Source: Candidatus Zixiibacteriota bacterium (GTDB lineage Bacteria; Desulfobacterota; Binatia; UBA9968). Taken from it: 64,000 bases of DNA. A program made the position numbers and the translations under genes. Positions 1-64,000 of this stretch are shown one piece after another. The notes below the pieces were generated by a model. The model saw nothing but the letters and a program-made list of their open reading frames with translations, did not search any database and had not been told where the DNA came from. Positions within the stretch are counted from its first letter, which is position 1, and each line of letters starts with the position of its first letter. The stretch lies in the NCBI GenBank assembly GCA_035574315.1, contig DATLYW010000031.1, forward strand, positions 68,574 through 132,573. Reading direction: 5' to 3'.

Positions 1-426
1 CCGCGAGCTCCGTTGCCCCGCAGAAGGGCGGCGCAACCGCACCGAGCCCAGCTTCCCGACGGCCGCTTTCGCCGGGAGGTTTTCCGCTGCCCTCATTGGG
101 GTTTGCCCCCGGCTGAGGGACCAGCGGAATCAACAGGAGCAAGCCCGCGAAGACGGCGCTTTGCTGCGCGCTTTCACCGGTCGGGAAAACGGCTCCGCTT
201 TTATCTGCGCCGCTCGGAACCCCCGTTACGTGATCGATGAGGACCATGCCGGCACGCCGGGAGAGCAAGAGGGGTGCCAGGCACTGACCCGCCGCCCCGT
301 TTCATCGGCGGAACGCGGCGATTCTTTAGTTTTTCTTTGCGACAACCGCGAGGTGGCAGTCGAAGTCGCATGCCACGAAGACTCCCATGCGACGGAGAAA
401 ATTCCCGGAGGGGGAAAGGGTTGCAT

Positions 427-882
427 CTAGCGAGGCAACTTTTTCCCCCTTCCCGTGCCGGAAAACTCGCGCCGGCCGATCTCATCGGCGATCTTGCGCT
501 CCTCCAGCTCGCGCTCGTAGCGAGACTTCTCTTCGAGCCTCGCCCGAAGCTGCTCGAGGCTCTTTACGCCGCGCAGCGCCTCGACGACCGCGGCGCGTTT
601 TTCCGCGAGCGTGCCGTCGAGCCTCGCGAGCGCTTCCCGCCGCGTCGCGATGCGCGCCGCCAGGCTGTTCCGGTAGTCGGCGTGAAGCCTCAGCTCGAAT
701 CCGGTCGCAATCCCGCCCGCCAGCGCCTCGTCGGCGCCGGCCAGCTCCCGCTCGAGCTCGGCGATCTCCGCTTCCAGCAGGTTGCGCCGCTCGTTGAGCG
801 CGCGCAGCTCCCATTGCCTCTCCTCGCGGATGCGCTGACGCAGGCGGAGCACCGCGGCGAGGCGAAACTTGAACCCGGCCAC
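427..882 (-). CDS. fliJ: Flagellar export chaperone FliJ; GTG start inferred, N-terminus uncertain
   Basis: Coiled-coil ~150 aa protein (AGFKFRLAAVLRLRQ...ELERELAGADEA) immediately downstream of fliI in the canonical fliH-fliI-fliJ order. The six-frame ORF is longer, but the upstream part overlaps fliI. Confidence 0.6.
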   Translation of the reverse strand: MAGFKFRLAAVLRLRQRIREERQWELRALNERRNLLEAEIAELERELAGADEALAGGIATGFELRLHADYRNSLAARIATRREALARLDGTLAEKRAAVVEALRGVKSLEQLRARLEEKSRYERELEERKIADEIGRREFSGTGRGKKLPR

Positions 883-889
883 GGCGCTC

Positions 890-2236
890 TCAGCCCGCCA
901 GCAGCTCGGCGAGCCCGCGGATGCTCGCTTCGAGCGGAACGTCCTCGTCGCGCCGCTGACACAGGTAATCGCGCAGCCGCGGTGCGAGCTCCAGGGCGCG
1001 ATCGACGTCGGGGTTCTTGCCGCCAACGTAGGCGCCGATCTGGATCAGGTCCTCCGCGTCGCGCCGCGCGGCCATGATCCGAATGATCTCGCTCACGCAT
1101 CGTTGGTGCTCGGGCGACGTGACGCGAGAGCGCACCCGGCTGACCGACGACAGCACGTCGACCGCGGGATAGTGGGCCTGCTCCGCGAGGCGCCGGGAGA
1201 GCTGGAGGTGGCCGTCGGTCAGCGAGCGGACCGCGTCGGCGATCGGCTCGTGCGGATCGTCGCCTTCCATGAGGACCGTGTACAGACCGGTGATGCTGCC
1301 CTTGCCCTTCCAGCTTCCCGCCCGCTCCAGGAGCCTCGGCAGCAGCGCGAACACCGACGGCGTGTAGCCCTTGGTGGAGGGGGGCTCGCCCGCCGCCAGC
1401 CCCGCCTCGCGCTGCGCCATGGCGAACCGGGTCAGCGAATCCATGAGCAGCAGAACGTCCTGGCCGCGGTCGCGGAAGTACTCCGCGATCGTGGTTGCGA
1501 TGAACGCGCCGCGCACGCGCACCAGAGCCGGGGCTTCGGAGGTAGCCGCGACGACCACCATGCGGTCGCGCTCTTCGGCGGGGAGCGTCCGCGCTACGAA
1601 CTCCTCGACCTCCCTGCCGCGCTCGCCGATCAAGGCGATGACCTTCACGTCGGCGCGCGTGTTGCGTGCGATCATGGCGAGAAGCGTGCTTTTGCCGACG
1701 CCCGCGCCGGCCATGATCGCCACCCGCTGTCCTTTCCCCAGTGTGACGAGCCCGTTGATCGAGCGAATCCCGATGTCGAGCGGCTCGCGGATTTCCTCCC
1801 GGTCGAGCGGGTTTGAGCTGCCGGCGTAGATCGGGTAGGAATGAGCCGCGATCACTCCCTTTCCGTCGATCGGCCGCCCCAGGCCGTCGACGACGCGGCC
1901 GAGCAGCTCCTCGCCCACGGGATAGTGGGCTTCCCGGGCCAAAGCCACCACCCGGCTCCCGGGGCCGACGCCGCGCAGCTCCCCGAGCGCGATCAAGAGG
2001 GTCTGCTCGCCGCGAAAGCCCACCACTTCCGCCAGCGTCGGCCGCCCGCCTCCCAGCGGATAGATGTGGCACACGCCGCCCACCGGAAGCCACGGGCCGC
2101 GGCTCGCAATCAGAAGGCCGGTGACTTCGGTCACGGTTCCGGAGAAGCGAAACGGCGCAACCGTCTGCAGCCGCCGGCGGTAAGGAAATAAAAGATCCTG
2201 GTCAGGCCCGGTCGCCGCTCGATCAAGTCGGCTCAT
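890..2236 (-). CDS. fliI: Flagellum-specific ATPase FliI
   Basis: Walker A GAGVGKST, strong FliI / F1-ATPase beta-like sequence over ~449 aa. ATG (MSRLD) at 2236 overlaps the fliH stop by 4 nt. The upstream part of the long ORF is the low-complexity antisense of other frames. Confidence 0.9.
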   Translation of the reverse strand: MSRLDRAATGPDQDLLFPYRRRLQTVAPFRFSGTVTEVTGLLIASRGPWLPVGGVCHIYPLGGGRPTLAEVVGFRGEQTLLIALGELRGVGPGSRVVALAREAHYPVGEELLGRVVDGLGRPIDGKGVIAAHSYPIYAGSSNPLDREEIREPLDIGIRSINGLVTLGKGQRVAIMAGAGVGKSTLLAMIARNTRADVKVIALIGERGREVEEFVARTLPAEERDRMVVVAATSEAPALVRVRGAFIATTIAEYFRDRGQDVLLLMDSLTRFAMAQREAGLAAGEPPSTKGYTPSVFALLPRLLERAGSWKGKGSITGLYTVLMEGDDPHEPIADAVRSLTDGHLQLSRRLAEQAHYPAVDVLSSVSRVRSRVTSPEHQRCVSEIIRIMAARRDAEDLIQIGAYVGGKNPDVDRALELAPRLRDYLCQRRDEDVPLEASIRGLAELLAG

Positions 2237-2985
2237 GGGTGGGAGGCGGCGTCCGGCAGCGTGTCGTCCAGCAGCTGGCGCCGGACCTCGGCGATCTGTG
2301 TGGGAAGGGTCGCATCCACGATCCCCAGCTCCGTTTCCAGGCGGCATCCGCCACGGGAGATGTCTTCCGAGGCGACGACCTCGATCGTTCTCGACGTTCC
2401 GTCTCCGAACCGGACGAGGTCGGGCCGGGTTTCGCTGAGCACCTCGTAATCCGCCGGGTTGAGCCAGATCCGGATCTGCTTCGCCTCGGCGACCTCGCGC
2501 TTGGCCCGCTCCAGCACCGAGGCGACCAGCCCCGGATCCTCGGTGGCGGTCTTGCCGATGATTTTTTCTGCGATTTCCAGCGCCAGGTGGACCATCTGCG
2601 GCGCGTAGCGGGCGATCAGCCTTTCTTCGAAGACGATCAGCGCCTGCGCCGCGTCTCCGAAAGCGATCAGCGAAGGCAGGAGCTCGCGGCGGCCCTCCTC
2701 GCGCCCTTTGGCGGCCGCCTCCTCCCACGCCTGCGTCCGAAGCCTTTCGGCGTCGGACTCCGCGCGGGCGACGATCTCCCGCGCCCGGTCCTCGGCCGCA
2801 AGCAGAAGAAGATAAGGAGCGATCTCGGCCGAATCGAGAAACTCGAACTGCACCGCAGGGCCGCCGTCCGGCTCCGGCCACGCAGCCGCCTCGCCGTCGG
2901 AGGGGGACCCGGAACTGACGTCGGCGTGCTCGTAGGGTCGGAGCTCGTTTTCCGCAACCCGGTCCGCGGCGATCAGCCTAGACAA
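2233..2985 (-). CDS. fliH: Flagellar assembly protein FliH
   Basis: Position between fliG and fliI, acidic N-terminus and FliH-like C-terminal domain; translationally coupled to fliI. Confidence 0.75.
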   Translation of the reverse strand: MSRLIAADRVAENELRPYEHADVSSGSPSDGEAAAWPEPDGGPAVQFEFLDSAEIAPYLLLLAAEDRAREIVARAESDAERLRTQAWEEAAAKGREEGRRELLPSLIAFGDAAQALIVFEERLIARYAPQMVHLALEIAEKIIGKTATEDPGLVASVLERAKREVAEAKQIRIWLNPADYEVLSETRPDLVRFGDGTSRTIEVVASEDISRGGCRLETELGIVDATLPTQIAEVRRQLLDDTLPDAASHP

Positions 2986-4009
2986 GGACGTCCTCCTTGG
3001 CCTTGCCCGCCGAGAGGTAGATCTTTCCTTCCGATTCGAGCCGTCGCGCCAGATCGATGATGTCGCGCTGCGCCGCCTCGACGTCCCGCAGCCGCACGGG
3101 CCCCATCGACTCGATCTCTTCCTTCAGCAGGGCGCTGGCCCGCTCGGACATGCTGCCGAAGATTTTCTTCTTGAGGTTCGGGCTGGCGGTACGCATCGCC
3201 ATCACCCACTTGTCCTTTTCGACCTCGCGCACGAGCACCTGCATGCTCTGATCGTCGATCTTCGCCAGATCTTCGAAGGTGAACATCAATTGCCGGATGC
3301 TCTCGGGCAGTTCAGCTTCGAACCCCCCGAGCCCCGCCATTACCCGTTCTTCGGTGGCGTTGTCGACGAAGTTGAGGATCTCGGCGACCGCCCGCAGCCC
3401 GCCGACCTGCTTGCCCTGAAAATGACGTATCTCGTTGCGCAGCACCTTGGTGACCTCTTCGATCGCTCCGGGCGAGATGCTGGTCAGCCGGGCGATGCGG
3501 AAGGCCACCTCGGCTTGCTTGTCCTCCGACAGCAGCGCGAAGATCTCGCCGGCATGGGCCGGGTAGAGATGGGCGAGGATGAAGGCGACGGTTTGCGGCT
3601 GCTCGTTCTGCAGGAACTGGGCGAGCGTCTTGGCGTCCATCTCGTGCAACGCGTCGATCCCCGCGGAGTCGTCTGCGTCCTCCTGGAAGATGCGGCTCAA
3701 GATGGCAGCCGCCTTCTCCGGCCCCACGGCCTTGTTGAGCACCCGCTGGAGGTACTCGCTGGTTCCCTCGGCGAAGATGTTCGCCTTCTTGAGATAGCGG
3801 CAGGTGTCTTCCAGAACCTCCTCGATGTCCTCCGGAGCGATCTGTGCCATGCGACCGACGCCCTGGCGCAGCATGACGAGCTCCTTTTCCTGGAGCTCTC
3901 CGGCCAGCGAGGTCGCCAGCTCCTCGCCCACCACGGCGAGAAAGATCGCCGCCTTTTCCGGACCGCTGAGCGCGTTCCTGCCTCGCTGCTTTGCGTCGCT
4001 TCCCTTCAC
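2978..4009 (-). CDS. fliG: Flagellar motor switch protein FliG
   Basis: 343 aa with FliG middle and C-terminal motifs (..MFTFEDLAKIDDQSMQVLVREV..), directly after fliF. Confidence 0.9.
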   Translation of the reverse strand: MKGSDAKQRGRNALSGPEKAAIFLAVVGEELATSLAGELQEKELVMLRQGVGRMAQIAPEDIEEVLEDTCRYLKKANIFAEGTSEYLQRVLNKAVGPEKAAAILSRIFQEDADDSAGIDALHEMDAKTLAQFLQNEQPQTVAFILAHLYPAHAGEIFALLSEDKQAEVAFRIARLTSISPGAIEEVTKVLRNEIRHFQGKQVGGLRAVAEILNFVDNATEERVMAGLGGFEAELPESIRQLMFTFEDLAKIDDQSMQVLVREVEKDKWVMAMRTASPNLKKKIFGSMSERASALLKEEIESMGPVRLRDVEAAQRDIIDLARRLESEGKIYLSAGKAKEDVLV

Positions 4010-5628
4010 TGGGGCGCCTCCGGCATGCCGCCGTTGCCGGTCGGCCGCCCGCGGTGGCCCTCTTCCTGCAGCCAGCCGCGGATGATCCTGACGGTTGCGT
4101 CGTGATAGTCGCGCGCGATCTGGATCAGCTGTTCCTTGCGTGGATCCTCCGCCATCACGATCTTCTGCGCCGCCGCGGGAATCTCTTCCTGAGCCGCCGG
4201 CGCCGCCGCCGGCGCAACCCGCGCCGGCTGCTCCTCCGGCGCCTTCGCCGGCGGCTTTCGGCCGCGCCGCCGCAGCAAGAAGAAACCGAGAAGGCCCAAA
4301 GTGGCGAGGACGCCCGCGGCGACGCCGATTCCGGCCGGCGTTTGCACCATCTCTTTCCAGCCTGAGGTGCCCGCGGGCTGGAGCGGGGCCGGCGGCTGAA
4401 CCTTGAAAGGAACGTTGGCCAGCTCGATTTCGTCTCCGCGGTCGGCGTCGAAGCCCACCGCCCGCTTCACGATCCCCTTGATCACTTCGAGCTCCTCCGC
4501 GGTGCGGGGAATGTACTTCTCGTTCTCGTAGCGCCCGTCGACCAGGACCGCCACGGAGAGCTTCTGGATCTGCCCGCGCGGCTCGACGATGCGGCTGGTG
4601 GTGCGCCCGACCTCGTAGGTCACTATCTCGCTGCCGCGCTTCGAGCCGCTCTCCGCGCTGCCCGCGCCTTCGCTGCCCGGAACGTTCGACTGCACGCCGG
4701 GTACGCCGCCCTTGACCGCCGTTTCATCCGACACCGAGCGCTGGCTGCGCACCACTTTGTTTTCCGGGTCGAACTCCTCCCTGGTCGTGAGCGTCTCCTG
4801 CAGGCTCATCTGCACGTTGGCGCGCACGACCACCTTGCCCGGGCCGAGGATCGGATCGAGCATGGTCTCGATGCGCTGCTGCAGCTCCTGCTCATATTTT
4901 TTCTTGAGCAGGCTCAGCTTCTCCGCCTCGGTCGCCGGCACCGCCGCGGCGATCTCCTTGAGCGGGCGGCCCGAGCTGTCGATCACGGTGACGCGGTCGG
5001 CGCTGAGCTTCGGCACCGAGCTGGCGACGAGATGGACGATCCCCTGCACCTGGTCCGGGCTCAGATGGAACCCCGGCCGGAGATCCACCACCACCGAGGC
5101 CGAAGGCTTCTCTTCCGGGCCGAGAAAATTGGAGCGCGACGGCAGCGCGACGTGGACGCGGCTCGACTGCACGGCCGCGATCGAGTTGATCGTGCGCGCC
5201 AGCTCCCCCTGGATCGCCCGCAGGTAGTTCACCTGCTGGGTGAACTCGCTTACGCCGAAGGGGGTCTTTTCGAAGATCTCGAAGCCGACCCCGCCGCCCA
5301 GCGGCACACCCCTGGCCGCAAGTTTCATCCGGGTCCGGTAGATCGCGTCGCGCGGCACCTCGATGACGGAGCCGCCGCCGGTGATGCTGTAAGGGATTTT
5401 TTCGGCCTCCAGCTCCTTGACGACCGCCGCGCCGTCCTGCGGCGAGAGATTGGTGTAGAGCGGTCCGTAATTCATTCGCTCCACGACCCGCAGAGCGCCG
5501 TAGGCCAGCGACACAAAGAGCGGCAGCCCGATGAACAGCAGCCGCTTCTGCTGCGGCGGCAGGAACGAGAGCAGCCGGGCGAGGATCGCTCTCAAGTCAC
5601 CGGCGAATTTTTCCAGTTGCTCGATCAC
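4006..5628 (-). CDS. fliF: Flagellar M-ring protein FliF
   Basis: 540 aa with two TM segments flanking a large periplasmic domain; strong FliF-like N-terminus (YGPLYTNLSPQDGAAVVKELE). Confidence 0.9.
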   Translation of the reverse strand: MIEQLEKFAGDLRAILARLLSFLPPQQKRLLFIGLPLFVSLAYGALRVVERMNYGPLYTNLSPQDGAAVVKELEAEKIPYSITGGGSVIEVPRDAIYRTRMKLAARGVPLGGGVGFEIFEKTPFGVSEFTQQVNYLRAIQGELARTINSIAAVQSSRVHVALPSRSNFLGPEEKPSASVVVDLRPGFHLSPDQVQGIVHLVASSVPKLSADRVTVIDSSGRPLKEIAAAVPATEAEKLSLLKKKYEQELQQRIETMLDPILGPGKVVVRANVQMSLQETLTTREEFDPENKVVRSQRSVSDETAVKGGVPGVQSNVPGSEGAGSAESGSKRGSEIVTYEVGRTTSRIVEPRGQIQKLSVAVLVDGRYENEKYIPRTAEELEVIKGIVKRAVGFDADRGDEIELANVPFKVQPPAPLQPAGTSGWKEMVQTPAGIGVAAGVLATLGLLGFFLLRRRGRKPPAKAPEEQPARVAPAAAPAAQEEIPAAAQKIVMAEDPRKEQLIQIARDYHDATVRIIRGWLQEEGHRGRPTGNGGMPEAPQ

Positions 5629-5668
5629 GGACGTTCAGGGCCCTGCGGCGGCGGCCGCCGCGAGCCGT

Positions 5669-5968
5669 TTACACCTGCATCCGCATGATCTCCTGATAGG
5701 CTTCCAGGACCTTGTTGCGCACCTGCATCATCAGGCGAAACGACAGGTCGGCCTTTTCCAGAGCGATTATCGTCTCCTGCAGGTCTCCCGCGCCTTCGCC
5801 GACCAGCTGTCGAATCGCGTGGTCGGCCTTTTGTTGCAGGTCGTTCACCTCGCCCAAGGCGTTCTTCAACACCGTGCCGAAGTCGGTCTTGGGCTTGTCC
5901 TCGACACCTTTCGCTTCCGGAGCGGTCGTCGCCCTGCGGATCAGCTCGACGGTCTTGATTGTGTTCAT
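5669..5968 (-). CDS. fliE: Flagellar hook-basal body protein FliE
   Basis: 99 aa with FliE-like C-terminus (LMMQVRNKVLEAYQEIMRMQV). Confidence 0.85.
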   Translation of the reverse strand: MNTIKTVELIRRATTAPEAKGVEDKPKTDFGTVLKNALGEVNDLQQKADHAIRQLVGEGAGDLQETIIALEKADLSFRLMMQVRNKVLEAYQEIMRMQV

Positions 5969-5995
5969 GGTGTCCCTCGCTGGACGTCGCGCTGC

Positions 5996-6448
5996 CTAGA
6001 ACGCGCGCCCGATCTCCAGCAGCTTTCGAATCAAACCCTTGGTGGTGTTGAAGGCGGCCAGGTTGGCCTCGTAGGAGCGCACGGCCGCCAGCATATCGAC
6101 CATCTCCTCGACGACGTTGATGTTCGGCACCGAGACGTACCCCTCTGCGTCCGCGTCGGGATGATGGGGATCGAAGATCTTTCTCGGCGGCCGGCTGCTC
6201 TGCCTGACGCCGGCGACCTCGACGGTCAGCGGCTCGAGGCCCGGTTCCGCCGCCCGGTCGCTCAGCAGCTCGGCGAAGCCGTCTTCCGCTGGCGCCGTCC
6301 TGAAGATCACGTCGCGCCGCCGGTACGGCCCCCCTTCGGGCGTGCGCGTGGTATCGGCGTTCGCGAGATTGCCTGCCACCACCGTCATCCGGCTGCGCTG
6401 CGCGTTCATCGCGGCGCCGCTGATGGAGAACAGCTTGAACAGGTTCAC
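5996..6448 (-). CDS. flgC: Flagellar basal-body rod protein FlgC
   Basis: 150 aa; N-terminal rod motif (SGAAMNAQRSRMTVVAGNLANADTT) and C-terminal SYEANLAAFNTTKGLIRKLLEIG. Confidence 0.9.
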   Translation of the reverse strand: MNLFKLFSISGAAMNAQRSRMTVVAGNLANADTTRTPEGGPYRRRDVIFRTAPAEDGFAELLSDRAAEPGLEPLTVEVAGVRQSSRPPRKIFDPHHPDADAEGYVSVPNINVVEEMVDMLAAVRSYEANLAAFNTTKGLIRKLLEIGRAF

Positions 6449-6453
6449 CGCTC

Positions 6454-6869
6454 CTACCTCCTTCCCTCGCTGATCGCGAAGCGCAGCGCGGCCAGCGTGC
6501 GCGAGAGCAGCGTCAGGTTCGCCTCGTAGGCAAGCGCGTTCTCCGCCAGCAGGGCCATCTGCCGGTCGATGCCGACCGAGTTCCGGTCCAGGCGGGCCTC
6601 GCCGTGACGGTTATCGGGATACTCCGGCTCGTAAATCGCCGCCCGCCAGTCGACCCGCGGTGCCGAAGGCCCTTCGGCGGCCCGGCCCGTCTCGCCGCCC
6701 GCCGAAGGATCGCCCTCGGCTGCGGCCCGCAGGATCGATCCAAAATCGAGGTCGCGCGGGCGATAGCCGGGCGTGTCGGCGTTGGCGACGTTTGCGCTCA
6801 GGATCTCGTGGCGCGCGGCGCGAAGGCGCGCCGAGAGCTCGAGGAGCTGCTGGCTGAAACTGAAAAGCC

Positions 6870-6882
<13 letters not shown>
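6454..6882 (-). CDS. flgB: Flagellar basal-body rod protein FlgB; internal ATG of the longer ORF
   Basis: FlgB motif [18 protein letters not shown] and C-terminal [10 protein letters not shown]. Start MAGLRLFS chosen because the upstream part of the ORF overlaps the response-regulator gene. Confidence 0.8.
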
Positions 6883-8232
<1,350 letters not shown>

Positions 8233-8258
<26 letters not shown>

Positions 8259-9492
8259 CGCTTCGCGTCTCCTCGGCCGCAGGCAGGCAGACGTTGAACT
8301 GGCTGCCGCGTCCGGGCGTCGACAGAACTTCGATCGAGCCGTGGTGCGCGTGGACGATCTTGTGCGTCAGCGCCAGGCCAAGCCCGGTCCCGTTCTTTTT
8401 CGTGGTGAAGAACGGGTCGAAGATCCGCTCCCGGTTCTCCGGTGGAATGCCGCCGCCTTCGTCGATGACCTTGATCTCGACGGCCCGGTGGATCCGCCCG
8501 TTCATCGTGGCGAAAGGCGCCATTTCCGCTTTGAGTTGCACCCGCCCGCCCGCGGGCATCGCTTCCTTGGCGTTGACCACGAGGTTGAGCAGCGCCTGAA
8601 CCAGCAAACCGCGGTCGCCCCAGATCGGCGGCAGGCCGGGCTGAATGGCGAACGCGAGCGACCACGGCGGATCATTGAACAGCGGTACGCATTCCACGAG
8701 CAGGTCTTTCATCAGCAAAGGCACCGGCAGGAGATCGGGGGAGATCGACGGCTCCGCGGCGAAGCACAGCAGGCGCGAGAGCGTGGCGTGCAGCCGGCGC
8801 GCGGCCGCGAGGATCTCCTCGGCCGCCCGCCGCGGGTCCTCGACCGCATTTTCCTTGAGCAGCGATGCGTAGAGCTCGATCCCGCCGAGGGGATTTCGCA
8901 CCTGGTGCGCGAGCTCCGACGCCATCAGGCCTAGCGAAGCCAGCCGGCGCGTCCGCGCGGCCTCCGCTTCGAGGCGCTTCAGCGTGGTGGTGTCCTGGAA
9001 AATCACGACGTAGTCGCTGCGGGAGCCTCCCGCCGCCACCTCCGAGACCACGAAGTGGAGCGGCCTCACGATCCCGTCGGGTCCCTGAATCATCTTCTCG
9101 CATTCCAGAGGGAGAAAGCTCCTGTCGCCGCGCCGGAGCCTGGCGGCCAGTGTTTTTCCCAGCAGCTGCCCGGCGCGCTCCGCGTCGATTTCCCCCGCCA
9201 GCTCGTTCAAGCGCCGATTGGCGAACGTCGGCTGCAGATCGCGACCGAGGATGAGGACCCCGGCGTTGAGGCTTTCGAGCACCGAGAGGAGATACGCCCG
9301 GGCTTCTTCCCGTTCCCGCAGGCTCTTTTCGAGCTCGCGGTGCTGGCTTTCGAGCTCGCGCGTCAGGTGCTGAGCGCGCTCCTCGAGCCTGCGGTATTCC
9401 CGAATCAACTCCAGGCTGTTCTGATTGAACCAGCCGATGAGATGCTGGAGCGACTCGACCTCGATCTCCGGTTCGCTGACCGCAATAGTCAT
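8233..9492 (-). CDS. Cytoplasmic PAS sensor histidine kinase, FlrB/FleS-like
   Basis: H-box [15 protein letters not shown]1/G2 boxes ([23 protein letters not shown]), no TM segment. ATG at 9492 preceded by GGAGG. Confidence 0.8.
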
Positions 9493-9589
9493 TCCTTGCC
9501 TCCGTTCCCGCGCGGCGGACGCGTCGGCTTCTGCCCCGAGCAAGCTCCGTGCCACGGTTTTCACCGAGGGCACGAGAGTTACTCGGCTC

Positions 9590-10705
9590 TCAGGCGCATC
9601 CTCGCGTCTGCCCGTGAGCCGCGGCCACGGGCGGTGTCAAAGAAAAGTACCGCTCCGTCAGGATCCCGACGCCGCCGCCCGCGGGCGCCAGGCGCGGCTG
9701 CAGCATGCCCTTCTTGCGCAGGCGCTCGATCAACGTGGTGCGATTCAAACGGAGCAGCTCGGCGGCGGCGGTCTTGTTGCCGCGGCTGCGCTCGAGCGCC
9801 TGACGAATGAAGCCGTTTTCGATACTTTCGAGGACGCCGTCGAGGTCCACGCCCTCGTCGGGAAGCGATACCTCGGCGGCCGCCGCGCTCCGCCGCGCCG
9901 CCGGCTGGAGCACGTAGTCGGGCAGCTCGCCCACCCGGATCACCCCGTCCTCGTTCAGGACCACGAGCCGCTCGATGAGATTCTCCAGCTCGCGCACGTT
10001 TCCCGCCCATTCGTAGCTTTCGAGGGCCTGCATCGCCGCGGGATCGATCTCGAGAGGCCCTTTGCCCTTGCGCCGCCCGTGAAGCGAAAGGAAATGGCGG
10101 ACGAGAAGCGGGATGTCGCCCCTGCGCTCGCGCAGCGGCGGAAGCTCCAGCGGAAGCACGTTCAGACGATAGAAGAGATCCTCGCGAAACTTCCCTTCAC
10201 GAACCGCCGCCCGCAGGTCCCGGTTGGTTGCCGCGACGACCCGGACGTCAACCTGCACCGGATGGTCGCTTCCGAGCGGCTCGAACCGTCGCTCCTGCAG
10301 CACGCGCAGCAACTTCACCTGCAGCTTCGGGCTCATCTCGCCGATCTCGTCGAGGAACAAAGTCCCCCTGTGGGCGAGCTGGAAGCGGCCTTGCCGGGCG
10401 TGAATCGCGCCGGTGAACGCGCCGCGCACGTGGCCGAACAGCTCGCTTTCGAGCAGCTCCTCGGGAATGGCCCCGCAGTTGACCGGAACGAACGAGCTGT
10501 CGCGTCGATGGCTGAACTGGTGGATTGCACGGGCGGCAAGCTCCTTGCCGGTCCCGCTTTCACCGGTGATCAGGACCGTGGCGTCGCTTTGCGCCATCTT
10601 TCTGACGAGCTCCTGGATCCGACGCATGGCAAAGCTCTCCCCGACCATCGCCGCAAACGCTTCGCTGCCCCTTTCCTGCGCCGCTCCGAGAACCCGATTG
10701 TCCAT
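9590..10705 (-). CDS. Sigma-54 enhancer-binding protein lacking a receiver/sensor domain (AAA+ plus HTH only)
   Basis: Walker [23 protein letters not shown]-terminal HTH. Only ~15 aa precede the AAA+ domain. ATG at 10705 with GGGAGG SD; the annotated M at 10720 is a TTG. Confidence 0.8.
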   Translation of the reverse strand: MDNRVLGAAQERGSEAFAAMVGESFAMRRIQELVRKMAQSDATVLITGESGTGKELAARAIHQFSHRRDSSFVPVNCGAIPEELLESELFGHVRGAFTGAIHARQGRFQLAHRGTLFLDEIGEMSPKLQVKLLRVLQERRFEPLGSDHPVQVDVRVVAATNRDLRAAVREGKFREDLFYRLNVLPLELPPLRERRGDIPLLVRHFLSLHGRRKGKGPLEIDPAAMQALESYEWAGNVRELENLIERLVVLNEDGVIRVGELPDYVLQPAARRSAAAAEVSLPDEGVDLDGVLESIENGFIRQALERSRGNKTAAAELLRLNRTTLIERLRKKGMLQPRLAPAGGGVGILTERYFSLTPPVAAAHGQTRGCA

Positions 10706-11028
10706 TCGACCTCCCGTCAAAGCCTTGTCGCGTCAGAAAAACGTTGGCCTTGCCGCCGAGCAAAACAGAGGCCAGCAGGAACGAAGCCGCCGCCGCCGCG
10801 CCTAAGTTGCCGACATTTTCGCTGAAAGCTTCGCCCCGCGGCGTGCCGCAACGCCGATCGTGCGGTGGCAAAAATTCGACGCTTACCCGGGCGGCGTCGA
10901 GAAATTGTCGCCGGAGCGCGGCACGCAACAAAGCCTACGGAATAGGCCGCGGCCGCTGCGCCGGCGCGAAAAAAGCGCGGGCCGGGCGGCTGCTTCGCGG
11001 CAGGATCAGGGGCGGGCGGCGGGAGGGA

Positions 11029-11745
11029 TCACTCCTCGCCGTTGACCTTTTCGAGATATTGTCTCATCGCCTTGCGGCGAACGCGAATCGTTCTTTTTTC
11101 CACCTTGAGAATCCCTTTTGCGCGAAGGTCGCGCAGGCTGCGGGAAAGCGTTTCCGGGGCGGTCGAAACGGCCTGGGCGAGCTCCTTGTTGGAAAGCGGG
11201 ATCTCCACGACCTCTTCCTCCGAGCCGGCGCGGTCCAACAAGTTCACGAGATGCTCGAGCAACAGCGCCACCCGTTGCTCGACCGGCAGCCTTGCCATCC
11301 CGACGCGCCGGTAGAGGCGAAACAGATTCTCCGAGAAATGGCGCGCGAGCTGGAGAGCGAGCGCGGGATGGCGCTCGCCGAGCAGCCGGAGCTGACGCCA
11401 GCCCATCCGTCCGATCTCGACCTGTCCCCCGGTGGTGACCGCGGCACAGGGATGGCTCGCCGCGGCGCCGTCACTGACGCCGCTGATGATGCTGCAGGGG
11501 ACCGCTAGGTCCACGATCGCTTCCTCCCCTCCAGGCACAACCGTCGTCAATTTCACGACGCCGCGGCAAATGAGATAGACTCCGGTGACCGGCTCGCCCT
11601 GATGGAAGATGAACTTTCCCCTGCCGGCCACCGAGTAGCGGGCGAGCCCATCCGAAAATTCCTTGCAGGCTTTTTCCCCCACTCCCTTCAGGAACCCCTC
11701 CTCCCGGTGCGGGCAGTCGAGGCAGGTTTTCTGCATGCCGGACAT
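11029..11745 (-). CDS. Crp/Fnr-family transcriptional regulator, FNR-like (N-terminal Cys cluster; E--SR recognition helix)
   Basis: cNMP-binding fold plus C-terminal HTH containing ETLSRSLRDL (FNR-type E..SR). N-terminal C-x2-C...C residues at positions 8, 11 and 27. Confidence 0.8.
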   Translation of the reverse strand: MSGMQKTCLDCPHREEGFLKGVGEKACKEFSDGLARYSVAGRGKFIFHQGEPVTGVYLICRGVVKLTTVVPGGEEAIVDLAVPCSIISGVSDGAAASHPCAAVTTGGQVEIGRMGWRQLRLLGERHPALALQLARHFSENLFRLYRRVGMARLPVEQRVALLLEHLVNLLDRAGSEEEVVEIPLSNKELAQAVSTAPETLSRSLRDLRAKGILKVEKRTIRVRRKAMRQYLEKVNGEE

Positions 11746-11789
11746 TGTCGCGCCAATAAATTAAATAGCCTACTTTATAGTGAAAAGTC

Positions 11790-11803
11790 TTGACGTAAAT
11801 CAA
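11790..11803. promoter_or_regulatory. FNR/CRP-type palindrome TTGAC-GTAA-ATCAA
   Basis: Read directly. Matches the FNR consensus TTGAT-N4-ATCAA at 8/10 bases, i.e. at every position outside the T5/A10 pair. Sits in the AT-rich divergent region between the fnr-like gene and the sigma-54 activator gene. Confidence 0.55.
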
Positions 11804-11811
11804 TGGTAATT

Positions 11812-11825
11812 TTGACTCGGATCAA
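11812..11825. promoter_or_regulatory. Second FNR/CRP-type palindrome TTGAC-TCGG-ATCAA, 22 bp centre-to-centre from the first
   Basis: Read directly. Two helical turns from the first box. Confidence 0.55.
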
Positions 11826-11955
11826 TGCAGGAGTTTGGAGACAGTTGTATGGTGGAAGAAAAACAACTCCCTCGATTTCGCCAACGAGGGCTCAGCAAGT
11901 CAGGAATTCGGCCTCGACGAAGCTTGGCTGACGCATAACCGGCTTCACCGCTCAA

Positions 11956-12960
11956 ATGGCACCGACTCACCCCGTTTCGATCATCGGCGAGCATCCGCTC
12001 ATGGTAAAGATCAAGGCTCTGGTCGACCGAGTTGCGGCTACGGACGCAACAGTGCTCGTAACCGGAGAAAGCGGGACCGGGAAAGAGATCGTCGCCCGCG
12101 CGCTCCATGCCTCCAGCGCCCGCAATCACGGGCCGTTCGTTCCCGTAAACTGTGCCGCGATCCCGCACGACCTGCTCGAAAGCGAGCTGTTCGGCCACGT
12201 GCGCGGCGCGTTCACCGGCGCGCTCGGCGCCCGCGCCGGCATGTTCCAGCTGGCCGACGGCGGCACGCTTTTCCTCGACGAGGTCGGGGAAATGCCGCTC
12301 GCGCTTCAGGCCAAGCTCCTCCGGGTTCTCCAGGAGCGTGAGGTCCGCCCGATCGGCGCCGACCAGAGCGTCCCGGTCGACGTCCGCGTGATCGCGGCGA
12401 CGAACAAGGACCTGGTGCGCGAAGTCGAAAAAGGGACCTTCCGCGAGGATCTCTTTTACCGCCTCCAGGTGATTCCGATTCACCTGCCGCCGCTGCGGGC
12501 CCGCCGCTCGGACATTCCGCTGATGATCGATTTCTTCCTCGAGCGGGCGAACCGCCGGCACAACAGCTCGGTTCGCATTGCGCCCGAGGTGGGCATTCAT
12601 CTATGGGAGTACGACTGGCCGGGAAACGTGCGCGAGCTGGAAAACGTGATCGAGCGGATGGTGCTCCTGTGCGAGGGGGGGCGGATCGAGATGCAGGACC
12701 TTCCTCCCAACATTTACAACTTCGTCTCCGACAAGAAGATTCCGCAGCCGACCCTCAACGGCAAAGAGCTGGACCTGCGGACCGCGCTCAAGCAGTTCGA
12801 GTACCGGCTCATCGACGAAGCCCTGCGCCTCACCGACGGGAACAAAGCCATGGCCGCGCGCATGCTCAAGGTCAAGCGAACCACGCTGCTCGCCAAACTG
12901 CGAAACCGAGACTTGAGGAGGGACGAGGTTGAGAACAAGCGACTTCCCCTTGCCAGCTAG
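11956..12960 (+). CDS. Sigma-54 enhancer-binding protein, AAA+ plus HTH only (no receiver or sensor)
   Basis: Starts directly in the AAA+ domain. Walker [15 protein letters not shown], arginine finger region, C-terminal HTH ([10 protein letters not shown]). Confidence 0.85.
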
Positions 12961-13399
12961 CCGGTCCTCCGGGTCGAGGATCCTGGTGGTCGACGACAAC
13001 AAGGACCTGGTGGAGTTTCTCCGTCGCCTGCTCTCACACCACGGATTCGACGTGCGCTGCGCGTTCAGCGGCGCCGAATGCCTGGAAGCCGTACGGCGCG
13101 AGCCCGTCGACCTGATCGTTCTCGACGTGATGATGCCGAAGACCGACGGCCTCCAGGTGTGTGCCGAGCTCAAGCGCACCGCGCCTTCGATTCCCGTGAT
13201 GCTCCTTACCGCGAGGGACGACCTTGCCACCCGAGCCGCCGCCATGTCGCTCGGAGCGAGCGAGTTCGTCGCCAAGCCGATCAACGTTGCGGATTTCCTC
13301 GCGCGCGTGGGAACCCAACTGGAGATGCGCGGCTGGCAGAAGACCATCGACGCCGCTTTTGCCAGAACGAAAGGAGACGACACGCCCGCGGGGAAATGA
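12929..13399 (+). CDS. Stand-alone CheY-like receiver domain protein (TTG start inferred; alternative GTG at 12986)
   Basis: ILVVDDN...LIVLDVMMP...LLTARDD...FVAKP: all phospho-acceptor pocket residues present. Overlaps the stop of the upstream activator gene by ~30 nt. GGAGG lies 8 nt upstream of the TTG. Confidence 0.7.
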
Positions 13400-13571
13400 A
13401 GCCACGCCCGAGCCGGAAGGCCGCCTCGTCCCCGCAAGCGCTCGGCGGAGCCCCAAAAGACCCTTTTCCTCGTCTGCCTGTGCCGTCCCCGGATGGCAAA
13501 AAACGGCGCGAGGGTTTGCCCGCGGGCGGGCGAGCTTCGCGTTAAAATTCCCTGCTTATCACCGGTTTTCT

Positions 13572-13588
13572 TTGGCACCATCTTTGCT
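13572..13588 (+). promoter_or_regulatory. Sigma-54 (-24/-12) promoter TTGGCAC-CATCT-TTGCT
   Basis: Exact TGGCAC-N5-TTGC with GG-N10-GC spacing. Lies 75 bp upstream of the 67-aa ORF and 170 bp downstream of the activator/REC pair. Confidence 0.6.
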
Positions 13589-13664
13589 GCCTTCATAGGC
13601 TTAGCACTAATGAGATGCGTGCCGCGGGAATTGTCCGAGTACCGTTTGGCAGGCAGAGAAAAAA

Positions 13665-13868
13665 ATGAACCCGCAGAAAATCAGGCTCCTCGAAGAGCAA
13701 TACCGGCGGGCTGCCAGGGAGCTTTACGAGCACGAGGGAATGCTCGAGATCGACGACCAGGCCGCGGTCACGCTGCCCGACGGCGAGGGCAGCTACGGCG
13801 CTTACGTGCAGGCCTGGGTATGGGTCGGCAGCGAGGAGGCAAAGCGGCACCGCCCGACGGGTTCGTAG
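13665..13868 (+). CDS. Small hypothetical protein (67 aa), likely sigma-54 dependent
   Basis: High GC3 codon usage typical of the window; ATG preceded by AGAGAAAAAA; no recognisable domain. Confidence 0.45.
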   Translation: MNPQKIRLLEEQYRRAARELYEHEGMLEIDDQAAVTLPDGEGSYGAYVQAWVWVGSEEAKRHRPTGS

Positions 13869-13960
13869 CCTTCTCCCTCAAATTACTGGCCGGTTCGTCG
13901 TTTTCCCGCTTTTCCCTCCCTGCTTTACGGTTTGAAACGTTAGTCGACCGCGGTCGAAAC

Positions 13961-14485
13961 TCAGATTTCGGCCCGGCGGCTGTGCATGGCGAGCGCCATG
14001 TCGTGGACCACCGAGACGTCGAATGAGTCCGTGGTGGTGGCTGAATTGGTACGGTAGCGAACGGAGATCGTGGGCCCCAGCCACGAGATCGTGAAGCTTC
14101 GAGCCTGCTTTTCCTCCAGATAACTCCCGAGCGCGCGAAGCATTTGCGAGACGGCGCCCTGGGCGGCGTGCGGAGTGCCGCGTCGCGAACGCCCCTCGGA
14201 ATCGAGCCGTTCGATATCCGTGGGGGTGTAGCGCAGCTCTTGCATGGACCGGGGCAACCCGTGCTCGAGAACCGGCGCAGGCGTTTCGCCCCAAATTTCC
14301 TCGACGAGCCTCGCGAGGAATTCTTTCGACGGCGACCTCTCCGATCCCGGATCGCGAGGCTGATAACGCACGACGTACTCGTTGCCGCGCTGCTTGAGCT
14401 CGAAGCTCTCGGTGCCGCTCAACGCCTCCAGGGCCTGACCCAGGGCTCTGAGCGCTCTGGAATGTTTAAGATTCGACGCAGCCAT
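13961..14485 (-). CDS. Hypothetical protein (174 aa) with internal tandem duplication
   Basis: Good codon usage. Two repeats of helix LRALG..LE followed by SF....G...V.RY (residues ~10-50 and ~110-150). No known domain recognised. Confidence 0.5.
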   Translation of the reverse strand: MAASNLKHSRALRALGQALEALSGTESFELKQRGNEYVVRYQPRDPGSERSPSKEFLARLVEEIWGETPAPVLEHGLPRSMQELRYTPTDIERLDSEGRSRRGTPHAAQGAVSQMLRALGSYLEEKQARSFTISWLGPTISVRYRTNSATTTDSFDVSVVHDMALAMHSRRAEI

Positions 14486-14681
14486 CCCGATTCCGGCCGG
14501 ACGTCGCTCTGCCGTCCGCAGACGGGGTCGATTCTCCCACCATGGCGGGCGAGATACAAGGCTTCGACGGAAGAATTCAGAGACCGGGGGGAAGAGTAGG
14601 TGAAGGCTAAGGGCGAGCGGTACCGGTCCCGGCAGGGTCTTGCTTTCTTCCCCGTTTTGGGATTGAAAGGGTCGGTTTCTT

Positions 14682-15404
14682 ATGTATCGGGCCTTTTATC
14701 CGTATGTGGTTTTCTGGGGACTGGGGCTTGCGGCGACCGCCGTGGAGTGGCGCTTCCGAGCCCGCTCCGTCCCCTACCGTCGAGTGATCCTCCCGGACCT
14801 CGCGGCGCTTGTGCTCTACGACGTCTTCTTCATGCTCGCCGTCCTGCTGACCGACCGGATCCCGGTCCCTCACGCGCCCGCAACCGTGAGCGCGGTGCCA
14901 CTGCCGTACAGGCTGGCTGTCTTCCTGATCGTCGAGGATTTCGGCCTCTATTGGGTGCACCGGCTGATGCACACGAAATACTTCTGGCGCACCCACATGT
15001 GGCACCACTCTCCGAACTACATGTACTGGCTTGCCGGCATCCGCGCGACTATTCCGCACGTAATCCTCTTCAATCTGGCGTTCGTCGCCTCGCGGCCGAT
15101 CCTTCACGGGGCCCCCTTCTGGGTCTTTCAGCTCATCATGGCCGAGCACGTCTTTCGCAACGACTGGATGCACATGAACGTGAGCTGGAGCTCGAGATGG
15201 CTCGAGTGGGTGGTCGTGACGCCCCGTTATCATCACATCCACCACAGCGACGACCCGCAGCACTACCGTTCCAACCTGGGCTCGCTGCTGACGGTCTGGG
15301 ACCGTTTGTTCGGGACGTACTACGACCCCGAGCGCGCCACCAAGGAGCTGACGTTCGGAATCGGGACGCGGGTTAACCCGCTCAGGTTGGTGCTGGGGGT
15401 GTGA
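14682..15404 (+). CDS. Fatty acid hydroxylase / sterol desaturase superfamily membrane protein
   Basis: Histidine boxes HRLMH, HMWHH and HHIHH, with multiple TM segments. Confidence 0.8.
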   Translation: MYRAFYPYVVFWGLGLAATAVEWRFRARSVPYRRVILPDLAALVLYDVFFMLAVLLTDRIPVPHAPATVSAVPLPYRLAVFLIVEDFGLYWVHRLMHTKYFWRTHMWHHSPNYMYWLAGIRATIPHVILFNLAFVASRPILHGAPFWVFQLIMAEHVFRNDWMHMNVSWSSRWLEWVVVTPRYHHIHHSDDPQHYRSNLGSLLTVWDRLFGTYYDPERATKELTFGIGTRVNPLRLVLGV

Positions 15405-15512
15405 GGGGAAGGGCTTCCGCCGCAAATTTGACAAACCGTCCGGCGAATTGATAACTGGAGGACGAGATTTGACCGGGCCTTTGGACGCTAACCAATCACT
15501 ACGGAGGCGCTC

Positions 15513-16475
15513 ATGATCACCGCAAGCGAGCTGAACGGGGTATTGGCGATGATGCCGGCTTTCGCCACACCGGATGCTGTGGACATTCGGGCTACGCAAA
15601 CCATCGCCGTCGACAACCTGAAGGAAGCGGTCGATAAGATCATCAAGGACGGGGTCCACAACATCGCCACCACGGGGACCTACGGCGAGTGCTACAACCT
15701 GCTGTTCGACGAGTTCAGGGTGCTGGCCGCGGCGACGACGGAAGCAGTCAACAAGCGAGTCCCGCTGTTCATCGGCTGCACCAGCCCCAATCCGAGGGAA
15801 GTCGTCCAGAAGATGAACTTCGTCAAGGATCTCGGAGCGGACGGCGTGCTCCTCGGCGTACCTTACTACGAGACGCTGCCGGTGGCGGATGCGATCCGCT
15901 TCTACCACGACATCGCGGACCTCTTCCCCACTCTTGCAATCGTGATCTACCACAACCCCGAGAATCACAAGTTCACCATTCCGGTCGCAGCCTTCAAAGA
16001 ACTGGTCAAAAAACCGAACATCGTGGGGATGAAGGACAGCCACCGGACGACGCAGGCTTTCATGAGCCTGCAAAAGATCATCAAGGGGAAGATCAGCGTC
16101 TTCGTGAACCAGACGCAGCTCTATCCTTACTATCAGTTGGGAGCTGCGGGCTGCTGGTCCACCGAGGTGTGGATGGGCCCGTGGCCGGTGCTCTACCTGC
16201 TCGACGTCGTGCGGCGGGGAGACGTTCAGAAGGCGATCGAGGTCATCGACGATCTGATCGGCGACGGGAGCGGCGGCCGGCCGGTCCCGGGAGCCGGAAA
16301 CAAGCGCCCGGCCGAGTTCGCCGATTACTGCAAGGTCGGCCCGACGCGCGTTCCGTTTCTCAATTTTCCGGAAGCGGAGCTGGCCAAGGCGAAACGGCGG
16401 GCCGAGCACTGGATGAGGCTCAATGCCAAGTACCGGCCGCTCGTGGAGGCGGCGCGCGCCCGAACCGCCGCCTGA
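15513..16475 (+). CDS. Dihydrodipicolinate synthase / N-acetylneuraminate lyase family (DapA-like) class I aldolase
   Basis: TIM-barrel DHDPS-family features (GTTGE, MKDS, conserved Lys region); GGAGG SD. Confidence 0.7.
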   Translation: MITASELNGVLAMMPAFATPDAVDIRATQTIAVDNLKEAVDKIIKDGVHNIATTGTYGECYNLLFDEFRVLAAATTEAVNKRVPLFIGCTSPNPREVVQKMNFVKDLGADGVLLGVPYYETLPVADAIRFYHDIADLFPTLAIVIYHNPENHKFTIPVAAFKELVKKPNIVGMKDSHRTTQAFMSLQKIIKGKISVFVNQTQLYPYYQLGAAGCWSTEVWMGPWPVLYLLDVVRRGDVQKAIEVIDDLIGDGSGGRPVPGAGNKRPAEFADYCKVGPTRVPFLNFPEAELAKAKRRAEHWMRLNAKYRPLVEAARARTAA

Positions 16476-16633
16476 AGCTCGGCTGCGTTTGGAGGAGGCG
16501 GGCACGGCCCGCTGCCCGGCCGCCGTCAAGAAACGCGGCGGGAAGCTCAACGCCCTTTTTGGAGGTTACGGGAAATCTTCTCCCGCGCTCTGGGTCGCGC
16601 GCGTGTTTTCGCCGTTCTCCAGAGAAACGGCGC

Positions 16634-16662
16634 TTGCCAAAAAAGAGCGTGCGCTCTATTAT
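16634..16662 (+). promoter_or_regulatory. Sigma-70-like promoter TTGCCA-N17-TATTAT, with overlapping 8-bp inverted repeat GTGCGCTC/GAGCGCAC (16649-16656 / 16671-16678)
   Basis: Read directly. The -10 ends 18 nt before the HEPN ATG; GGAG SD follows. Confidence 0.45.
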
Positions 16663-16679
16663 CACCGACGGAGCGCACC

Positions 16680-17072
16680 ATGGGATTCTATGCTGACGTC
16701 TGGCTGCGCCAGGCCCGTGACGGCGTGGCGGCGGAGCAATCCGACTTCGAGAAAATCGCCGAGGCGGTCGAAAAAGCGATCAAGGCGGCGCTGTTGGAAA
16801 ACCACGGAAGCATCCCGAAGAAACACGACCACGACAAGCTGGTGACGCTCTGCCAGTCGACCGGCGTGTGGGACGTCTTACCGCCGGCGCTCAAGAACCT
16901 TGTCCAGGAGGTCGAATCGTACAAGCTCTCGGCGCAGCAAGGATCGACCGCACCCGTTTCCGCCCCGCAGGACCTCGCCAGGTATTTCTCGATCGCCCGC
17001 CGGCTGATCGACTACATGGAATACCACGTCATCGGCAACGACTCGGTTCTGAAAAGGCTTACGGTCGGCTGA
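16680..17072 (+). CDS. HEPN domain protein (solitary)
   Basis: All-alpha ~130 aa. N-terminal AxxxFxKIAEAVEKAIKAAL and KHDHDKL region, plus C-terminal R-x(6)-H (RRLIDYMEYH), typical of HEPN. Confidence 0.55.
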   Translation: MGFYADVWLRQARDGVAAEQSDFEKIAEAVEKAIKAALLENHGSIPKKHDHDKLVTLCQSTGVWDVLPPALKNLVQEVESYKLSAQQGSTAPVSAPQDLARYFSIARRLIDYMEYHVIGNDSVLKRLTVG

Positions 17073-17247
17073 AGCCGATGACCTATCGCATCTCGTTGCT
17101 CGAATCGGGTCGTCGGGCCGAGAAAGCGACAGGGCGGCCCGATGGAAACTCTTTCAGAGGTGCCAACCCATCGTCTTCGCTGCCGACGGCTGCCCCTAGC
17201 CTGGTCGGCTCACCTCGAAACCCGGCTTGAACGGTTTGAACCGTCAG

Positions 17248-18111
17248 TCAGTTGACCGGCAGAAGCGACTCGACCGTGGCGATCTCGAGGGCGTCGTGGT
17301 TGCCGCTTTTCATCCGGGTCATGCGACTTTCCGCCTCGTTCATCAGCTCTGCCACGCTCCGCGGAGCCTTGGCACAGGCGATGGCGCTGATGAAAAAAGT
17401 GACGGGCTGAGCGTATCGGCGCCGCTCTTCCCGCAGAGCGCCCTGCATCTTTTCGAGAACGAAGCGAGCCCCTTCCGGTTCGGTGTTCGGCAGCAGCACC
17501 GCGAACGCCGTGCCCCCGATTCGCCCCACCAGGTCGGCCCGCGGAGCGTTCTTTCGTATCGTGTGGGCGATCGCGCAGAGCATCTGATCGCCGGTGACGT
17601 AGCCGAAACGGTGATTGATCCATTTGAAGCCTTCCACGTCGATGTAGGCGAGCGCGATGGGCTCGAGCCCGAACGCCCGGTCCATTTCGCGCGCCGCAAG
17701 CTCGTAAAAGGCGCGGCCGTTCGGCAACCCCGTGAGAAAATCGCGACTGGCGAGCTCGGAGATCTGGTCAAGCTTGGACCTGAGCTGCGACAGAGCGACC
17801 GCGACGGTCAGCAGAATCCCGGCGCGCATCAGAAAATTCCAAATCTCGATCAAGGAGGAAGAGTAGGAACGCTCCCCGACCTTGCCGACCACGGTCCAGA
17901 CGACGGCGCAGGCCAGCGCCATGCCGATTGCCGCCCGGCTCTCCACGAACCAGCTCACCAGCGCGATCGGGAGGAGATAAAAAAAATGGATGTGCGGCTC
18001 CCGGCCGGTCATGAAATCGAGCGCCCCCACCGTGGCCATCAGAAGGATTCCAAGCGCGAGGTTCGTGGCCTTGGTTCGACGCTCCAGAAATCTGAGAACT
18101 GTTTCCATCAT
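17248..18111 (-). CDS. Membrane-anchored GGDEF-domain protein with degenerate active site (GGTAF)
   Basis: 4-5 N-terminal TM helices. DFLTGLPNGRAF and DVEGFKWINHRFGYVTGDQ motifs present, but RIGGTAF replaces RxGG(D/E)EF. Confidence 0.8.
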   Translation of the reverse strand: MMETVLRFLERRTKATNLALGILLMATVGALDFMTGREPHIHFFYLLPIALVSWFVESRAAIGMALACAVVWTVVGKVGERSYSSSLIEIWNFLMRAGILLTVAVALSQLRSKLDQISELASRDFLTGLPNGRAFYELAAREMDRAFGLEPIALAYIDVEGFKWINHRFGYVTGDQMLCAIAHTIRKNAPRADLVGRIGGTAFAVLLPNTEPEGARFVLEKMQGALREERRRYAQPVTFFISAIACAKAPRSVAELMNEAESRMTRMKSGNHDALEIATVESLLPVN

Positions 18112-18595
18112 CGCCTTGCCGCACCGCGCCGAGCTTTGCGCGTTTCATCCCGGGACCCGGGGGAGCGATGCCTGGCCGACCTGCCCCGATCCGGCCGCAC
18201 AAGCCGGGATGCCGAAGCTTACGGCTGCTTTCCTCGCGTTTTCGGCTGAAGCTAAACTTTTGTCGGGGAAGTTTCAACCGCGCCAGGCCGGCGGAGCACC
18301 CGAGCCAGGGGCGAAAAAAAACGAGTGAGGACACCTGCGAGCACGGCGACGGCACACACGAAGCTCACCCCGCCGATCCACGGCACGAGCCGCGGAGCCC
18401 GACAGGCTCGAGGCGGGACATCGGGTTTGAGAATCTTTCGGTAAGAAGAACGTTGCTTCACAGTTGGGACGGTTGCAGTTCTCGTGCCAGCCACAGCAGA
18501 AAACGAAATGGGCTGAATTGACGCAATCTCGACGGTGCTGCCGGACCGCGCTCAAGCTACGGCCGCGACATCCGTGTCAAATCGACGCGCCCGGT

Positions 18596-18616
18596 GACAA
18601 ACGAAAGCGAGCAGCG
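18596..18616 (-). terminator. Candidate hairpin terminator (AGCGAG-CAGCGGT-CTCGCT) just after the SH3 gene stop
   Basis: 6-bp GC stem read directly. Weak U-tract, so low confidence. Confidence 0.25.
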
Positions 18617-18623
18617 GTCTCGC

Positions 18624-19058
18624 TCACGGCTTCTTCTGCCCTTCCTCGCGCACGTCCCCAGACTTGATCCAGCCTACCGTGCCCCGAGCGGTCCGCACCA
18701 TGTACCAGTCGGCCCTGTTGCCGACGCTCTGAACAAGCGGCGTCAATGTTTCGCCCCGTGCCAGATGCTCCAAGGTCTGGCCTTCGTCGTCCTGCCGCGC
18801 GTAAAGCGAAGCGTGCTCGGAGGAGACTACCAGCTTCGCCGCCACCGCACGGCTGTCGGGCCCGCCAACGAACCCTTGCTTCATTCCTTTTCCCCCGGAG
18901 CCGGAACGGGATGCCTTCGGCGCTGACGGGCTCTGCCTTTGAGTCACCCCCCCGACGGCTCTTCCGTACTCGCCGAAAGCCTGGCCTCGGGCCGGCCTGG
19001 GAGCAAAAACCGCCAGAGCGCTAGCGGTTGCGAACAGGAGCGTCAGTGTCAGCTTCAT
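18624..19058 (-). CDS. Secreted SH3b-domain protein
   Basis: Signal peptide MKLTLTLLFATASALAVFA; C-terminal ADWYMVRTARGTVGWIKSGDV is typical of bacterial SH3_3. ATG at 19058 with GGAGG SD. Confidence 0.65.
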   Translation of the reverse strand: MKLTLTLLFATASALAVFAPRPARGQAFGEYGRAVGGVTQRQSPSAPKASRSGSGGKGMKQGFVGGPDSRAVAAKLVVSSEHASLYARQDDEGQTLEHLARGETLTPLVQSVGNRADWYMVRTARGTVGWIKSGDVREEGQKKP

Positions 19059-19172
19059 GCGACCGCCTCCATCGATGTCATTGTAGTGCCCTGGGGCAAA
19101 TCCAACAACAAGAATTCCGGGCAACGAAGCTGCGGGCCCGGGCGCCTCCGGGGAGGCGTTGTCCGCCGGGCT

Positions 19173-20918
19173 TCATTTCTTCCGGAAGATCAGGATCGAA
19201 TGGCCGATGGAAGCGACCGGCGCCTCGGCCCTGTAACCGGCGTAAAAGTCCTTCGGCAGATAAAGGCCCGCCAGGAAAGTGGCGCTGATCGCCACGTAAT
19301 CGGCCGGTTCGGAGGCGGCGTTACCGGACCACGGCGAGAAAACCAGGCTCCCGGGCAGCGGCGTCGCATCGATCCCGTAGGCGGCCGGATTGACCGTGCC
19401 GAAATAAGCGAGCTCGATTTTTCGGGCTTTGTGCTCGTCCATCCAGCGCTTGAGGCCCGGCAGGTCCTGCCCCCAGTCCAGGTTCGAGTCGACGAGATAC
19501 CTCGATCCGTTCCGCGGGCCGCCCGCCAGCTCGTTGAAGAACGCCAGGTAGTCCGGGTAAGTTTTGACCCAACCGGCCAATAGCCAAGCCGCCAGGAAAA
19601 GGAGCGCCCACCGTGCCCATCGGGACCCGCAACTCCAGAGCACCGCAACGCGTCCCCCGAGAAAAACAAAAAGAAACGGATAAACCGGCAGGATGTGGCG
19701 CAGTCCGATATTCAGCTTCGAGCCGGCCGCCGCGCTGAAAAAGACAAGCGCCGGAATCAACAAAAAAAGATCGTCCCGCGACGGCCGGAGGCGGCGAAAC
19801 GGCGAAAGGACGACCGAAATCGCGATCGCGGCCAAGACCGGCACCGGGGTCTTCACGAGGAACGCCACGGGAAAGTAGAGCCACGACCCGTGTTCCGAAA
19901 CCGCTCCCAAAAGATACGACGGCCGGTCGAATCGCCTTGTCGCGTCGAGCAGGCCGTAGAGCCAGGCTTCGGGTATTAGAAGGTATCTGGCGTTGAGCAG
20001 CGCCACCGTGCCGAGCCAGCTTTCTTCCGTCGCCAGGAGCCCGATCCGGAGCCGGCCCGTCTGACCGCCGACCGCATCGAAACGGAGGCCGTGAACCGCC
20101 CAGATCGCGCCGTACGCCGCGAAGACCGCCAGCGCCACCGCCGCGAGCACAAGAGCGATCTTGTGCCACGCGCTCGTAAGCACGCGCGGGGATGTGATCT
20201 CGGAGTACTGCGGTTGTGGGGAAAGCGCCAGCACGACGCCCAATAAGGCCCAGACGGGCAGGATCACCAGAAACGAGAACTTGGTGACGGCGGCGAGAGC
20301 GAAGCACAGCGCGGTTCCGAGCAAATTCGGCCAGGTCAGGCGGCACGAGGCCCTCCAGAAAGCGTACGTCCCCGCGAAGAAGAAGAGCGCGAACGGCACG
20401 TCGGTATGAATGATCGAGGAATGGGCCGTGATATTGGGATCGAGGCAGTAAAGCGAGAGCGCCGCCAGAGCAGCGAGCTCCCCGTAGAGGTCTCGTGCGC
20501 AGAGAAATACCAGAATGCCGAGACCGGCGGCCAGGCAGATCATGACCAACTTCGGGTAGGCGATAAACCCGGGTGTGCGGGCGTTGGCGAGGAAAAATCG
20601 ATCTGCCAAGTTCCAGCCGTATCGCTTCTTGACTTGCACGCGATCCCGCTCCCGCGCCGTAATGGAACTCGCGTCGACCCCGGTGGCGAGCAACGGCAGC
20701 GCCGCGAGGATCTTGGCGAGCGGCGGGTGCTCGGGATTCACCCGGAAATCGCCCCAACGGAGATGGGAATAGCCCGCGTAGAGATGGAGCGGTTCGTCGA
20801 ACGTCGGCGACTTTTGCAGGGCGGCCGAATAGGAAAGACCCATGAAGGCGAGCAACAGCAGTACGGCAGTCACCGTCCCGGAGAACGAAAAGATATCGCG
20901 GTCGCCGTTCCCCATCAA
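19173..20918 (-). CDS. GT-C glycosyltransferase, PMT/ArnT-like (family 39/83) polytopic membrane protein
   Basis: TFDEPLHLYAGY...FRVNPEHPPLAK N-terminal signature of dolichyl/undecaprenyl-phosphate-sugar dependent transferases, with ~11 TM segments. Confidence 0.7.
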   Translation of the reverse strand: MMGNGDRDIFSFSGTVTAVLLLLAFMGLSYSAALQKSPTFDEPLHLYAGYSHLRWGDFRVNPEHPPLAKILAALPLLATGVDASSITARERDRVQVKKRYGWNLADRFFLANARTPGFIAYPKLVMICLAAGLGILVFLCARDLYGELAALAALSLYCLDPNITAHSSIIHTDVPFALFFFAGTYAFWRASCRLTWPNLLGTALCFALAAVTKFSFLVILPVWALLGVVLALSPQPQYSEITSPRVLTSAWHKIALVLAAVALAVFAAYGAIWAVHGLRFDAVGGQTGRLRIGLLATEESWLGTVALLNARYLLIPEAWLYGLLDATRRFDRPSYLLGAVSEHGSWLYFPVAFLVKTPVPVLAAIAISVVLSPFRRLRPSRDDLFLLIPALVFFSAAAGSKLNIGLRHILPVYPFLFVFLGGRVAVLWSCGSRWARWALLFLAAWLLAGWVKTYPDYLAFFNELAGGPRNGSRYLVDSNLDWGQDLPGLKRWMDEHKARKIELAYFGTVNPAAYGIDATPLPGSLVFSPWSGNAASEPADYVAISATFLAGLYLPKDFYAGYRAEAPVASIGHSILIFRKK

Positions 20919-21030
20919 AGTATCAGTGGTTTGCTATGAACCGGCGGGCGCCGCTTGACCGGCTTGAACAGTTGCGCTTCACCTGCGGAACGAACTCCTC
21001 ACTAAGTCGACGCTCGACTTTTGCCGGTCG

Positions 21031-23466
21031 TCACCCCGTGCCGTGCGCGGCCGCGTCGAGCGCCCGCCTTCTGTTTCGCCGCCACACGCCAAGGGAAATC
21101 GCGGCGAGGACGAGGAGCGTCGTCATGGAGACGATCAGCCCGAGCCTGAACGATCGGGGCTCGTATTTGAACTCCACCACGTGCTCGCCCGCGCCCAGCG
21201 GGACGGCGCGAAAGAAGAGGTTGGCGCGATAGATTTCGGCTTCCTTTCCGTCGACGTACGCTTTCCACCCGGGGTAGTAGGAATCCGCAAGCACCAGGAT
21301 TCCCGCGCCGTCGAGCGAGGCCTGGACGGTGACGGAGCGGCTCCCGTAGCTCACGATCCTGGCGCTCGCGGCGGCCGCCCGCCGTTCGCCGAGCGGAGCC
21401 TCGGCGTTCAGGATCACCTCGGCCCGGGGATCGAAGCCGGGGGAGGCGAGCCGCTCCAGGACGCGCCTGGCGCGCGACTCGGCGACGCTATGGCCGACCA
21501 CGTAGGCGCGCGGGACCGGCTCCTGGATCTCGTAGAGCCAGGCGTGGTCCCCCGGGAAGCGCGCTAAAAGGACAAGCCCACCGGCGGTGAGGGGCTGGAA
21601 GGCGACAACGTACCTGACATTGAAGCTGCGCAGCAGTCTTGTTTGAGTCGAAGCGTCCAGCGGATTGGCGAAAGCGAGAAACTCCGAGTAGGGCCAGCGT
21701 GCCAATGCGTCGATCTCCTGAAAATAATCGAAACCGTGAAGGATGCCCTCATTCGGCAAGAGATAGCGTGAGAACAACGCCGTGGTCTCCTCGAAGGAAC
21801 GGCGTCCATGCACCACAAACCGGCTGGGGTGGAGGTTATGAGGAGCCGGATAATAGAAAAGGCGGTTTAAGCTCGGGTCGGGTCGCGGCAGAATACGGAA
21901 GCCGTTGCTGAGAAAGCCGGGATCCAGCGGAAAGAGAAGGCCGCGGTGAGTCCACGCGAGATCGACGAAAGCGACTGCCGCGAGAAGAGCGCCGAACAGC
22001 AACCGTCGGATCACGTTCTTGCTCGCCAACCAAAACAAGAGTAATACGCCGACGATCAGCACCGTCTGTCGCTCTATACCGGCGAGTACAGCGGCGGTGA
22101 TTTCCGATTGTATTCCGCTTCCCGGTGCAACGCCCGCTCTGGCCGAAACGCCTCGTGCGACGATTTCCGAATGGAAGCGAAAATAGACGTACGTCGCCAT
22201 ACACGCAACGCTCAACGCCGCCACCGCGAGTCCTTTCCTCCTCGAACCCGGCTCGTCGCGATCGAGAAACAAAACAAAGCCTTTCAGTGCGGCGTACAGC
22301 AGGAGCAGTTGCGTGATATAGAAAAACTTCTCCGGAAAGCGCAGCGCCCCGAGGAACCAGAGATGCGTATAGAGGAATGGGTAAAGCGGGGTATGACTTC
22401 CCAGCGCAAGCACTAAGGTAACGCCGATCAGGACCGCAAGAGGCAGCTTAGGGCGCCACGAATCGAGGAGCAGCCAGAACCAGACGCCGCAGATCGCCGC
22501 TGCGCCCATGTAGTAACTCACGAAGAACGGGGTTCCCCGCGCAAAAAAAAGCTTCAACCCGCTCGGCGCACTCGGGTCGGGCTCCTTGTCGGAAATCAGA
22601 AGGTTTACTAGACTCAGCGGCTCCAGGGACCAGGTCATCGCTTCTCCGACTGGAATCGCCCGGCGGCGCCGCGATTCCAGAAACAGCTCGGCGGTCGGCG
22701 CAAGTTGGACCATCGAGAGCGTCACGACCACAAGATTCGCGGTGACCAGGGTCACTGCCATACGGCTCCAGGAAACAGCCGGCAGGGATCGTTTGAGCCT
22801 CAGGCCATCGAGCGCTACCAAAGCCGTGTTCAAAGCGTAGATCTCAGGGGATCCAGCCAAAAAACCGATCGTGGAGAGAAGGCCGAACGACAGAAAAGCT
22901 GTCCAGGAACCTGCGCATACCGCTCGCTCCCAGAAAACCAGCAGCCATGGCAGCCAAACCGCCGCCTGAAAGTGATTGAGCAGGTTTGTCAAAGAAACGG
23001 TCGTACCGCCAAACGCAAAAAGCAACGCCGCAACGACCGCGAGACCATGGGAATAACCCCACCTGCGTGCGAGGTGATAGGCGCCGACGGCAGCAACCAG
23101 AAAATGGAAAACGAACAGAATCCGTATCCCGTCGAAGAACGAGACCGCAAGAAAGATAAAATGCGGTGGATAGAAGACCCCGGACTGAAAACTGGCCAGA
23201 ACCGGAAATCCCGTCGCCATATGGCTATCCCAGAGGGGAAGGTTTCCTGAGCGATAGCTTTCGAATAGCGTAAACCGAAGCGGGTAGAAGTAAGTGCTGA
23301 GATCGCGGAAAAACGGCACTGACTCGCGGAAGATCAAATCCTGGCAGAACCAGGAGACAAGTAAGGTCAGTGCGATGATACCAAGGCGGTCGCCATCGAA
23401 GGCGGCCGCGAGTTGCTCGCGCTTCATGGAGTTGGGAGATTCAGGAATCGAGGGACGCGAAAACAA
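21031..23466 (-). CDS. YfhO-family GT-C membrane glycosyltransferase-like protein (start uncertain; ATG at 23427 also possible)
   Basis: 811 aa with many TM helices. N-terminal FFRDLSTYFYPLRF...LPLWDSHMATGFP matches the YfhO family. Confidence 0.65.
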   Translation of the reverse strand: MFSRPSIPESPNSMKREQLAAAFDGDRLGIIALTLLVSWFCQDLIFRESVPFFRDLSTYFYPLRFTLFESYRSGNLPLWDSHMATGFPVLASFQSGVFYPPHFIFLAVSFFDGIRILFVFHFLVAAVGAYHLARRWGYSHGLAVVAALLFAFGGTTVSLTNLLNHFQAAVWLPWLLVFWERAVCAGSWTAFLSFGLLSTIGFLAGSPEIYALNTALVALDGLRLKRSLPAVSWSRMAVTLVTANLVVVTLSMVQLAPTAELFLESRRRRAIPVGEAMTWSLEPLSLVNLLISDKEPDPSAPSGLKLFFARGTPFFVSYYMGAAAICGVWFWLLLDSWRPKLPLAVLIGVTLVLALGSHTPLYPFLYTHLWFLGALRFPEKFFYITQLLLLYAALKGFVLFLDRDEPGSRRKGLAVAALSVACMATYVYFRFHSEIVARGVSARAGVAPGSGIQSEITAAVLAGIERQTVLIVGVLLLFWLASKNVIRRLLFGALLAAVAFVDLAWTHRGLLFPLDPGFLSNGFRILPRPDPSLNRLFYYPAPHNLHPSRFVVHGRRSFEETTALFSRYLLPNEGILHGFDYFQEIDALARWPYSEFLAFANPLDASTQTRLLRSFNVRYVVAFQPLTAGGLVLLARFPGDHAWLYEIQEPVPRAYVVGHSVAESRARRVLERLASPGFDPRAEVILNAEAPLGERRAAAASARIVSYGSRSVTVQASLDGAGILVLADSYYPGWKAYVDGKEAEIYRANLFFRAVPLGAGEHVVEFKYEPRSFRLGLIVSMTTLLVLAAISLGVWRRNRRRALDAAAHGTG

Positions 23467-23524
23467 AAAGGGGTGAGTCGCCAGGACCCACCCCTCAGAA
23501 AAACCTACGCGCGAAGTGGGTCCT

Positions 23525-23908
23525 TTACGGGCAAGGTCCTCCTGTAATCTGTCCCGTGTTGCTCTCGAAAGTCCACGTAGTGGTACCGCAATTGTTGTGG
23601 GAAGCGGACAGCAAGAAGGTATTCGTACCGACGGTGGCGCCGATATTGACGTCAGTGCTCTTGTTAAAGCCTGATGGGTTACTACTGCTAAGGGTGCCGC
23701 TTCGGTACGTGAAGTTCTGGGTGAAATACGCTTCCTCGGCCGTCGCGGCGTTCCTCAGGTCCGCCTTGACCTGCGCTTCGTAGCCGCGCTTGCGATACTC
23801 CGAGAACTGCGGAATCGCGATCGCCGCGAGAATTCCGATAATTGCAACGACCACCAGGAGTTCGATCAACGTGAACCCCGACTGACTCTGTAATGGTGTT
23901 TTCTTCAT
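23525..23908 (-). CDS. pilA: Type IVa pilin PilA (prepilin with class III leader)
   Basis: MKKTPLQSQSG/FTLIELLVVVAIIGILAAIAIPQF cleavage/methylation motif; C-terminal Cys pair (C...C) forming a disulfide loop; GGGAG SD. Confidence 0.9.
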   Translation of the reverse strand: MKKTPLQSQSGFTLIELLVVVAIIGILAAIAIPQFSEYRKRGYEAQVKADLRNAATAEEAYFTQNFTYRSGTLSSSNPSGFNKSTDVNIGATVGTNTFLLSASHNNCGTTTWTFESNTGQITGGPCP

Positions 23909-24271
23909 ATAGTTGAGCTCCCTTTCCTGTGCGTGGTAGATTCTTTGGTGCCCGACCCCAAGCAACTCGTCGATCTTCGATCCCCCACCAAACCCAACGT
24001 CGATGACTTCATGCTCTTCTCACCTCCTTCTCAACCCGTGGGCTATGATGGGTTCGAAGTTGCCAGGAGGCTGCAGCAAAACGGAGGCCATGGCTTCTCC
24101 GTCCATCGCTCCACGGCGACGCGGGGGAACCGAAGCCTCCTTGTATTCCTTTCACTTCCAGTGGGTTACGACTCGGAAAATGGGTCTTTCTCGGCACCGG
24201 TGCATGCGGGAGCCCTAGCGAGGTATGGACATAATTCCGTTTTATTGAACCCGACAAGGTGACAAAAATTG

Positions 24272-26314
24272 TTACTGCGGCTCTTCGGTTTCGCCGTGAC
24301 CGTGCCCCTTGGTATTGAGCATGCCGTATTTCTCCAGGCGGTGGCGGAGGGATCGATAATTGATGCCCAGAATCTCGGCAGCGCGCTTCTGCACCCCGTT
24401 GGCCCGTTTGAGGGCGCCCAAAAGGATGCATTTTTCGTGGGTTTCGAGCTCAGCGTCGAGAGAAAGCCCCTTGCTGAAGAAAAGATCGGCGCCGCCGGGC
24501 GCGGTTTTCTCGAAAAGCTCCGCTTCTTCGGCAATCGGGGTTCCCTTGACGTGCGCGGGAAGGTCGTCCTCCGTGAGCGCCGCAGAGGTCGCGACCGCGA
24601 CCGCATGCTCCATGATGTTCTCCAGCTCGCGCACGTTTCCCGGGTAGGAATAATTCACCAGATGCATCAGCGCGCCGCTCGAGATCTCCTCGATCTTCTT
24701 CTGCTGCAGCTCGGTGAACTTGCGGAAGAAATAGTGCACGAGCGCCGGGATGTCCTCCTTGCGGTTTCGAAGCGGAGGCATCGTGATCTGCACGACGTTC
24801 AGCCGATAGAAAAGATCCTCGCGAAAACGCCCCTCCTCCATCTCCCTTCTCAGGTCCTTGTTGGTCGCCGAGATCACGCGGACGTCGACCTTGACCGGCT
24901 TGTTACCCCCCACCGGCGTGAAGGTCCTGTCCTGGAGCACACGCAGTAGCTTGACCTGGAGATGAAGCGGCAGCTCGCCCACCTCGTCGAGAAAAATCGT
25001 TCCCTGATCTGCCTGCTTGAACAGACCGGGATGATCGGCAACCGCCCCGGTGAACGCCCCTCGGACATGGCCGAAGAGCTCGCTCTCGATCAGATTCTCG
25101 GGAATCGCGCCGCAGTTGACGGCGACGAACGGCTTGTTCTTCCGCGGCCCGTTGAGGTGGATGGCGCGCGCGACGAGCTCCTTGCCGGTGCCGCTTTCCC
25201 CGATGATCAGGACGTTAGTGCTGCTCGAAGCGACCTTTTGCACCAGCTGGTTGATCTTTTCGATTCCGGGGCTCCTGCCGATCACTCCTTCGAAGTGGAA
25301 CTCGCCCGGTCCCCGGGCCTCCTGCTCCTTCGCCTTGCGCAGCTCCTCTTCGAGCCGGAGCTTCTCCTCCATTTCTTTCTGTTTGGTGATGTCGTCGAAG
25401 ATCGAAAGATAGCCGATCAACTGCTGCCCGGCGTCGCTGAGGGGAGCGAGCGTCAGGCGCAGCTGCTTCTGCGCCCCCTGCGCCGTCGCGAACGAGATCT
25501 CGTCGGCGACCACGCGTGGCCCGCTCTTCGATCCGTCGAAGCGATACGAGAGTCCGGGGAAAATCTCGTCGAGTCGCTTTCCACGGACCGTTTCCTCGGC
25601 CAGTCCGGTCAGGTTCTGCGCTTGCACGTTGAAATAGTTGACGCGACCGCCAACGTCCGTGATGGCGATTCCGCTGCCGACTCCCTGGAGCAGCGCCTGC
25701 TTCAACGCGTCGAGCTCCTGATAATCGAGCTGCTTCGCCTTGAGCGCCTTTTCCGTCTCGGCGAGCTTCTTCGCCAAAAACCCGCCGAGGCCCGCGATCG
25801 CGAAGAAACTTCCCGCGTTGAAGACGTGAGGCATCACCGCGGCCCACGAGGCGGGCACGCCTGCGCCGCGGTGCAACGTGTAGGCCCAGCTGAGCAGCGC
25901 CACGTAACAGAGGCTCGAGAAGATCGCCGTGAAAAACGCCCCGCGGTAAAAGAGCAGGATGGCGCCGTTCATGACCGCCAGGTTGTAGAGGAACGGAAAC
26001 GGGCTCGCGAAATCCCCCGTGATCCAGATGATGCCGGTGATGAGCAGGACGTCGAAATCGACCTGCAGGTGGGCGAAGAAGCGCAGATCCTTGATCCGCG
26101 GCAGGGCGAGGGCCGAGATCACGGAAATCGCGTACGCGAGGATCAGCGGAACCGAGAGCGTGTAGAGAAACCGGAGATCGCTTTGCTGGTTGAAGAAATG
26201 GAACAGCGCCGTGGCGCCGAGAAAAAAAGAGACGATGACCACTCGGAGAAAGAGCAGCCATCGCATCTTTTCGGTCAAATCCTTGCGCTCGTCAATCACT
26301 TTGCGACCGCCCAC
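24272..26314 (-). CDS. Membrane-bound sigma-54 activator: PilS-like 6-TM domain + PAS + AAA+ (GAFTGA) + HTH. Start is GTG at 26314 or ATG at 26266
   Basis: Six N-terminal TM helices, PAS region, Walker [16 protein letters not shown]-terminal HTH. No HisKA/HATPase and no receiver. Confidence 0.8.
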   Translation of the reverse strand: MGGRKVIDERKDLTEKMRWLLFLRVVIVSFFLGATALFHFFNQQSDLRFLYTLSVPLILAYAISVISALALPRIKDLRFFAHLQVDFDVLLITGIIWITGDFASPFPFLYNLAVMNGAILLFYRGAFFTAIFSSLCYVALLSWAYTLHRGAGVPASWAAVMPHVFNAGSFFAIAGLGGFLAKKLAETEKALKAKQLDYQELDALKQALLQGVGSGIAITDVGGRVNYFNVQAQNLTGLAEETVRGKRLDEIFPGLSYRFDGSKSGPRVVADEISFATAQGAQKQLRLTLAPLSDAGQQLIGYLSIFDDITKQKEMEEKLRLEEELRKAKEQEARGPGEFHFEGVIGRSPGIEKINQLVQKVASSSTNVLIIGESGTGKELVARAIHLNGPRKNKPFVAVNCGAIPENLIESELFGHVRGAFTGAVADHPGLFKQADQGTIFLDEVGELPLHLQVKLLRVLQDRTFTPVGGNKPVKVDVRVISATNKDLRREMEEGRFREDLFYRLNVVQITMPPLRNRKEDIPALVHYFFRKFTELQQKKIEEISSGALMHLVNYSYPGNVRELENIMEHAVAVATSAALTEDDLPAHVKGTPIAEEAELFEKTAPGGADLFFSKGLSLDAELETHEKCILLGALKRANGVQKRAAEILGINYRSLRHRLEKYGMLNTKGHGHGETEEPQ

Positions 26315-26351
26315 GGGCGAAGGTGTCGGCGTGTCAAGACCCGGCGGGCGT

Positions 26352-27569
26352 CTAAACCAGCGACCCCAACTGGAAGATGGGCAAGTACATCGAAATCACC
26401 AGACCTCCCAGAATCACCCCTAAAACCACCATGATCAGCGGTTCCATCAACGCGGTGAGGTTGTTCACCGCGTCGTCCACTTCCTCCTCGTAGAGATCCG
26501 CGACCTTCTTGAGCATGGCGTCGAGGCCGCCGGTGCTCTCGCCTACCGCCACCATCTGGCAAACCATCGGCGGGAAGATCCTGCTCTCGCGCAGCGGCTC
26601 GGCCACGGTTTTTCCCTGGCTGATGCTTACCCGGCTGTCGAGGATCGCCTTCTCGACGACCTTGTTCCCCGCGGTCTTGGCAGTGATCGCCAGACCGTCC
26701 AGGATCGGAACTCCGGAGCTCAAGAGCAGCGACATGTTCTGCGAGAACCGGGCGACGGCGACCTTGCGCAGCAGATCGCCGAAGATCGGCAGGCGCAGCA
26801 ACAGGCGATCGATCGTCATCCGGCCGTGCTCGGTCCGGTAGTACATCCGGACCGCCGCGATCACGGCGACGACGGCACCGAGCACGTAGTACCACGACTT
26901 CACGAACCAGTTGCTGAGGTTGATCGTGACCTGGGTCGGAACCGGCAGCGCTTTTCCCATGCTGCCATAGAGCTCGGAAAAAACCGGAATGACGAAGATC
27001 AGCAGGATCGCCACGACGATCGCCGCGACCACCACGATCGTGCACGGGTAGATCATCGCCCCCTTGACCTTTTTCCTGAGCTTGGTCGCCTTCTCGATGA
27101 ACATCGCCACGCGGTTGAGGATCGTGTTGAGCACACCGCCCGCTTCGCCCGCCTCGACCATGCTGGTGTAGAGGTCATCGAAGATCTTCGGATGCTTTTT
27201 CAGCGCCTCGCCGAGCGTCGATCCGCTTTCGACGTCCTGCCGGATCGTCCGCACGGTGTTGCGCAGCACCTTGTTCTCCGACTGCTCCGCGAGGATGTCG
27301 AGACACTGAACGATCGGCAGCCCGGCGTCGATCATCGTCGCGAACTGCCGGGTGAACAGCGAGACATCCCGGGGTTTGACCTTCTCCCCGAGCCCGGGGA
27401 TCCGAATTTCTCTGCTGAGGCCGGTCCCTTTCTCGCGGATGCGGTTCGGAAGCGGCCGTATGCGCCGGTCGCGCAGCAGTTGAAAGACCGCATCCACGCT
27501 CGGCGCTTCAAGCTCCCCCCTCATGGTTTTCCCTTGAGCGGTTTTCCCTTCCCACACGTAGATCGGCAT
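26352..27569 (-). CDS. pilC: Type IV pilus assembly platform protein PilC (GspF family)
   Basis: 405 aa with duplicated GspF domain and three TM regions. Confidence 0.9.
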   Translation of the reverse strand: MPIYVWEGKTAQGKTMRGELEAPSVDAVFQLLRDRRIRPLPNRIREKGTGLSREIRIPGLGEKVKPRDVSLFTRQFATMIDAGLPIVQCLDILAEQSENKVLRNTVRTIRQDVESGSTLGEALKKHPKIFDDLYTSMVEAGEAGGVLNTILNRVAMFIEKATKLRKKVKGAMIYPCTIVVVAAIVVAILLIFVIPVFSELYGSMGKALPVPTQVTINLSNWFVKSWYYVLGAVVAVIAAVRMYYRTEHGRMTIDRLLLRLPIFGDLLRKVAVARFSQNMSLLLSSGVPILDGLAITAKTAGNKVVEKAILDSRVSISQGKTVAEPLRESRIFPPMVCQMVAVGESTGGLDAMLKKVADLYEEEVDDAVNNLTALMEPLIMVVLGVILGGLVISMYLPIFQLGSLV

Positions 27570-27641
27570 AAGAGTCGTCGCCCAAACACCGGCGGCCGCG
27601 CCGCCGGACGGCTATTTCGCCAAAAGCTCCGCGCCTCCGTC

Positions 27642-29369
27642 TCAGAAACCCAGGGAGAAAACCGAACCGAATCCCTTGTCGCTGTCGGTCACGCGGATCG
27701 TTTCCTCGACCGTGGTCAAGCCCTCGCGGACCTTCTTGAGCGCGCTCATGCGCAACGTGCTCATGCCCAGCTTGACCGCCTCGCGCTTGAGCTCGATCGC
27801 GGAGGCACCGCGCAGCACCAGCTCCTTCAACGGCTCCTCCATCACCATCACCTCGTAGATCGCCAGCCGGCCCCGGTACCCGGTGCCGTTGCAGTTGGCG
27901 CAGCCCCTCCCGCGATGCGCCTCGAAATCGCCGTGAGCCTCCGCAGGGTCCACGCCGAGGCCCACCAGGACCTCCGGGCTCACCTCCACGCGCTCCTTGC
28001 AATTCTCGCAAATCCGGCGCACGAGGCGCTGGGCGGCCACCAGGTTCACCGACGAGGTCAGCAGGAACGGCTCCACCCCCATGTTCACGAGCCGGTCGAG
28101 GGTAGACGGGGCGTCGTTGGTGTGCAGCGTGCTCAGGACCAGATGGCCGGTCAGAGCAGCCTTGACGGCGATCTGTGCGGTTTCGAGATCGCGGATTTCG
28201 CCGACCATGATGATGTCGGGATCCTGGCGGAGGAAGGAGCGCAAGCAGGCCGCGAACGTGAGCCCGATCTGCTCGCGCACCTGGACCTGATTGATCCCCA
28301 CGAGGTTGTACTCGACCGGATCCTCGGCGGTCGAGATGTTGACCTCGGGCTTGTTCAGCTCGGAAAGCGCGGAATAGAGCGTCGTCGACTTGCCGCTTCC
28401 CGTCGGGCCGGTGATGAGGATCATCCCGTAGGGCTTGTGAATCGCCTCCTTGAACGCTTCCAGCGTCGGCGGATCGAAGCCGAGCTTGGTCATGTCGAGC
28501 TGAAGATTCGACTTGTCGAGCAGCCGCATGACGACCTTTTCGCCGAACAGCGTGGGCAGCACCGAGACGCGGATGTCCAGCTCGCCGCTGTTGCCCATCT
28601 TCAGCTTGATCCGGCCGTCCTGCGTCAGGCGCCGCTCTGCGATGTCCAGCCCGGCCATCACCTTGAGGCGGGAAACCAGCGGGTTCTTGAGCCGCAGCGG
28701 CGGGCTCATGATCTCCTGCAGCACGCCGTCCACCCGAAAACGGACCCGGAACACCTTCTCGTACGGTTCGATGTGAATGTCGCTGGCGCGTCGCTTGGCC
28801 GCATCCGCCAGGATCGCGTTGACCAGGGTCACCACGGGCGCTTCCATGGTGGCCTGTTGCAGCTCCTGGAGGTTCACGTCGTCCTGTTCGTGGATGACCT
28901 CCATGTCGCTGTCGCCGAATTTTTTCAGCACCTCGTCGTAGCTCACCCCGCCGAACTTGTGGTCGAGCGCTTTCTTGATCGCCGAAGGCGACGCCAGCGC
29001 GACGCGCACGCCGTAGCCGGTTATGAACTTGACCTCGTTGATGGCGACCAGGTCCGTCGGGTCGGACATGGCGATGGTGAGGGTGGAGCCGATGAGCTTG
29101 AGCGGAATCAGCTGGTGCTTCTGGACAAGCTGTGGAGGGACGAGGTTGAAGACGGAATCGTCGATCTCCGAGGGAACCGGATCGACCTTTTCGATACCGA
29201 ACTGCCTGGCGAGGAAATCGGTGAGCGCCTCCTCGGTGACGAAGCCCAGCCGCACCAGCTCGCGCATCACGCTGGAGCCGTTTTCCCGTTCCTTTTCCTG
29301 GGCTTTTTGGAGCTGCTCGCGGGAGACGACCCCCCCGCGCACCAACAGCTCTGCGACGCGTGCTTCCAT
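27642..29369 (-). CDS. pilB: Type IV pilus assembly ATPase PilB (GspE family)
   Basis: Walker A GPTGSGKST, tetracysteine C-x2-C...C-x2-C, N-terminal GspE_N domain. Confidence 0.9.
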   Translation of the reverse strand: MEARVAELLVRGGVVSREQLQKAQEKERENGSSVMRELVRLGFVTEEALTDFLARQFGIEKVDPVPSEIDDSVFNLVPPQLVQKHQLIPLKLIGSTLTIAMSDPTDLVAINEVKFITGYGVRVALASPSAIKKALDHKFGGVSYDEVLKKFGDSDMEVIHEQDDVNLQELQQATMEAPVVTLVNAILADAAKRRASDIHIEPYEKVFRVRFRVDGVLQEIMSPPLRLKNPLVSRLKVMAGLDIAERRLTQDGRIKLKMGNSGELDIRVSVLPTLFGEKVVMRLLDKSNLQLDMTKLGFDPPTLEAFKEAIHKPYGMILITGPTGSGKSTTLYSALSELNKPEVNISTAEDPVEYNLVGINQVQVREQIGLTFAACLRSFLRQDPDIIMVGEIRDLETAQIAVKAALTGHLVLSTLHTNDAPSTLDRLVNMGVEPFLLTSSVNLVAAQRLVRRICENCKERVEVSPEVLVGLGVDPAEAHGDFEAHRGRGCANCNGTGYRGRLAIYEVMVMEEPLKELVLRGASAIELKREAVKLGMSTLRMSALKKVREGLTTVEETIRVTDSDKGFGSVFSLGF

Positions 29370-29389
29370 AGCTCTGCCGGGAATTCTAA

Positions 29390-29418
29390 ATTATCCGAAA
29401 AGACAGGAAAACTGTCAA
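29390..29418 (-). promoter_or_regulatory. Sigma-70-like promoter TTGACA-N17-GATAAT upstream of pilB
   Basis: Reverse complement of 29390-29418 reads TTGACAGTTTTCCTGTCTTTTCGGATAAT, about 20 nt before the pilB ATG, inside an AT-rich patch. Confidence 0.4.
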
Positions 29419-29767
29419 CAAAACTTTCACAAGGACGTTTTACTAGGAACTTTGTTGGTAGGTAGACACCCGTCAAAAGTGGGCCGAGACCTGAAAGTGC
29501 GGGCGCCGCGGCATAAAAGCTCCCGCTTCGGCCCGGGCGGTCGGATAACCCGCTCTCGGGGAGGACGCGGTCGGGGCCCACGCGGCACCGGCCCATTGAC
29601 CGCGCCGGAAGGTCTCGGCCGGGAGGCACCAGGATACGATGCACACATCGTTACGAGCTCACCCGTAATTGGCCGCGCGCTCTGGAAACGAGGCTTCCGG
29701 GCAGGGCGCTGGAGGAAAACAAGCCCGGCCTCCGACGTCGTCGCCTTCGGGCTGCCGCCGTAAGGGG

Positions 29768-32488
29768 CTAGGAGCGCTTGCGCAGGGCCGCCTGCGCCGC
29801 GGCGAGCTTCGCGATCGGCACGCGGTACGGGGAGCAGCTCACGTAGTCGAGGCCGATCTCGTGACAGAAGACGACCGATTTGGGATCGCCGCCGTGCTCG
29901 CCACAGATGCCGATCTCCAGGGACTTGCGGGCCTTTCGTCCCTTCTCGACCGCGATGCGCATCAGCTCGCCGACCCCCTCCTGATCGATGCTCACGAAAG
30001 GGTCCTCGGGCAGAATACCATCGAGCACGTAGGTCGGCAGGAACTTCCCGGCATCGTCGCGCGATAGCCCCAGGCAGGTCTGCGTCAGATCGTTGGTCCC
30101 GAAGGAGAAGAACTCGGCCTCGCGGGCGATTTCATCGGCGAGCAGACAGGCGCGCGGCAGCTCGATCATCGTACCGATCAGGTAGCGAACCTTGACGCCG
30201 TAGGCCTTCATCGTCTCGGCGGCAACCCGCTCGACGATGCTCTTCTGCGCCGCCAGCTCCTGGCGCGAAGCGACCAGCGGAATCATCACCTCGGGAAAGG
30301 GGTTTCTCCCCTGCTTGCGGAGCTCGCAAGCCGCCTCGAAGATCGCGCGCGCCTGCATTTCGGTGATTTCCGGGTACGAGATCCCGAGCCGGCAGCCGCG
30401 GTGGCCGAGCATCGGGTTGAATTCCTGGAGCACCTTGACCTTGTGGCTGAGGGTCTCCACCGCAACGCCCATCACGCGCGCCAAGTCTACGATCTCCTCG
30501 GGCTTGTTGGGGAGGAACTCGTGCAGCGGCGGGTCCAGGGTGCGAATCGTGACCGGCAGCCTGCCCATGATTTCCAGAATCGCCTTGAAGTCCTCCCGCT
30601 GCATCGGCAGCAACTTGGCGAGCGCCCTGCGGCGGCCGCTTTCATCCTCGGCGAGGATCATTTCGCGCACGGCCTGAATCCGATCGCCCTGGAAAAACAT
30701 ATGCTCCGTGCGGCACAGTCCGATCCCCTCTGCCCCGAACGCCTTGGCGATCCGGGCCTGATCGGGCTGGTCGGTATTGGTCCTGACTCCCAGCTTTCGG
30801 ACCGCGTCCGCCCAGCGCATCAGCCGGGCGTACTGCTGGTAGACCCGCGATTTCCTGGCTTCCTTCGATCCCCCGGTGAGAACCTGCAACACCTCCGAGG
30901 GCAGCGTGCGAACCTCTCCCCGGATCACCTCCCCCGTGCTGCCGTCGATCGAGATCCAGTCGCCCTCCTTGAGAACGGCGCCGTCCACGGACATCGTCCG
31001 CCCCGCATAGTCGATCTGCAGCGCCTCGCATCCGGCGACGCACACCTTCCCCATCTGGCGCGCCACCAGAGCTGCGTGAGAAGTCATACCGCCGCGTGCC
31101 GTCAGGATCCCTTGCGCCGCGTCCATGCCGCGAATGTCGTCGGGGCTCGTCTCGATCCGGCAGAGAATGACTCGCTCGCCTCTGCGTTTCCATTCCACCG
31201 CATCTTCGGCATGGAAGACGATCCGGCCGGTCGCGGCTCCCGGCCCTGCGGGCAAACCCTTGGCGAGCACGCGCTTTTCCGCCGCGGCGCGCTCCTTATC
31301 CCGATTATCGAAAACCGGCCGCAACAGCTGATTGAGGTGGTCGGGCTCGATGCGCAGCAGCGCCTCGTTCCGGTCGATGATGCCCTCCTCGACCATGTCC
31401 ACCGCGATCCGCACGGCCGCAAAGCCCGTGCGCTTCCCCGCCCGCGTCTGCAGCATCCAGAGCTTGTTGTTCTCGATGGTGAACTCGACGTCCTGCATCT
31501 CCTTGTAGTGCCGCTCGAGAATTTTGCAGACCCTCTCGAGCTCGGCGTACGCCTTCGGCATCACGATCTTCAGATCCGCGATCGGCCGCGGGGTGCGAAT
31601 CCCAGCGACGACGTCCTCTCCCTGGGCGTTGACCAGAAATTCTCCGTAGATTCCTCGGTCTCCGGTGGAGGGGTTGCGGGTGAAAGCGACTCCCGTAGCG
31701 CAGGAGTCGCCCAAATTGCCGAAAACCATGGCCTGGACGTTGACGGCGGTGCCCCAGGTGTGCGGGATGTGGTACAACTCGCGGTAAGCGACGGCGCGGT
31801 CGTTGTTCCACGACCCGAAGACCGCACCGATTGCGCCCCACAGTTGCTCGTACGGATCCTCGGGAAACGGATGCCCCGTGCGCTCTTTGACCGTCTCCTT
31901 GTACCGGGCGACGACCTCCCGGAGATCTTCGGCGCTGAGCTCCGTATCCAGCTGCACCCCTCGCGCTCGTTTTTGCTGCGCCAGAGTTTCCTCGAAGGGA
32001 TCCCGTTCCAGCTTGTCCCGCGGGCGCAGGCCCAAAACCACGTCCGCGTACATCTGCACGAAGCGCCGGTAGGAGTCGTAGGCGAAGCGCGGGTTGCGCG
32101 TGCGCGCGATCAGACCCTCGACGGTGCGGTCGTTGAGCCCCAGATTGAGCACCGTGTCCATCATGCCCGGCATCGATTCCCGCGCGCCGGAGCGAACGGA
32201 AACGAGCAACGGGTTCGCGCTGTCGCCGAAACGGCGGCCCATGATCTCCTCGACCCTGCGGAGGGCCGCCATGGTCGCCGATTCGAGACCTTTCGGGTAC
32301 CGCTTCCCGTGCGCGTAGTAATACGCGCACACCTCGGTGGTGATCGTGAACCCCGGAGGGACCGGAACCCCGATGCGCGTCATTTCGTGCAGGCCCGCCC
32401 CCTTCCCGCCGAGCAGGGCCCGCATCGCCTCTTTTCCCTCGGCCCGACCGTTCCCGAAGAAGTACACGTATTTGGCTCGCTTGGACAT
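29768..32488 (-). CDS. ppdK: Pyruvate, phosphate dikinase
   Basis: 906 aa; N-terminal ATP-grasp, central phospho-His domain, C-terminal PEP-utilising domain. Confidence 0.9.
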
Positions 32489-32540
32489 GGCTATCTCCGT
32501 TGCTTGGGCCGTTCCACGGTGACCATGGACCTGGCCGCTT

Positions 32541-33332
32541 CTACACCGCAGAGAGCTTGTGGAGAAAGGGTGCGGACTTGATCTCCCGATCGAGCTGGAA
32601 ACGGATGAATTTCCCGATCACGTTCTCGATCTCCCGGACAATCCCGGGCGAAAGATTTTTCCCCCATCCGAAAGCAACGTCCCGCTCCAGATCGGCGATC
32701 GCGTCCAGCGCCGCTCCCGCTAAGGGTACCACCTCTTTTCTGCTTCGCGAACAGCCCTGGCACAAAAGCCCGCCGTCGCGGAAGCTGAAGCACCACGCCC
32801 CGTGACCGCCTCGAAGCCACGCCGCCGAGCAAGCCCGGCACCGATCCAGGACGGGCCGGTAGCCCGCCAGCCGCAGCAGCTTTAGCTCGAAGGACGCGAG
32901 AAACGAAAACGAGGCTCCTTCGCCTTCGAGATGGCTTAAAGCGGACCGCAAATGCTCGAACAGGGGTCGGTTCTCCTCCCCCTCGCCGACCATCCCCTCC
33001 GTAACCTCGACACAGTACGAGGCGAAGGCGATCCGGTCGAGGCCGCTCGCCAGTTTGTGGAAGCTTCGCATAAGCTCGCAGCCCAGGATGAAGACCAGAC
33101 CGCCGGCAGAGCGCTCCTGGAATCGGAGCCGAACCAGGGAAAAGGGCTCGAGGCAGTTCCCGAAACGCTTGACTGAGCGCTTTGCGCCTTTTGCGATCCC
33201 CCTGAGCTTGCCGTGATCTTCGGTCAGAAACGAGACAATTTTATCCGATTCACCGAACGGCCAAGTACGCAGAACGATGGCCGAGGTGACATAGCTGAGA
33301 CGCATAGGGCAGGTTCGAGCTAAGGAAAACAC
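32541..33332 (-). CDS. recO: DNA repair protein RecO (start possibly at 33302)
   Basis: OB-fold N-terminus, C-terminal zinc motif (C..C...C..C). Confidence 0.8.
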
Positions 33333-33395
33333 TTACCACGTTTGGGGGTGGGACACAAGTAGCGAGAAAATAAACGGTTTTTTCTTCACTTAAGC

Positions 33396-33424
33396 TTGAC
33401 AACCGGGAAAGCGGTGATTACATT
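33396..33424 (+). promoter_or_regulatory. Sigma-70-like promoter TTGACA-N17-TACATT upstream of grpE; no CIRCE element seen
   Basis: Read directly, ~30 nt before the grpE ATG. Confidence 0.35.
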
Positions 33425-33453
33425 GCCGAGACAATCATTGCGGAGCCCGTACG

Positions 33454-34095
33454 ATGACCGAAGATCCAAAAAAGCCAAACGAAACGGCCGAGATCGATAA
33501 CCAAGAACGAAGCAGCGGCGAGAGCGCGGCCGAGCCCCAAAATGCTTCTCCGCCATCGCCCGAAGTCGAAACGGAGAACCTGCGTCAACAACTGGCGGCA
33601 GCCGAAAACCAGGCCCGGGAAAACTATGACCGGTTCCTCCGGGCTGTCGCCGAGCTCGAGAATTTCAAGAAGCGGGCCGCGCGGGACAAGGAGGAAGCGG
33701 TCCGCTTCGCCAACGAAGATCTCATCCGCGATTTGCTCCCGATCGTAGACAACCTGGAGCGTGCGGTCGCCCATGCCAAGGGCGGCGGGAACGGGAAACC
33801 GATCGTGGAGGGGGTTGAGATGATTCTTCGGGCGCTCATGGACGTGCTGGCGAAGCACGAAGCGGTGCCGATCGCGGCCGTCGGAGAGCCCTTCGACCCG
33901 GAGAAGCACGAGGCCATGGCACAGGTCGAGAGCGAAACCGTCGCGCCCAACACCGTGACCGAAGAGCATCACAAGGGCTATTTGTTTCGCGGGCGACTGC
34001 TGCGGCCCGCGCTCGTGACCGTCGCCAAGGCACCCGAGAGAAAGGCTCAAAAAGACGGCGATTCCGAGGTTGAAAAGACGCCCACCGATGATTAA
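33454..34095 (+). CDS. grpE: Nucleotide exchange factor GrpE
   Basis: GrpE coiled-coil and C-terminal beta domain (YDRFLRAVAELENFKKR). Confidence 0.9.
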   Translation: MTEDPKKPNETAEIDNQERSSGESAAEPQNASPPSPEVETENLRQQLAAAENQARENYDRFLRAVAELENFKKRAARDKEEAVRFANEDLIRDLLPIVDNLERAVAHAKGGGNGKPIVEGVEMILRALMDVLAKHEAVPIAAVGEPFDPEKHEAMAQVESETVAPNTVTEEHHKGYLFRGRLLRPALVTVAKAPERKAQKDGDSEVEKTPTDD

Positions 34096-34140
34096 ATAAG
34101 CTGCGAGTCAAGGCCCTCAAAGGAGTAAAGAGGTAACGAA

Positions 34141-36063
34141 ATGGCCAAAGTCATTGGAATCGACCTGGGGACAACGAATTCCTGCGTGGCGATCATGGAG
34201 GGCGGCGAGCCGAAGGTGCTTGTCAACTCCGAGGGAAGCCGGACGACCCCTTCGGTGGTCGCCTTTACGGACAGCGGCGAGCGGCTGGTCGGACAGATCG
34301 CGCGGCGCCAGGCGATCACGAATCCCGCCAACACGATCTTCGCGGTAAAGCGCTTGATCGGCCGGCGCTTCGACGACCCCATGGTCAAGAAGGCGATGAG
34401 CGTGCTGCCCTACAAGATCGTGCGCAGCGACAACGGCGATGCCTGGGTGGAGATTCGCGGCAAGCAGTACAGCCCGGCGGAGATCTCGGCCATCGTTCTG
34501 CAAAAGATGAAGCAGACCGCCGAGGACTATCTCGGCGAGAAGGTGACCGAGGCGGTAATCACCGTTCCGGCGTACTTCAACGACAGCCAGCGCCAAGCGA
34601 CGAAGGACGCCGGTCGCATCGCCGGCCTGAACGTGCTGCGAATCATCAACGAGCCCACTGCCGCGTCGCTGGCCTACGGGCTGGACAAGAAGAAAGACGA
34701 AAAGATCGCGGTCTTCGACCTCGGCGGGGGGACCTTCGACATCTCCATCCTGGAGCTGGGTGACGGAGTGTTCGAGGTTAAGGCGACCAACGGCGACACC
34801 TTCCTCGGCGGGGAGGACTTCGACCAGCGCATCATCGATTATCTCGCCGACGAATTCAAGAAGGACCAGGGTATCGACCTGCGCAAGGACCGTATGGCGC
34901 TCCAGCGGCTCAAGGAAGCGGCCGAGAAGGCCAAATGCGAGCTGTCGTCCTCGATGGAAACCGATATCAACCTGCCGTTCATCACGGCCGACCAGCAGGG
35001 GCCGAAGCACCTCAACATGAAGCTCACGCGCTCGAAGCTCGAAGCGTTGTGCGCGGACCTGCTCGATCGCCTGGAGCCGCCGTGCCGCCAGGCCCTCAAG
35101 GACGCGGGGCTGAGCCCGAGCGAGATCGACGAGGTGATCCTGGTCGGCGGGATGACGCGCATGCCGGCCGTGCAGGAACGGGTCAAGAAGATTTTCGGCA
35201 AAGACCCGAACAAGAGCGTCAACCCCGATGAGGTCGTGGCGATCGGCGCTGCCATCCAGGCCGCGGTGCTCAAGGGCGAGGTCAAAGACGTCCTGTTGCT
35301 CGACGTCACGCCGCTCTCGCTCGGCATCGAGACCCTGGGCGGGGTTTTCACCAAGCTGATCGAGCGTAACACCACCATTCCGACCAGAAAGAGCCAGATC
35401 TTCTCCACGGCCCAGGATAACCAGACGGCGGTCTCGATCCGTGTCTTCCAGGGGGAGCGCGAGATGGCGGCCGACAACAAGCTGCTCGGCCAGTTCGACC
35501 TGGTCGGTATTCCGATGGCGCCACGCGGCGTGCCGCAGATCGAGGTCACGTTCGACATCGACGCGAACGGTATCGTGCATGTCTCCGCCAAGGACCTCGG
35601 CACCGGCAAGGAGCAGTCGATCAAAATCACCGCTTCCAGTGGCTTGACCGAAGAGGAAATCAAGCGCATGGTGAAGGACGCCGAGGCGCACGCGGCCGAG
35701 GACCGCAAGCGCAGGGAAACGGCCGAGGCTCGCAATCACCTCGATTCTCTGATTTACTCGACCGAAAAATCGCTCAAGGAGCACGGCGCGGATCTCGACG
35801 CTTCGATCAAGAGCAGGATCGAGGACGCGTTGAGCAAAGCGAAGAAGGCCCTTGAAGGCCAGGACGCCGCCGCCATGCGGGCAGCGGCCGAAGAGCTGAG
35901 CCAGGCCTCGCACAAGCTCGCGGAGGCGATGTACGCGAAGGCTTCGCAACAGCAGCAAGGGGCACACGCGGGCGCTTCTGCCGGAGGCGACGGCGAGGCG
36001 CAGAGCGGCAAGAAAAAGAAAGACGACGTCGTCGACGCCGACTTCGAGGAGGTCAAGGATTGA
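34141..36063 (+). CDS. dnaK: Chaperone DnaK (Hsp70)
   Basis: Full-length Hsp70 signatures ([16 protein letters not shown], etc.). Confidence 0.97.
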
Positions 36064-36103
36064 CCGGACCGTGACGAGGCGTTTTGTCCCCGTCCACGGA
36101 GCA

Positions 36104-36150
36104 AAAGCCCCGCCTCCTGCCCCGACTCCAGGAGGGGGGCTTTCTTGCTT
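36104..36150 (+). terminator. GC-rich hairpin (AAGCCCCGCCTCCTG...CAGGAGGGGGGCTT) plus TTTCTTGCTT between dnaK and dnaJ
   Basis: 13-14 bp near-perfect stem followed by a T-rich tract, 40 nt after the dnaK stop. Confidence 0.5.
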
Positions 36151-36183
36151 GTAATAATGACGTAAGGCGGCAGAGGTCAGAGT

Positions 36184-37296
36184 TTGAACGGCAAAAAAGA
36201 CTACTACGAGCTGCTGGGCCTCAGGCGCAACGCGAGCGAAGAGGAGATCAAGAAAGCTTACCGGAAGCTGGCTCTGCAATACCACCCGGACCGAAATCCG
36301 GGCGACAAGCAGGCCGAGGAGAAGTTCAAAGAGATTTCGGAAGCCTACCAGGTCCTCTCCGACCCGCAAAAACGCGCTCAATACGACCAGTTCGGCCACG
36401 CCGCTTTCGGCGAAGGCGGACCCTTCGCCGGAGGCTTCGATTTCACGGCCGGCTTCGAGGACATCTTCGGTGATATTTTCGGGGAGTTCTTCGGAACCGG
36501 CGGCGGCCGGCGGCGGGGCCGGGTTAAAGGCGACGACCTGCGCTACAACCTGACGCTCAGCTTCGAAGAGGCGGTCACCGGCACGGAAAAGAAGATCAGG
36601 ATTCCCCGGCACGGCACCTGCGAGACCTGCCGCGGCAGCGGAGCCCGTCCGGGAACCGCGCCGCAAACCTGCCCAATGTGCCGCGGGCGCGGCCAGGTGA
36701 GCTTTCAACAGGGCTTCTTCAGCGTCTCGCGCACCTGCAGCCAGTGCCACGGCCAGGGCACGGTTCTCACCGATCCCTGCCCCGAGTGTCGTGGTGCCGG
36801 GCGGGTGCGCCGCATGCACACGCTGAGCGTCAAGATTCCGCCCGGCGTGGACACCGGGTCGCGGCTCAAGCTACGGGGCGAGGGTGAGGCGGCTCCCGGA
36901 GGCGGAGTGCCCGGCGACCTCTACGTGGTCATCCAGGTGGAGCCCCACCCGATCTTCGTCCGCGACCAGCTCGACATCATCTGCGAGGTCCCGATCAGCT
37001 TCGTGCAGGCGGCGCTCGGGGCCGAGATCGACGTGCCGACGCTGGACGGCAAGGTCAAGATGAAAATTCCTCCCGGAACACAAAGCGGCAAGGTCTTTCG
37101 CCTGAAGGGCAAAGGCGTACGGGACGTCCAGGGGTATCAGCAAGGAGACCAGCTCGTACGCGTCATCGTCGAAACCCCGACCCGGCTCACGCCGCGACAA
37201 AAGGAGCTGCTCAGAGAGTTCGCCGCTGCCGGCGGGGAGGAAAGCAACCCGATGTCCAAGGGCTTTATCGACAAGGTAAAGCAGCTTTTCGGGTAG
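36184..37296 (+). CDS. dnaJ: Chaperone DnaJ (TTG start inferred)
   Basis: J-domain with HPD motif, G/F region, four CxxCxGxG zinc repeats. Confidence 0.9.
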
Positions 37297-37423
37297 AAGC
37301 GCGCCACGACACCACCCGCCCCACGTCCAGGCCGCGGGATCCCGCTTCCAATGGTTCGGCCGCCTCGTCTTTTTCGGTTGACCTGGGCGACGGGTGTGAT
37401 TAAGTAGTGCTCAAGGATCCTCG

Positions 37424-39916
37424 ATGAGCGAAGCTGAATGGAAAACTGAGGGACCAGAGTCCAAAACGACACAGGTCGAAATCCCCGACGTCCTTCCGCT
37501 CCTGCCGATTCGGGACATCGTCATCTATCCTTATATGATGCTACCGCTGTTCGTCGGGCGAGACGTCTCGATTCGCGCCGTCGAGGAGGCCCTGTCCCGC
37601 GACCGGCTGATTTTCCTCGTCGCCCAGAAGAACTCGGCCGAGGAGAACCCCGGGGCGGCGGACATCCACCGGGTGGGGACCGTTGCCTCCATCATGCGCA
37701 TGCTCAAGCTCGCCGACGGCCGGGTCAAGATTCTGGTCCAGGGGCTCGCCAAAGGGAGCATCGAGTCTTACGTCCGTGAACGCCCCTACTTCGAGGTCAA
37801 GATCCACAAGGTGCTGGAAACAGCGCTGCCGGAAGTTCCCATCGAAGTCGAAGCGCTGATGCGCAACGTCAAGGAGAAGATCGAGCAGATCCTGAACCTC
37901 AAGAACCTCCCGCCCGAGATCGTCATGGTCACCGACAACATCAGCGATCCCGGGGTGCTCGCCGACCTCGTGGCTTCCAACCTCCGGCTGAAGATCGAGG
38001 AGAGCCAGGCGGTTCTCGAAATCTTCGACCCAATCGAGCGGTTGAAGAAGGTCAACGAGCTGCTCAGCCGCGAGCTCGAGCTCTCGACGATGCAGGCCCG
38101 CATCCAGAACCAGGCCAAGGAGGAGATGAGCAAGACGCAACGCGACTATTTCCTGCGCGAGCAGCTGAAGCAGATCCAGCAGGAGCTCGGGGAAGGGGAT
38201 GAGCGTGCGGAAGAGATCGGCGAGCTGCGCCGCCTGATCGAAAAGGCCAAAATGCCCACGGACGTCCGGCGCGAGGCGGAAAAGCAGCTCAAACGGCTCG
38301 AGCAGATGCATCCCGAATCCTCCGAGGCATCGCTGGTCCGCACTTACCTCGACTGGCTCGTCGACCTGCCGTGGAGCAAGCGGACCAGGGACAACCTCAA
38401 CATACGCAAGGCCAAGCAGGTCCTCGACGAGGACCATTACGACCTCGAGAAGATCAAGGAACGGATCCTGGAGTACCTGGCGGTCAACAAGCTGCGGCGG
38501 AAAATCAAAGGGCCGATCCTCTGCTTCGTCGGTCCTCCCGGCGTCGGCAAGACCTCGTTGGGGCGATCCATCGCCCGGGCGCTCGGGCGGAATTTCGTGC
38601 GGATCTCGCTCGGCGGCGTACGCGACGAAGCCGAGATTCGCGGCCACCGGCGGACGTACGTGGGCGCGCTGCCGGGACGCATCATCCAGGGCATCAAGCA
38701 GGCAGGGACTAACAACCCGGTTTTCATGCTCGACGAGATCGACAAGGTGGGTGCCGACTTCCGCGGCGATCCCTCAGCCGCGTTGCTCGAGGTGCTCGAT
38801 CCCGAGCAAAACCATGCCTTCAGCGACCACTACCTCAATCTTCCGTTCGATCTTTCCAACGTGCTGTTCATCTGCACGGCGAACGTCCTCGACCCGATTC
38901 CGCCCGCGCTCGCCGACCGGATGGAGGTCATTCAGCTCTCGGGCTACACGAACGAGGAAAAGCTGGAGATCGCCCGCAAGTACCTGATTCCGCGGCAACT
39001 GGAGGACAACGGCATCTCCACCAAGCATCTGGAGATCTCCGACGACGCCCTGCTGCGCGTGATCTCCGAGTACACTAAAGAAGCCGGCCTGAGAAACCTC
39101 GAGCGGGAAATCGCCTCGATTTGCCGCAAGGTCGCGCGCAAGGTCGCCGAGGGGAAGAAGGAACTCACCCGGGTTACGCGCGCCAACGTACACCTGTTCC
39201 TTGGCGCCCCGAAGTTCCTGCCCGAGGCCGAACAGGAGCACCACGAGGTCGGGGTCGCGACCGGCCTCGCATGGACGATGACGGGGGGCGAAGTGCTTTA
39301 TGTCGAAGCGTCGCTCTCCAAGGGACGGGGCAACCTGACGCTCACCGGCCAGCTCGGCGACGTCATGAAGGAGTCCGCTCATGCCGCGGTCAGCTACGCG
39401 CGCGCACACGCCCGAAGCCTGGGTATCGAGGACGATTTCTACCAGAAGCTCGACATCCATATTCACGTCCCCGCCGGGGCGATCCCGAAGGACGGTCCCT
39501 CCGCCGGCATCACCATGGCCACGGCCCTCATCTCGGCTCTCACCAAACGGCCCGTGAGCCGCGACGTGGCGATGACTGGGGAGATCACCCTGCGCGGGCG
39601 GGTCCTGCCAGTGGGGGGCTTGAAGGAGAAGTCACTGGCCGCTTTCCGCGCGGGCATCCGGACCATCATCATTCCCGACCGCAACGAAAAAGACCTGGAG
39701 GAAATCCCCAAGGCGCTCAAGCGCAAGCTCCGCTGGGTCCCGGTAAAGAACATGTCCGAGGTGCTGAAGATCGCCTTGCTCGAGAAACACGCGCGTTCGA
39801 CCGAGAAAAGCGCCGCGGCCCGGCGGGCCGCGCTCCGCGCTGCCAAACACCGGCCCGTCAAGCCGCGGTCGGGGTCGATCAGGAGACTCCCGGGGGAAAT
39901 TCCGGTCTTGCCGTAA
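37424..39916 (+). CDS. lon: ATP-dependent Lon protease
   Basis: Lon N-domain, AAA+ Walker [10 protein letters not shown], protease domain with catalytic PKDGPSAG. Confidence 0.95.
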
Positions 39917-39988
39917 CGCAAAGGTGAGGGAGCCTGCGCTCCGCGAGAACTTCCCCCGCCGGTTTTCGGCTCAATCCTTCCGGCCGCT

Positions 39989-40981
39989 ATGAAACTGTCC
40001 CGCCTCGGAGAGTTCGGTCTCATAGAGCGGGTCCGCCGCATCCTGCCGGGCGCACGCGGCGTCCGTATCGGCATCGGTGACGACGCGGCGTGGGTTCGGA
40101 CGTCCTCGGGCTCCTGCCTGATCACCACCGACCTGATGGTCGAAGGCGTCCATTTCGATCTCCGGTGGACGACCCCGGAGGATCTCGGTTACAAGGCGCT
40201 CGCGGTCAACCTGAGCGATATCGCAGCGATGGGAGGCGTGCCTGCTTACGCGGTGCTCTCCGTCGGCGTTCCCGCCCGTTTCGACAGCCGGGACATCGAG
40301 GCCCTCTATCGCGGCGTCGGCCGCCTGGCGGCGCTAAGCCGCGTCGCCGTCGTCGGGGGTGATACCAGCACCGCGCCCAAGATGCTGATCTCGGTTTGTG
40401 TGATCGGCCATCCACCGCCGCGGCCGCTTACCCGCGGGGGCGCGCGGGAAGGGGACGAGATCTACGTCTCCGGCACCCTCGGGGACGCCGCGCTCGCGCT
40501 GATGCTGTTGAAGCACCGGTCGCGAAAGCTCCGCCATCCCGAAGCCTCCGTCCTCCTCGCGCGCCATCACCGGCCGTCCGCGCGAGTCGAGCTTGGAGCC
40601 CGGCTGGCGCGTTCGGGCATGGCCACGGCGATGATCGACGTGAGCGACGGGTTGTTGCAGGACCTCGGCCATATCTGCCGGGCAAGCAACGTCGGCGCGG
40701 TCGTTTGGCAGGAGCGGCTGCCGCTGTCGCCCGCCTACCGGTTGCTCTGCGGCGATCAGGGCTCGCGCTTCGCGCTGACCGGGGGAGAGGATTACGAGCT
40801 CTTGTTCTGCGCCCGGCGCCGCGAGCGACCGCGCATCGAGGCGCTTGCCCGTCGGCTCTCCCTCCCCCTTACGCGGATCGGCGAGTGCGTGGCGGCGGAG
40901 CGCGGGACTGTCGTCCTGGACGGCGCTGGCCGCCCGGTGGGCGTCGGCGCGGGGGGATACGACCACTTCAAATCGCCATAG
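39989..40981 (+). CDS. thiL: Thiamine-monophosphate kinase ThiL
   Basis: AIR-synthase-related fold; motifs match ThiL. Confidence 0.8.
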   Translation: MKLSRLGEFGLIERVRRILPGARGVRIGIGDDAAWVRTSSGSCLITTDLMVEGVHFDLRWTTPEDLGYKALAVNLSDIAAMGGVPAYAVLSVGVPARFDSRDIEALYRGVGRLAALSRVAVVGGDTSTAPKMLISVCVIGHPPPRPLTRGGAREGDEIYVSGTLGDAALALMLLKHRSRKLRHPEASVLLARHHRPSARVELGARLARSGMATAMIDVSDGLLQDLGHICRASNVGAVVWQERLPLSPAYRLLCGDQGSRFALTGGEDYELLFCARRRERPRIEALARRLSLPLTRIGECVAAERGTVVLDGAGRPVGVGAGGYDHFKSP

Positions 40982-41023
40982 CCCCAATCCGGGGAAAAAA
41001 TTATAATACGCGGCTGCACCTTT

Positions 41024-41794
41024 TTGTTGGACGCGAACAGCGCGATGGACTTTGAACGTTTGACCGCCCTCCTCGAAGCCGTGCGAAGCCGCCGGCTGAC
41101 GGTCCCGCAAGCCGCGAAGCGTCTTCGGGACCTGCCCTTCGAAGACCTGGGCTTCGCCAAGGTCGATCACCACCGCGCCCTGCGCCAGGGCTTTTCCGAA
41201 GTGATCCTCGGCGAGCACAAGACGCCGAAAGAAATCGCCGCGATCGTCCGCGCGATGCGCCGGCGGCGCACGAATGTGCTCGTCACCCGGCTTTGGCCGG
41301 AGAAGTGGCGGCGGCTGCGCCGCCTGGTCCCCGGACTGCGCTATCATGCCGCCCCGCGCGCCGCCACGTGGATCGGCAAGCCGATCCGGATCGCCGGGCG
41401 AGGGACGATTCTGGTGATCTGCGCCGGCACCTCGGACATCCCGGTCGCCGAAGAAGCGGCGCTGACCGCGCGCATGATGGGAAACCGGGTCGAGACGCTC
41501 TACGACGTCGGCGTGGCAGGGATCCACCGGCTGCTCGAGCACCGCGCGCAGCTGGAACGCGCTTCCGTGCTGATCGTCGTCGCGGGCATGGAGGGAGCGC
41601 TCCCGGGCGTGGTCGCCGGCCTGGTCGGCAAGCCGGTCATCGCCGTCCCCACGAGTGTCGGCTACGGGGCGAGCTTCGGCGGATTGTCGGCCCTGCTCGG
41701 CATGCTCAACGCCTGCGCTGCGGGGGTGACGGTCGTCAATATCGACAACGGCTTCGGTGCCGGATTTGCAGCCGGCCTGATAAACCGGGTATAA
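41024..41794 (+). CDS. larB: LarB-family (PurE-like) nickel-pincer cofactor biosynthesis carboxylase/hydrolase
   Basis: ~250 aa with PurE-like C-terminal half (VICAGTSD...VVAGMEGALPGVVAGL) and LarB-type N-terminal extension. Confidence 0.65.
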   Translation: MLDANSAMDFERLTALLEAVRSRRLTVPQAAKRLRDLPFEDLGFAKVDHHRALRQGFSEVILGEHKTPKEIAAIVRAMRRRRTNVLVTRLWPEKWRRLRRLVPGLRYHAAPRAATWIGKPIRIAGRGTILVICAGTSDIPVAEEAALTARMMGNRVETLYDVGVAGIHRLLEHRAQLERASVLIVVAGMEGALPGVVAGLVGKPVIAVPTSVGYGASFGGLSALLGMLNACAAGVTVVNIDNGFGAGFAAGLINRV

Positions 41795-41916
41795 AATGGG
41801 CCACCGAAGCGTGCTCCGCCCAGGCTTCATGCTGCGTGACACCACCGCTGCCAAACGCGCCGTTTCCCGGCCGGGTAGCCCCCGAGCGATTTCTTCCCAC
41901 CGCAGGGGTTTGTGAT

Positions 41917-42342
41917 ATGGACGGTCGACAGCGTTACCGCATCATTCCGCGGCAGTCCGAGCTGGCCGTTCGCATTGTCGGAGAGTCTCAGTCCGAGCTG
42001 TTCGCCAATGCTGGCTTCGCCCTCTTCGACCTCATGACCGAACTCGACAAGGTCGAAGTCAAGGAGCGGGTTCAGCTCGAAGTGGATGGGGCAGACCTCG
42101 ACGATCTGATGGTCAACTGGACCCGTGAGCTGCTTTACCTCTATCAAGGGAGCGGCTATCTTTTAAGGGAGTTTCTCGTGCGCGAGGCGTCCGAGACCCG
42201 GGTGCGCGCGGAAGTCTGCGGGGAAAAGATCGATCCCGACCGACACGAGATCAAAAGGGAGATCGTCGGTGTGGCCCTGCACCAGAGCCGCCTGCAAAAG
42301 ACCGGAAACCAGTGGACGGCCCAGCTCGTCTTCGAGATCTGA
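41917..42342 (+). CDS. Archease family protein
   Basis: Internal ATG of the longer ORF. N-terminal YRIIP..LAVRIVGESQSELFANAGFALFDLMT and C-terminal HEIKREIVGVALH match the archease family. Confidence 0.6.
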   Translation: MDGRQRYRIIPRQSELAVRIVGESQSELFANAGFALFDLMTELDKVEVKERVQLEVDGADLDDLMVNWTRELLYLYQGSGYLLREFLVREASETRVRAEVCGEKIDPDRHEIKREIVGVALHQSRLQKTGNQWTAQLVFEI

Positions 42343-42348
42343 GCGCTC

Positions 42349-43752
42349 ATGAGTCATCCGGCCGACACGGAATACGAAGGTACGGCGCTGATCGCGGATC
42401 CGATCCACCGCTATATCCAGTTCACCGTCCCGCGGCGCAAGGGGGAGGTGACGGAGAAGGCGATCGTCGACTCGCCGTGGGTGCAGCGTCTGCGCTACAT
42501 CTACCAGCTGCAGAGCGCGCGCTGGGTCTATCCCTCTGCGGAGCACAGCCGCTTCCAGCACTCCCTGGGCGCCATGCACCTGGCCGGAGAGTTCGCCAAG
42601 CACCTCTACCCGTCCCTGCGCGCGGTCCTGGGAGACGAATGCCCCTCCGCCCCGCTGGTCGAGGAATATATGCGCATCACCGGCCTGCTCCACGACGTCG
42701 GGCACGGACCGTTCGGCCATTTCTTCGACGACAACTTCCTGCACGACTACGGCTTGACGCACGAGGATCTCGGGCAGGCGATCATTCAAAAGCACCTCGG
42801 CGACCTGATCTGCCAGCTGCGGCGCAGCCCGAACGGTCCGTTCGCCCCGGGTGAGGAGCTCAAGCCCGAGTACGTGGCGTTTCCGATCAAGAAGGACGGC
42901 GAGGACGACCCGCAGATGCCTCGCTGGGTGCGCTTTCTGCAGCCGCTGACCAGCGGCATCTTCACCTTCGACAATCTGGACTACGTCTCGCGCGACTCCT
43001 ACATGTGCGGCGTGGCCGCCGGGCCGGTGGATTGCGCCCGCCTGCTTTACTACACGTTTTTCTCCCCCAAAGGCCTGACGCTGCACAAGGCGGGCAACAG
43101 CGCGCTGACGATGTTCCTGAACACCCGGCTCTATCTGTACACGAACGTGTACTACCACCGCACCACCCGGGCCATCGACCTCCATCTCAGGGACATTTTT
43201 CCCGAGACGATGCGGATCGTCTTTCCGGGCAACCCGCTCCAGCACATGGAGGATTACCTCTATCTCACCGACTGGTCGCTGCTCGAAGAGGTCTCGCGGT
43301 GGCGCCGGCAAAAGGGGGAGCGCGAGGCGCTCGGCAGGGAATGGGACACGGTGCTGCGCCGCGAGGTCAAGTGGAAAATGGCCTACGACCGCACGCTGTC
43401 GCTGAACGAGCTGCAGTACGGCGTCACGCTGCTCCAGGACGCCGACTGGGAGAAGCGGATCCGCGCTGCGCTGCCCCAGGAAAGCCGCGGTCTCGTCTTT
43501 CGCGTCGACATGGCGACCCAGGATCCCCGCCCGGAAAACCCCTTCGCCATGGGCAAGAAGCAGATTCACATCTTCGACCCTTCCACGGGCGAGATCACCA
43601 AGGAGTCGCTCGCCGAGCTCTTCGAGTTCATCCCGTCTAAGGTTGTCCAGTTCCGCGTCTTCGCCCTGGACCACGACCACGACCAGCTCCTCTCGGAGGT
43701 GGCGGAGCGAGCGCTCAAGAACCGGGCACCCGCGGTCAAGACCAGTGTCTGA
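42349..43752 (+). CDS. HD-domain dNTP triphosphohydrolase-like protein (Dgt/SAMHD1 family)
   Basis: HSLGAMHLA...LLHDVGHGPFGH HD motifs typical of dGTPase-like enzymes; 7 nt after the archease stop. Confidence 0.7.
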   Translation: MSHPADTEYEGTALIADPIHRYIQFTVPRRKGEVTEKAIVDSPWVQRLRYIYQLQSARWVYPSAEHSRFQHSLGAMHLAGEFAKHLYPSLRAVLGDECPSAPLVEEYMRITGLLHDVGHGPFGHFFDDNFLHDYGLTHEDLGQAIIQKHLGDLICQLRRSPNGPFAPGEELKPEYVAFPIKKDGEDDPQMPRWVRFLQPLTSGIFTFDNLDYVSRDSYMCGVAAGPVDCARLLYYTFFSPKGLTLHKAGNSALTMFLNTRLYLYTNVYYHRTTRAIDLHLRDIFPETMRIVFPGNPLQHMEDYLYLTDWSLLEEVSRWRRQKGEREALGREWDTVLRREVKWKMAYDRTLSLNELQYGVTLLQDADWEKRIRAALPQESRGLVFRVDMATQDPRPENPFAMGKKQIHIFDPSTGEITKESLAELFEFIPSKVVQFRVFALDHDHDQLLSEVAERALKNRAPAVKTSV

Positions 43753-44938
43753 CGCCTACCGCATTCCGATCGTCGACCTGCGCGCGCAGTACCGGGTGAT
43801 CGAAACGGAGGTCCGCGCCGCTCTCGACGAGGTTCTGCAGAGCCAGCGGTTCGTTCTCGGACCGGCGGTGGCGCGCTTCGAGGAGCGCTTTGCGGCCTAC
43901 CTGCGCGGCGGCCGCGCCGTAGGAGTCGCCTCCGGGAGCGACGCCCTGCTCCTGGCCTTGATGGCCCTCGGCATCGGGCCCGGCGACGGCGTGCTGGTGC
44001 CGACCTTCACCTTTTTCTCCACCGCCTCCGCCGTGGTCCGCCTCGGGGCGCGGCCGCTTTTTCTCGATATCGACCCGAAAAGCTACACGCTTTCGGCGGC
44101 CGACGTCGCCGAGTTCCTCGACCGGAGCTGCCGCGAGGAGGAAGGCCGACTCAAACATCCGCAAAGCGGGACGACCGTGAGGGCGATCCTGCCGGTTCAC
44201 CTTTTCGGCCGCTGCGCGCCGATGCCCGACCTGTGCGAGACCGCGCGCCGGCGGGGACTGTGGGTCGTCGAGGACGTGGCGCAGGCCTGCGGCGCCCGGC
44301 TGGTCTCGGACGGAGGGGAGAAACTCGCCGGCACCTTCGGCGACTTCGGCTGTTTTTCCTTCTTTCCGAGCAAGACCCTGGGCGGTTACGGCGACGGCGG
44401 CGCGGTCGTCGCCGCGTCCGAAGCCGCCGCCGAGCGCCTCCGCGTCCTGCGGATGCACGGCGAGCGCGTCAAGTACCGCCACGAGCTGATCGGCATCAAC
44501 TCGCGCCTCGACTCGCTCCAGGCGGCGGTGCTTTCGGTCAAGCTCCGCCACCTCGACCGCTGGTGCGCGCAACGCGTCGAGCGCGCGGCGACCTACGACC
44601 GGCTGTTCCGGGAAAGCGGTCTGCCCGGCGCCGGAATCCTCGCCCTGCCGGAGCTTTGCCCGGGACTGGCGCATGTCTTCAACCACTACGTCGTCCGCGC
44701 AGAGCGCCGCGACGACCTCCGGAGCCATCTAGCCGACCGGGCCATTCAGGCGGAAATTTATTACCCGCTGCCGCTTCACCTGCAGCCCAGCTTTGCCCAT
44801 TTCGGCCACCGGCCGGGAGATTTCCCCCGGGCGGAACGGGCCTCCCGGGAGGTGCTGGCCTTGCCGCTCTACCCGGAGCTTTCCGACGCGCAGCAGCGAA
44901 CGGTGGTGGAGGCCGTCGCCGAATTCTACCGCGTATAG
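43745..44938 (+). CDS. DegT/DnrJ/EryC1/StrS-family PLP-dependent sugar aminotransferase (GTG start inferred)
   Basis: DegT family hallmarks including conserved Lys region FSFFPSKTLGGYGDGG; overlaps the HD gene stop. Confidence 0.8.
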   Translation: MSDAYRIPIVDLRAQYRVIETEVRAALDEVLQSQRFVLGPAVARFEERFAAYLRGGRAVGVASGSDALLLALMALGIGPGDGVLVPTFTFFSTASAVVRLGARPLFLDIDPKSYTLSAADVAEFLDRSCREEEGRLKHPQSGTTVRAILPVHLFGRCAPMPDLCETARRRGLWVVEDVAQACGARLVSDGGEKLAGTFGDFGCFSFFPSKTLGGYGDGGAVVAASEAAAERLRVLRMHGERVKYRHELIGINSRLDSLQAAVLSVKLRHLDRWCAQRVERAATYDRLFRESGLPGAGILALPELCPGLAHVFNHYVVRAERRDDLRSHLADRAIQAEIYYPLPLHLQPSFAHFGHRPGDFPRAERASREVLALPLYPELSDAQQRTVVEAVAEFYRV

Positions 44939-45000
44939 CTTTACGCCTTTCTTCGCGTGTGTTAGAAACTTCCGGAACCGCCAGGTTGCCGGGGTGCGCC

Positions 45001-45579
45001 ATGCGAGAGACCATCCGACGCGCGTTCGAAGAAAGCGTGGAAGTCAAGCGGGCGTTTTTGCGCGACCACTGCGACGCGCTCATCGCCGCGGCCGAGGCCG
45101 TGGTCGATTGCCTCCGCCGGGGCAACAAGCTCTTGATCTTCGGCAACGGCGGCAGCGCCGCCGACGCGCAGCACATCGCGGCCGAATTCGTCAATCGCTA
45201 CCGCGCCGAGCGACCGCCGCTCGCGGCCATCGCCCTGACCACCGACAGCTCCGCCATAACCAGCATCGCCAACGATTATGAGTACGCCGAAGTTTTCGCC
45301 AAGCAGCTCCGGGCGCTCGCCAAGCCCGGTGACGTAGCCTGGGCGATCTCCACCAGCGGCAACGCTGCCAACGTGCTCCGCGCCGTCGACACCTGCCGCC
45401 GCCTGGGGATCACCACGATCGGCATGACCGGCGGCGACGGCGGCAAGCTGCGCGGCAACGTCGACCACCTCCTGTGCGTCTCGGCGACAAAGACCACGGC
45501 TCGGATCCAGGAAACTCACATCCTCATCGCCCACGTCCTTTGCGAGCTGGTGGACGAGCAACTCTTTCCCTCGAGCTAA
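45001..45579 (+). CDS. gmhA: Sedoheptulose-7-phosphate isomerase GmhA (SIS domain)
   Basis: SIS motif LIFGNGGSAADAQH and downstream conserved residues. Confidence 0.8.
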   Translation: MRETIRRAFEESVEVKRAFLRDHCDALIAAAEAVVDCLRRGNKLLIFGNGGSAADAQHIAAEFVNRYRAERPPLAAIALTTDSSAITSIANDYEYAEVFAKQLRALAKPGDVAWAISTSGNAANVLRAVDTCRRLGITTIGMTGGDGGKLRGNVDHLLCVSATKTTARIQETHILIAHVLCELVDEQLFPSS

Positions 45580-45592
45580 CCCCACCGGCTCC

Positions 45593-46540
45593 ATGGCCGC
45601 CAAGACCTTCAAACCGCTCGATTTTTCACGGGTCCGCACCTACCCCGCCGCCAGGAGGCCAAGCAAGGTTCAAAGCTCCCTGCTCGGGGGAAAGCTGCGC
45701 CGGGGAATCACCCTGCGGTCCTGGATCGAGAGTCTCCCGGACATCCTCGCCGCCCGCAACTTCAAGGCCGTCGCGGCCAAGATCGCCGCAGCGAGCCGGA
45801 GCGGGAAAACGGTTTTGCTCGGCATGGGCGCTCACCCGATCAAGGTGGGCCTGAGCCCGCTGATCATCGACTTCATGGAGCGCGGGATCGTCCATGCGGT
45901 CGCGCTCAACGGAGCCGGCATCATCCACGATTTCGAGCTCGCCTTCATGGGCAAGACCTCGGAAGATGTCGCTGCGAGTCTCAAAGACGGCAGCTTCGGC
46001 ATGGCGGAGGAAACCGGCTCTTTCCTGAACCGGGCGATCAGCGACGGTGTCGCCGGCGGCCTCGGCATCGGCGCCGCGGTAGGCGCTGCGATCCTGGCGG
46101 CGAAGCTGCGGCACCGGCGGCTGAGCATCCTCGCGGCCGGGGCCCGCCTGGGCATTCCGGTGACCGCGCACGTCGCCATCGGCACGGATATCATTCACAT
46201 GCATCCACGGGCCGACGGCGCCGCGATCGGGGAGGGCACGATGCGCGACTTTCGCACGTTCGCTTCCGTGGTCGCCACGCTCGACGCCGGTGTTTACCTG
46301 AATCTGGGCTCGGCAGTGGTGCTCCCCGAGGTATTCCTCAAGGCCGTAAGCCTCGCCCGCAACCTCGGCCACCCGCTGCGGAACCTTACCACGGTCAACC
46401 TCGACTTCATCGCCCACTACCGCCCGCTCACCAACGTGGTCTCGAGACCTACGCTCGACGGCGGCAAGGGCTATCACCTGACCGGCCACATGGAGATCAT
46501 GGTGCCGTTGCTCTTCGCCGCCGTTCTGGAAGCGCTGTGA
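45593..46540 (+). CDS. Deoxyhypusine synthase-like protein
   Basis: Motif N-G-A-G-I-I-H-D resembles the DHS T-A-G-G-V-E-E-D NAD-binding segment; C-terminal ...GKG.....MVPLLFAAVLEAL resembles DHS ...WGKI...VFPLLVAETFA. Assignment by recollection only. Confidence 0.45.
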   Translation: MAAKTFKPLDFSRVRTYPAARRPSKVQSSLLGGKLRRGITLRSWIESLPDILAARNFKAVAAKIAAASRSGKTVLLGMGAHPIKVGLSPLIIDFMERGIVHAVALNGAGIIHDFELAFMGKTSEDVAASLKDGSFGMAEETGSFLNRAISDGVAGGLGIGAAVGAAILAAKLRHRRLSILAAGARLGIPVTAHVAIGTDIIHMHPRADGAAIGEGTMRDFRTFASVVATLDAGVYLNLGSAVVLPEVFLKAVSLARNLGHPLRNLTTVNLDFIAHYRPLTNVVSRPTLDGGKGYHLTGHMEIMVPLLFAAVLEAL

Positions 46541-46624
46541 AAGCCGGCGCTTGCGGTCCGGCAACCCTCCTTTACGCTCCTTCGCTTTTCTGGTTACATA
46601 CGAAGAGGGCATCCAGACGTCGAC

Positions 46625-46647
46625 GGAAAACCGGCTCCGGTTTTTCC
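46625..46647 (+). terminator. Hairpin GGAAAACCGG-CTC-CCGGTTTTTCC, 85 nt after the DHS-like gene
   Basis: 10-bp perfect stem read directly; T-run within the 3' arm. Confidence 0.3.
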
Positions 46648-46746
46648 GCCGCTCAGTCCTGGGATCTTGAGCCAGTGAACCCGACGGGACGGAGACCTCG
46701 ACGACGTCCGCCCGGCACCGGCGCACACCGGTAGACGCCGAATCCC

Positions 46747-47529
46747 ATGCTGATCACGCTCACGACCGACTTCGGCTACGTCGACCCGTTCGTCGGCATC
46801 ATGAAAGGCGTGATTGCCACGATCAACCCGGCCGCGCGGGTGATTGACATCACCCACGGCATTCGGCCCCAGGACGTTCTCGCGGCGGCGCTGGCGCTGA
46901 GGGAGGCCGTGCGCTACTTCCCCCCGGACTCCATTCACGTGGTCGTGGTCGATCCGGGGGTGGGCACGGAGCGGCGGCCGCTGCTGATCGGATACGGGGG
47001 CACCTACCTCGTGGGACCGGACAACGGCGTCTTGAGCCTCGCCTTCGAGGGACGCGAGCCCGATTGCCTGGTTTGCCTTTCGAACCCCGCTTACCATCTG
47101 CGCCCCGCGGCCGCGACCTTCCACGGGCGCGACATCTTCGCGCCGGCGGCGGCGCATCTCTCCTTGGGCGTTCCGCCGGCCGCCTTTGGCTACGGGGCGA
47201 GCACGTTCATCCGGCTTGAGCTGCCGGCGGTAAGAAAGTCGCCAGCCGCGCTCCATGGCTGCATCCTCTATATCGACGGCTTCGGCAACCTTTTTACGAA
47301 CATTCGCGAGGCCGACCTGGCGGACTGGGACCGTCGGACGCTGACGATCACCGTTCGCGGGCAGATGATCCGCGGCCTGGCCTCGAACTATGCGGCCGGC
47401 GCTTCCGGCGAGCTGATCGCCCTGGTCAACAGCTGGGGTTTCGTGGAGATCGCGCTTTTTCGCGGCAGCGCTCAGCTGAAAACTGGAGCCGTCATCGGCG
47501 ATCCGGTCAGCGTCGCCGTCGGCTCTTAG
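46747..47529 (+). CDS. SAM hydroxide adenosyltransferase family (DUF62; chlorinase/fluorinase-like SAM-cleaving enzyme)
   Basis: N-terminal TDFGYVDPFVGIMKGVI signature of the SalL/FlA/SAM hydrolase family. Confidence 0.75.
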   Translation: MLITLTTDFGYVDPFVGIMKGVIATINPAARVIDITHGIRPQDVLAAALALREAVRYFPPDSIHVVVVDPGVGTERRPLLIGYGGTYLVGPDNGVLSLAFEGREPDCLVCLSNPAYHLRPAAATFHGRDIFAPAAAHLSLGVPPAAFGYGASTFIRLELPAVRKSPAALHGCILYIDGFGNLFTNIREADLADWDRRTLTITVRGQMIRGLASNYAAGASGELIALVNSWGFVEIALFRGSAQLKTGAVIGDPVSVAVGS

Positions 47530-47553
47530 GGCCCGCCGGCCCAGGAGGTCATC

Positions 47554-48030
47554 ATGAGCGAGAGGTTAACTTGGGATCAGTACTTCATGACCATTACACG
47601 CCAGGTCGCGGAGCGATCGACCTGCACGCGGGCCAAGGTAGGGGCGGTCATCGTCCGGGACAAGAACATACTCGCGACGGGCTACAACGGCGCTCCGGCC
47701 GGCATGCCGCACTGTACAGATGTCGGCTGCCTGATCTACCACTCCCGGACGCCAAACGGCGACACGGAGGAGAACTGCTTCCGCACGATCCATGCCGAGA
47801 TGAACGCGATTGCGCAGGCGGCCAAGAACGGCTCGAGCATCAAGGACGCCTCCATTTACATCACGCACACTCCCTGCATTCACTGCCTCAAGGTGCTGGT
47901 GAATACGGGCATCAAGAACATCTATTATGAAAAGCCCTACAAGCTGAACACGCTGGACGAGCTGCTGCGCTATACGCAGGTCAACCTCTATCCCGTGGAG
48001 CTTCCAGAGGGGCCGGCGGGAGGGCAGTAG
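47554..48030 (+). CDS. dCMP deaminase (ComEB-type, zinc-dependent)
   Basis: HAEMNAI...PCIHC zinc-binding motifs of cytidine/deoxycytidylate deaminases. Confidence 0.85.
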
Positions 48031-48058
48031 CCCTCCGCCGGCCCCCGGCCCCACGCAC

Positions 48059-48385
48059 CTAAATCTTGGCTTGCAAGAGAATGGCGATCACGAAGCCGTA
48101 AAGCGCGAGAGCTTCAAGCAACGCGAGCGTGATCACCAGCGGCACGAACAGGCGATCGGCGGCGTTGGGATTTCGGCCGATGCTTTCCATTGCCGACGCG
48201 CCGACGCGGCCCTGACCGAGAGCCGCGCCGAAAGCGGCGATCGCGACGGCCACTCCGGCCGCAATCGCGATGGCGACCTTGGCCGGTGCTTCCGGACCGG
48301 CCGCGGCACCCTCGGCAGCGAACGCCAGCCCGGAATGGATCACGGCTAGGCCGACCGCCGCCGCAAGCGAGACCAGCTTCTTCAT
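48059..48385 (-). CDS. atpE: ATP synthase F0 subunit c, with ~35-aa N-terminal extension
   Basis: Two-helix hairpin with RNP loop (GRNPNAADRLF) and ion-binding Glu (LLEALAL). Extra signal-like N-terminus. Confidence 0.85.
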   Translation of the reverse strand: MKKLVSLAAAVGLAVIHSGLAFAAEGAAAGPEAPAKVAIAIAAGVAVAIAAFGAALGQGRVGASAMESIGRNPNAADRLFVPLVITLALLEALALYGFVIAILLQAKI

Positions 48386-48452
48386 CTTACCCCTCCTTTC
48401 CAGCGAATCCGGCCATCCCCTCCTCTCTCCTCATCCTCTGCGCGGCCGGCGC

Positions 48453-49250
48453 TTAATGATGTCCGTGAGCCGAGTGTTGCGCCCCCTCTTCCTCGTGGTC
48501 GTGGCCATGGCTGATCGCCAGGGCGACGTAGATCATGCTCAACAGCGTGAAAACGAACGCCTGGATCACCGACACGAGGGTCCCCATCGCGTAAAATGCT
48601 ACCGGCACGACGACTTTCGTGAGGCCGACGAAAGCTTCGATCACCTGATGGTCGCCCATCATGTTGCCGAAGAGCCGCAGCGACAGCGACACCGGTCTGA
48701 AACCGTGGGAAAACAGCTCGAGAATCAGGAAAAAGCTCGCGGAGATCAGCAGCACGGGAACGAACGCCAGCTTCGCCGCCGCGCTGCGCCCCGGGAGACT
48801 CGTCATCGGACCCAGAAAGTGCTTGAAGTAGCCGATCCCCTGCTCGCGCACGGCGATCACGTTGTAGCCAACGAACGAAACCAGCGCCAGACCGAGCGTG
48901 GTGTTCAAGTTGCTGGTCGGCGGCGAAAAGCCGGGCAGCAGTCCCAGAAGATTGCTGAGCAGAATGAAAAAGAAGAAGGTCGCGAAAAACGGCACGTACT
49001 TCCGCCCCGCCCTGCCGATGATCGCGTCGCTCTGGCTCACCACGAGCTGGAGCAGCAGCTCCGCGATGTTCCGTACGCCCAGGCCCTCGTCGGGAATGGC
49101 CGGGTCCCGAGCGCGCTCGAGCGCCGCACGAGCGGCTGCGGCGAAGAGGAACAGCAAAACCGCCGCGACCAGCGCAAAAAAGGTGTGATCCCCTACGGCG
49201 TGCCGCACTCCTTCGGGAAGCAGGAAGTACCAGGTGAAAGGATGTTCCAT
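48453..49250 (-). CDS. atpB: ATP synthase F0 subunit a, with His-rich C-terminal tail
   Basis: Conserved Arg in LSLRLFGNMMGDH; C-terminal tail SHGHDHEEEGAQHSAHGHH. Confidence 0.85.
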   Translation of the reverse strand: MEHPFTWYFLLPEGVRHAVGDHTFFALVAAVLLFLFAAAARAALERARDPAIPDEGLGVRNIAELLLQLVVSQSDAIIGRAGRKYVPFFATFFFFILLSNLLGLLPGFSPPTSNLNTTLGLALVSFVGYNVIAVREQGIGYFKHFLGPMTSLPGRSAAAKLAFVPVLLISASFFLILELFSHGFRPVSLSLRLFGNMMGDHQVIEAFVGLTKVVVPVAFYAMGTLVSVIQAFVFTLLSMIYVALAISHGHDHEEEGAQHSAHGHH

Positions 49251-49253
49251 GGT

Positions 49254-49634
49254 TCAGCTCTCGCCGAGTCCGACGGCGCCGCGCGCCGTCTCGAACAGGA
49301 TTGCGGGAAGCAACGCTGAGAAGCCGAGCGCGAACGACACCGGCTCGAGCTTCAGTCGGAAAAAGGCGAACGCCAGGATCCCGAGAAAGCAAAGCACCTT
49401 GAGCACGAGCAAACCCACGGCAGCCCTCGTCCGGCCTTTCCCCGCAAGCGGCTTGAGCACGACCGCAACCGCGCAGCTCAGGAGGTAGAAGTTCAGCCCC
49501 ATGAACAGCCCGCCGGCTGCAACCGACCCAGGTTCCGCGACTCCCATGGGTCCGAGGGCCGCGATCAGCGCCACGACCACGAGCCCGTGCCACAGCTCAA
49601 TCCGCTGGATGGTTTTCTTCGCCGCGTCGTTCAC
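49254..49634 (-). CDS. atpI: ATP synthase protein I (AtpI)-like small membrane protein
   Basis: ~120 aa, 4 TM helices, directly upstream of atpB. Start uncertain; overlaps atpZ. Confidence 0.55.
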   Translation of the reverse strand: MNDAAKKTIQRIELWHGLVVVALIAALGPMGVAEPGSVAAGGLFMGLNFYLLSCAVAVVLKPLAGKGRTRAAVGLLVLKVLCFLGILAFAFFRLKLEPVSFALGFSALLPAILFETARGAVGLGES

Positions 49635-49884
49635 GGTCTTCCCCAGAAAAAAAACGGACCCACTGCACCAGGCGAACCATCGCGCCGCCGAACGCGACGG
49701 CCGTCACCGCGATGAACAACCATGGCGAGGTGTCGAAATACCGGTCGGCGAGATAACCGACCAGCGCGCCGCCGAGAACGGTTCCAGGCAGTTCGAACGC
49801 GATTCCCAGATACAAGCCTGCTTTCCGCAGGAGCGGAGCCTGGCGGTCGTGCCGGCCGTTGGGGCGGCCCCCAACTTTCTCCAC
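49597..49884 (-). CDS. AtpZ/AtpR-like small membrane protein (putative F0F1-ATPase accessory subunit)
   Basis: ~95 aa, two TM helices with GxxxG; lies upstream of atpI. Confidence 0.45.
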   Translation of the reverse strand: MEKVGGRPNGRHDRQAPLLRKAGLYLGIAFELPGTVLGGALVGYLADRYFDTSPWLFIAVTAVAFGGAMVRLVQWVRFFSGEDRERRGEENHPAD

Positions 49885-49918
49885 TGCGGTAGGTTCTTAG
49901 CACGCGCGCCCCGGCGGG

Positions 49919-51253
49919 TCAACCGGAGCCTTCCCGGGCAGCCCACCGATCCAGAGCGTCGACGGCGCGCTCCAGATCGGCGCGGCTGTGCGCCAGGGAG
50001 ACGAAGGCCGCTTCGAACGGCGCCGGCGGCAGATAGATGCCGCGGCGCAGCATGCCGTGAAAGAACCCGGCGAACCGGCGCCGGTCGCACCGGCGCGCGT
50101 CGGCGGCGTTGCGAACGCTGCGCACGCCGAAAAAGACGGTCATCATAGAGCCGACCCGGTTGATGACGGCCGCGATGTCGTGCCGTCGCAGCGCCTCGGT
50201 GAACCCCTCCTCCAGAAAGCGCGACTTCCGCTCCAGCTTGCGGTAGGCGTTCCGGTCGCGGGCAAGCTCTTCGAGCGTCGCAAGGCCGGCCGCAACCGAC
50301 AGCGGGTTTCCGGAAAGGGTGCCCGCCTGGTAGACGGGGCCGTCGGGCGCCAGAAGGTCCATGATCTCGCGCCGCCCACCGAATGCCGCCAGCGGCAAGC
50401 CGCCGCCGGCGATCTTCCCCAGACAGGTCAGGTCCGGCCTGACTCGGTAAAGCTCCTGGGCGCCTCCAAGCGCCAGCCGGAAGCCGGTGATGACTTCATC
50501 GAAGATCAGCAGCGCGTGATGGCGGCGCGTAAGATCGCGCAGAGTGCTGAGGAATCCAGGCTGTGGCGGTATCACGCCCATGTTGCCGCACACCGGCTCC
50601 ACGATCACGGCCGCGATCCGGCTGCCGTACCGGGCAAAGAGGCGTTCGACGGAAGGCGAATCATTGAACGCCGCGACGATTGTTTCACGGGCGGCTCCAC
50701 CGACGACCCCGGGACTGTCCGGGAGACCGAAGGTCGCGGCTCCGGAGCCAGCGCGGACCAGCAGACCGTCGGCATGGCCATGGTAGCAGCCGTCGAACTT
50801 CACGATCTTCGGGCGCCCCGTAAAAGCCCGGGCCAGCCGCAGCGCGCTCATCGTCGCCTCGGTCCCTGAGCTCACGAGCCTGACCTTCTCTATCGAAGGC
50901 ACGAGCTTGCTGATCAGCTCCGCCAGACGAACCTCAAGCGTCGTCGGCGCCCCGAAAGTGGTGCCGTGCTGCAGAGCGTCCCGGACGGCGCGCACGATCC
51001 GGGGATGACGATGGCCGAGAATCAGCGGACCCCACGAGCCCACGAAGTCGACGTACTCGTTCCCGTCGACGTCCCGCACGCGCGACCCGTTGCCCGAAGC
51101 GATCAGCACAGGATGTCCGCCGACCGCCTTCCACGCTCGCACCGGACTGTTGACGCCGCCGGGGATCAGTCGCTGGGCGCGCCGAAACCAGGCGCGCGAT
51201 TTGGCGCTGCGCATCGTGCATTTCCCGTAACACCGCGCGCCGATTCCTGTCAA
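49919..51253 (-). CDS. hemL: Glutamate-1-semialdehyde 2,1-aminomutase (start possibly at 51214)
   Basis: Class III aminotransferase with HemL motifs (GSWGPLILGH, SGTEATMSALRLAR). Confidence 0.92.
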   Translation of the reverse strand: MTGIGARCYGKCTMRSAKSRAWFRRAQRLIPGGVNSPVRAWKAVGGHPVLIASGNGSRVRDVDGNEYVDFVGSWGPLILGHRHPRIVRAVRDALQHGTTFGAPTTLEVRLAELISKLVPSIEKVRLVSSGTEATMSALRLARAFTGRPKIVKFDGCYHGHADGLLVRAGSGAATFGLPDSPGVVGGAARETIVAAFNDSPSVERLFARYGSRIAAVIVEPVCGNMGVIPPQPGFLSTLRDLTRRHHALLIFDEVITGFRLALGGAQELYRVRPDLTCLGKIAGGGLPLAAFGGRREIMDLLAPDGPVYQAGTLSGNPLSVAAGLATLEELARDRNAYRKLERKSRFLEEGFTEALRRHDIAAVINRVGSMMTVFFGVRSVRNAADARRCDRRRFAGFFHGMLRRGIYLPPAPFEAAFVSLAHSRADLERAVDALDRWAAREGSG

Positions 51254-51269
51254 CGTTGCGCGCCAGCGT

Positions 51270-51345
51270 GTGAAAAAAAATTTTTTTACTTTTTTTGTTG
51301 CAAAGGAAATGGAAAAGGATTATGAAATTTTCCTCGGTTGTTTGG
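51270..51345. other. AT-rich tract (candidate DNA unwinding element) in the hemL-dnaA intergenic region
   Basis: GTGAAAAAAAATTTTTTTACTTTTTTTGTTGCAAAGGAAATGGAAAAGGATTATGAAATTTTCC in an otherwise ~65% GC sequence. Confidence 0.45.
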
Positions 51346-51507
51346 GAGAAAATTTTTCGCGCCGTGTCAGCCGCGACCGGCGCAAGCGTCACGACGTTTT
51401 TTCCAGAGACTTCTCTTTCCGCGGTACCAAGGCTTTTCCATGGGTAGCTTGTTGACGTTTTTGCAGCGTGGCCTTCGAAAGAGGAGGCTTTTCGCATGGG
51501 TCTTGGA

Positions 51508-51529
51508 GTTATCCACAGCTGTGGATAAC
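51508..51529. promoter_or_regulatory. Perfect 22-bp palindrome GTTATCCACAGCTGTGGATAAC = two inverted consensus DnaA boxes (TTATCCACA / TGTGGATAA)
   Basis: Read directly, 50 nt upstream of the dnaA start. Confidence 0.7.
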
Positions 51530-51579
51530 TCTGTTCGTAAGTACAACCCGGAATCGCCTGGAAATCCGCTCTCTTAGCG

Positions 51580-52920
51580 GTGTACGTCATGGAACTATGG
51601 GAAAAAGCCCTTGTCCATCTGAGAGAAAAGCTAGGGAAACAGAATTTCGAGACATGGATCAAACCGGTGCGGGCGGAGTCGATTAACGATGACACGCTTG
51701 TCCTCGAAGTGCCCAACAAGTTCTTTCGCGACTGGCTGTCAGAGCACTACCTGTCGCAGATCGCTGCCGTCCTTTCGGCGCTATCGCACAAGCAGATCCG
51801 CGTCTCGCTCGCCGTCAATAACCGCGTGCAACCGAAGGAAGCGCCGGCACGCGCACAAAAAAAAGAAGAGCCGGAGCCGCCGAGGGGGCAGCGATTCAAT
51901 AACTTAATCCCGAAGTACACCTTCGAGAATTTCGTTATCGGCGCGAGCAACCAGTTCGCTCACGCCGCCTCGATGGCCGTGGCCAACCAGCCGGGAGACC
52001 ACTACAACCCTCTGTTCATCTACGGCGGGGTCGGTCTTGGTAAGACGCACCTGGCCAACGCGATCGGGCACCGTGCGGTCGCTCACCGGCCGGGTCTCAA
52101 GGTGCTTTACCTGAGCTCGGAATCTTTCATGAACGAGCTGATCGCGTCGCTGCGCCGCGACCGCATGGACGAATTCAAGACGAAATTCCGCAACATCGAT
52201 ATCCTGATCCTCGACGACGTCCAGTTCATCGCCGGCAAGGAAAGGACGCAGGAGGAGTTCTTTCACACATTCAACTCGCTCTACGAGACGCACAAACAGA
52301 TCGTGATCACGTCCGACAAGTTCCCCAAGGAGATCCCAGGGCTGGAGGACCGCCTGCGCAACCGCTTCGAGTGGGGGCTGATCGCAGACATCCAGCCGCC
52401 CGACATGGAAACCCGGGTGGCGATCCTGCAGAAAAAAGCGGAGAGCGAGGGCGTTCAGCTGCCGCACGAAGTCGCCATTTTCCTGGCTTCCAACATCGAC
52501 TCGAATGTCCGCGAACTCGAGGGGTCGTTAACCCGCCTCGGCGCCTTCGCCTCCCTCACGAAGTCGGTGATCACCGTTGAACTGGCCAAGGAGGTCCTGC
52601 ACAACACCCTCAAGAGCTCCCACAAGGAGATCACGATCGAGAGCATCCAGAAAACGATCTGCGAGTACTACAACATCAAGCTCGGCGATCTCAAGGCCAA
52701 GAGGCGCACCAAGAACATCGCGATTCCCAGGCAGGTCGCGATGTACCTATGCCGCAAGTATACGGAAACCTCGTTCCCGGCGATCGGCGACAAGTTCGGC
52801 GGCCGCGACCACTCCACGGTCATCCATGCCTCCAAAGCCATCGAGAAACGGCTCAAGGAGGATCCCTACATGCAGAGCACAATTGAAAAGCTCGAGCGGA
52901 CGCTGAATGTCCGCAAGTAG
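51580..52920 (+). CDS. dnaA: Chromosomal replication initiator DnaA
   Basis: AAA+ Walker A GGVGLGKTHL, sensor motifs, C-terminal DNA-binding domain (...VAMYLCRKYT...DHSTVIHA). Confidence 0.97.
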   Translation: MYVMELWEKALVHLREKLGKQNFETWIKPVRAESINDDTLVLEVPNKFFRDWLSEHYLSQIAAVLSALSHKQIRVSLAVNNRVQPKEAPARAQKKEEPEPPRGQRFNNLIPKYTFENFVIGASNQFAHAASMAVANQPGDHYNPLFIYGGVGLGKTHLANAIGHRAVAHRPGLKVLYLSSESFMNELIASLRRDRMDEFKTKFRNIDILILDDVQFIAGKERTQEEFFHTFNSLYETHKQIVITSDKFPKEIPGLEDRLRNRFEWGLIADIQPPDMETRVAILQKKAESEGVQLPHEVAIFLASNIDSNVRELEGSLTRLGAFASLTKSVITVELAKEVLHNTLKSSHKEITIESIQKTICEYYNIKLGDLKAKRRTKNIAIPRQVAMYLCRKYTETSFPAIGDKFGGRDHSTVIHASKAIEKRLKEDPYMQSTIEKLERTLNVRK

Positions 52921-53077
52921 CTTGTGCACATCCTGTGCGCAAACCGTGGCCGCAAACGGGGATAACCACCTGCCTTTGCTTCCCGCGCCGGGCCAGACCC
53001 AAAAAGCGGGCGCTGCGGTCCGGCACTAGGAACAAGCCAAGTCGGCGCCAGCGCTAGATTCTCAGCGCTTGTTGCTC

Positions 53078-53125
53078 TTGTCCACAGTGCTATTGCTACT
53101 GCGGATTTAATTCATATATACAAGG
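53078..53125. promoter_or_regulatory. dnaA-dnaN intergenic region: near-consensus DnaA box TTGTCCACA (53078-53086) plus AT-rich GGATTTAATTCATATATACAAGG
   Basis: Read directly; one mismatch to TTATCCACA. Confidence 0.4.
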
Positions 53126-53149
53126 AAGGATAAGGGTCGGGAGGTTCCT

Positions 53150-54256
53150 ATGGAATTAAACGCTACGCGAGGCGATCTCCTCGCCGCGCTCTACTGGACT
53201 CAGAGCATCGTCGAGCGGCGCAATACCATGCCGATCCTGGCCAACGTGCTGATCGACGCGCAAAAAGACGGTGTTCGCATCACGGCGACTGATCTCGAGG
53301 TTGGAGTCCGGGCGACGGTGGAGGGGCAGATAGGGAAAGAAGGGACGGTGACAGTCAACGCGAAAAAGCTCTACGAGATCGTTCGCGAGCTTCCGGGCGA
53401 GCAGGTGCGGGTGAAGAAGCTGGAAAACGAGTGGGTCGAGATCAGAAGCGGAAAGGCGGTTTTCAAGATCGTGGGCATGGAGGCACGGGAGTATCCGCAG
53501 TTTCCTAGGTTCAGCACGGAAGGGCTCGTGTCGGCGGCAGCGAGCGTCCTGCGAGGTATGATCGAGCGGACGATTTTTTCGGTGTCTATGGATGAAACCC
53601 GGTACAGCCTGAACGGCGTCTACATGGAGCAGGGGGATGGAAGTAAAGTGCGGATGGTGGCAACGGACGGCCACCGTCTGGCTTTCGAGGAACAGTCCCT
53701 TGGAAATTTCGGCTTGGCTAAGGGAGTGATCCTGCCGAGGAAGGGGGTGGCTGAGGTCAAAAAGCTCCTTGATTCCGGTGAGGACGGCACGGTCTCGATC
53801 GGTTTCCGGGAAAATATGGCCCTGATCGTCAGGGACAAGGTGGAGCTTTTCATGCGGTTGATCGACGGCGATTTTCCTGAATACAGCAAGGTAATTCCGA
53901 AGGGAAACCCGAACGTCGCCAAGCTGGACCACGACGAATTCCTGCAGGCGCTGCGGCGTGTGTCGATCCTGTCGAGCGAGCGTTACAAGGGCGTGAAGAT
54001 GGAATTCAGGGACCGGCGCCTGCTGATCTCGACGAGCAACCCGGACCTCGGGGAAGCGGTTGAGGAAGCCGAGGTGGAATACACCGGGAAGCCCGTAACG
54101 ATCGGCTTCAACGCGCGATACCTGATCGATGTGCTGAACGTTCTCGAGGCGGACTGCGAGGTCAAGATGGAGCTGAAGGACGAGGTGAGCCCGAGCGTGA
54201 TCCGGAGGTGGGGGGACGAGACCTACCTCTATGTTCTGATGCCGATGAGGCTCTAG
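53150..54256 (+). CDS. dnaN: DNA polymerase III beta sliding clamp DnaN
   Basis: Three-domain clamp, 368 aa, follows dnaA. Confidence 0.95.
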   Translation: MELNATRGDLLAALYWTQSIVERRNTMPILANVLIDAQKDGVRITATDLEVGVRATVEGQIGKEGTVTVNAKKLYEIVRELPGEQVRVKKLENEWVEIRSGKAVFKIVGMEAREYPQFPRFSTEGLVSAAASVLRGMIERTIFSVSMDETRYSLNGVYMEQGDGSKVRMVATDGHRLAFEEQSLGNFGLAKGVILPRKGVAEVKKLLDSGEDGTVSIGFRENMALIVRDKVELFMRLIDGDFPEYSKVIPKGNPNVAKLDHDEFLQALRRVSILSSERYKGVKMEFRDRRLLISTSNPDLGEAVEEAEVEYTGKPVTIGFNARYLIDVLNVLEADCEVKMELKDEVSPSVIRRWGDETYLYVLMPMRL

Positions 54257-54259
54257 CCT

Positions 54260-55126
54260 CTAGCGGTATTTCTCGTCCTGCTCGTACTTTTCCTTGAGAC
54301 CGACGATGGCGTTGAATTCGTCGAACGGCATCAGTCGGTCGATAACGGCGGCGGTCGAGCCGCTGCTGCGCAAGGTCGCGTAGACGTCGGTCAGGGCCCT
54401 CGCCGCCGCGAAGAGAGGCGCGAGGGGCCAAACGACGAGGGCAAAGCCGAGGCGGCGCAGCTCTGCGGCCTCCATGATCGGCGTGTCGCCCCGCTCAATC
54501 ATGTTGGCGACGAGCGGGCCAGGCACGCGCGCTGCGATCTCCGCCATCTCTTCTCTGGTGAGAGGCGCTTCGATGAACACCGCGTCCGCCCCACACTCTT
54601 TGAACGCGCGCCCCCTGGCGATCGCCTCTTCAAGTCCGAGAGCCTGCCGGGCGTCGGTGCGCGCGACGATGTAGAAATCGCTTCCTTTCCTCGCGTCGAC
54701 CGCGGCGCGCAGCTTTCGCAGCTGCTCGTCGACCGGAATCACCTGCTTGCCGCGCATGTGGCCGCAGCGTTTGGGCCAGACCTGGTCCTCGAGAAACATG
54801 CCAGCTGCTCCCGCGCGGATGAGCTCCTCTACCGTGCGGATAACGTTGATGGCGTTGCCGTACCCGGTGTCGGCGTCGACGATCACGGGAACGCGGGTGA
54901 CAGAACAAATCCGGGTGGCCGCCGCAATAACCTCCGTCTGCGTGAGCAGTCCGAAGTCGGGTTGCCCGAGCAGCGTCGCGGAAAGGCTGTATCCGGTGAT
55001 GAAGATGACCTCGAAGCCCGAGCGCTCGGCGATCTTGGCGCTCAGGGCATCGTACACGCCGGGCATTACGAGCTGGCCCTTTTCGGCGATAAGCTTTCGT
55101 ATTTGTTCGCCTTTTCCAGTCGCCAT
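54260..55126 (-). CDS. Isocitrate lyase/PEP mutase family enzyme (2-methylisocitrate lyase / carboxyvinyl-carboxyphosphonate phosphorylmutase-like)
   Basis: Internal ATG (MATGKGEQ). ICL/PEPM motifs VDADTGYG, KRCGH, ARTDA. Confidence 0.75.
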   Translation of the reverse strand: MATGKGEQIRKLIAEKGQLVMPGVYDALSAKIAERSGFEVIFITGYSLSATLLGQPDFGLLTQTEVIAAATRICSVTRVPVIVDADTGYGNAINVIRTVEELIRAGAAGMFLEDQVWPKRCGHMRGKQVIPVDEQLRKLRAAVDARKGSDFYIVARTDARQALGLEEAIARGRAFKECGADAVFIEAPLTREEMAEIAARVPGPLVANMIERGDTPIMEAAELRRLGFALVVWPLAPLFAAARALTDVYATLRSSGSTAAVIDRLMPFDEFNAIVGLKEKYEQDEKYR

Positions 55127-55145
55127 TGGGTTTCCTAGAGGGGTC

Positions 55146-55505
55146 TCAGCGGCGGACGGTGCGCCCGAACCCGCGCTGCTGGCTTGGCTCGGGTCTGGGG
55201 GCGGCGCGCAGCAGGCGGGCGGGTTTGAGGCCGAGAACGTCGTCGCCGTAGCGGGAACGATCAAGGTGGTCGAAGCGCGCCTTGATCTTCTGGCGGATCT
55301 GATGGCGCTTGACGATGTCGGTCCGGGCGGCCGTGAGATCTTCCATGTTCAGCACCACCTCGCCCTCGTGACCCCGAAAGCTCAGGCGCAAGATGAACCG
55401 GGATCCTTCTCCCTCACGAGCGCTGTAATCGAGCTTCTTGTTGATGCTCCTAATGATGTCTCTGAGCAGCGCTTCCTCCTCCTGATACAGTCCCTTGCCG
55501 AACAT
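55146..55505 (-). CDS. Hypothetical protein (119 aa), cotranscribed upstream of the ICL/PEPM-family gene
   Basis: Good codon usage; 20-nt gap to the downstream gene; no recognisable domain. Confidence 0.45.
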   Translation of the reverse strand: MFGKGLYQEEEALLRDIIRSINKKLDYSAREGEGSRFILRLSFRGHEGEVVLNMEDLTAARTDIVKRHQIRQKIKARFDHLDRSRYGDDVLGLKPARLLRAAPRPEPSQQRGFGRTVRR

Positions 55506-55620
55506 AATGGCTCCTTCCCGTCCGGTCTGAACGGCCGAAACGCCCGGGCGCAGTGAAATCTATGCCAATCGGAGCGGAAGATCAATCGCGCCCGGTCGAA
55601 CGGGGACGTCGGCGTCGCCG

Positions 55621-56328
55621 CTAGAAGGGCTCCACGCTCGGTCGGATGTCGATCTCGTGCGACCAGGCGCTGCGCGGCTGCTTCAGTGCGTGGATGACCG
55701 CCGCGGCGATCGCCTCCGGCTCGATCAGACTCCCGGCCGACGGGGCCGGGTCGCGCTCCCGGAGCTTCGGCGTGTCGATCTGACCGTCCACGACGATATG
55801 GACCACGTGAACGCCTTTCGGGTGGAATTCACGCGCCCACGATTGGGCCAGCATGCGGAGGGACGATTTGGCGATCGCGAATGGCGCGAAACCGGCGCGA
55901 CCCCGGAGGGCGGCGGTGGCTCCCGTGACGGAGATGAAGCCCGCGCCGGCGCGAAGCATGTCGGGAATGAGGGCTTGTCCAAGATACACGGCGCCCATCA
56001 CGCCGACCGCAAAGGCCCGGCGGAATGCCGCCGGATCCAGCTCCAGAAACGGCCCGCGGGCGTAGCCACCGGCATTGTAGGCGAGCGCTGCAGGAATGCC
56101 GAGATCGGCACGGATGCGCGCCACGGCTGCGGAGACTTCCTCCGGGCGAGTAACGTCGGCCGGGACCACCAGGGCCCGTCCGCCGGCGGCCGTGATCTCT
56201 CGCGCCGCCGGCTCGCCCGATGAGGCGTTGCGCGAAACCAGCGCAACCGCGTATCCCTGGGCGGCGAAGGCGCGCGCCAGGGACGAGCCGAGGCCCGGGC
56301 CGACGCCGGCAACGACTGCAACAGACAT
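55621..56328 (-). CDS. Short-chain dehydrogenase/reductase (SDR)
   Basis: Rossmann GVGPGLG; YxxxK replaced by an atypical catalytic region, but overall SDR fold (NAGG motif). Confidence 0.7.
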   Translation of the reverse strand: MSVAVVAGVGPGLGSSLARAFAAQGYAVALVSRNASSGEPAAREITAAGGRALVVPADVTRPEEVSAAVARIRADLGIPAALAYNAGGYARGPFLELDPAAFRRAFAVGVMGAVYLGQALIPDMLRAGAGFISVTGATAALRGRAGFAPFAIAKSSLRMLAQSWAREFHPKGVHVVHIVVDGQIDTPKLRERDPAPSAGSLIEPEAIAAAVIHALKQPRSAWSHEIDIRPSVEPF

Positions 56329-56519
56329 GGTTTTATTCAGGCTCCCACAGTTGCGCTTGACGCTGAACGCAATGGATCAGCGTCTCAGAGCGTGTACCGG
56401 TCGGGATGGGTCGCTGAGGGGCGACGCTGGGCCGCGCCGCCTGCCTCAACGGAGAAAGGCTGCGAAATGGCGCGTGGCTTCTTTGCTGCTCCAGCGTTGC
56501 TTGCACTGCGGACCCGCCT

Positions 56520-57482
56520 TTACTTTACATCGGTCGGCGCGAAAAGGCTGTCCAGCTCCATCTTTTTGTCGATCAGCCCTTGCTCGAACGAGTACTGCAT
56601 GAGGGTTTCCAGGTTCTTCCGGTTGCTTTCGCCGAGGCCGTAGGGCCAGGGGTCCTTGCCGAGGAGGGCCTGCTGCTCTTCGAGCGCGTGGCGGAACCAC
56701 GCGAGCGGCACGATCCGGGGATTTTCCAGCCGGCGGTAAGCAGCGAGCTTGGACTGCTCGAAGGCCTGGAGGAGGTTGATGGGGACCCATGGGTAGCGAT
56801 CGACGATCTCCTGTTTGATGGCGGTCGTGTGCATGATGGGAAAAATTCCTGTCCGCCGGTAATAGTCGACCTCGAGCTCTTTGTAATTGGGGAAGAGGCG
56901 CCCGACGCGCGGGTCGTTGTCCAGGATGGGGCGTATGAGCTCCGGGTGGATCAGGGCGTCCAGCTCCCCATCGAGCAGCATGGTCTCGACGTTTTTTCCG
57001 GGCGGCACCCTGCGCAGCGAGAGGTCGGGCGGGGGAGTGAAGTCGACCTCCTCCTCGTCCTGTTTCAGCCACTCGATCTTGCGGTGGGGAACCCCGTATT
57101 CGTGCTCCAGGATGCCGCGCACCCAGAGGTTGGCCGTGGCGGAGAAGTTCCTCAAGCCGACCCTGCGGCCGATCAGGTCGGCCGGTTTGCGGACGCTGCC
57201 GGAGGTGTTGACGAAGACGAAGCTGTGGCGGAAGCGCCGGTGGAGGAAGACGGGAATCGCCGTAAACGGGAGACCCCGGAGCCAGGCGATCAGGTAGTTG
57301 GACATCGAAAGCTCGGCGACGTCGAACTCGCGGTTACGCAGCATCCGCCAGTGGCGGACATCGGAGGTCATGTCGGTCAGCACCGTCAGCTCGATGCCGT
57401 CCGGCTTGACGGTTCCTTCCTTGAGCGCGCGGATACTCTCGTAGTCGCCGCAGGCGAGGGTCAAATGCAGCTTCTTGCTCAT
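56520..57482 (-). CDS. Cytoplasmic NMT1/PhnD-fold protein, 4,5-dihydroxyphthalate decarboxylase-like
   Basis: No signal peptide. MSKKLHLTLACGDYESIRALKEGTVKPDGIEL resembles the Pht5-type decarboxylase family of the periplasmic-binding-protein fold. Confidence 0.5.
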   Translation of the reverse strand: MSKKLHLTLACGDYESIRALKEGTVKPDGIELTVLTDMTSDVRHWRMLRNREFDVAELSMSNYLIAWLRGLPFTAIPVFLHRRFRHSFVFVNTSGSVRKPADLIGRRVGLRNFSATANLWVRGILEHEYGVPHRKIEWLKQDEEEVDFTPPPDLSLRRVPPGKNVETMLLDGELDALIHPELIRPILDNDPRVGRLFPNYKELEVDYYRRTGIFPIMHTTAIKQEIVDRYPWVPINLLQAFEQSKLAAYRRLENPRIVPLAWFRHALEEQQALLGKDPWPYGLGESNRKNLETLMQYSFEQGLIDKKMELDSLFAPTDVK

Positions 57483-57603
57483 GTCCGCTCTCTACCACGG
57501 CTGCGCCCGGTTGCCAATCGGGTTGGACTAAGGCCGGCAAAAAAGCTATTTTACTGTCGCCTCTGGCACGGAACAGCGGCTAATCAAAGCAAGGAGACAA
57601 CGG

Positions 57604-58593
57604 ATGCTCAATCCTATTTCGCTTTCGCTCTGGCTCGCCGTCGTCTGGCTCGCGGTTCTTCCCGGCCGATCCGCGGCCCAGCTGAAGACGCGCTTCAACT
57701 GGACGGCGGTCACCGGCGCCCAGAGCGGGATCTTCATGGCGCACCAGGAGGGGTTTTTCAAGAAGAACGGTCTCGACGTCGAGCTGATCCACATCCCGTC
57801 GAGCTCGCGTGCGATTCAGACGATTCTCGCTGGCGAGATCGCCCTTTCGTTCATGGACGGGAACAATGCGGCGCAGGCGAATCTGAAAGGTGCCAATCTC
57901 GTGCTGGTCACCGGCGCGACCAACCGCATGGTCTTTTCATTGATGGCGAAGCCCGAGATCAAGGCCGTGGGCGAGCTCAAGGGAAAGAAGATCGGCATCA
58001 CGCGCGTGGGCTCCTCCACGCACACCGCCGCGCTGTTCGCGCTGGGTCAGGGAGGGCTCAAGCCGGGGGATTACCAGATCCTCCCCCTGGTCGAGGTGCC
58101 CAACATCTTCACCGCGCTTTCGGCGGGCCAGATCGACGCCGGCGTGGTTTCGCCGCCCACCAACAGCCGTGCGCGGAAAGCGGGATTTCGGGAGCTGGTC
58201 AACCTCGCGAAGGAAGGGCCCGAGTACGTCTCGGTCGCGATCGGCACGAGCCGCTCCTATCTCAAGAACAACGAGGAGGTCGTCCGCCGGCTGATCCGGG
58301 CCTACGGCGAGGGGCTCTATGCCTTCAAGACCAACAAGGCGGCGGCGATGCGAATGATTCAGAAATACCTCAAGGTGAGCGACGCGGAGATTCAGGAGGA
58401 CACCTACAGCCAGTTCCGCGAGTATCTCCAGTATCCGCCTTACGTGAGCCGCAAGGGGATGGAGGCGGTGCTGGCGGACGTGGCGGAGAAGGAGCCGGCC
58501 GCGCGCAGCGCAAAAGCCGACGATTTCCTCGACATGCGTCTGGTCGCCGAGCTGGAGAAAGCCGGGGTTTTCAGGAAGGTCGCCGCGCGCTAG
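57604..58593 (+). CDS. ABC transporter periplasmic substrate-binding protein (NMT1/SsuA/TauA family)
   Basis: Signal peptide, NMT1-like fold, AAGGAGA SD; divergent from the decarboxylase-like gene. Confidence 0.7.
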   Translation: MLNPISLSLWLAVVWLAVLPGRSAAQLKTRFNWTAVTGAQSGIFMAHQEGFFKKNGLDVELIHIPSSSRAIQTILAGEIALSFMDGNNAAQANLKGANLVLVTGATNRMVFSLMAKPEIKAVGELKGKKIGITRVGSSTHTAALFALGQGGLKPGDYQILPLVEVPNIFTALSAGQIDAGVVSPPTNSRARKAGFRELVNLAKEGPEYVSVAIGTSRSYLKNNEEVVRRLIRAYGEGLYAFKTNKAAAMRMIQKYLKVSDAEIQEDTYSQFREYLQYPPYVSRKGMEAVLADVAEKEPAARSAKADDFLDMRLVAELEKAGVFRKVAAR

Positions 58594-58603
58594 AGCGCCG
58601 GCC

Positions 58604-59305
58604 TCAACCGCGGCGGCGCAACTTCCTGGCCCGCCGCACGAAATACTCCCACATCGACTCGAGGCGGTGGGGAGTGTAGATCTGCTCGTACTTGATCTTC
58701 GCCTCCTCGTCGCTGGTCCAGGAGGGGTCGCCCGAGGCAGTGGCGAGGAGCTGAATACGCGCCGCCTTTTCGAGAAAGATCGCGTAGAGCGTCGCCACCT
58801 CGATGCTCGGGCCGACCACCGTGGAGCCGTGATTCTTCATCAGGACGCCGCGGCAGTTCCCGAGGCTCTTGGCGACCTCGCGGCCCAGCTCCGGCGTCCG
58901 GATCAGGGCGGTCGTGTAATCGAACAGCGGCAGCCCGTCGTAGAAGATGTTGCCCTCGTGGCTGATCGGGCGCAGCGGCTGGCGGAGCGAGCCGAAGGCG
59001 GTCGCGTAGGGCGGGTGGGAATGGACGACGCAGTTCACGTCGGGGCGCGCCTTGTAGATCTCGGTATGGATGAAGACCTCGGAATGGCGCTCGTATTTTC
59101 CCTCGACCTTCTTGCCGTTCAGGTCGACCACGATCAGGTGCTGCGGTCGAATCTCCTCGAAGCCGAAGCCATGGGGCTTCATCAGGATCCTGTCCTGGCC
59201 CGGGATCCGCACGGAGACGTGGCCGAGAATGTTGTCCCAATGGCCCTCGTTGGCCAGAATATTGCAGGAAAACGCCAGGGTTTCTTTCAGTTCTCTGAGA
59301 TTCAT
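58604..59305 (-). CDS. Class II aldolase/adducin-family protein (L-fuculose-phosphate aldolase-like)
   Basis: Internal ATG (MNLRELKE). Metal-binding His residues (HSHPPYA, MKNHG) of the class II aldolase family. Confidence 0.7.
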   Translation of the reverse strand: MNLRELKETLAFSCNILANEGHWDNILGHVSVRIPGQDRILMKPHGFGFEEIRPQHLIVVDLNGKKVEGKYERHSEVFIHTEIYKARPDVNCVVHSHPPYATAFGSLRQPLRPISHEGNIFYDGLPLFDYTTALIRTPELGREVAKSLGNCRGVLMKNHGSTVVGPSIEVATLYAIFLEKAARIQLLATASGDPSWTSDEEAKIKYEQIYTPHRLESMWEYFVRRARKLRRRG

Positions 59306-59355
59306 CGGAGCTCCTCGATGTCCGGAGATGTCGGAAGCCGGCTCTGCGGCGAGCG

Positions 59356-60891
59356 TCAGCGGCGTAGCCGGAACCTCTGGATCTTTCCGGTAACGGTCTT
59401 CGGCAAGTCGTCGACGAACTCCACCCAGCGCGGGTACTTGTAGGGAGCGAGCCTGCCCTTGACGTAGTTCTGCAGCTCCTTCTTGAGCGCCTCCCCGGGC
59501 TGGTATTCGGCCTTGAGCAGCACGTAAGCCTTGGGCTTCACCAATCCATCGTCGTCGGGATCGCCGATCACGGCGGCCTCGAGGACCGCAGGGTGCTCCA
59601 TCAAGGTGTTCTCGATCTCGATCGGGGATACCCAGAGACCGCCGACCTTCAGCATGTCGTCGGAGCGTCCGCAGTACCAGTAATAGCCGTCGGCGTCGCG
59701 GTAGTAGGTATCGCCGGTCTTGAGCCACTCGCCGAGCATGGTCCGCTTGGTTTGCTCGTGCTTGTTCCAGTAGTAAGGGGAGTTCGCGTCTCCCTTCACA
59801 AGGAGATTGCCGACCTGCCCGATGGGTACCTCCCGTCCCTCCTCGTCGACGATTTTTGCTTCGAACGCGGGCGTGACCTCGCCGCTGCTGCCCGGTTTGG
59901 CGCGACCGGGCCGGTTGGCGAGAAAGTCATGGGTGGCCTCGGTGGAGCCCACGACATCGAGCAGCTCCAGCCCGAACCGCTCCTTCCATTGATGAAAAAG
60001 CGCCGGCGGCAGGGGCTCGCCGGAGGACAGGCAGATCCTGAGCGAGCTCAAATCGTAGCGTTTCTCGACTCGCAGCAAGCGGGCGTAGAGCGTCGGCACC
60101 GAGAAAAAGAAAGTCGGACGGTAGCGCTCGATCACCTGCAGGACCTTCTCGGGCTCCGGCCGTTCCGGCCAGAGCACCGTCGCGGCGCCGAAACGAAAGG
60201 GAAAGTAGAGCGAGTTGCCGAGGCCGTAAGCGAAGAAGAGCTTCGATGCCGAAAAGCAGACGTCGCTCTGGGTCATTCCCAGGACCGGCTTCACGAACAG
60301 GTCGGTGATGTAGATCATGTCGTGCTGCAGATGGACCGCGCCCTTGGGCGGCCCTGTGCTGCCGGACGTGTATCCCCAGAAGCAGACGTCGTCCTTGCTG
60401 GTCTTTTCGGCTTCGAGCCGGTCGGAGGCCTTGTCGAGGAGCGCATCGAAAGATAGCCCACCGGGCCGCGGCCCGCCCACGACCACGAGGTGCTTCAAGA
60501 ACCGCGCCTGACCGCGGATCTTTTCGAACTCTCCGGCGACGGACTCGTGCACGATGGCGGCACGGGCACGGCTGTCGTTGAGCAGGTAGTCATATTCCTT
60601 TGCCGTCATCCACGGGTTGGTGGGAATGGGCACGGCCCCGATCTTGATCGCACCGAAAAAGGCGAAGGCGAACTCGGGGCAATCGGGAAGCACCAGGAGC
60701 ACCCGGTGCTCCAGCTCCACCCCGAGGTCACGCAGCGCGTTGCCCGCGCGGTTGACCCTCTCGAAAACGTCCCGGTAGGTGAACGTCCGGTCCTGATGGT
60801 AGATCGCGATGCGGTCGCCGCGGCCCTGGGCGATGTTCTCGTCGACGAAGGTCGTGGCGGCGTTGTAGATGTCGGGGAGGTCGATTTTCAT
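59356..60891 (-). CDS. Aryl-CoA ligase (benzoate / 4-hydroxybenzoate-CoA ligase family, AMP-binding)
   Basis: AMP-binding motifs YTSGSTGPPKG, GEPL, TGD, and the conserved C-terminal Lys region. Confidence 0.8.
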   Translation of the reverse strand: MKIDLPDIYNAATTFVDENIAQGRGDRIAIYHQDRTFTYRDVFERVNRAGNALRDLGVELEHRVLLVLPDCPEFAFAFFGAIKIGAVPIPTNPWMTAKEYDYLLNDSRARAAIVHESVAGEFEKIRGQARFLKHLVVVGGPRPGGLSFDALLDKASDRLEAEKTSKDDVCFWGYTSGSTGPPKGAVHLQHDMIYITDLFVKPVLGMTQSDVCFSASKLFFAYGLGNSLYFPFRFGAATVLWPERPEPEKVLQVIERYRPTFFFSVPTLYARLLRVEKRYDLSSLRICLSSGEPLPPALFHQWKERFGLELLDVVGSTEATHDFLANRPGRAKPGSSGEVTPAFEAKIVDEEGREVPIGQVGNLLVKGDANSPYYWNKHEQTKRTMLGEWLKTGDTYYRDADGYYWYCGRSDDMLKVGGLWVSPIEIENTLMEHPAVLEAAVIGDPDDDGLVKPKAYVLLKAEYQPGEALKKELQNYVKGRLAPYKYPRWVEFVDDLPKTVTGKIQRFRLRR

Positions 60892-60903
60892 CGCTCGACG
60901 GCG

Positions 60904-62391
60904 CTACTCGCCTCCGACGATCTCGGACTGCGTCTCGGTGGCGATGACGACCGATTTGGAGTCCGTGTAGTGCTCGATCGCCTCCTCGCCGTGCTCCTTG
61001 CCGAGGCCGCTCTGCTTGACCCCGCCGAACGGCAGCTCGTCATAGATGATCTGCGCCGAGTTGATCCAGGTGTAGCCGGCCTCGATACGCTCGGCGCCGG
61101 CCATGGCGCGATTGATGTCGCGCGTCCAGATGGAGGAGCCGAGGCCGAAGATCGAGTTGTTCGCCTGCTCAATCGCGTGATCGAGGTTCCTGACGCGAAC
61201 GATCGGCAGGGCGGGGCCGAAAACCTCTTCCTGCAACAGGCGGGAGGCCGGGTCGACGTCGGTCACCAGCGTGGGCTTGAGATAAAAGCCTTTGTCGTAC
61301 TCCTCGCCCCTGGGCCGCTCACCGCCGTAGAGGATCCGGGCGCCTCGCTTCACCGCGTCCTCGACCTGTTCCTCGACCTCCTGGCGCTGCTCCCGGGTGT
61401 GCAGCGGCCCCATCAGCGTTTCCTTGCTGAGGCCATTGCCGACGCGGATCTTCTTCACCTTCTCGATCAGCTTCTCGATGAACACATCGGCGATGTTCTC
61501 GAACAGGTAGAGCCGCTTGACCGCCAGGCACGCCTGGCCGCAGTTGAAAAAGCGGCCCACAGAGGCGGCGCTGACGGCGCGGTCGAGGTCCGCGTCGTCG
61601 CATACGATCATCGGATCGCTCCCGCCCAGCTCGAGGGTCACGTGCTTTAAATCCTTCGCGGCCGACTGCATGACCCGCCGGCCGGTATCGGTGGCGCCCG
61701 TAAAGCCGATCTTTCTCACCTTGGGGTTGACGAGAAGCTCCTCACCGACCACGCTCCCGGGGCCGGTCACTACGTTGAGCACGCCCTTGGGTCCACCCGC
61801 TTCCTGAATCGCCCGGTCGATGATCTCGCATACCCGGATGTCGGTGAGGGGCGTGGTGCCCGCCGGCTTTACCACCACCGTGTTTCCCGTGAGCAGCGCG
61901 GGTCCGAGCTTGTTGCCCATCAGGGAAACGGGGAAGTTCCAGGGAACGATGGCACCGCACACTCCCAGGGGCTTGCGCAGGATGAGCCCGTGACGGCCAT
62001 TGTCGAGCAACACGGCCCCTGTGCGCAGGCTCTTGGCCATGCCCCCGTAGTGCTCCAGCGTGTGGACGAAGCGGCGGATCTCCAGGATCGACTCGCGCAG
62101 CGGCTTTCCCTGCTCGCGTGTAAGCAGCTCGGCCAGCTCGCGCTCCTGCTCGAGGATCATATGCCCCGCGCGAAGCAGGATCGCGCCGCGCTTGGACGGA
62201 GCCATGGCGGACCACTTTTTCAAAGCACCGGCGGCTGCGTCGATTGCCCGGCGAACGTCTCCCACCGTGCCTCGGGGAACGCTGTCGACCAGCTCGCCGG
62301 TGGCGGGATTTCGCACCGGCGTGGTCTCTTTGCTCTCGGAATCGGTAAACTCGCTGGCGACAAAAAGCTTTGCCATGAAACTCCTCCGCAA
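60904..62391 (-). CDS. NAD(P)-dependent aldehyde dehydrogenase
   Basis: ALDH glutamate (ELGGSDP) and cysteine (FNCGQAC) active-site motifs. Confidence 0.9.
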   Translation of the reverse strand: MRRSFMAKLFVASEFTDSESKETTPVRNPATGELVDSVPRGTVGDVRRAIDAAAGALKKWSAMAPSKRGAILLRAGHMILEQERELAELLTREQGKPLRESILEIRRFVHTLEHYGGMAKSLRTGAVLLDNGRHGLILRKPLGVCGAIVPWNFPVSLMGNKLGPALLTGNTVVVKPAGTTPLTDIRVCEIIDRAIQEAGGPKGVLNVVTGPGSVVGEELLVNPKVRKIGFTGATDTGRRVMQSAAKDLKHVTLELGGSDPMIVCDDADLDRAVSAASVGRFFNCGQACLAVKRLYLFENIADVFIEKLIEKVKKIRVGNGLSKETLMGPLHTREQRQEVEEQVEDAVKRGARILYGGERPRGEEYDKGFYLKPTLVTDVDPASRLLQEEVFGPALPIVRVRNLDHAIEQANNSIFGLGSSIWTRDINRAMAGAERIEAGYTWINSAQIIYDELPFGGVKQSGLGKEHGEEAIEHYTDSKSVVIATETQSEIVGGE

Positions 62392-62480
62392 TGTTTCGGA
62401 GCTTCAAAAACAATCATGTTCACCTGGGGTTGTCAAGAATTTGGCGCCGCGCGAGAAGCCGGCACGCGGCGCACGGGGCT

Positions 62481-64000
62481 TCAGGCCAGGGGGCTCTTGC
62501 AAATCACGTTGAGGAGCGCCTGGCGGTGCTCCTCCTTGACCGCCTTGAGAGCGCGCTCCAGAGCGGCGGGCAGCTCGTCGGGCTCTTCGACCCTCTCGGC
62601 ATAGGCGCCGCAGGCCTGCGCGGTCAGCTCGAAGCGGGGCGAGGGCGTCAGGTCCGTGCCGGGGAAATTGCCGGTTTTGGCCGCCACGCCTTCGGGATAG
62701 AGGCCGCGCGCGGCGTTGATGCTCGCGTTCCAGGACTCGTTGTTGTAGATCACCGTCAGGAACGGGATGCCGTATTTCTGTGCCGTAAAGTGGCAAGCCG
62801 TGGGCGCGGCGAACATATACGAGCCGTCGCCCTCGGCGGCGATCACCGTGGCGCCAGGCGCGCCCAGCTTCGCGCCGATGGCGGCTCCCAGCCCCCAGCC
62901 GAGATGGCCCGCGGGCGGGGTGCCGAAAAGCGATCCGGGGCGGCGAAGGTCGAGCGTGTCCGCCAGGCGGGAGGTGACGGACTCGTTGACGATGATCGTG
63001 CTCTCATCGATGGCGTCGCCGATGCACTTGGAGAGCCAGAGCGGGTTGATGGGTTTGTCGCGGCGCGCTGCCTGAAGGCTCGCCGCCCGCTCCCGCGCCA
63101 TTTCGTCGTGCTCCGCCGCGATTCGGCGGCGCCGCTCCTCGAGCTTCTCGGACGCCATGGCACCTGCGGTCAGCTTTTTGCGCACTGCGTCGATCAGCGC
63201 CGGCAGCGCCAGCTCGGAGCAGGCGGCGATCGGAAGGTGGGCGGGAAATCCCCACCCCGGGATCTCGGTGAACAGCGGGTCGCGGTCGAGGTGGATGATA
63301 CGAGCGTCGGGGCGGAGCAGGGCGGGATCCGGAGGCTCCCACGGGACGTCGATGTCGATGAAGAACAGCACGTCGGCGCTGCGTGCGTGGCGTGGGGTGT
63401 GGGTCCCCAGCGAAAGCGGGTGATCGGTCGGGAAGTTCATGTAGGTCGGCTGCTGCACCACGGGAACGGCCAGGAGCTCGGCCAGCTCGATGAGCCGCGG
63501 CACGGCGTGGGGGTTCCGGCCGAGGTATTTGGTGACGATCAGCGGGCGGTCGGCCGCCAGCAGAAGGTCGGCGGCCCGTTCGAGCGCGCCGGGGTCCGCT
63601 TGCGTTGCGGTTGCCGGCGAAAGGGATTCGGCGGCCGGCAGACAGGTCGACTCGAGGTGCTCGCAAAGCCACTCCCGGGGCAGCGTGAGGTAGACCGGGC
63701 CGCGGGGCTCGCTCATGGCGATTCTGAACGCGCGCGCCACGACGGCCCCGAGGTTCTGGTTGGTTCTCAGCTCGTAGTCCCATTTGACGAATTCGCGGAC
63801 CAGGGCGCCCTGGTCGCGCGACTCCTGACGCCAGTGGATGTTCTGGCTCTTGCCGCCGCGTAGCTCTCCATCCGTGACCGGCGTCCTGCCGGCGACGAGG
63901 AAAAGCGGAACGTTGGAGGAACGGGCGTTGATGAGGCCGCCAAGCGCGTTGGCGGTTCCGGGGAGCGTGTGCACGAGAACGAGCTGGGGGCGGCCGGTGA
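62481..64000 (-). CDS. Thiamine-diphosphate enzyme (acetolactate synthase / benzoylformate decarboxylase-like); N-terminus lies beyond the window
   Basis: C-terminal TPP-binding motif GDGSYMF...NN; the ORF runs to the window edge without a credible start. Confidence 0.8.
   Translation of the reverse strand, partial: TGRPQLVLVHTLPGTANALGGLINARSSNVPLFLVAGRTPVTDGELRGGKSQNIHWRQESRDQGALVREFVKWDYELRTNQNLGAVVARAFRIAMSEPRGPVYLTLPREWLCEHLESTCLPAAESLSPATATQADPGALERAADLLLAADRPLIVTKYLGRNPHAVPRLIELAELLAVPVVQQPTYMNFPTDHPLSLGTHTPRHARSADVLFFIDIDVPWEPPDPALLRPDARIIHLDRDPLFTEIPGWGFPAHLPIAACSELALPALIDAVRKKLTAGAMASEKLEERRRRIAAEHDEMARERAASLQAARRDKPINPLWLSKCIGDAIDESTIIVNESVTSRLADTLDLRRPGSLFGTPPAGHLGWGLGAAIGAKLGAPGATVIAAEGDGSYMFAAPTACHFTAQKYGIPFLTVIYNNESWNASINAARGLYPEGVAAKTGNFPGTDLTPSPRFELTAQACGAYAERVEEPDELPAALERALKAVKEEHRQALLNVICKSPLA

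Follow-up and report, generated by a model that had tools for sequence, protein, structure and literature searches.

Two receiver-less sigma-54 activators and a separately encoded receiver beside a flagellar gene cluster: a predicted regulatory cascade

Genes and control elements of the locus

We analysed a 64-kb stretch of DNA (the window) together with related loci, labelled L001-L025, L039, L064, L087-L091 and P0291. Gene content, conservation, promoters and enhancer were read directly from these sequences. The features that matter here are the following:

6870..8258, minus strand: NtrC-type response regulator (REC-AAA+-HTH; Pfam), FleR/FlrC/FlbD-like, followed by flgBC-fliEFGHI
8233..9573, minus strand: HK, FleS/FlrB-like histidine kinase (Pfam HisKA, HATPase_c)
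9590..10705, minus strand: bEBP1, a second sigma-54 activator without receiver, paralogous to bEBP2, at the head of the flagellar operon in the FleQ/LafK position (Pfam)
10759..10774, minus strand: sigma-54 promoter of bEBP1, TGGCCTctgttTTGCT
10866..10910: 45-bp palindromic enhancer upstream of the bEBP1 promoter, TGGCA-N5-TCGAC-N15-GTCGA-N5-TGTCG
11029..11745, minus strand: FNR-like Crp-family regulator, in the divergent intergenic region (Pfam)
11790-11803 and 11812-11825: two tandem FNR-type boxes, TTGACGTAAATCAA and TTGACTCGGATCAA, centres 22 bp apart
11956..12960, plus strand: bEBP2, receiver-less sigma-54 activator, putatively type Ic (Pfam AAA+, lid and HTH_8)
12929..13399, plus strand: REC, stand-alone phosphorylatable receiver by its sequence, translationally coupled to bEBP2 (Pfam Response_reg)
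13494-13502 and 13518-13527: weak candidates for enhancer pieces, TGGCAAAAA and the palindrome GCCCGCGGGC
13573..13588, plus strand: consensus sigma-54 promoter, TGGCACcatctTTGCT, an exact match to TGGCAC-N5-TTGCW with GG and GC 10 bp apart
13665..13868, plus strand: orf67, member of a small-protein family associated with phages and mobile elements

All five elements of the locus described in the first-pass annotation, from the FNR-like gene to orf67, lie at these positions and exceed chance expectation, and its domain calls for regulator, activator and receiver agree with Pfam. The region has no compositional anomaly. The surroundings of these elements had been overlooked, namely the flagellar cluster, the histidine kinase 1.5 kb away and the paralogous activator bEBP1.

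The FNR-like regulator (238 aa; HTH_Crp_2 at 3e-12 and cNMP_binding at 1e-7 in Pfam) resembles FNR in its fold and in its recognition helix, since its ETLSR aligns with ETISR of E. coli FNR (b1334) and the E--SR pattern is kept. The boxes, of the TTGAT-N4-ATCAA type, are the only two perfect matches to TTGAY-N4-RTCAA in the 64 kb, where 0.12 are expected, so that the FNR-type helix and boxes reported at first both stand. The protein also has the CxxC of FNR, C8/C11 aligning with C20/C23, but unlike FNR it has no cysteine at the positions of C29 and C122; its remaining cysteines (C27, C60, C84 and C100) lie off the FNR ligand positions. The redox input proposed at first is uncertain, because only two of the four FNR cluster cysteines align. 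An assignment to FNR proper was rejected on the same two of four cysteines and on a score of 35.9 bits where the cutoff is 228 (NF008365, Fnr), and every Crp/Fnr equivalog in NCBIfam scores far under its cutoff. We detected no sigma-70 promoter in the FNR-box region of the window. The centre of box 2 would lie 41.5 bp upstream of the start site deduced from a TATGGT -10 element (11848-11853), a geometry that fits a class II site.

The activator bEBP2 (334 aa) comprises a Sigma54_activat domain (PF00158, residues 9-176, 3.9e-73), AAA_lid_14 and HTH_8 (residues 278-316) in Pfam. In its translation, Walker A, GAFTGA and Walker B of the AAA+ domain are intact and DEVGE is present. Pfam gives no N-terminal domain, only 8 residues preceding the AAA+ domain, and the frame cannot be extended upstream because the list of open reading frames already gives the farthest start. 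With a sigma-54 AAA+ domain, a Fis-type HTH and no sensory domain, bEBP2 would by sequence belong to the group Ic EBPs, a type that includes PspF, HrpRS and LafK, the last of which has no receiver domain (PMC3162934). It is the nearest paralogue of bEBP1, next door, with 53% identity, and identities between the two paralogue groups are about 50-53%. The AAA+ and HTH modules of both proteins are complete and their recognition helices are similar, and in Pfam both lack the N-terminal (degenerate receiver) domain of the FleQ type. Neighbour-joining places the bEBP2 clade as sister to a group of bEBP1 and further receiver-less activators, among which those of L039 and L064 adjoin a histidine kinase and fliF.

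The receiver REC (156 aa; PF00072 at 3.1e-30 in Pfam) starts in the sequence at a TTG 7 nt past a GGAGG, so that its first 32 nt are shared with the end of bEBP2. An identical overlap occurs in L001 and L088, and the operon-like coupling of the two genes reported at first stands. NCBI annotates a shorter REC of 137 aa, with which the overlap would vanish; alignments of REC orthologues reach upstream of that start. Residues D22/D23, D66, T94 and K116 are invariant in an alignment of 12 orthologues, and with every phospho-acceptor residue invariant REC is predicted to be phosphorylation-competent. The best 120 homologues are all single-domain proteins of 137-185 aa with PF00072 only, no fused AAA+-REC form being found among them, and REC is more like receivers of the OmpR and PleD types than like those of the NtrC type.

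Directly upstream of the region, on the minus strand, the order bEBP1-HK-RR-flgBC-fliEFGHI is that of FleQ/FleSR-like clusters. This context, missed when the locus was said to be assignable to no characterised system, includes a kinase in the adjacent divergent operon (8233-9573), where none had been thought identifiable. The kinase probably starts at ATG 9492, and an exact sigma-54 promoter (9539-9554, minus strand) lies within its long reading frame, ahead of a GGAGG-ATG. The NtrC-type regulator has FlbD as its best NCBIfam match, under the cutoff, and is followed by identifiable FlgC, FliE, FliF, FliG, FliH and FliI.

Conservation of the core and peripheral elements

The first-pass annotation had staked its reading on activator and receiver being co-conserved in relatives, and they are: in each of the 32 related loci that could be evaluated, the gene straight after bEBP2 is REC (26/26 found via bEBP2 and 6/6 found independently via REC). 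Orthologues of bEBP2 in L001-L025 and L087-L091 are 56-72% identical to the window copy and similar to it in length (319-357 aa). Eight genomes (the window, L001, L005, L087, L088, L089, L090 and P0291) also have bEBP1, always upstream of bEBP2 and on the other strand, the two being directly divergent in seven; in L088 three sensor or regulator genes are inserted between the two. The bEBP1 orthologues of L001, L087, L088 and L089 are 71-75% identical, and those of L005, L090 and P0291 were assigned by position and domain content. These comparisons suggest that the conserved core is a trio, made of two paralogous receiver-less activators and a separately encoded phospho-receiver.

Adjacency need not imply contact. 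Single-domain receivers often serve as phosphate sinks or connectors, and REC might play such a role for the FleS/FleR-like pair, or act on another target, without touching bEBP2. Its likeness to OmpR- and PleD-type receivers and the lack of any AAA+-REC fusion among its 120 closest homologues would fit this reading. Yet the bEBP2-REC adjacency is kept strictly in 32 loci despite varying neighbours, some without histidine kinase or flagellar genes, and start-stop overlaps of the two genes are frequent, so we regard this role as quite unlikely.

The other parts of the locus are not conserved. The FNR-like gene, the boxes, the orf67 promoter and orf67 occur in no related locus examined, and a metagenome scan gave no close relatives of the FNR-like gene. 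The first-pass proposal was a self-contained circuit, with the FNR-like protein and the orphan receiver as inputs to bEBP2 and the 67-aa protein as the dedicated output. This comparison does not support it. In its favour, the parts are contiguous, an exact consensus promoter does stand where it had been reported, 174 nt past the REC stop and 77 nt ahead of the orf67 ATG, and TGGCARAAA has two copies in the window, one upstream of orf67 (TGGCAAAAA) and the other as the outer arm of the bEBP1 enhancer. However, a PWM scan found no full 45-bp enhancer upstream of orf67, and the nature of orf67 also argues against a dedicated output. We consider this circuit improbable.

orf67 is a real coding gene, as first proposed: its codon-position GC (0.69/0.43/0.85) is like that of genuine genes of the genome and it follows the host codon bias. 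The protein had been called unidentifiable; it belongs to a small-protein family of phages and mobile elements, with 738 cluster representatives (phmmer), more than 2000 homologues and a conserved motif, EG.LEIDD.A.VS..GAYVQAWVWV, which orf67 carries. It matches PHROG 6739 (5.6e-4 for the window copy, 6e-10 for relatives), the family has two matches in BFVD, and the AF2 pLDDT is 92.7; Pfam and PDB hold no counterpart. Homologues elsewhere lie among ParB, DUF2786, Fic, RT and restriction-enzyme genes, and no sigma-54 promoter was found there. At this position orf67 is unique to this genome, and it has the look of a gene captured by this lineage.

The promoter at 13573 and orf67 could also form an independent unit, fired by bEBP1 or by the FleR-like regulator, in which case orf67 would be a domesticated phage gene in the flagellar regulon. 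Its host codon bias and unremarkable composition are consistent with this, as is the palindrome GCCCGCGGGC, which occurs 6 times against 0.63 expected and lies upstream of both the 13573 promoter and the HK promoter (~125 nt from the latter). But the palindrome is GC-rich and 4/6 copies are in coding sequence, so that codon bias may explain it. We hold this independent unit to be rather doubtful.

A predicted cascade into the flagellar cluster

Exact sigma-54 consensus sites number three in the window, against 0.02 expected, and bEBP1 is preceded by a sigma-54 promoter both here and in six relatives (L001, L005, L087, L088, L089 and L090), the ones with DNA available; it must therefore itself need an activator. 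Upstream of this promoter, the enhancer at 10866-10910 is the top-scoring site of the 64 kb for a PWM built from relatives only (18.0 bits; shuffled sequence reached 14.4 at most). Its architecture and N15 spacing are the same in L001, L087, L088 and L089, and L090 has a near-matching copy outside the search pattern. The bEBP2 genes of L087, L089, L090 and L091 have instead sigma-70 promoters (TTGCAA/TTGATA/TTGACA-17-TAAACT/TAAATT/TACACT). bEBP1 heads a kinase/regulator/fliEFG cluster, as FleQ and FlrA do, also in three relatives: P0291 has HK, RR, flgBC and fliEFGH after bEBP1, like the window (which has fliI too), and L001 and L005 have HK, RR and fliF.

These observations suggest, at about even chances, that the bEBP2/REC region forms the uppermost level of a multi-step sigma-54 cascade controlling the flagellar gene cluster. 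The entry point would be bEBP2-REC, placed at the top because of its sigma-70 promoters in relatives. By binding the palindromic enhancer, bEBP2 would fire the sigma-54 promoter of bEBP1. bEBP1 may then keep up its own transcription or assemble together with bEBP2, and would in turn activate the flagellar unit, made up of the FleS-like kinase, which has a separate sigma-54 promoter, the FleR-like regulator and flgBC-fliEFGHI. REC would receive its phosphate from a kinase, for which the neighbouring FleS-like protein is the obvious candidate by position only, and phosphorylated REC would act in trans on bEBP2, replacing the missing cis receiver and gating assembly of the ATPase. Two additions would be specific to this genome. 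The FNR-like regulator would control bEBP2-REC, and probably also itself, through the two boxes, as suggested by the E--SR helix, the perfect boxes, the undetectable sigma-70 promoter and the -41.5 geometry; the consensus sigma-54 promoter would have captured orf67 as an additional output. The binding partners in this scheme, the sign of the FNR-like control and the REC-bEBP2 contact are what we infer.

Several observations count against the cascade. About 24 bEBP2-REC loci (L002-L004, Binataceae and L091) have no nearby bEBP1, flagellar genes, enhancer or sigma-54 promoter, and the pair must therefore have other targets. L087, L089 and L090 keep the trio with no flagellar genes beside it. The full enhancer is missing ahead of orf67, and in the FNR-like protein two of the four canonical cluster cysteines are absent. 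Autoregulation of bEBP1 alone could account for the enhancer.

The two activators might also work as an obligate hetero-oligomer rather than in successive steps, with REC modulating the mixed ring. They are co-conserved paralogues standing side by side in 8 genomes, with complete and similar modules, and such assemblies have precedents (PMC3105312, PMC7277832, PMC9542535). Obligate partnership is hard to reconcile with the ~24 loci that have bEBP2-REC without adjacent bEBP1, and the sigma-54 dependence of bEBP1 against the sigma-70 dependence of bEBP2 in relatives fits a hierarchy. We find it unlikely. By analogy with FleQ/FleT, which does both, cascade and hetero-oligomer would be compatible.

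Relation to known systems and significance

Sigma-54 activators usually carry the sensor domain that switches them, or else answer to dedicated partners, for example PspA, HrpV, NifL and FleN. In NtrC, DctD and NtrC1 a receiver controls assembly of the sigma-54 AAA+ ring, and REC has all the phospho-acceptor residues for such a role. In these proteins the receiver is N-terminal to the AAA+ part, whereas REC is made as its own polypeptide from a gene that follows the AAA+-HTH gene. No coiled-coil linker can join the two. It is possible, and we propose it tentatively, that REC is a dedicated trans subunit of a receiver-less activator, a split and order-inverted NtrC, forming with bEBP1 a three-protein master switch that adds a sigma-54 tier above a FleQ-like regulator. 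We found no description in the literature of a trans-acting receiver subunit of a sigma-54 activator.

The closest parallels are flagellar. In the FleQ/FlrA-FleSR(FlrBC) systems of Pseudomonas and Vibrio, a sigma-54 activator also heads a cluster of kinase, NtrC-type regulator and fliEFGHI, with sigma-54 promoters lower down. Expression of fleQ depends on sigma-70 and is lowered by Vfr, a homologue of Crp (Dasgupta 2002, cited in PMC10146422), and the proposed top regulator would resemble it in being sigma-70-dependent and under a Crp-family protein. The difference is that the activator at the cluster head, bEBP1, is itself sigma-54-dependent, and with bEBP2 and REC above it three activators would act in series. 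Neither activator has a FleQ-type N-terminal domain, and in lacking a receiver they resemble LafK of lateral flagella (PMC3162934). The Fla1 system of Cereibacter (Rhodobacter) sphaeroides also uses two sigma-54 activators, FleQ turning on FleT before both act jointly, in hierarchy and as a hetero-oligomer (PMC7277832); FleT has no DNA-binding domain and lies in the fliE operon, whereas bEBP1 and bEBP2 both keep HTH_8 and are divergent, one of them coupled to a receiver. HrpR and HrpS of the Pseudomonas syringae T3SS are, like our pair, side-by-side receiver-less paralogues with a small trans regulator, HrpV/HrpG, in place of a cis sensor (PMC3105312, PMC4145663); HrpV controls HrpRS in trans (PMC3105312). 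They differ in being tandem and co-transcribed, in acting on a single promoter, hrpL, and in that their trans regulator is not a two-component receiver.

If the proposal is true, a separate and strictly co-inherited receiver would demonstrate that an AAA+ activator can take two-component input in trans, and with three activators in a cascade the flagellar hierarchy would be unusually deep. The locus also shows how such a core is rewired, by insertion of regulators into the divergent control region (the FNR-like gene here, three genes in L088) and, at the output, by a phage-family gene behind a consensus sigma-54 promoter. The host lineage is uncultured (soil, Binatia-related), and the value of the scheme thus lies mainly in a testable hypothesis for heterologous reconstitution.

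An activator-receiver pair conserved among relatives

The first-pass annotation had described a self-contained circuit of five elements: an FNR-like gene, FNR-type boxes, a sigma-54 activator lacking a receiver domain, a separate receiver, and a sigma-54 promoter followed by a small ORF. Domain searches, ORFs, and promoter and box counts recovered all five at the same positions. This confirms the observation; its interpretation is supported in part, among other points for the strict co-conservation of the activator (bEBP2) and the receiver (REC).

The bEBP2-REC pair
11956-12960 (+): bEBP2, 334 aa; sigma-54 interaction domain from residue 9, then AAA lid and HTH_8
12929-13399 (+): REC, 156 aa; receiver domain, TTG start 7 nt after GGAGG

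Domain searches found no N-terminal domain in bEBP2, whose ORF cannot be extended upstream. The REC ORF overlaps its final 32 nt, but there is no evidence for a frameshift fusion of the two, because the peptide spanning the overlap is not conserved. A scan with one genome per species returned 25 loci orthologous to bEBP2, with identities of 66-71% in L001-L005 and 56-59% in L006-L025 (Candidatus Binataceae); more distant matches were ordinary REC-AAA+-HTH proteins or proteins resembling bEBP1, a paralogous receiver-less activator. A receiver gene lies directly 3' of bEBP2 in all 23 loci whose contig continues, and in three further loci. REC itself has more than 1100 homologues, of which the best 120 each consist of a single domain, measure 137-185 aa, and include no REC-AAA+ fusion. 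Those placed on contigs (6/6) lie directly behind a receiver-less activator of 319-357 aa. Activator and receiver are thus co-conserved in relatives, and REC keeps all phospho-acceptor residues.

The source MAG carries the NCBI label 'candidate division Zixibacteria', which looks doubtful, as the closest loci belong to Candidatus Binataceae/Binatia and to soil MAGs labelled 'delta proteobacterium'. Four related loci (L087, L089, L090, and the P0291 locus) share a recurrent gene set 5-9 kb downstream of REC, composed of an OmpA-domain protein, a REC-AAA+ regulator without HTH, a small TPR/unknown protein, and a HAMP histidine kinase; in L087 and L090 it also includes a small receiver. Another sigma-54 two-component unit, tied to the bEBP2-REC system, may be encoded by this set.

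We considered that bEBP2-REC could be a split PilR, because no separate pilR is present in the window's type IV pilus cluster, whose pilin gene is preceded by a sigma-54 promoter.

Pilus genes
24272-26314 (-): 680-aa PilS-type 6TM/PAS/sigma-54 AAA+/HTH_8 protein, from domain search
23525-23965 (-): type IV pilin, with sigma-54 promoter TGGCCTCCGTTTTGCT at 24075-24090 (-)

We rejected this reading, since the 680-aa gene of the pilus cluster is itself a PilS-TM/PAS/AAA+/HTH fusion. Its product has neither HisKA/HATPase nor receiver domains and looks, from its domains, like a one-component 'PilS-PilR' fusion. The gene sits between pilB/pilC and the pilin. Elsewhere in the window, ORFs in 51580-54256 (+) look dnaA/dnaN-like by N-terminal sequence and position only, and would put a chromosomal origin region in it.

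The paralogous activator, its promoter, and the flagellar cluster

Directly upstream of the pair, on the minus strand, lies a flagellar cluster of which the first-pass annotation made no use: bEBP1, a kinase, an NtrC-type regulator, FlgC, FliE, FliF, FliG, FliH, and FliI.

Regulators of the flagellar cluster and bEBP1 promoters
9590-10705 (-): bEBP1, the second receiver-less activator
8233-9573 (-): HisKA/HATPase kinase, long ORF, from domain search
6870-8258 (-): NtrC-type REC-AAA+-HTH regulator; best NCBIfam match FlbD, below cutoff
10759-10774 (-): bEBP1 sigma-54 promoter TGGCCTctgttTTGCT, slightly degenerate
L001 and L005: bEBP1 promoter GGCACTGGCATTGCT
L087: bEBP1 promoter TGGCACCACGCTTGCG
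L088: bEBP1 promoter TGGCACACGGCTTGCG
L089: bEBP1 promoter TGGCGCATGCTTTGCT
L090: bEBP1 promoter TGGCATCCGGTTTGCG

The window has three exact sigma-54 consensus sites, against 0.02 expected. One, at 9539-9554 (-), falls inside the long kinase ORF and just 5' of a GGAGG-ATG, and for this reason the kinase probably starts at ATG 9492 (M28), which would place this promoter in the 97 nt that separate bEBP1 from the kinase. Another, at 264-279 (-), is directed outward across the window start, a short way beyond the fliI end of the cluster, and presumably serves the next flagellar operon.

A second receiver-less activator occurs upstream on the opposite strand in L001, L005, L087, L088, L089, L090, and the P0291 locus, directly divergent from bEBP2 in all except L088, where three genes intervene. 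In L001, L087, L088, and L089 the upstream activators share 71-75% identity with bEBP1 and about 50% with bEBP2, and the downstream ones 66-72% with bEBP2. The two proteins of the window share 53% identity over their full length and fall in sister groups of a neighbour-joining tree. Judged by these identities, bEBP1 and bEBP2 are two conserved paralogue lineages. The P0291 locus repeats the whole left arm of the window (FliH, FliG, FliF, FliE, FlgC, FlgB, response regulator, histidine kinase, bEBP1), and L001 and L005 likewise have the kinase, the regulator, and FliF behind bEBP1. In L088 (2633-7653) the divergent region has gained a 160-aa ORF, a 1190-aa REC-GAF-PAS hybrid sensor, and a NarL-type regulator. 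These insertions parallel that of the FNR-like gene in the window, so this control region seems to attract regulators.

The bEBP1 promoter is of the sigma-54 type in every genome with DNA available. About 100 bp 5' of it, the relatives carry a 45-bp palindrome, (Y)GNCR-N5-TTAAC-N15-GTTAA-N5-YGNC(R). We built an enhancer PWM solely from five relatives and scanned both strands of the window; the best match window-wide was at 10866-10910 (18.0 bits; shuffled sequence reached at most 14.4), with inner arms TCGAC/GTCGA instead of TTAAC/GTTAA. A weaker match, at 11751-11795 (-), scores 12.3 bits, inside the shuffle range; it falls in the stretch that separates FNR box 1 from the start codon of the FNR-like gene, and may have been left by the insertion or be due to chance, the sequence there being AT-rich. 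At 15/16 positions the promoters of bEBP1 and of the pilin are identical, with no likeness outside the promoter itself.

Recognisable sigma-70 promoters precede bEBP2 in L087, L089, L090, and L091. The sigma-54 promoters of bEBP1 and sigma-70 promoters of bEBP2 in the relatives speak for bEBP2-REC as the upper level of a hierarchy. In the window, no sigma-70 promoter was detectable upstream of bEBP2. The cross-genome alignment was too divergent to reveal a conserved bEBP2 promoter. Descent of FNR box 1 from the relatives' -10 region is not supported.

The FNR-like regulator and orf67

The five-element arrangement did not recur: in every related locus the Crp/Fnr gene and the FNR boxes are missing, as are the 67-aa ORF (orf67) and any sigma-54 promoter 3' of the receiver.

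Elements flanking the pair
11029-11745 (-): FNR-like protein, 238 aa; HTH_Crp_2 and cNMP_binding
11790-11803 and 11812-11825: FNR-type boxes TTGAY-N4-RTCAA, the only two in the window against 0.12 expected
13573-13588: orf67 sigma-54 promoter TGGCACcatctTTGCT, exact consensus
13665-13868 (+): orf67

The FNR-like gene and its two boxes are inserted in the bEBP1/bEBP2 divergent region of the window, and a metagenome scan found no close relatives of the protein. Aligned to E. coli FNR (from NC_000913.3), it keeps the E--SR recognition residues (ETLSR versus ETISR) and a CxxC at C20/C23, but has no Cys at the C29 and C122 positions, and scores far under the cutoffs of all Crp/Fnr equivalog models. 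On this alignment its DNA recognition is FNR-like, with redox or an Fe-S cluster as no more than a possible input. The centre of box 2 lies 41.5 bp upstream of the TSS that a TATGGT -10 (11848-11853) would imply, a spacing that would fit class II activation, with repression also possible. FNR-type sites with at most one mismatch number ten in the window, against 2.7 expected, and one-mismatch boxes in or near intergenic regions (29463-29476, 42134-42147, and 45133-45146), e.g. 5' of pilB, may be further targets of the regulator.

Codon-position GC of orf67 (0.69/0.43/0.85) is as in bona fide genes of this genome, and its composition is host-like in the window. A word-indexed search matched only orf67 itself, an exhaustive phmmer search 738 cluster representatives, and a profile search more than 2000 proteins, with the family motif EG.LEIDD.A.VS..GAYVQAWVWV. 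Sequence searches of Pfam and PDB gave no counterpart of the family. The AF2 model of orf67 (pLDDT 92.7) is one long helix with short strands and matches two predicted phage proteins, with no significant PDB match in a fold search. The protein also matches PHROG 6739, annotated as of unknown function; isolate phages gave zero matches and plasmids one weak match. Three homologues on long contigs neighbour genes for ParB, DUF2786/DUF7168, Fic/VbhA, reverse transcriptase, or restriction enzymes, and none (0/3) has an upstream sigma-54 promoter. In our reading, orf67 was captured long ago and stands behind a genuine sigma-54 promoter.

That this promoter shares the bEBP1 enhancer is a weak proposition: the PWM gives no match there, the full enhancer is absent, and the 9-mer TGGCAAAAA alone (two copies in the window) is common to both regions. 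The palindrome GCCCGCGGGC, with 6 copies in the window versus 0.63 expected, mostly in coding sequence, occurs upstream of the orf67 and kinase promoters and is a lead as a candidate enhancer. Rfam found no RNA element around the orf67 promoter. Convergent with orf67 is a coding-like 174-aa ORF (13961-14485 (-), GC3 0.77) that matched nothing in Pfam, NCBIfam, or PHROG. Genes for a HEPN-domain protein (16680-17072 (+)) and a GGDEF diguanylate cyclase (17248-18111 (-)) lie a few kb beyond the five-element stretch.

Known systems and a proposed cascade

The gene order of the cluster is that of FleQ-FleS-FleR-fliEFGHI. Receiver-less (type Ic) activators are known, e.g. PspF, HrpR/S, and LafK (PMC3162934), as are paralogous activator pairs such as FleQ/FleT (PMC7277832), VnfA/AnfA (PMC9542535), and HrpR/HrpS with its trans-regulator HrpV (PMC3105312, PMC4145663). 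The work of Dasgupta 2002, as cited in PMC10146422, has fleQ, the gene of the top flagellar activator, sigma-70-dependent and downregulated by the Crp-family Vfr. Our literature search found no account of a receiver-less activator whose stand-alone receiver gene is strictly inherited with it, nor of a third activator tier above a FleQ-position regulator.

We propose a cascade in which bEBP2-REC would be the entry tier, placed in the window under FNR-like control. bEBP2 would act on bEBP1 through the palindromic enhancer, and bEBP1, possibly with bEBP2, on the kinase/regulator pair and the early flagellar genes. Its weak points are the about 24 loci that carry bEBP2-REC without bEBP1, flagellar genes, enhancer, or nearby sigma-54 promoters, and the bEBP1/bEBP2/REC trio without adjacent flagellar genes in L087, L089, and L090. 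As for the pair itself, we propose a contact between its two proteins, by which REC would take the place, in trans, of the cis receiver that bEBP2 lacks; a candidate phosphate donor is the neighbouring kinase.

Follow-up and report, generated by a model that had tools for sequence, protein, structure and literature searches.

The stretch of DNA analysed here, hereafter called the window, is 64 kb long and contains a gene for a CRP/FNR-family regulator (11029-11745, minus strand; 238 aa from the first ATG) and a gene for a sigma-54 enhancer-binding protein (11956-12960, plus strand; 334 aa), which diverge from a 210-bp gap that holds two FNR-type boxes. The regulator carries the Pfam domains cNMP_binding and HTH_Crp_2. 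The sigma-54 activator consists of an AAA+ domain and a Fis-type HTH only and has no N-terminal sensory domain; a longer N-terminus is ruled out by an in-frame stop 10 codons upstream of its ATG. The end of the activator gene is overlapped by a stand-alone receiver-domain gene (12929-13399, plus strand). On the other side, downstream of the regulator gene and on the minus strand, lie a second sensor-less activator gene (9590-10720), a histidine kinase gene and a gene for an NtrC-type response regulator.

Box 1, TTGACGTAAATCAA (TTGATTTACGTCAA on the minus strand), spans 11790-11803 with its centre at 11796.5 and is proximal to the regulator gene. Box 2, TTGACTCGGATCAA, spans 11812-11825 with its centre at 11818.5 and is distal to the regulator gene and proximal to the activator gene. 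The two boxes are 22 bp apart from centre to centre, which leaves 8 bp between the 14-bp sites. Both 14-mers are thus found where the original prediction had placed them, as two palindromes 22 bp apart at 11790-11825. An FNR box is defined as a 14-bp inverted repeat, TTGAT-N4-ATCAA, in a promoter region, and both intergenic sites conform to this definition with one mismatch each, a T to C change at position 5. The prediction that the sites are FNR-type is therefore borne out, and its count of 8/10 matching half-site positions has to be corrected to 9/10 for each site. Specifically, the pattern TTGAY-N4-ATCAA occurs twice in 64 kb, both times as these boxes, against 0.08 occurrences expected. 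The only other 9/10 site in the window, at 44486, lies inside an aminotransferase-like ORF, and a regulon scan inside the 64-kb window found no further intergenic site of at least 9/10; the matches with one mismatch that the window scan gave at 42134 and 45133 adjoin genes without a tie to respiration. Additionally, no second pair of boxes (at least 7/10 each, at spacings of 20-24 or 31-33 bp) is present elsewhere in the 64-kb window. The gap that holds the boxes has a G+C content of 48%, compared with about 64% for the whole 64-kb window. A single box of at least 8/10 appears in about 11% of shuffled upstream regions, and two such boxes at 21-22 bp appear with P ~5e-5 (from 20,000 shuffled versions of the 260-nt region that precedes the regulator gene).

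The ATG at 11736, which gives a protein of 235 aa, is the likelier start of the regulator, because it is also the start of the NCBI copy and, as is usual in the family, puts a Met four residues ahead of the first Cys. Two Pfam models, PF00027 (32.2 bits, cut-off 27.5) and PF13545 (46.7 bits, cut-off 27), place the protein in the CRP/FNR superfamily, and solved CRP/FNR structures match it with a best E-value of 4.5e-12. The NCBIfam equivalog models for CRP, NtcA, Fnr, FixK and FnrL give 22-42 bits against cut-offs of 211-300 (CRP, 42.4 against 266; Fnr, NF008365, 35.9 against 228; FixK, 34.9 against 300; FnrL, 32.4 against 300). The regulator is a distant member of the CRP/FNR family that does not reach the model score of FNR sensu stricto. 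Its relatives were obtained by an exhaustive HMMER search, which gave roughly 270 representatives at E < 1e-10 and, among these, a tight group of about 27 at E < 1e-20, with 28-43% identity; a word-indexed protein search gave almost none of them, and a single-protein scan of the genome-contig collection with the regulator returned only an unrelated Bacillus CRP gene. In the subfamily alignment, residues E198, S201 and R202 of the recognition helix PETLSR are at least 90% conserved, and the helix aligns with ETISR of E. coli FNR, which puts it in the E-x-x-S-R class of FNR-type recognition helices. The E..SR helix that had been ascribed to the adjacent regulator is therefore present and, within the subfamily, nearly invariant. 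The accompanying label "fnr-like" has to be qualified, given the shortfall against the Fnr model, the lack of an equivalent of FNR Cys122 and the lack of a third N-terminal cysteine.

The cysteines of the regulator are at positions 8, 11, 27, 60, 84 and 100. A profile comparison with a hand-entered sequence of E. coli FNR (98.9% probability) aligns C8 and C11 with FNR Cys20 and Cys23. In the consensus of the subfamily, Cys-x2-Cys-x5-Cys corresponds to FNR Cys20, Cys23 and Cys29, with position 17 matching Cys29; in the window protein, position 17 is Gly. No subfamily member has a cysteine aligned with FNR Cys122, and the window protein lacks the complete four-ligand set (Cys20, Cys23, Cys29 and Cys122) of FNR sensu stricto. 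Within the subfamily, Cys60 is invariant, Cys8 and Cys11 are conserved, and Cys17 and Cys84 are nearly mutually exclusive: Cys84 is found in 1 of 14 members with Cys17 and in 9 of 10 members without it, the window protein being among these 10. This pattern suggests that four cysteines hold a putative metal or Fe-S site and that one of these ligands has moved between positions 17 and 84, and common ancestry of the two cysteine types could be an alternative source of it. Compared with E. coli FNR, a [4Fe-4S] oxygen sensor, the subfamily has the same fold, domain order, E..SR helix and N-terminal Cys-x2-Cys, but it has the invariant Cys60 instead of an equivalent of Cys122, and the third ligand position is either an N-terminal Cys or Cys84, rarely both. 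A subfamily that keeps the Cys-x2-Cys of FNR and replaces Cys122 offers a natural test case for how an Fe-S sensor site may be rebuilt. On short contigs, respiratory genes lie near three of the regulator homologues (L010, 1580-1855; L015, 4328-4621; L016, 1113-1772): two of these loci have a gene for a prokaryotic COX4-type oxidase subunit, and one has a gene for a cytochrome c552 nitrite reductase, which weakly suggests that the subfamily is concerned with respiration or redox state.

The regions upstream of the regulator gene were compared in 11 loci, namely the window and ten homologue loci, and boxes of at least 8/10 were scored within 260 nt upstream of the gene. The box-bearing homologues are 33-43% identical to the regulator and lie on unrelated metagenome contigs. 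At least one box is present in 9 of the 11 loci, and two boxes at 21-22 bp are present in six, including the window, with a spacing of 22 bp in five and 21 bp in one; in shuffled upstream regions, such a pair has a chance of 5e-5 to 5e-4 per locus. In particular, pairs with a spacing of 22 bp start at 678 and 700 in the metagenome locus L005, at 742 and 764 in L010 (P0003), at 217 and 239 in L011 (P0004) and at 76 and 98 in L013 (P0007), and the pair with a spacing of 21 bp starts at 741 and 762 in L012 (P0006). The L016 locus (P0013) has sites that start at 244 (7/10), 266 (9/10) and 279 (8/10), with 22 bp between the first two. One perfect 10/10 box, TTGATATAAATCAA, stands alone in the metagenome locus L004, as does one 9/10 box in L015 (P0009), so the second box is not obligatory. 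The most distant homologues, L002 and L003 (P0023 and P0028; 31-32% identity), have no box. Taken together, the boxes give the consensus wTGAT-N4-ATCAw, and TG often comes next.

The DNA around the boxes cannot be aligned between loci, which means that the double box does not stem from recent shared ancestry of the DNA and argues that selection maintains both the double box and its spacing. The two-turn spacing to which importance had been attached thus recurs at 22 bp, and once at 21 bp, upstream of homologues with only 33-43% identity and looks functional, and the presence of the double box upstream of the homologues' own genes supports the autoregulation that had been suggested along with it. 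A further feature, not found in the window, is the sequence GTCA directly before the distal box in four loci (L011, 209-230; L012, 735-754; L013, 70-89; L016, 238-257), where the junction of GTCA and box reads TCAATGAT or TCAATGAC; GTCA may be an extra abutting half-site or part of an extended recognition motif.

A sigma-70 consensus scan of 11600-12100 found no promoter, and no -35 hexamer is present at the regulator promoter. In eight of the nine box-bearing loci, the proximal box is followed after exactly 22 nt by a TA-initial hexamer (TATTTA, TAATAG, TAAATA, TAAACT, TACTAA, TATATG, TATGAA and TAAAAC), whereas no other offset between 8 and 40 has one in more than two of the nine. Offset 22 also has the best mean match to TATAAT among those tested, 3.56 compared with 0.56-2.89; the usually conserved T at hexamer position 6 is found in one of nine, and the assignment as a -10 element is by position only. 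In the window, the predicted -10-like hexamer of the regulator promoter is TATTTA (11762-11767, minus strand), 22 nt downstream of box 1, with an implied start at about 11755. The predicted -10-like hexamer of the divergent promoter, which would serve the activator and receiver genes, is TATGGT (11848-11853, plus strand), 22 nt downstream of box 2, with an implied start at about 11860 and a 96-nt leader. The two implied starts are 105 bp apart. Class II sites for FNR or CRP are centred near -41.5 and take the place of the -35 element. If the offset-22 hexamer is a -10 element, the proximal box lies at about -41.5 and the distal box at about -63.5; box 1 is accordingly predicted to stand at -41.5 of the regulator promoter and at -63.5 of the divergent promoter, and box 2 the reverse.

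The distances to the start codon are in line with this register. In seven of the nine box-bearing loci, 40.5-60.5 nt separate the centre of the proximal box from the start codon, and a Shine-Dalgarno sequence cannot be seen in any of these seven. The closeness of the box to the start codon, together with the missing Shine-Dalgarno sequence, agrees with leaders that are very short or missing and lends support to the transcription starts given above; the subfamily transcripts are probably leaderless or nearly so. In L004, L011, L013, L015, L016 and the window (11736-11767), the predicted transcription start and the start codon are 0-10 nt apart. The start codon is further away in L005 and L012, at about 150-160 nt from the boxes, and the leaders there measure about 120-150 nt.

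On the activator side of the gap, box 2 with TATGGT 22 nt further on is symmetric with the arrangement at box 1, and the same symmetry is found in L010, with TAAACT on both sides. No TA-initial hexamer is present at this outer position in L011, L012, L013 and L016, which have AATTCT, GACAAG, TTTATT and CTAAAA, respectively. The activator group is widespread and highly conserved, with 70-74% identity in contigs named Binatia or Deltaproteobacteria, and the activator-receiver pair is kept in two orthologous loci, whose activators are 72-74% identical to that of the window. Upstream of the pair, these loci have a same-strand kinase and a LuxR-type regulator, and neither has an FNR-like gene upstream of the activator. 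In one of them, L014, the activator gene has no FNR box upstream, and sites that score 8/10 or better are as frequent across the locus as expected by chance. The divergent neighbours of the FNR-like gene elsewhere are a PAS protein in L010, a GAF protein in L012, a Cache-HAMP histidine kinase in L015 and a PAS-GAF histidine kinase in L002; those in L010 and L012 were considered as orthologues of the activator and rejected, as they have no similarity to it and contain PAS and GAF domains instead. Since orthologues of the activator come without the regulator and L014 comes without boxes, the boxes follow the FNR-like gene and not the activator. Control of the activator by the boxes, as the original prediction had it, gains from the TATGGT hexamer 22 nt downstream of box 2 but is not conserved, and is plausible as a lineage-specific add-on.

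Several further observations concern the activator and its surroundings. An activator of about 320-360 aa and a stand-alone receiver whose genes overlap by about 32 nt are found at 11956-13399 in the window and at 5001-6519 in L014; the pair is kept, at 70-74% identity, in contigs assigned to other phyla, and the receiver may be a detached regulatory domain. Near the pair, L014 as well as the window (15513-16475) has a DHDPS-family gene. We considered and rejected a regulatory RNA or a structured leader ahead of the activator gene (one sub-threshold Rfam match, 18.2 against a gathering threshold of 54.6 bits, E = 0.49; fold z-score 0.34). A sigma-54 promoter in the intergenic region was also rejected: the candidate 'TGGTAATTTTGAC' has the wrong spacing, and there is no consensus match in 11746-11955. 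A scan of viral contigs with the activator gave nothing relevant.

We propose that the two boxes form a tandem operator of the adjacent CRP/FNR-family regulator with autoregulation as its main job, and we put the probability of this reading at roughly 0.6. In such an operator, each box would bind one regulator dimer via the E..SR recognition helix, and both dimers would sit on the same face of the DNA because 22 bp corresponds to about two helical turns. Box 1 would take the class II position, at about -41.5, of the regulator's own promoter; given this position and the absence of a -35 hexamer, the bound regulator would most likely activate that promoter. Another dimer, bound at about -63.5, would make the response sharper or stronger, and in this genome the same pair of dimers could drive both divergent promoters. 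The input signal would probably be sensed by an N-terminal cysteine-ligated metal or Fe-S centre. We infer binding by the regulator, activation rather than repression, cooperativity and the cofactor from the sequence. For dimers 22 bp apart, a steric clash rather than cooperativity is possible, and we know of no study of two FNR dimers only 22 bp apart. With low confidence, we extend the proposal to the subfamily as a whole: the 22-bp double box would be the signature operator of an undescribed subfamily of FNR-like sensors, with a metal or Fe-S centre on Cys8, Cys11, Cys60 and a position-swapped fourth ligand (Cys17 or Cys84), and with dimers that bind cooperatively at about -41.5 and -63.5 relative to the start of a gene with almost no leader; the 8-bp gap between them would be smaller than in any FNR pair that we know to have been studied. 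If true, this would amount to a switch-like positive feedback, which in this genome would also feed a sigma-54 regulatory cascade.

Autoregulation of an FNR-family gene through FNR boxes is textbook knowledge, and the circuit type is ordinary; what sets the present case apart is the uncharacterised subfamily, the conserved geometry of the double box and the non-canonical cysteines. The nearest known layout is that of fnrN in Rhizobium leguminosarum, for which PMC7888657, with reference to Colombo et al. 2000, describes dual anaeroboxes about 32 bp apart and autoregulation, the proximal box overlapping the transcription start and repressing and the distal box activating. In both cases, an FNR-family gene lies behind two TTGAT-N4-ATCAA boxes with one box in an activating position, which in the window is predicted, and those of fnrN are read by its own product. 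However, the fnrN-type layout is not found here: the spacing is 22 bp instead of about 32 bp, the proximal box lies upstream of the predicted -10 element, in a predicted -41.5 register, instead of repressing, and the extra box is placed upstream. Moreover, FnrN has the canonical four FNR cysteines, which the window regulator does not. In E. coli nrdDG, two FNR dimers bind on the same face at -33.5 and -64.5 (bioRxiv 10.1101/2023.05.18.541370), but these sites are 31 bp (three turns) apart instead of 22 bp (two turns), and nrdDG is a target gene, not the regulator's own. In E. coli ubiT-ubiUV, two FNR sites each serve one divergent promoter (bioRxiv 10.1101/2023.03.15.532739); as in the window, two FNR boxes lie in a divergent gap, each about 33-36 nt upstream of one of the opposed starts, which in the window are predicted, but the ubiT-ubiUV sites act separately, no fixed short spacing is reported for them, and neither flanking gene is the regulator. 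At yfiD, FNR bound upstream suppresses activation (PMC3445967). A conserved 22-bp spacing is found in none of fnrN, nrdDG and yfiD as described in these sources, and the 22-bp layout predicts that dimers bind in tandem at -41.5 and -63.5, a spacing beyond those explored for E. coli FNR and CRP.

The ubiT-ubiUV precedent invites the alternative that the boxes are two independent class II sites, one per divergent promoter, whose dimers do not interact. This would fit the TA-initial hexamers 22 nt outside each box in the window and L010, as well as the signalling genes that diverge from the box region in the window, L010, L012 and L015. The main argument against it is that independent sites need no fixed spacing, yet 21-22 bp is kept in six loci. 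Furthermore, the outer-side hexamer is not conserved in L011, L012, L013 and L016, and in L005 the 677 nt that precede the distal box contain no minus-strand ORF of 50 aa or more. We therefore consider independent action of the boxes unlikely. A different arrangement, negative autoregulation, is suggested by a promoter that can be read in the window, with TTGATT and TATAAA (11779-11774) separated by an 18-nt spacer and TATAAA at offset 10. Use of this promoter would place box 1 over the -35 element, so that a bound regulator would occlude it and repress. Repression through FNR-type sites has precedents in the fnrN proximal box (PMC7888657) and in the suppression of yfiD by FNR bound upstream (PMC3445967). 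Nevertheless, this box-derived -35/-10 pair is confined to the window, being absent from L004, L010, L013 and the other loci, its TATAAA fails the promoter scan, and the conserved element is the offset-22 hexamer with its class II geometry, all of which make repression through box 1 quite unlikely.

Two explanations would detach the boxes from the adjacent regulator as their reader. One is that they are real FNR boxes read by another CRP/FNR paralogue, such as a global FNR, with the adjacent gene as a target. Regulators of different subfamilies with an E..SR helix have TTGAT-N4-ATCAA as their common target, FixK acts on the fnrN boxes (PMC7888657), and the search covered 64 kb of the genome. 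The double box, however, travels with the subfamily gene, and not with the activator, across unrelated contigs, for which self-recognition is the simplest account, and a foreign reader appears very unlikely. The other is that the boxes arose by chance, to which the low G+C content of the gap, where AT-rich words form more easily, and the frequency of single boxes in shuffled DNA would lend themselves. Against this, the pair itself is rare in shuffles, both of its members match at 9/10, and it recurs in five further loci at a probability of 5e-5 to 5e-4 each, which leaves a chance origin practically negligible. Taken together, these comparisons leave the autoregulatory tandem operator of the adjacent regulator as the reading that we prefer.

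The surroundings of this operator are rich in genes and sites of the sigma-54 system. Sigma-54 activators are unusually dense at 6870-10720 and 24272-26314, with four in 20 kb; two of them have no sensory domain, a third is of the NtrC type, and the fourth is a membrane PilS-like-PAS fusion beside type IV pilus genes. With an FNR-like gene among these activators, the region looks like a regulatory hub. The sigma-54 consensus TGGCAC-N5-TTGC has three exact matches in the window, at 9540-9554 (minus strand), 13573-13587 (plus strand) and 265-279 (minus strand), against 0.14 expected. The match at 9554-9540 lies about 35 nt before a GGAGG and an ATG at 9492, and because of this the histidine kinase probably starts at 9492 rather than at 9573; the histidine kinase operon looks sigma-54 dependent. 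About 80 nt downstream of the match at 13573, and just past the activator-receiver pair, there is an unannotated 67-aa ORF (13665-13868), a candidate target of the activator. With a redox-type sensor beside several sigma-54 activators and promoters, the locus offers a first testable entry into the transcriptional wiring of Zixibacteria, an uncultivated phylum. Elsewhere in the window, dnaA and dnaN are adjacent (51580-54256) and preceded by a 326-bp gap (51254-51579), and the chromosomal replication origin probably lies in or near the 64-kb window.

Follow-up and report, generated by a model that had tools for sequence, protein, structure and literature searches.

A sigma-54 activator without any regulatory domain of its own (bEBP1) and a stand-alone receiver protein (REC) are encoded side by side in a widely conserved two-gene operon. 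We analysed the pair in a 64-kb stretch of DNA (hereafter the window) and surveyed its relatives from both genes. REC belongs by its matches to the PleD/OmpR type and falls outside the NtrC receiver subfamily, and the pair appears to have existed as a stable two-gene module for a long time and not to stem from a recent break-up of NtrC. Promoter elements shared by the genes divergent to the operon suggest that the pair probably heads a flagellar gene cascade.

The activator and receiver genes

The two genes and their junction lie at the following positions of the window.

11956-12960 (+): bEBP1, a sigma-54 activator with AAA+ and Fis-type HTH domains, 334 aa (Pfam profiles and translation)
12914-12960 (+): the junction, with the Shine-Dalgarno sequence GAGGAGGG at 12914-12921, the TTG start of REC at 12929 and the bEBP1 stop codon TAG at 12958-12960 (sequence)
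12929-13399 (+): REC, a stand-alone receiver of the PleD/OmpR type, 156 aa (Pfam and PDB matches)

The hallmarks of a sigma-54 activator are all present in bEBP1, namely an AAA+ domain with Walker A and B motifs, a GAFTGA loop and a Fis-type HTH. Pfam profiles matched Sigma54_activat (PF00158) at residues 9-176 (E 3.9e-73), as well as AAA_lid_14 and HTH_8, with the C-terminal Fis-type HTH (PF02954) at residues 278-316 (E 5.6e-9). The translation places Walker A (GESGTGKE) at residues 37-44, the GAFTGA loop at 84-89 and Walker B at D108-E109. bEBP1 is a candidate activator of a sigma-54 promoter from an upstream site. The initial annotation had described the activator as lacking an N-terminal domain, and this description stands. 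The AAA+ domain begins at residue 9, the start codon is the first one past an in-frame stop, and the gap to the divergent gene at 11029-11745 (-) is 210 nt. Together, the in-frame stop and the short gap leave no space for a hidden or degraded N-terminal domain.

Among solved structures, the best match of bEBP1 was FleQ (299 bits), followed by FlrA (270) and PspF (204), and on these scores the protein is closest to FleQ/FlrA. The likeness to FleQ is confined to the AAA+ part, with bEBP1 residues 8-277 aligning with FleQ residues 147-415, and the receiver-like N-terminal FleQ domain of the FleQ/FlrA type is absent from bEBP1 (Pfam). The protein also scored below the PspF cut-offs (TIGR02974, 262 bits vs 443.55; NF008622, 233 vs 529) and below the NtrC-family cut-off (TIGR01818, 341 bits vs 558.6). 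It is 100% identical to NCBI protein P0001, from a MAG labelled Zixibacteria. As the exact sequence was unmatched among encoding contigs, homologues were used for the survey of loci.

REC matches Response_reg (PF00072) and no other Pfam domain (residues 18-127, E 3.1e-30). The initial annotation had called it a complete receiver with an intact phospho-acceptor set, and indeed the acidic pair D22 and D23, the phospho-acceptor D66, T94 and K116 make up the full D-D-D-T-K set. All five residues were invariant across 30 orthologues. An OmpR-type winged helix is absent, as the protein ends about 29 residues past the receiver domain, and the best 120 REC homologues were likewise receiver-only. The version of REC held at NCBI (P0121, 137 aa) begins at an internal GTG and has its first beta strand cut off; homologue lengths of 148-162 aa favour the longer form.

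Conservation of the pair

For the forward survey, one genome per species was scanned with bEBP1, and the ORFs and domains of each locus were analysed. From the resulting loci (L001-L029) we left out L003, which lies on a palindromic contig, and L020 and L023, in which the contig ends at the gene. A REC-only gene was found directly downstream in all 26 judgeable loci, whose activators are at least 56% identical to bEBP1. L003 was considered as a counter-example and rejected as an artefact of its palindromic contig. The activators of L001-L029 have 0-46 residues ahead of the AAA+ domain. Among hits with 53% identity or less to bEBP1, none had a downstream receiver; these were ordinary activators, mostly of the one-chain REC-AAA-HTH form, or other short forms (e.g. 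in Nitrospina).

The reverse survey gave a matching picture. In 20 metagenome loci the REC has at least 46% identity to ours, and in 19 of them a receiver-less activator lay immediately upstream. Each of three REC homologues picked from a protein search directly follows a receiver-less activator of 346-350 aa. The exception, L103, has a REC orthologue without an activator; another kind of receiver lies upstream of it, and an integrase fragment is close by. Reverse-survey hits below 42% identity to REC were unrelated response regulators. The initial annotation's reading depended on the receiver being kept beside the activator in related genomes, and the surveys from both genes agree that it is.

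Loci carrying the pair are labelled Binataceae/Binatia, "uncultured delta proteobacterium", Alphaproteobacteria or Zixibacteria. The Binataceae loci (L010-L029) keep the pair among neighbours encoding UvrD, a peroxiredoxin, PTPS, DUF4870 and MscS, which provide no functional lead.

Two separate genes, and evidence against a split NtrC

The REC gene overlaps the end of the bEBP1 gene by 32 nt, and our reading of the sequence and its ORFs bears out two separate genes, the second overlapping the activator stop. The same two genes with the same 32-nt overlap are found in L001, L002, L004 and L005 (approximately 70% identity), where ATG replaces TTG. In other clades a gap of 12-28 nt separates the activator and REC genes, and REC has its own start codon. 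Across all loci the spacing stays within -32 to +28 nt. This conservation bears on whether a frameshift or a mis-assembly has merely made one single gene look like two, an explanation we regard as scarcely credible. In its favour, the database protein P0241 (478 aa) reads from an activator through into half a receiver; however, it loses frame midway within that half. More than 45 independent loci retain two genes with separate start codons, and some clades have an intergenic gap with a separate ribosome-binding site. The initial annotation had advised checking the junction for an assembly error, and such an error is not supported, as the two-gene junction is kept in relatives.

A different conceivable origin for the arrangement would be an NtrC-type response regulator that was split by gene fission or rearrangement, its own receiver having moved downstream. 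This corresponds to the label of "inverted split NtrC" under which the locus had initially been described. The domain content (REC, AAA+ and HTH) is indeed the same as that of NtrC, but the receiver itself points to another family. Its best PDB match was REC1 of PleD (102 bits), followed by YycF and PhoP (87), far above NtrC (55) and NtrX (54). In NCBIfam, it scored 99.6 bits against OmpR vs 73-75 against NtrC and AtoC, and comparison with the receivers built into canonical activators (L030-L084) gave no more than 30-75 bits. The alpha4-beta5-alpha5 region, which includes DFLARV, is one we take to resemble the OmpR/PhoB pattern. The activators argue the same way, as the entire clade of close homologues lacks a receiver: the best 120 homologues of bEBP1 are 305-397 aa long and carry no REC, except for P0056 (477 aa). 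P0056 was considered as a fusion and rejected as a mis-fused gene call.

Fused intermediates were also not found. A search with both proteins joined end to end, a query that should place any real fusion at the top, revealed no genuine AAA-HTH-REC fusion and returned only P0056 and P0241. The latter, a frameshifted read-through, was rejected as a natural fusion, its receiver half being out of frame. Members of the NtrC family hold an N-terminal receiver in one chain; here there are two genes, with the receiver downstream. Descent from a split NtrC is accordingly very improbable, and the label does not suit the locus. The distance of REC from NtrC receivers, the receiver-less homologues and the lack of a true fusion in our search suggest instead that the pair has long been a stable two-gene module.

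Flagellar regulators and promoters beside the pair

The initial annotation had left out the flagellar context of the locus, a second receiver-less activator, and a sigma-54 promoter with its upstream boxes, all of which we found. The neighbouring features of the window are as follows.

6870-8258 (-): canonical REC-AAA+-HTH regulator in an FlrC/FleR-like position (Pfam)
8233-9573 (-): histidine kinase in an FlrB/FleS-like position, likely ATG at 9492 (HisKA, HATPase_c)
9540-9554 (-): perfect sigma-54 promoter TGGCACGGAGCTTGC ahead of the kinase-regulator operon (sequence)
9590-10720 (-): bEBP2, a further activator that lacks a regulatory domain, with a likely ATG at 10705 after GGAGG (Pfam)
10759-10774 (-): -24/-12 element TGGCCTCTGTTTTGCT before bEBP2, with two mismatches (sequence)
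10867-10880 (-): proximal AT-rich box GTCGAATTTTTGCC, 106 nt upstream of -24, a candidate bEBP1 enhancer site (sequence)
10896-10909 (-): distal AT-rich box GACAATTTCTCGAC, 135 nt upstream of -24, a candidate enhancer site (sequence)
11029-11745 (-): Crp/Fnr gene, divergent to bEBP1 (Crp/Fnr domains)
11790-11825 (+): two boxes, TTGACgtaaATCAA and TTGACtcggATCAA, in direct repeat between the Crp/Fnr gene and bEBP1 (sequence)
13573-13587: perfect sigma-54 promoter, 174 nt past the REC stop, followed by a conserved 67-aa gene (sequence)

bEBP2 is 53% identical to bEBP1 in pairwise comparison. The kinase at 8233-9573 is paired with its own NtrC-type regulator (6870-8258), and flgC, fliE, fliF and fliG follow that regulator (Pfam). 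The row of bEBP2, kinase and regulator presumably mirrors FlrA-FlrB-FlrC of Vibrio and FleQ-FleS-FleR of Pseudomonas, and a flagellar regulatory row starting with bEBP2 is also present in L002, L005 and L009. The initial annotation had stated that no kinase gene is adjacent to the pair. This holds for the immediately adjoining genes but not for the wider cluster, in which the HisKA/HATPase kinase lies 2.4 kb away. No conserved kinase was found beside the pair in the related loci examined, and an FlrB-like kinase is absent from most of them. The Crp/Fnr gene sits between bEBP1 and bEBP2 in the window alone among the loci; the boxes TTGACgtaaATCAA and TTGACtcggATCAA next to it are ones that we take to match the FNR consensus.

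Divergent to the pair lies bEBP2 in the window and in 10 further loci, and six loci have fliA in this place. All six fliA-type genes carry Sigma70 regions 2, 3 and 4. In L097, fliA is followed by two FlgM anti-sigma genes recognised by Pfam; L007 also has two, of which Pfam identified one and the sequence itself the other. A sigma-54 promoter precedes the divergent gene in 15 of the 17 loci, window included. Each of the bEBP2 orthologues divergent to the pair lies behind a -24/-12 element; the sites orthologous to TGGCCTCTGTTTTGCT are perfect in L002, L005, L009, L093 and L105, while those of L001, L085, L086 and L088 have a single mismatch. An element of this kind stands ahead of fliA in five of six loci; at one mismatch or fewer, none was found for the fliA of L102.

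Upstream of these promoters, bEBP2-type and fliA-type loci share a common AT-rich box, G-Y-Y-A-H-T-T-T-Y-T-Y-D-M-C (e.g. GTTAATTTTTTGCC). It starts 101-107 nt upstream of TGGCAC in 14 of 15 promoters, and at a randomly chosen position a match as good as these has a frequency of at most 0.005 per locus. The proximal box of the window has two mismatches. A second box lies 134-136 nt before bEBP2 and 181-192 nt before fliA; equivalents of the distal box in the window occur at 134-136 nt in L001, L005, L085, L086 and L088. Both strands of 169 loci, 2.77 Mb in all, contain 20 exact matches to the pattern; 16 of these precede a -24/-12 promoter at a distance of 104-106, 134-136 or 190 nt. Within the 64-kb window, the AT-rich cores searched for adjoin a sigma-54 promoter only at 10880-10867 and 10909-10896. 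The pattern was drawn by eye from the same sites, making its detection partly circular, while the fixed spacing and the rarity of the box elsewhere are independent of this.

The only genes common to bEBP2-type and fliA-type loci are bEBP1 and REC. In addition, the HTH recognition helices of the two activators differ (KRTTLVAKLR in bEBP1 vs NRTTLIERLR in bEBP2). From these two observations we infer that the AT-rich boxes are candidate enhancer sites of bEBP1. A link in cis between the pair and the promoters of flagellar regulators is well supported.

In the Binataceae loci (L010-L029) no flagellar regulator adjoins the pair, and neither the box nor a clear sigma-54 promoter was found in the vicinity. 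Genomes of Binatales encode flagella (PMC8262859), and the flagellar target in Binataceae may simply be elsewhere in those genomes. On the other side of the pair, a sigma-54 promoter downstream of REC is not conserved in relatives, such that the site at 13573 is lineage-specific. Neither this promoter nor the 67-aa gene was found next to the pair in any related locus. A scan of 11600-14000 for sigma-70 promoters gave no hits.

Proposed role of the pair and competing explanations

We propose that bEBP1 stands at the top of a flagellar cascade based on sigma-54 and that REC is its detached, phospho-switchable regulator, a reading which we hold tentatively and would place slightly short of an even call. 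bEBP1 and REC would be made in step, through the 32-nt overlap in the lineage of the window. bEBP1 would bind the AT-rich boxes approximately 105 and 135 nt upstream of the sigma-54 promoter and switch on the next flagellar regulator, which would be bEBP2 in the window and fliA-flgM in other lineages. In the window, bEBP2 is in turn followed by its own sigma-54 promoter, the FlrB/FlrC-like pair, and flgC, fliE, fliF and fliG. D66 of REC would be phosphorylated by a kinase encoded elsewhere, and REC would as a result either dock on the AAA+ ring or let go of it, controlling in trans the assembly of the ring or its ATPase activity. Such a mechanism would parallel the action of PspA on PspF, HrpV on HrpS and FleN on FleQ, with phosphorylation as the switch.

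Contact between REC and bEBP1 is suggested by their conserved adjacency. Without PspA, PspF is constitutively active, and by this analogy REC would most simply be a phospho-switched inhibitor of bEBP1; it may alternatively serve as a co-activator. Regulation of the activator in trans or a role as a phosphate sink, both of which had been raised initially for the receiver, are each plausible. In its fullest form, our proposal holds that the PleD/OmpR-type REC is a phospho-switched anti- or co-activator acting in trans, that a four-tier sigma-54 flagellar cascade starts with bEBP1/REC and runs through bEBP2 or FliA and the FlrBC-like pair to the structural genes, and that the module is spread over Binatota-like and other uncultured soil and sediment lineages. 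Taken as a whole, this is possible and somewhat more tentative than the shorter statement above.

The main competing explanation is that the two proteins are co-expressed without direct regulation of one by the other. bEBP1 would then be intrinsically active and controlled through its own transcription, for example by Crp/Fnr at the FNR-like boxes, and REC would have its function elsewhere, either serving a kinase (the FlrB-like one, for example) as phosphate sink or shuttle, or acting on some other target. The FNR-like boxes upstream of the operon fit this explanation, as does the position of a kinase 2.4 kb off in the same regulatory cluster. So do the ordinary PleD/OmpR type of REC, the lack of any fusion of both proteins in the databases searched, and the REC orthologue of L103, which occurs without an activator. 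Yet the kinase is missing from most related loci, and a coupled translation start is hard to account for by co-regulation alone. Moreover, the adjacency of activator and receiver is nearly perfect in both directions across lineages where all other neighbours change. We consider co-expression alone unlikely, although it is a serious competitor. A separate doubt concerns the targets. The boxes and divergent promoters might belong not to bEBP1 but to autoregulation by bEBP2, to another activator or to bending (IHF-type) sites, with the regulon of bEBP1 elsewhere, e.g. at 13573-13587. The Binataceae loci, which have the pair without boxes, agree with this, and so does the perfect sigma-54 promoter with its conserved 67-aa gene 174 nt after the REC stop. 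However, the same box recurs at the same spacing before fliA in loci without an adjacent bEBP2, and the 13573 promoter and 67-aa gene are not kept near the pair in any related locus. Assignment of the boxes to something other than bEBP1 is thus distinctly improbable.

If the proposal of a trans-acting receiver is correct, two-component signalling would here be wired to an AAA+ activator purely via protein-protein contact, and the pair would offer a simple system in which to study how receivers gate the assembly of AAA+ rings. It would also place an extra, phosphorylation-controlled tier atop the flagellar hierarchy of abundant uncultured soil bacteria. With its predicted enhancer boxes and promoter, the proposal lends itself to a direct test in a heterologous host.

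Comparison with known systems

Sigma-54 activators are usually switched by a domain of the same chain, and the few without one (PspF, HrpR/S) are switched by dedicated partner proteins. For known activators that lack a regulatory domain, control comes from proteins that bind them in trans (PMC7175178, Table 1). PspF and PspA of the E. coli phage shock response ("group 4" in PMC7175178, Table 1) are similar to the present pair in that PspF, like bEBP1, is an AAA+/HTH protein without a regulatory domain whose control comes from a separate protein in trans. In contrast to PspA, the candidate partner here is a phosphorylatable receiver encoded directly downstream with translational coupling, and psp genes are absent.

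HrpR/HrpS with HrpV of Pseudomonas syringae likewise combine two paralogous receiver-less activators and a small protein regulator side by side. HrpR/HrpS also stand above a regulator gene behind a sigma-54 promoter, which is hrpL there and bEBP2 or fliA here. The small partner is HrpV in that system and REC in ours. The two arrangements differ in that hrpR and hrpS are in tandem and their products form one hetero-hexamer, whereas the paralogues of the window are divergent, 53% identical, and one is apparently downstream of the other; furthermore, bEBP2 is missing from many loci.

A further comparison is with FleQ and FlrA, the flagellar master regulators of Pseudomonas and Vibrio, and their partner FleN. 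The locus of the pair likewise stands at the head of a row of FlrA-FlrB-FlrC-like and flagellar genes, and its gene context and cis elements would fit a place at the top of the flagellar hierarchy. FleQ and FlrA have, within their own chain, an N-terminal domain that resembles a receiver and is not phosphorylated. bEBP1, unlike these proteins, has no N-terminal domain, and a bona fide receiver is encoded separately. FleN regulates FleQ in trans on its AAA+ domain (PMC8528422).

NtrC, DctD and NtrC1 (group 1) contain the same three domain types, and their receiver gates AAA+ assembly; however, they are single chains of REC-AAA-HTH, whereas REC is a protein of its own and belongs to another receiver subfamily. 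CpdR of Caulobacter is a response regulator with a single domain that, depending on its phosphorylation, controls the AAA+ machine ClpX by binding it directly in trans. Its target is a protease unfoldase and not a transcription activator, and it has no sequence relationship to the REC system. FgrM of Geobacter is a flagellar master activator of the sigma-54 class under a His-Asp phosphorelay, with its receiver in the same chain, unlike the separate REC here. Our literature searches found no stand-alone receiver paired with a receiver-less sigma-54 activator or enhancer-binding protein. The arrangement seems to be a variation on two known themes, the trans-regulated activators (PspF, HrpRS) and the flagellar sigma-54 hierarchies, to which the separate receiver would add a new kind of partner.

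Start codon and C-terminal tail of the receiver

In the public annotation (P0121), the stand-alone receiver REC is a protein of 137 aa whose GTG start, at 12986, lies within the first beta strand. Comparison with homologues, together with a conserved upstream ATG/TTG preceded by a ribosome-binding site, favors a 156-aa form as the probable product:

12929-13399, + strand: REC, 156 aa

Orthologues outside the Binataceae clade share a conserved Trp directly past helix 5 (window residues ~131-140; e.g. RGWQK, RQWDE, and LEWNK), and those of the Binataceae clade lack it. This residue could be part of a partner-binding motif.

Neighborhood of the activator-receiver pair

Genes beside REC and its partner, the receiver-less sigma-54 activator bEBP1, were compared among homologous loci. 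Downstream of the pair, two genes are common to the window and locus L001 and follow the pair in no other locus: one of the DHDPS family (84% identity) and one encoding a HEPN domain (61% identity).

Window 15513-17072: DHDPS-family and HEPN-domain genes
L001 7784-9402: DHDPS-family and HEPN-domain genes

In 16 Binataceae loci, the receiver gene has a conserved neighbor directly 3' of it on the same strand, encoding a small membrane protein of 122-159 aa (DUF4870); next comes an MscS-like channel gene in convergent orientation. Within the Binataceae set L010-L029, the DUF4870 gene lies ~620 nt past the activator stop.

On the other side of bEBP1, a Crp/Fnr-family gene lies between it and the divergent second receiver-less activator, bEBP2.

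11029-11745, - strand: Crp/Fnr-family gene, between bEBP2 and bEBP1
11790-11825: two FNR/CRP-like boxes (TTGAC-N4-ATCAA, spacing 22 nt), between the Crp/Fnr-family gene and bEBP1

As the Crp/Fnr gene is missing from all related loci, it looks like an insertion separating the divergent activators.

Three records depart from the usual arrangement. L003 is a palindromic contig in which part of the operon is repeated in inverted orientation, and the database protein P0241 is a read-through gene call in which the activator is fused to half a receiver before continuing out of frame. The sole receiver orthologue without the activator, at L103, adjoins another receiver and an integrase fragment.

The source MAG is labeled Zixibacteria, but for both bEBP1 and REC the nearest relatives are encoded in MAGs assigned to Binatia or 'delta proteobacterium'. 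Its taxonomic label or binning may be unreliable (protein records P0001 and P0034).

Sigma-54 elements in the window

A perfect sigma-54 promoter begins 174 nt after the REC stop and precedes a small ORF with coding-like composition.

13573-13587, + strand: perfect sigma-54 promoter, TGGCACCATCTTTGC
13665-13868, + strand: 67-aa ORF, GC3 0.85

The ORF is kept beside the bEBP1-REC pair in none of the related loci. It belongs to a widespread small-protein family (738 cluster representatives at E <= 1e-3) that has no match in Pfam; its members sometimes occur as tandem repeats.

Further sigma-54-related features lie elsewhere.

265-279, - strand: perfect sigma-54-type promoter at the window's left edge, directed outward
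18475-18489, - strand: sigma-54-type promoter with one mismatch, ~360 nt upstream of the GGDEF-domain gene
17248-18111, - strand: GGDEF-domain gene
24272-26314, - strand: 680-aa protein

In the 680-aa protein, a six-helix membrane domain of the PilS type and a PAS domain are joined directly to a sigma-54 AAA+ domain and HTH. Such an architecture would make it a membrane-anchored one-component activator, operating without a kinase or receiver step.

Follow-up and report, generated by a model that had tools for sequence, protein, structure and literature searches.

The PilS–PilR pairs of Pseudomonas aeruginosa, Myxococcus xanthus, Geobacter sulfurreducens, Kingella and commensal Neisseria (Nps/Npa) are among the described systems closest to the protein studied here. 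They share with it the sensor module, the output module (a sigma-54 AAA+ domain with a Fis-type helix–turn–helix, HTH), the genomic slot after pilC and the kind of gene targeted, which encodes a type IVa pilin and has a sigma-54 promoter. They differ from it in that our protein is one polypeptide, with an activator that spans the membrane several times. PilS binds PilA via its transmembrane (TM) segments for pilin autoregulation (PMC6058289), and PilS R24 and pilin E5/P22 are named as residues involved (PMC6528607). The closest natural counterpart in print is Rsp of N. gonorrhoeae, described as a pilS/pilR (nps/npa) fusion with the PilS membrane receptor at the N terminus and the PilR output at the C terminus (Carrick et al. 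2000, as cited in PMC10269533 and PMC6528607). At the level of this published description, its layout agrees with that of our fusion. Rsp is a lineage-specific deletion remnant from which control of pilE is reportedly lacking (PMC6528607). Unlike Rsp, the fusion in Binatia is class-wide, under purifying selection, and accompanied by a conserved sigma-54 promoter and a candidate binding site; given the phylogenetic distance, it is near certain that the two arose independently. To our knowledge, N. gonorrhoeae has no functional RpoN.

Two further families bear comparison. The one-component regulators ToxR, TcpP, CadC and their relatives (PMC10269533) bind DNA while anchored in the cytoplasmic membrane, and for them too it must be asked how the promoter is reached. 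Regulators of the ToxR/CadC type are bitopic, with an N-terminal winged helix (OmpR-type or other), a periplasmic sensor and sigma-70 promoters, whereas the fusion begins with six TM helices that have hardly any periplasmic loops between them, ends in a Fis-type HTH and carries an AAA+ motor that runs on ATP and serves sigma-54. It resembles them in combining TM segments with a DNA-binding domain in a single chain, with the domain order reversed. The receiver-less enhancer-binding proteins (EBPs) NifA, NorR, DmpR/XylR, TyrR and PrpR, together with the NtrC1/DctD class, which is controlled by a coiled coil, have the same succession of sensory domain, helical linker and AAA+ domain, and intramolecular repression or control of ring assembly would be expected in these as in the fusion. 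All of them are soluble, however, and none has an integral membrane sensor. A search of the open-access literature returned no functional PilS–PilR fusion and no membrane-integral sigma-54 activator, only Rsp, an absence that is no proof.

The fusion gene lies at positions 24272..26314 (−) of the 64-kb stretch of DNA that we analysed (the window), in the same-strand order pilB, pilC, fusion, pilA. The extension ATPase gene pilB (27642..29369, −; Pfam T2SSE, E 5e-145) was assigned by domain match and synteny. The platform protein gene pilC (26352..27569, −; Pfam T2SSF, E 5e-70) is syntenic in all related loci, and its stop codon lies 37 nt before the fusion start. The major type IVa pilin gene pilA (23525..23908, −; Pfam N_methyl and NCBIfam pilin matches) has its true ATG at 23908 and encodes a 127-residue prepilin with an 11-residue leader (N terminus MKKTPLQSQSG|FTLIELL); the mature pilin carries E5 and P22. 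The initial annotation had placed the fusion exactly where pilS–pilR would be, between pilC and pilA, and this placement is borne out by relatives that run pilB-pilT-pilC-pilS-pilR. Its proposal that the neighbourhoods of related pilA genes be surveyed was also rewarding: the same fusion recurs with a pilin gene 300–400 nt downstream in 28 related loci, and the order PPDK-pilB-pilC-fusion-pilA-YfhO is conserved. One locus (L032) has the fusion and no pilin gene within 1.5 kb, and adjacency of fusion and pilA is retained in nearly every lineage. No separate pilS–pilR pair was found within the window. The only other kinase/regulator pair, at 8233-9573 and 6870-8258, was considered for this role and rejected, as it lacks a 6TM_PilS domain and has flagellar-gene neighbours; its regulator is 39–41% identical to PilR.

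The protein of 680 residues is encoded by an unbroken open reading frame, with two candidate start codons (GTG at 26314 or GTG at 26299); an identical NCBI protein (P0001) is annotated with 675 residues. Its Pfam architecture comprises a PilS sensor half and a PilR output half. The sensor half begins with a 6TM_PilS membrane module (residues 11–189, 25748..26284, −; PF25323, E 4.5e-16) and continues with a PAS domain (residues 205–313, 25376..25702, −; Pfam PAS, PAS_9 and PAS_4). After a junction (residues 314–343, 25286..25375, −) follow the sigma-54 interaction domain Sigma54_activat (residues 344–510, 24785..25285, −; PF00158, E 2.3e-73), the AAA+ lid AAA_lid_14 (residues 516–593, 24536..24769, −; PF25601, E 3.6e-24) and a Fis-type HTH_8 domain (residues 623–663, 24326..24448, −; PF02954, E 8e-11). 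Walker A (GESGTGKE at 372), GAFTGA (419–424) and Walker B (IFLDE at 440) are all present in the AAA+ domain. Hydropathy and the positive-inside rule, applied as the initial annotation had suggested, agree with its six-TM sensor and give an N-in, C-in topology with periplasmic loops of at most 15 residues and no hydrophobic segment beyond residue 200. In the AlphaFold model, helices extend over residues 2–211 and a PAS β-sheet core over 215–308, with an inter-domain geometry that is unreliable (pTM 0.49). Foldseek matched the AAA+ domain to those of FleQ, FlrC and NtrC1 (TM 0.85–0.92), and a search of the PDB for a solved full-length analogue matched the AAA+ part alone (TMq ≤0.35).

That annotation had also read the gene as a PilS-like sensor with PAS joined directly to a sigma-54 AAA+/HTH activator, with neither HisKA/HATPase nor receiver. 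Both statements stand: the domains are those listed above, with 30% identity to PilS and 57% to PilR, and a Pfam search of the protein at E ≤ 0.01 found no HisKA, HATPase_c or Response_reg. Two genuine partners encoded at a related locus (L052), where the cluster runs pilB-pilT-pilC-pilS-pilR and the PilR (P0385) follows pilC-pilS, served for BLASTP alignment. Residues 33–320 of the fusion align to PilS residues 35–332 (30% identity), an alignment that covers the PAS domain, and residues 339–670 align to PilR residues 139–461 (57% identity); PilS homology therefore stops at 320 and PilR homology begins at 339. From these alignments we conclude that the fusion equals pilS–pilR minus the kinase core and the receiver. 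It has the six-TM domain and TM1 arginine of a PilS, but since HisKA/DHp and HATPase_c are missing and PilS homology ends at residue 320, it is not a PilS kinase. Likewise it has a PilR-type AAA+/HTH output in a pil cluster next to the pilin gene, but it is not a response regulator, since Response_reg is missing and PilR homology starts after the receiver. With DHp/HisKA, HATPase_c and receiver all missing, the protein has no phosphotransfer or phosphatase step. By sequence features it is an EBP: an AAA+ domain with Walker A/B, GAFTGA, a C-terminal HTH and a target sigma-54 promoter. ATP-dependent oligomerization and open-complex formation would be expected of it.

Could an assembly error or frameshift have merged separate pilS and pilR genes? 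The initial annotation had raised this possibility and pointed to positions 25300-25800 as the place to look. No frameshift is present there; the reading frame is continuous, homologues are colinear over residues 6–680, and no kinase or receiver coding remnant occurs in any frame of 24272-26314. The identical 675-residue protein lies on a 165-kb NCBI contig, and a fusion protein of about 680 residues recurs in independent JGI, ENA, NCBI and Logan assemblies. Each of the 120 best database relatives has the architecture, and so have 34 species-level genomes; almost all carry the label Binatia or Deltaproteobacteria, and the family comprises more than 120 protein clusters with identities down to ~37–45%. 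On the continuity of the frame and this recurrence we rejected an artefact, whose probability we regard as negligible. To judge from these sequences, the fusion is a lineage-wide architecture and not a singleton.

A different concern is that the gene is an inactive leftover of pilS–pilR, with pilA controlled otherwise. There is a precedent in the nps/npa fusion of N. gonorrhoeae, which according to PMC6528607 (citing Carrick 2000) apparently does not control pilE. The fusion in Binatia, however, has been kept across the 34 genomes and more than 120 clusters with its catalytic motifs intact: among 53 homologues neither Walker A nor Walker B varies, and in the GAFTGA motif of these 53 proteins G419, T422 and A424 are invariant and F421 and G423 are kept in at least 90%. 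All modules have changed little at non-synonymous sites (pN ~0.15 versus a saturated pS of ~0.75), with the lowest pN in HTH_8 (0.04–0.08) and the highest in the linker. The sigma-54 promoter and palindrome described below are conserved together with the gene. Motif invariance and a pN far below pS in all modules led us to reject a decaying, Rsp-like remnant, which we consider very improbable.

The origin of the two halves is reflected in their sequences. R24, the TM1 arginine, is invariant in 11 of 11 fusions and 78 of 78 PilS kinases, and R24, Q84, D88, G100 and S104 are all invariant or nearly so in the fusions as in PilS kinases; as far as conservation reveals, the sensor module is under PilS-like constraint. 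At the other end, the C terminus of the fusion is 53–57% identical to genuine PilR, versus 39–51% for the other two EBPs of the window. In neighbour-joining (NJ) trees the fusion C termini cluster with PilRs and those two EBPs fall outside. The trees suggest at least two fusion events, and the architecture probably arose more than once, although their internal branches are very short and carry no bootstrap values, so the number of origins is not fixed by them.

We then considered the DNA elements around pilA. A 17-bp palindrome, GTAACAATTTTTGTCAC (24259..24275, unstranded), overlaps the TAA stop of the fusion and is a candidate upstream activating (binding) site. It is unique in the window, with 0.06 chance matches expected; at up to two mismatches the window contains no second copy, only degenerate relatives upstream of a FleQ-like gene. 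With at most two mismatches it occupies the same position in 29 of 29 close loci, and a distant fusion locus (L049) has a perfect copy beside a consensus sigma-54 promoter. Loci L050 and L051 lack it, as do two loci whose fusions are ~44% identical (L032 and L034). Binding at two or more sites is common among EBPs, whereas upstream of pilA only one palindrome is visible.

On the minus strand at 24075..24090, at a conserved aligned position, lies the −24/−12 element TGGCCTCCGTTTTGCT, the putative sigma-54 promoter of pilA. A pilA gene lacking such a promoter would have spoken against the proposed regulation; instead, TGG[CT]-N7-TTGC is found at the aligned position in 29 of 30 loci, at a median of 195 nt past the fusion stop, and distant fusions also have a sigma-54 promoter. 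Perfect TGGCAC-N5-TTGCW sites number three, versus 0.02 expected, and two further EBPs of the window adjoin flagellar genes; the three perfect sites and these EBPs indicate that sigma-54 is in use in the source genome. An IHF-like site between palindrome and promoter shows only moderate conservation, and the window's own copy is degenerate. In the pilA 5′ leader, a block of conserved alignment columns, AAGGAGGTGA (24020..24029, −), lies ~57 nt past the start of the −24 element in 22 of 30 loci. An Rfam search over 23300-24400, this element included, gave no match, and no conserved small open reading frame was found after the AAGGAGG leader element. An intrinsic terminator with a 12-bp stem followed by a T-run (23468..23496, −) stands after pilA. 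Upstream of pilB, a sigma-70-like promoter, TTGACA-17-GATAAT (29390..29418, −), was recognized by an 11/12 consensus match alone; it probably drives pilB-pilC-fusion.

Taken together, we favour the reading, to which we assign a probability of about 0.68, that the fusion is a working one-component descendant of PilS–PilR, a membrane-integral EBP that activates the adjacent pilA in cis. It would have arisen by an in-frame loss of the PilR receiver and of the DHp and catalytic domains that make up the PilS kinase core, leaving the PilS six-helix sensor, PAS domain and signalling helix joined via ~15 flexible residues to the PilR AAA+ domain and HTH. The protein is probably expressed from the pilB-pilC operon and kept in the inner membrane, where an HTH dimer probably binds the 17-bp palindrome over the gene's own stop codon; that the palindrome is its binding site, and that the fusion activates pilA, we infer. 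From ~185 bp upstream, it would then open the pilA sigma-54 promoter with the energy of ATP. To do so, a ring of polytopic membrane proteins would have to present its GAFTGA face to RNA polymerase. Because the gene it controls is in cis and both regulator and pilin enter the membrane as they are translated, the promoter would be expected close to the membrane, and tethering would then be less of an obstacle.

The junction bears on whether the protein acts from the membrane at all. It consists of a PilS-type signalling helix (residues 310–333) and a short disordered linker; in the AlphaFold model the helix likewise spans 310–333, and pLDDT falls below 50 at 334–336. The membrane form might instead be a precursor, with an active soluble AAA+-HTH protein arising by proteolysis in the 334–348 linker or by internal initiation; in that case the membrane part would govern release and not ring assembly. 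Such a mechanism would be suited by the linker, which is disordered, poorly conserved and placed exactly where the PilS-derived helix gives way to the AAA+ domain. N-terminally truncated EBPs (PspF-type, truncated NtrC1/DctD) are typically constitutively active, which would favour it further, and the window itself encodes a domain-less EBP (9590-10720). Proteolytic release is also known for other membrane-tethered transcription factors, going by the reference list of PMC10269533. Against this, no protease gene conserved at the locus was found, nor, at the junction, any conserved internal start preceded by a ribosome-binding site. Regulators of the ToxR/CadC type show that a protein can bind DNA from the membrane (PMC10269533), and irreversible release is a poor fit to fast homeostatic control of the PilS type. 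We regard release as quite improbable and retain the membrane-integral activator as the preferred reading.

How would such an activator be switched? The on/off decision would be made without phosphotransfer, with the state of the membrane domain passing along the TM6–PAS–helix axis to the assembly of the active AAA+ ring. By analogy with PilS, the most likely input would be unassembled pilin occupying the membrane domain: a high pilin pool would hold the fusion off and pilin depletion would turn it on. The choice of pilin as signal and the direction of regulation are both taken from this analogy. The fusion could alternatively be a functional pilA activator in which the 6TM/PAS unit reads membrane state, redox, a small ligand or a partner protein, given that PAS domains commonly bind cofactors or ligands and that no signal is known for Neisseria Nps or for other PilS homologues (PMC6528607). 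However, all fusions retain the TM residues of PilS kinases, including the arginine implicated in the PilA interaction, the pilin keeps E5 and P22, and the two genes stay next to each other in nearly every lineage; we therefore think a different signal rather unlikely. More broadly, we tentatively propose, as a possibility of less than even odds, that the Binatia class and at least one other lineage have independently turned a PilS–PilR phosphorelay into a polytopic membrane EBP that converts the pilin level of the inner membrane directly into ATP-driven opening of a sigma-54 promoter, on DNA kept at the membrane next to the EBP's own gene.

If this broader proposal is true, the fusion would be the first natural integral-membrane AAA+ activator of sigma-54. 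It would also be a natural experiment in which phosphotransfer proves dispensable for PilS-type signalling: a two-component pathway collapsed to one component with sensor, output and target unchanged, so that the part played by the phosphorelay could be told apart from the part played by the sensor. It raises the question of how a ring-forming AAA+ activator works when each subunit sits on six membrane helices, which bears on EBP assembly, on the search for DNA by membrane-tethered regulators and on how PilS transmits its signal. For PilS signal transmission, we know of no structure. Together with a defined palindrome and a sigma-54 promoter, a membrane sensor encoded by one gene would be an attractive part for reconstitution and for synthetic circuits. 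Finally, the fusion would offer a first point of entry to the control of pili in Binatia, uncultured bacteria that are abundant in soils and sediments.

We examined the reading frame at window 24272-26314 (minus strand) and found one uninterrupted ORF of 680 codons, placed exactly as the initial annotation had it. A Pfam search of the whole protein identified, in order, a PilS-like six-helix membrane domain (residues 11-189; E 4.5e-16), a PAS domain (205-313), a sigma-54 interaction AAA+ domain (344-510; E 2e-73), an AAA+ lid (516-593) and a Fis-type HTH (623-663), and no HisKA, HATPase_c or receiver domain. The proposed arrangement, a six-TM PilS-like sensor and PAS joined to a sigma-54 AAA+/HTH activator with neither kinase nor receiver modules, was thus confirmed. 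In the motor, Walker A (GESGTGKE, residue 372), the GAFTGA loop (419) and Walker B (440) are intact, and the fusion has every feature of a sigma-54 enhancer-binding protein (EBP) that can be tested by sequence. Hydropathy and positive-charge distribution predict six TM helices, as anticipated, with both termini inside and very short periplasmic loops; hydropathy gave no hydrophobic segment beyond residue 200. An AlphaFold model based on 53 homologues (mean pLDDT 81.9) comprises a helical membrane bundle, a single long helix running from TM6 (residue 157) to residue 211 and entering the PAS domain, a PAS core (215-308), a further helix (310-333), a short disordered stretch (334-348) and then the AAA+ fold, the only part for which a structure search returned solved relatives. 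These analyses establish, at the level of sequence, that the protein is integral to the membrane and combines a PilS sensor with an intact sigma-54 motor of the PilR type.

The best 120 database relatives (73-100% identity, about 680 aa) share the same Pfam set and derive from independent NCBI, JGI, ENA and Logan assemblies; together with the uninterrupted ORF, this shared architecture excludes an assembly artefact. Their annotation is generic only ('sigma 54-interacting transcriptional regulator' or 'response regulator PilR'). Scanning species-representative genomes yielded 34 loci with full-length or contig-truncated fusion matches, most of them labelled Candidatus Binatia or 'Deltaproteobacteria' MAGs, in which the order PPDK-pilB-pilC-fusion-pilin-YfhO-like(-PMT-like) is kept. 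The survey of related genomes therefore places the same fusion beside a pilin gene across the scanned loci. The one exception to this adjacency is L032 (8109-9600), a Binatia fusion about 44% identical to ours with pilB-pilC upstream, where the next 1.5 kb downstream contain no pilin gene. Two loci, L021 (8375-9329) and L034 (8441-9320), have a tandem pair of pilin genes after the fusion, and in L021 the pair is near-identical. The carriers are uncultured. A 100%-identical NCBI protein, P0001, is labelled 'candidate division Zixibacteria bacterium', and its close relatives (L001-L034) are almost all labelled Candidatus Binatia, Deltaproteobacteria or Syntrophobacter MAGs, with a few odd labels such as Chloroflexota and Udaeobacter. 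The source MAG is probably a member of the Binatia that carries a questionable taxonomic label.

Between the fusion and five relatives, non-synonymous differences amount to about 0.15 per site, compared with about 0.75, a saturated value, at synonymous sites. The contrast is seen in the membrane, PAS, AAA+ and HTH modules taken one by one, with the HTH under the strongest constraint, and an alignment of 53 sequences, reaching down to 37% identity, shows no variation at any catalytic residue. This constraint on every module, the invariant catalytic residues and the conserved locus exclude an inert remnant.

We traced the two halves separately. Searching the membrane domain alone against 1.84 billion cluster representatives returned, among the best 150 matches, 87 histidine kinases, 8 sigma-54 fusions and 55 fragments; Pfam identified seven long matches as fusions and three of about 570 aa as 6TM_PilS-PAS-HisKA-HATPase kinases. 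R24 is invariant in kinases (78/78) and fusions (11/11), and in both groups Q84, D88, G100 and S104 hardly vary. For the C-terminal half, the nearest relatives with a receiver share 53-57% identity over about 330 residues. These relatives are genuine PilRs, since both P0385 and P0344 come after a 6TM_PilS kinase in the order pilB-pilT-pilC-pilS-pilR, which agrees with the claim that the fusion occupies the slot of pilS-pilR. Pairwise alignment matched fusion residues 33-320 to PilS 35-332 and 339-670 to PilR 139-461, placing the junction between residues 320 and 339. The fusion thus corresponds to pilS-pilR minus the kinase core and receiver. The other two EBPs in the window are less PilR-like than the fusion (39-51% identity to PilR), and an NJ tree places them outside the group formed by fusions and PilRs.

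Fusions at a greater distance (37-46% overall identity) are found in the same genomic slot: P0134 (pilB-pilB-pilT-pilC-fusion-pilA-ABC transporter), P0148 (PPDK-...-pilB-pilC-fusion-pilin) and P0137 (pilT-pilC-fusion-pilin-YfhO). The output half of P0134 is 57-65% identical to canonical PilRs versus about 50% to the Binatia fusions, and its sensor half groups with kinases in an NJ tree. Of the fusions in the C-terminal tree, 56 make up a single clade and six lie among canonical PilRs. At least two independent fusion events are likely, a wording we keep no stronger because the NJ trees have a star-like shape and no support values.

The gene lies between pilC and pilA, as initially described: pilB (27642-29369) and pilC (26352-27569) are upstream, the latter by 37 nt, and the type IVa pilin gene pilA follows, all on the minus strand. 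The true pilA start is the ATG at 23908, and its product begins MKKTPLQSQSG/FTLIELL. Upstream of pilB is a sigma-70-like promoter (11/12) and downstream of pilA a strong terminator, so the regulator is probably expressed on the pilB-pilC transcript, with pilA under a sigma-54 promoter of its own. Two large polytopic GT-C-type proteins are encoded 3' of pilA (19173-23466, minus strand), one YfhO-like (21031-23466) and one PMT_2-like (19173-20918). This pair follows pilA in nearly all relatives; it recalls the precedent of the pilin-linked TfpW/TfpO genes, and both proteins are candidate pilin glycosyltransferases.

The 363-nt gap between fusion and pilA contains a match to the sigma-54 -24/-12 promoter motif, TGGCCTCCGTTTTGCT (24075-24090, minus strand). 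It is the best-conserved block in an alignment of 30 orthologous intergenic regions, with TGG[CT]-N7-TTGC in 29/30, at a median of 195 nt past the regulator stop and about 157 nt before the pilin ATG; the sigma-54 promoter on which the proposed role depended is thus present. The second conserved block is a 17-bp palindrome, GT(A/G)ACAA-N3-TTGT(C/T)AC, which reads GTAACAATTTTTGTCAC at 24259-24275, its left arm including the regulator TAA stop codon. It occurs once in the 64-kb window (0.06 expected) and, allowing at most two mismatches, at the same position in 29/29 close loci that reach the gene 3' end, 18 of them perfect. Its retention in L001, L018 and L019, where the stop codon has shifted, shows that it does not reflect a coding constraint. 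The same search of related loci did not find it in L032 and L034. In L049, a distant fusion of probably independent origin, a perfect GTGACAATTATTGTCAC spans the TGA stop and a textbook TGGCACGTCCCTTGCT lies 72 nt past the palindrome end (88 nt start to start); in L050 and L051, sigma-54 promoters accompany TGTCA-containing repeats, and the full palindrome is absent. The fusion is thus conserved together with a sigma-54 promoter and a palindrome before pilA, and a 17-bp dyad about 185 bp upstream of such a promoter is classic EBP-site geometry. Its TGTC core recalls elements that have been called hallmarks of the sites bound by PilR in P. aeruginosa (PMC6058289), and we infer from sequence that the fusion HTH binds this dyad.

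Between palindrome and promoter, many relatives have an IHF-like TAAnCTnTTGAA about 100 nt past the fusion stop, and relatives also have a palindromic TTACGTAA about 40 nt past it; both are degenerate in the window. Geobacter PilA production needs IHF (PMC7962754). The pilA 5' leader carries a conserved AAGGAGGTGA (24020-24029, minus strand), shared by 22/30 related loci and placed some 57 nt past where the -24 element starts, with roughly 100 nt left to the pilA ATG. We found no conserved ORF behind it, and Rfam returned no match; it could stabilise the mRNA in the manner of a Shine-Dalgarno-like element, or it could bind a regulator.

This genome clearly uses sigma-54: the window has three perfect TGGCAC-N5-TTGCW sites (264-279 and 9539-9554, minus strand; 13573-13588, plus strand) versus 0.02 expected, and a FleQ/FleS/FleR-like set beside fliF, fliG and fliI. 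The flagellar block (890-10720, minus strand) comprises fliI (890-2881), fliG (2978-4009) and fliF (4006-5628), preceded by a REC-AAA+-HTH regulator (6870-8258), a cytoplasmic HisKA/HATPase kinase (8233-9573) and a FleQ-like AAA+-HTH regulator lacking an N-terminal domain (9590-10720); the last three constitute a FleQ/FleS/FleR-like cascade. Before the FleQ-like gene lies a sigma-54-type site, TGGCCTCTGTTTTGCT (10759-10774, minus strand), 15/16 identical to the pilA promoter, and about 90-140 bp upstream of it are degenerate relatives of the pilA palindrome, GGCGACAATTTCTCGACG and CGTCGAATTTTTGCCAC (10865-10912). These elements may reflect pilus-flagellum cross-regulation; fleSR is under PilR control in P. 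aeruginosa (PMC6058289). A GGDEF diguanylate cyclase (17248-18111) and a Crp/Fnr-family regulator (11029-11745), both on the minus strand, separate the flagellar and pilus clusters. The window also contains dnaA (51580-52920) and dnaN (53150-54256) on the plus strand (51580-54256), and so adjoins the chromosomal replication origin.

We propose that the HTH binds the palindrome and that the fusion would activate pilA from the membrane. Its membrane domain would read the pool of unassembled pilin, as does P. aeruginosa PilS, which senses it by direct TM-segment contact (PMC6058289) involving PilS R24 and pilin E5/P22 (PMC6528607). All three residues are present here, R24 in the fusion and E5 and P22 in the window pilin. 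The signal could also be something other than pilin, and activity could instead reside in a soluble fragment freed at the disordered linker. In the proposed mechanism, the signal would pass down the TM6-PAS-helix axis and control AAA+ ring assembly, resembling receiver-less or coiled-coil-controlled activators such as NtrC1/DctD, NifA and DmpR. The regulator gene lies next to its target and each encodes a membrane protein, which should keep the pilA promoter close to the membrane during expression, an argument also made for ToxR/CadC-type regulators (PMC10269533).

The fusion would work like PilS plus PilR, yet belongs to neither family because it lacks the defining kinase feature of the one and receiver feature of the other. 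To our knowledge, known receiver-less EBPs are soluble, whereas the fusion is membrane-integral. The transmembrane transcription regulators known so far are laid out the other way round and work at sigma-70 promoters (PMC10269533). In Neisseria gonorrhoeae, Rsp is described as a fusion of nps/pilS and npa/pilR that apparently does not control pilE (PMC6528607; PMC10269533), and a full-text literature search found no other published PilS-PilR chimera. Nor did the open-access full-text search find a description of a functional PilS-PilR fusion or an integral-membrane sigma-54 activator. The protein is not categorically new, since both halves, the target and even the fusion idea have precedents. 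The structural observation in the initial annotation is confirmed and its interpretation supported: the fusion is a conserved and apparently functional one-component form of PilS-PilR. It is robust, lineage-wide and apparently undescribed, and it raises a sharp, testable mechanistic question.
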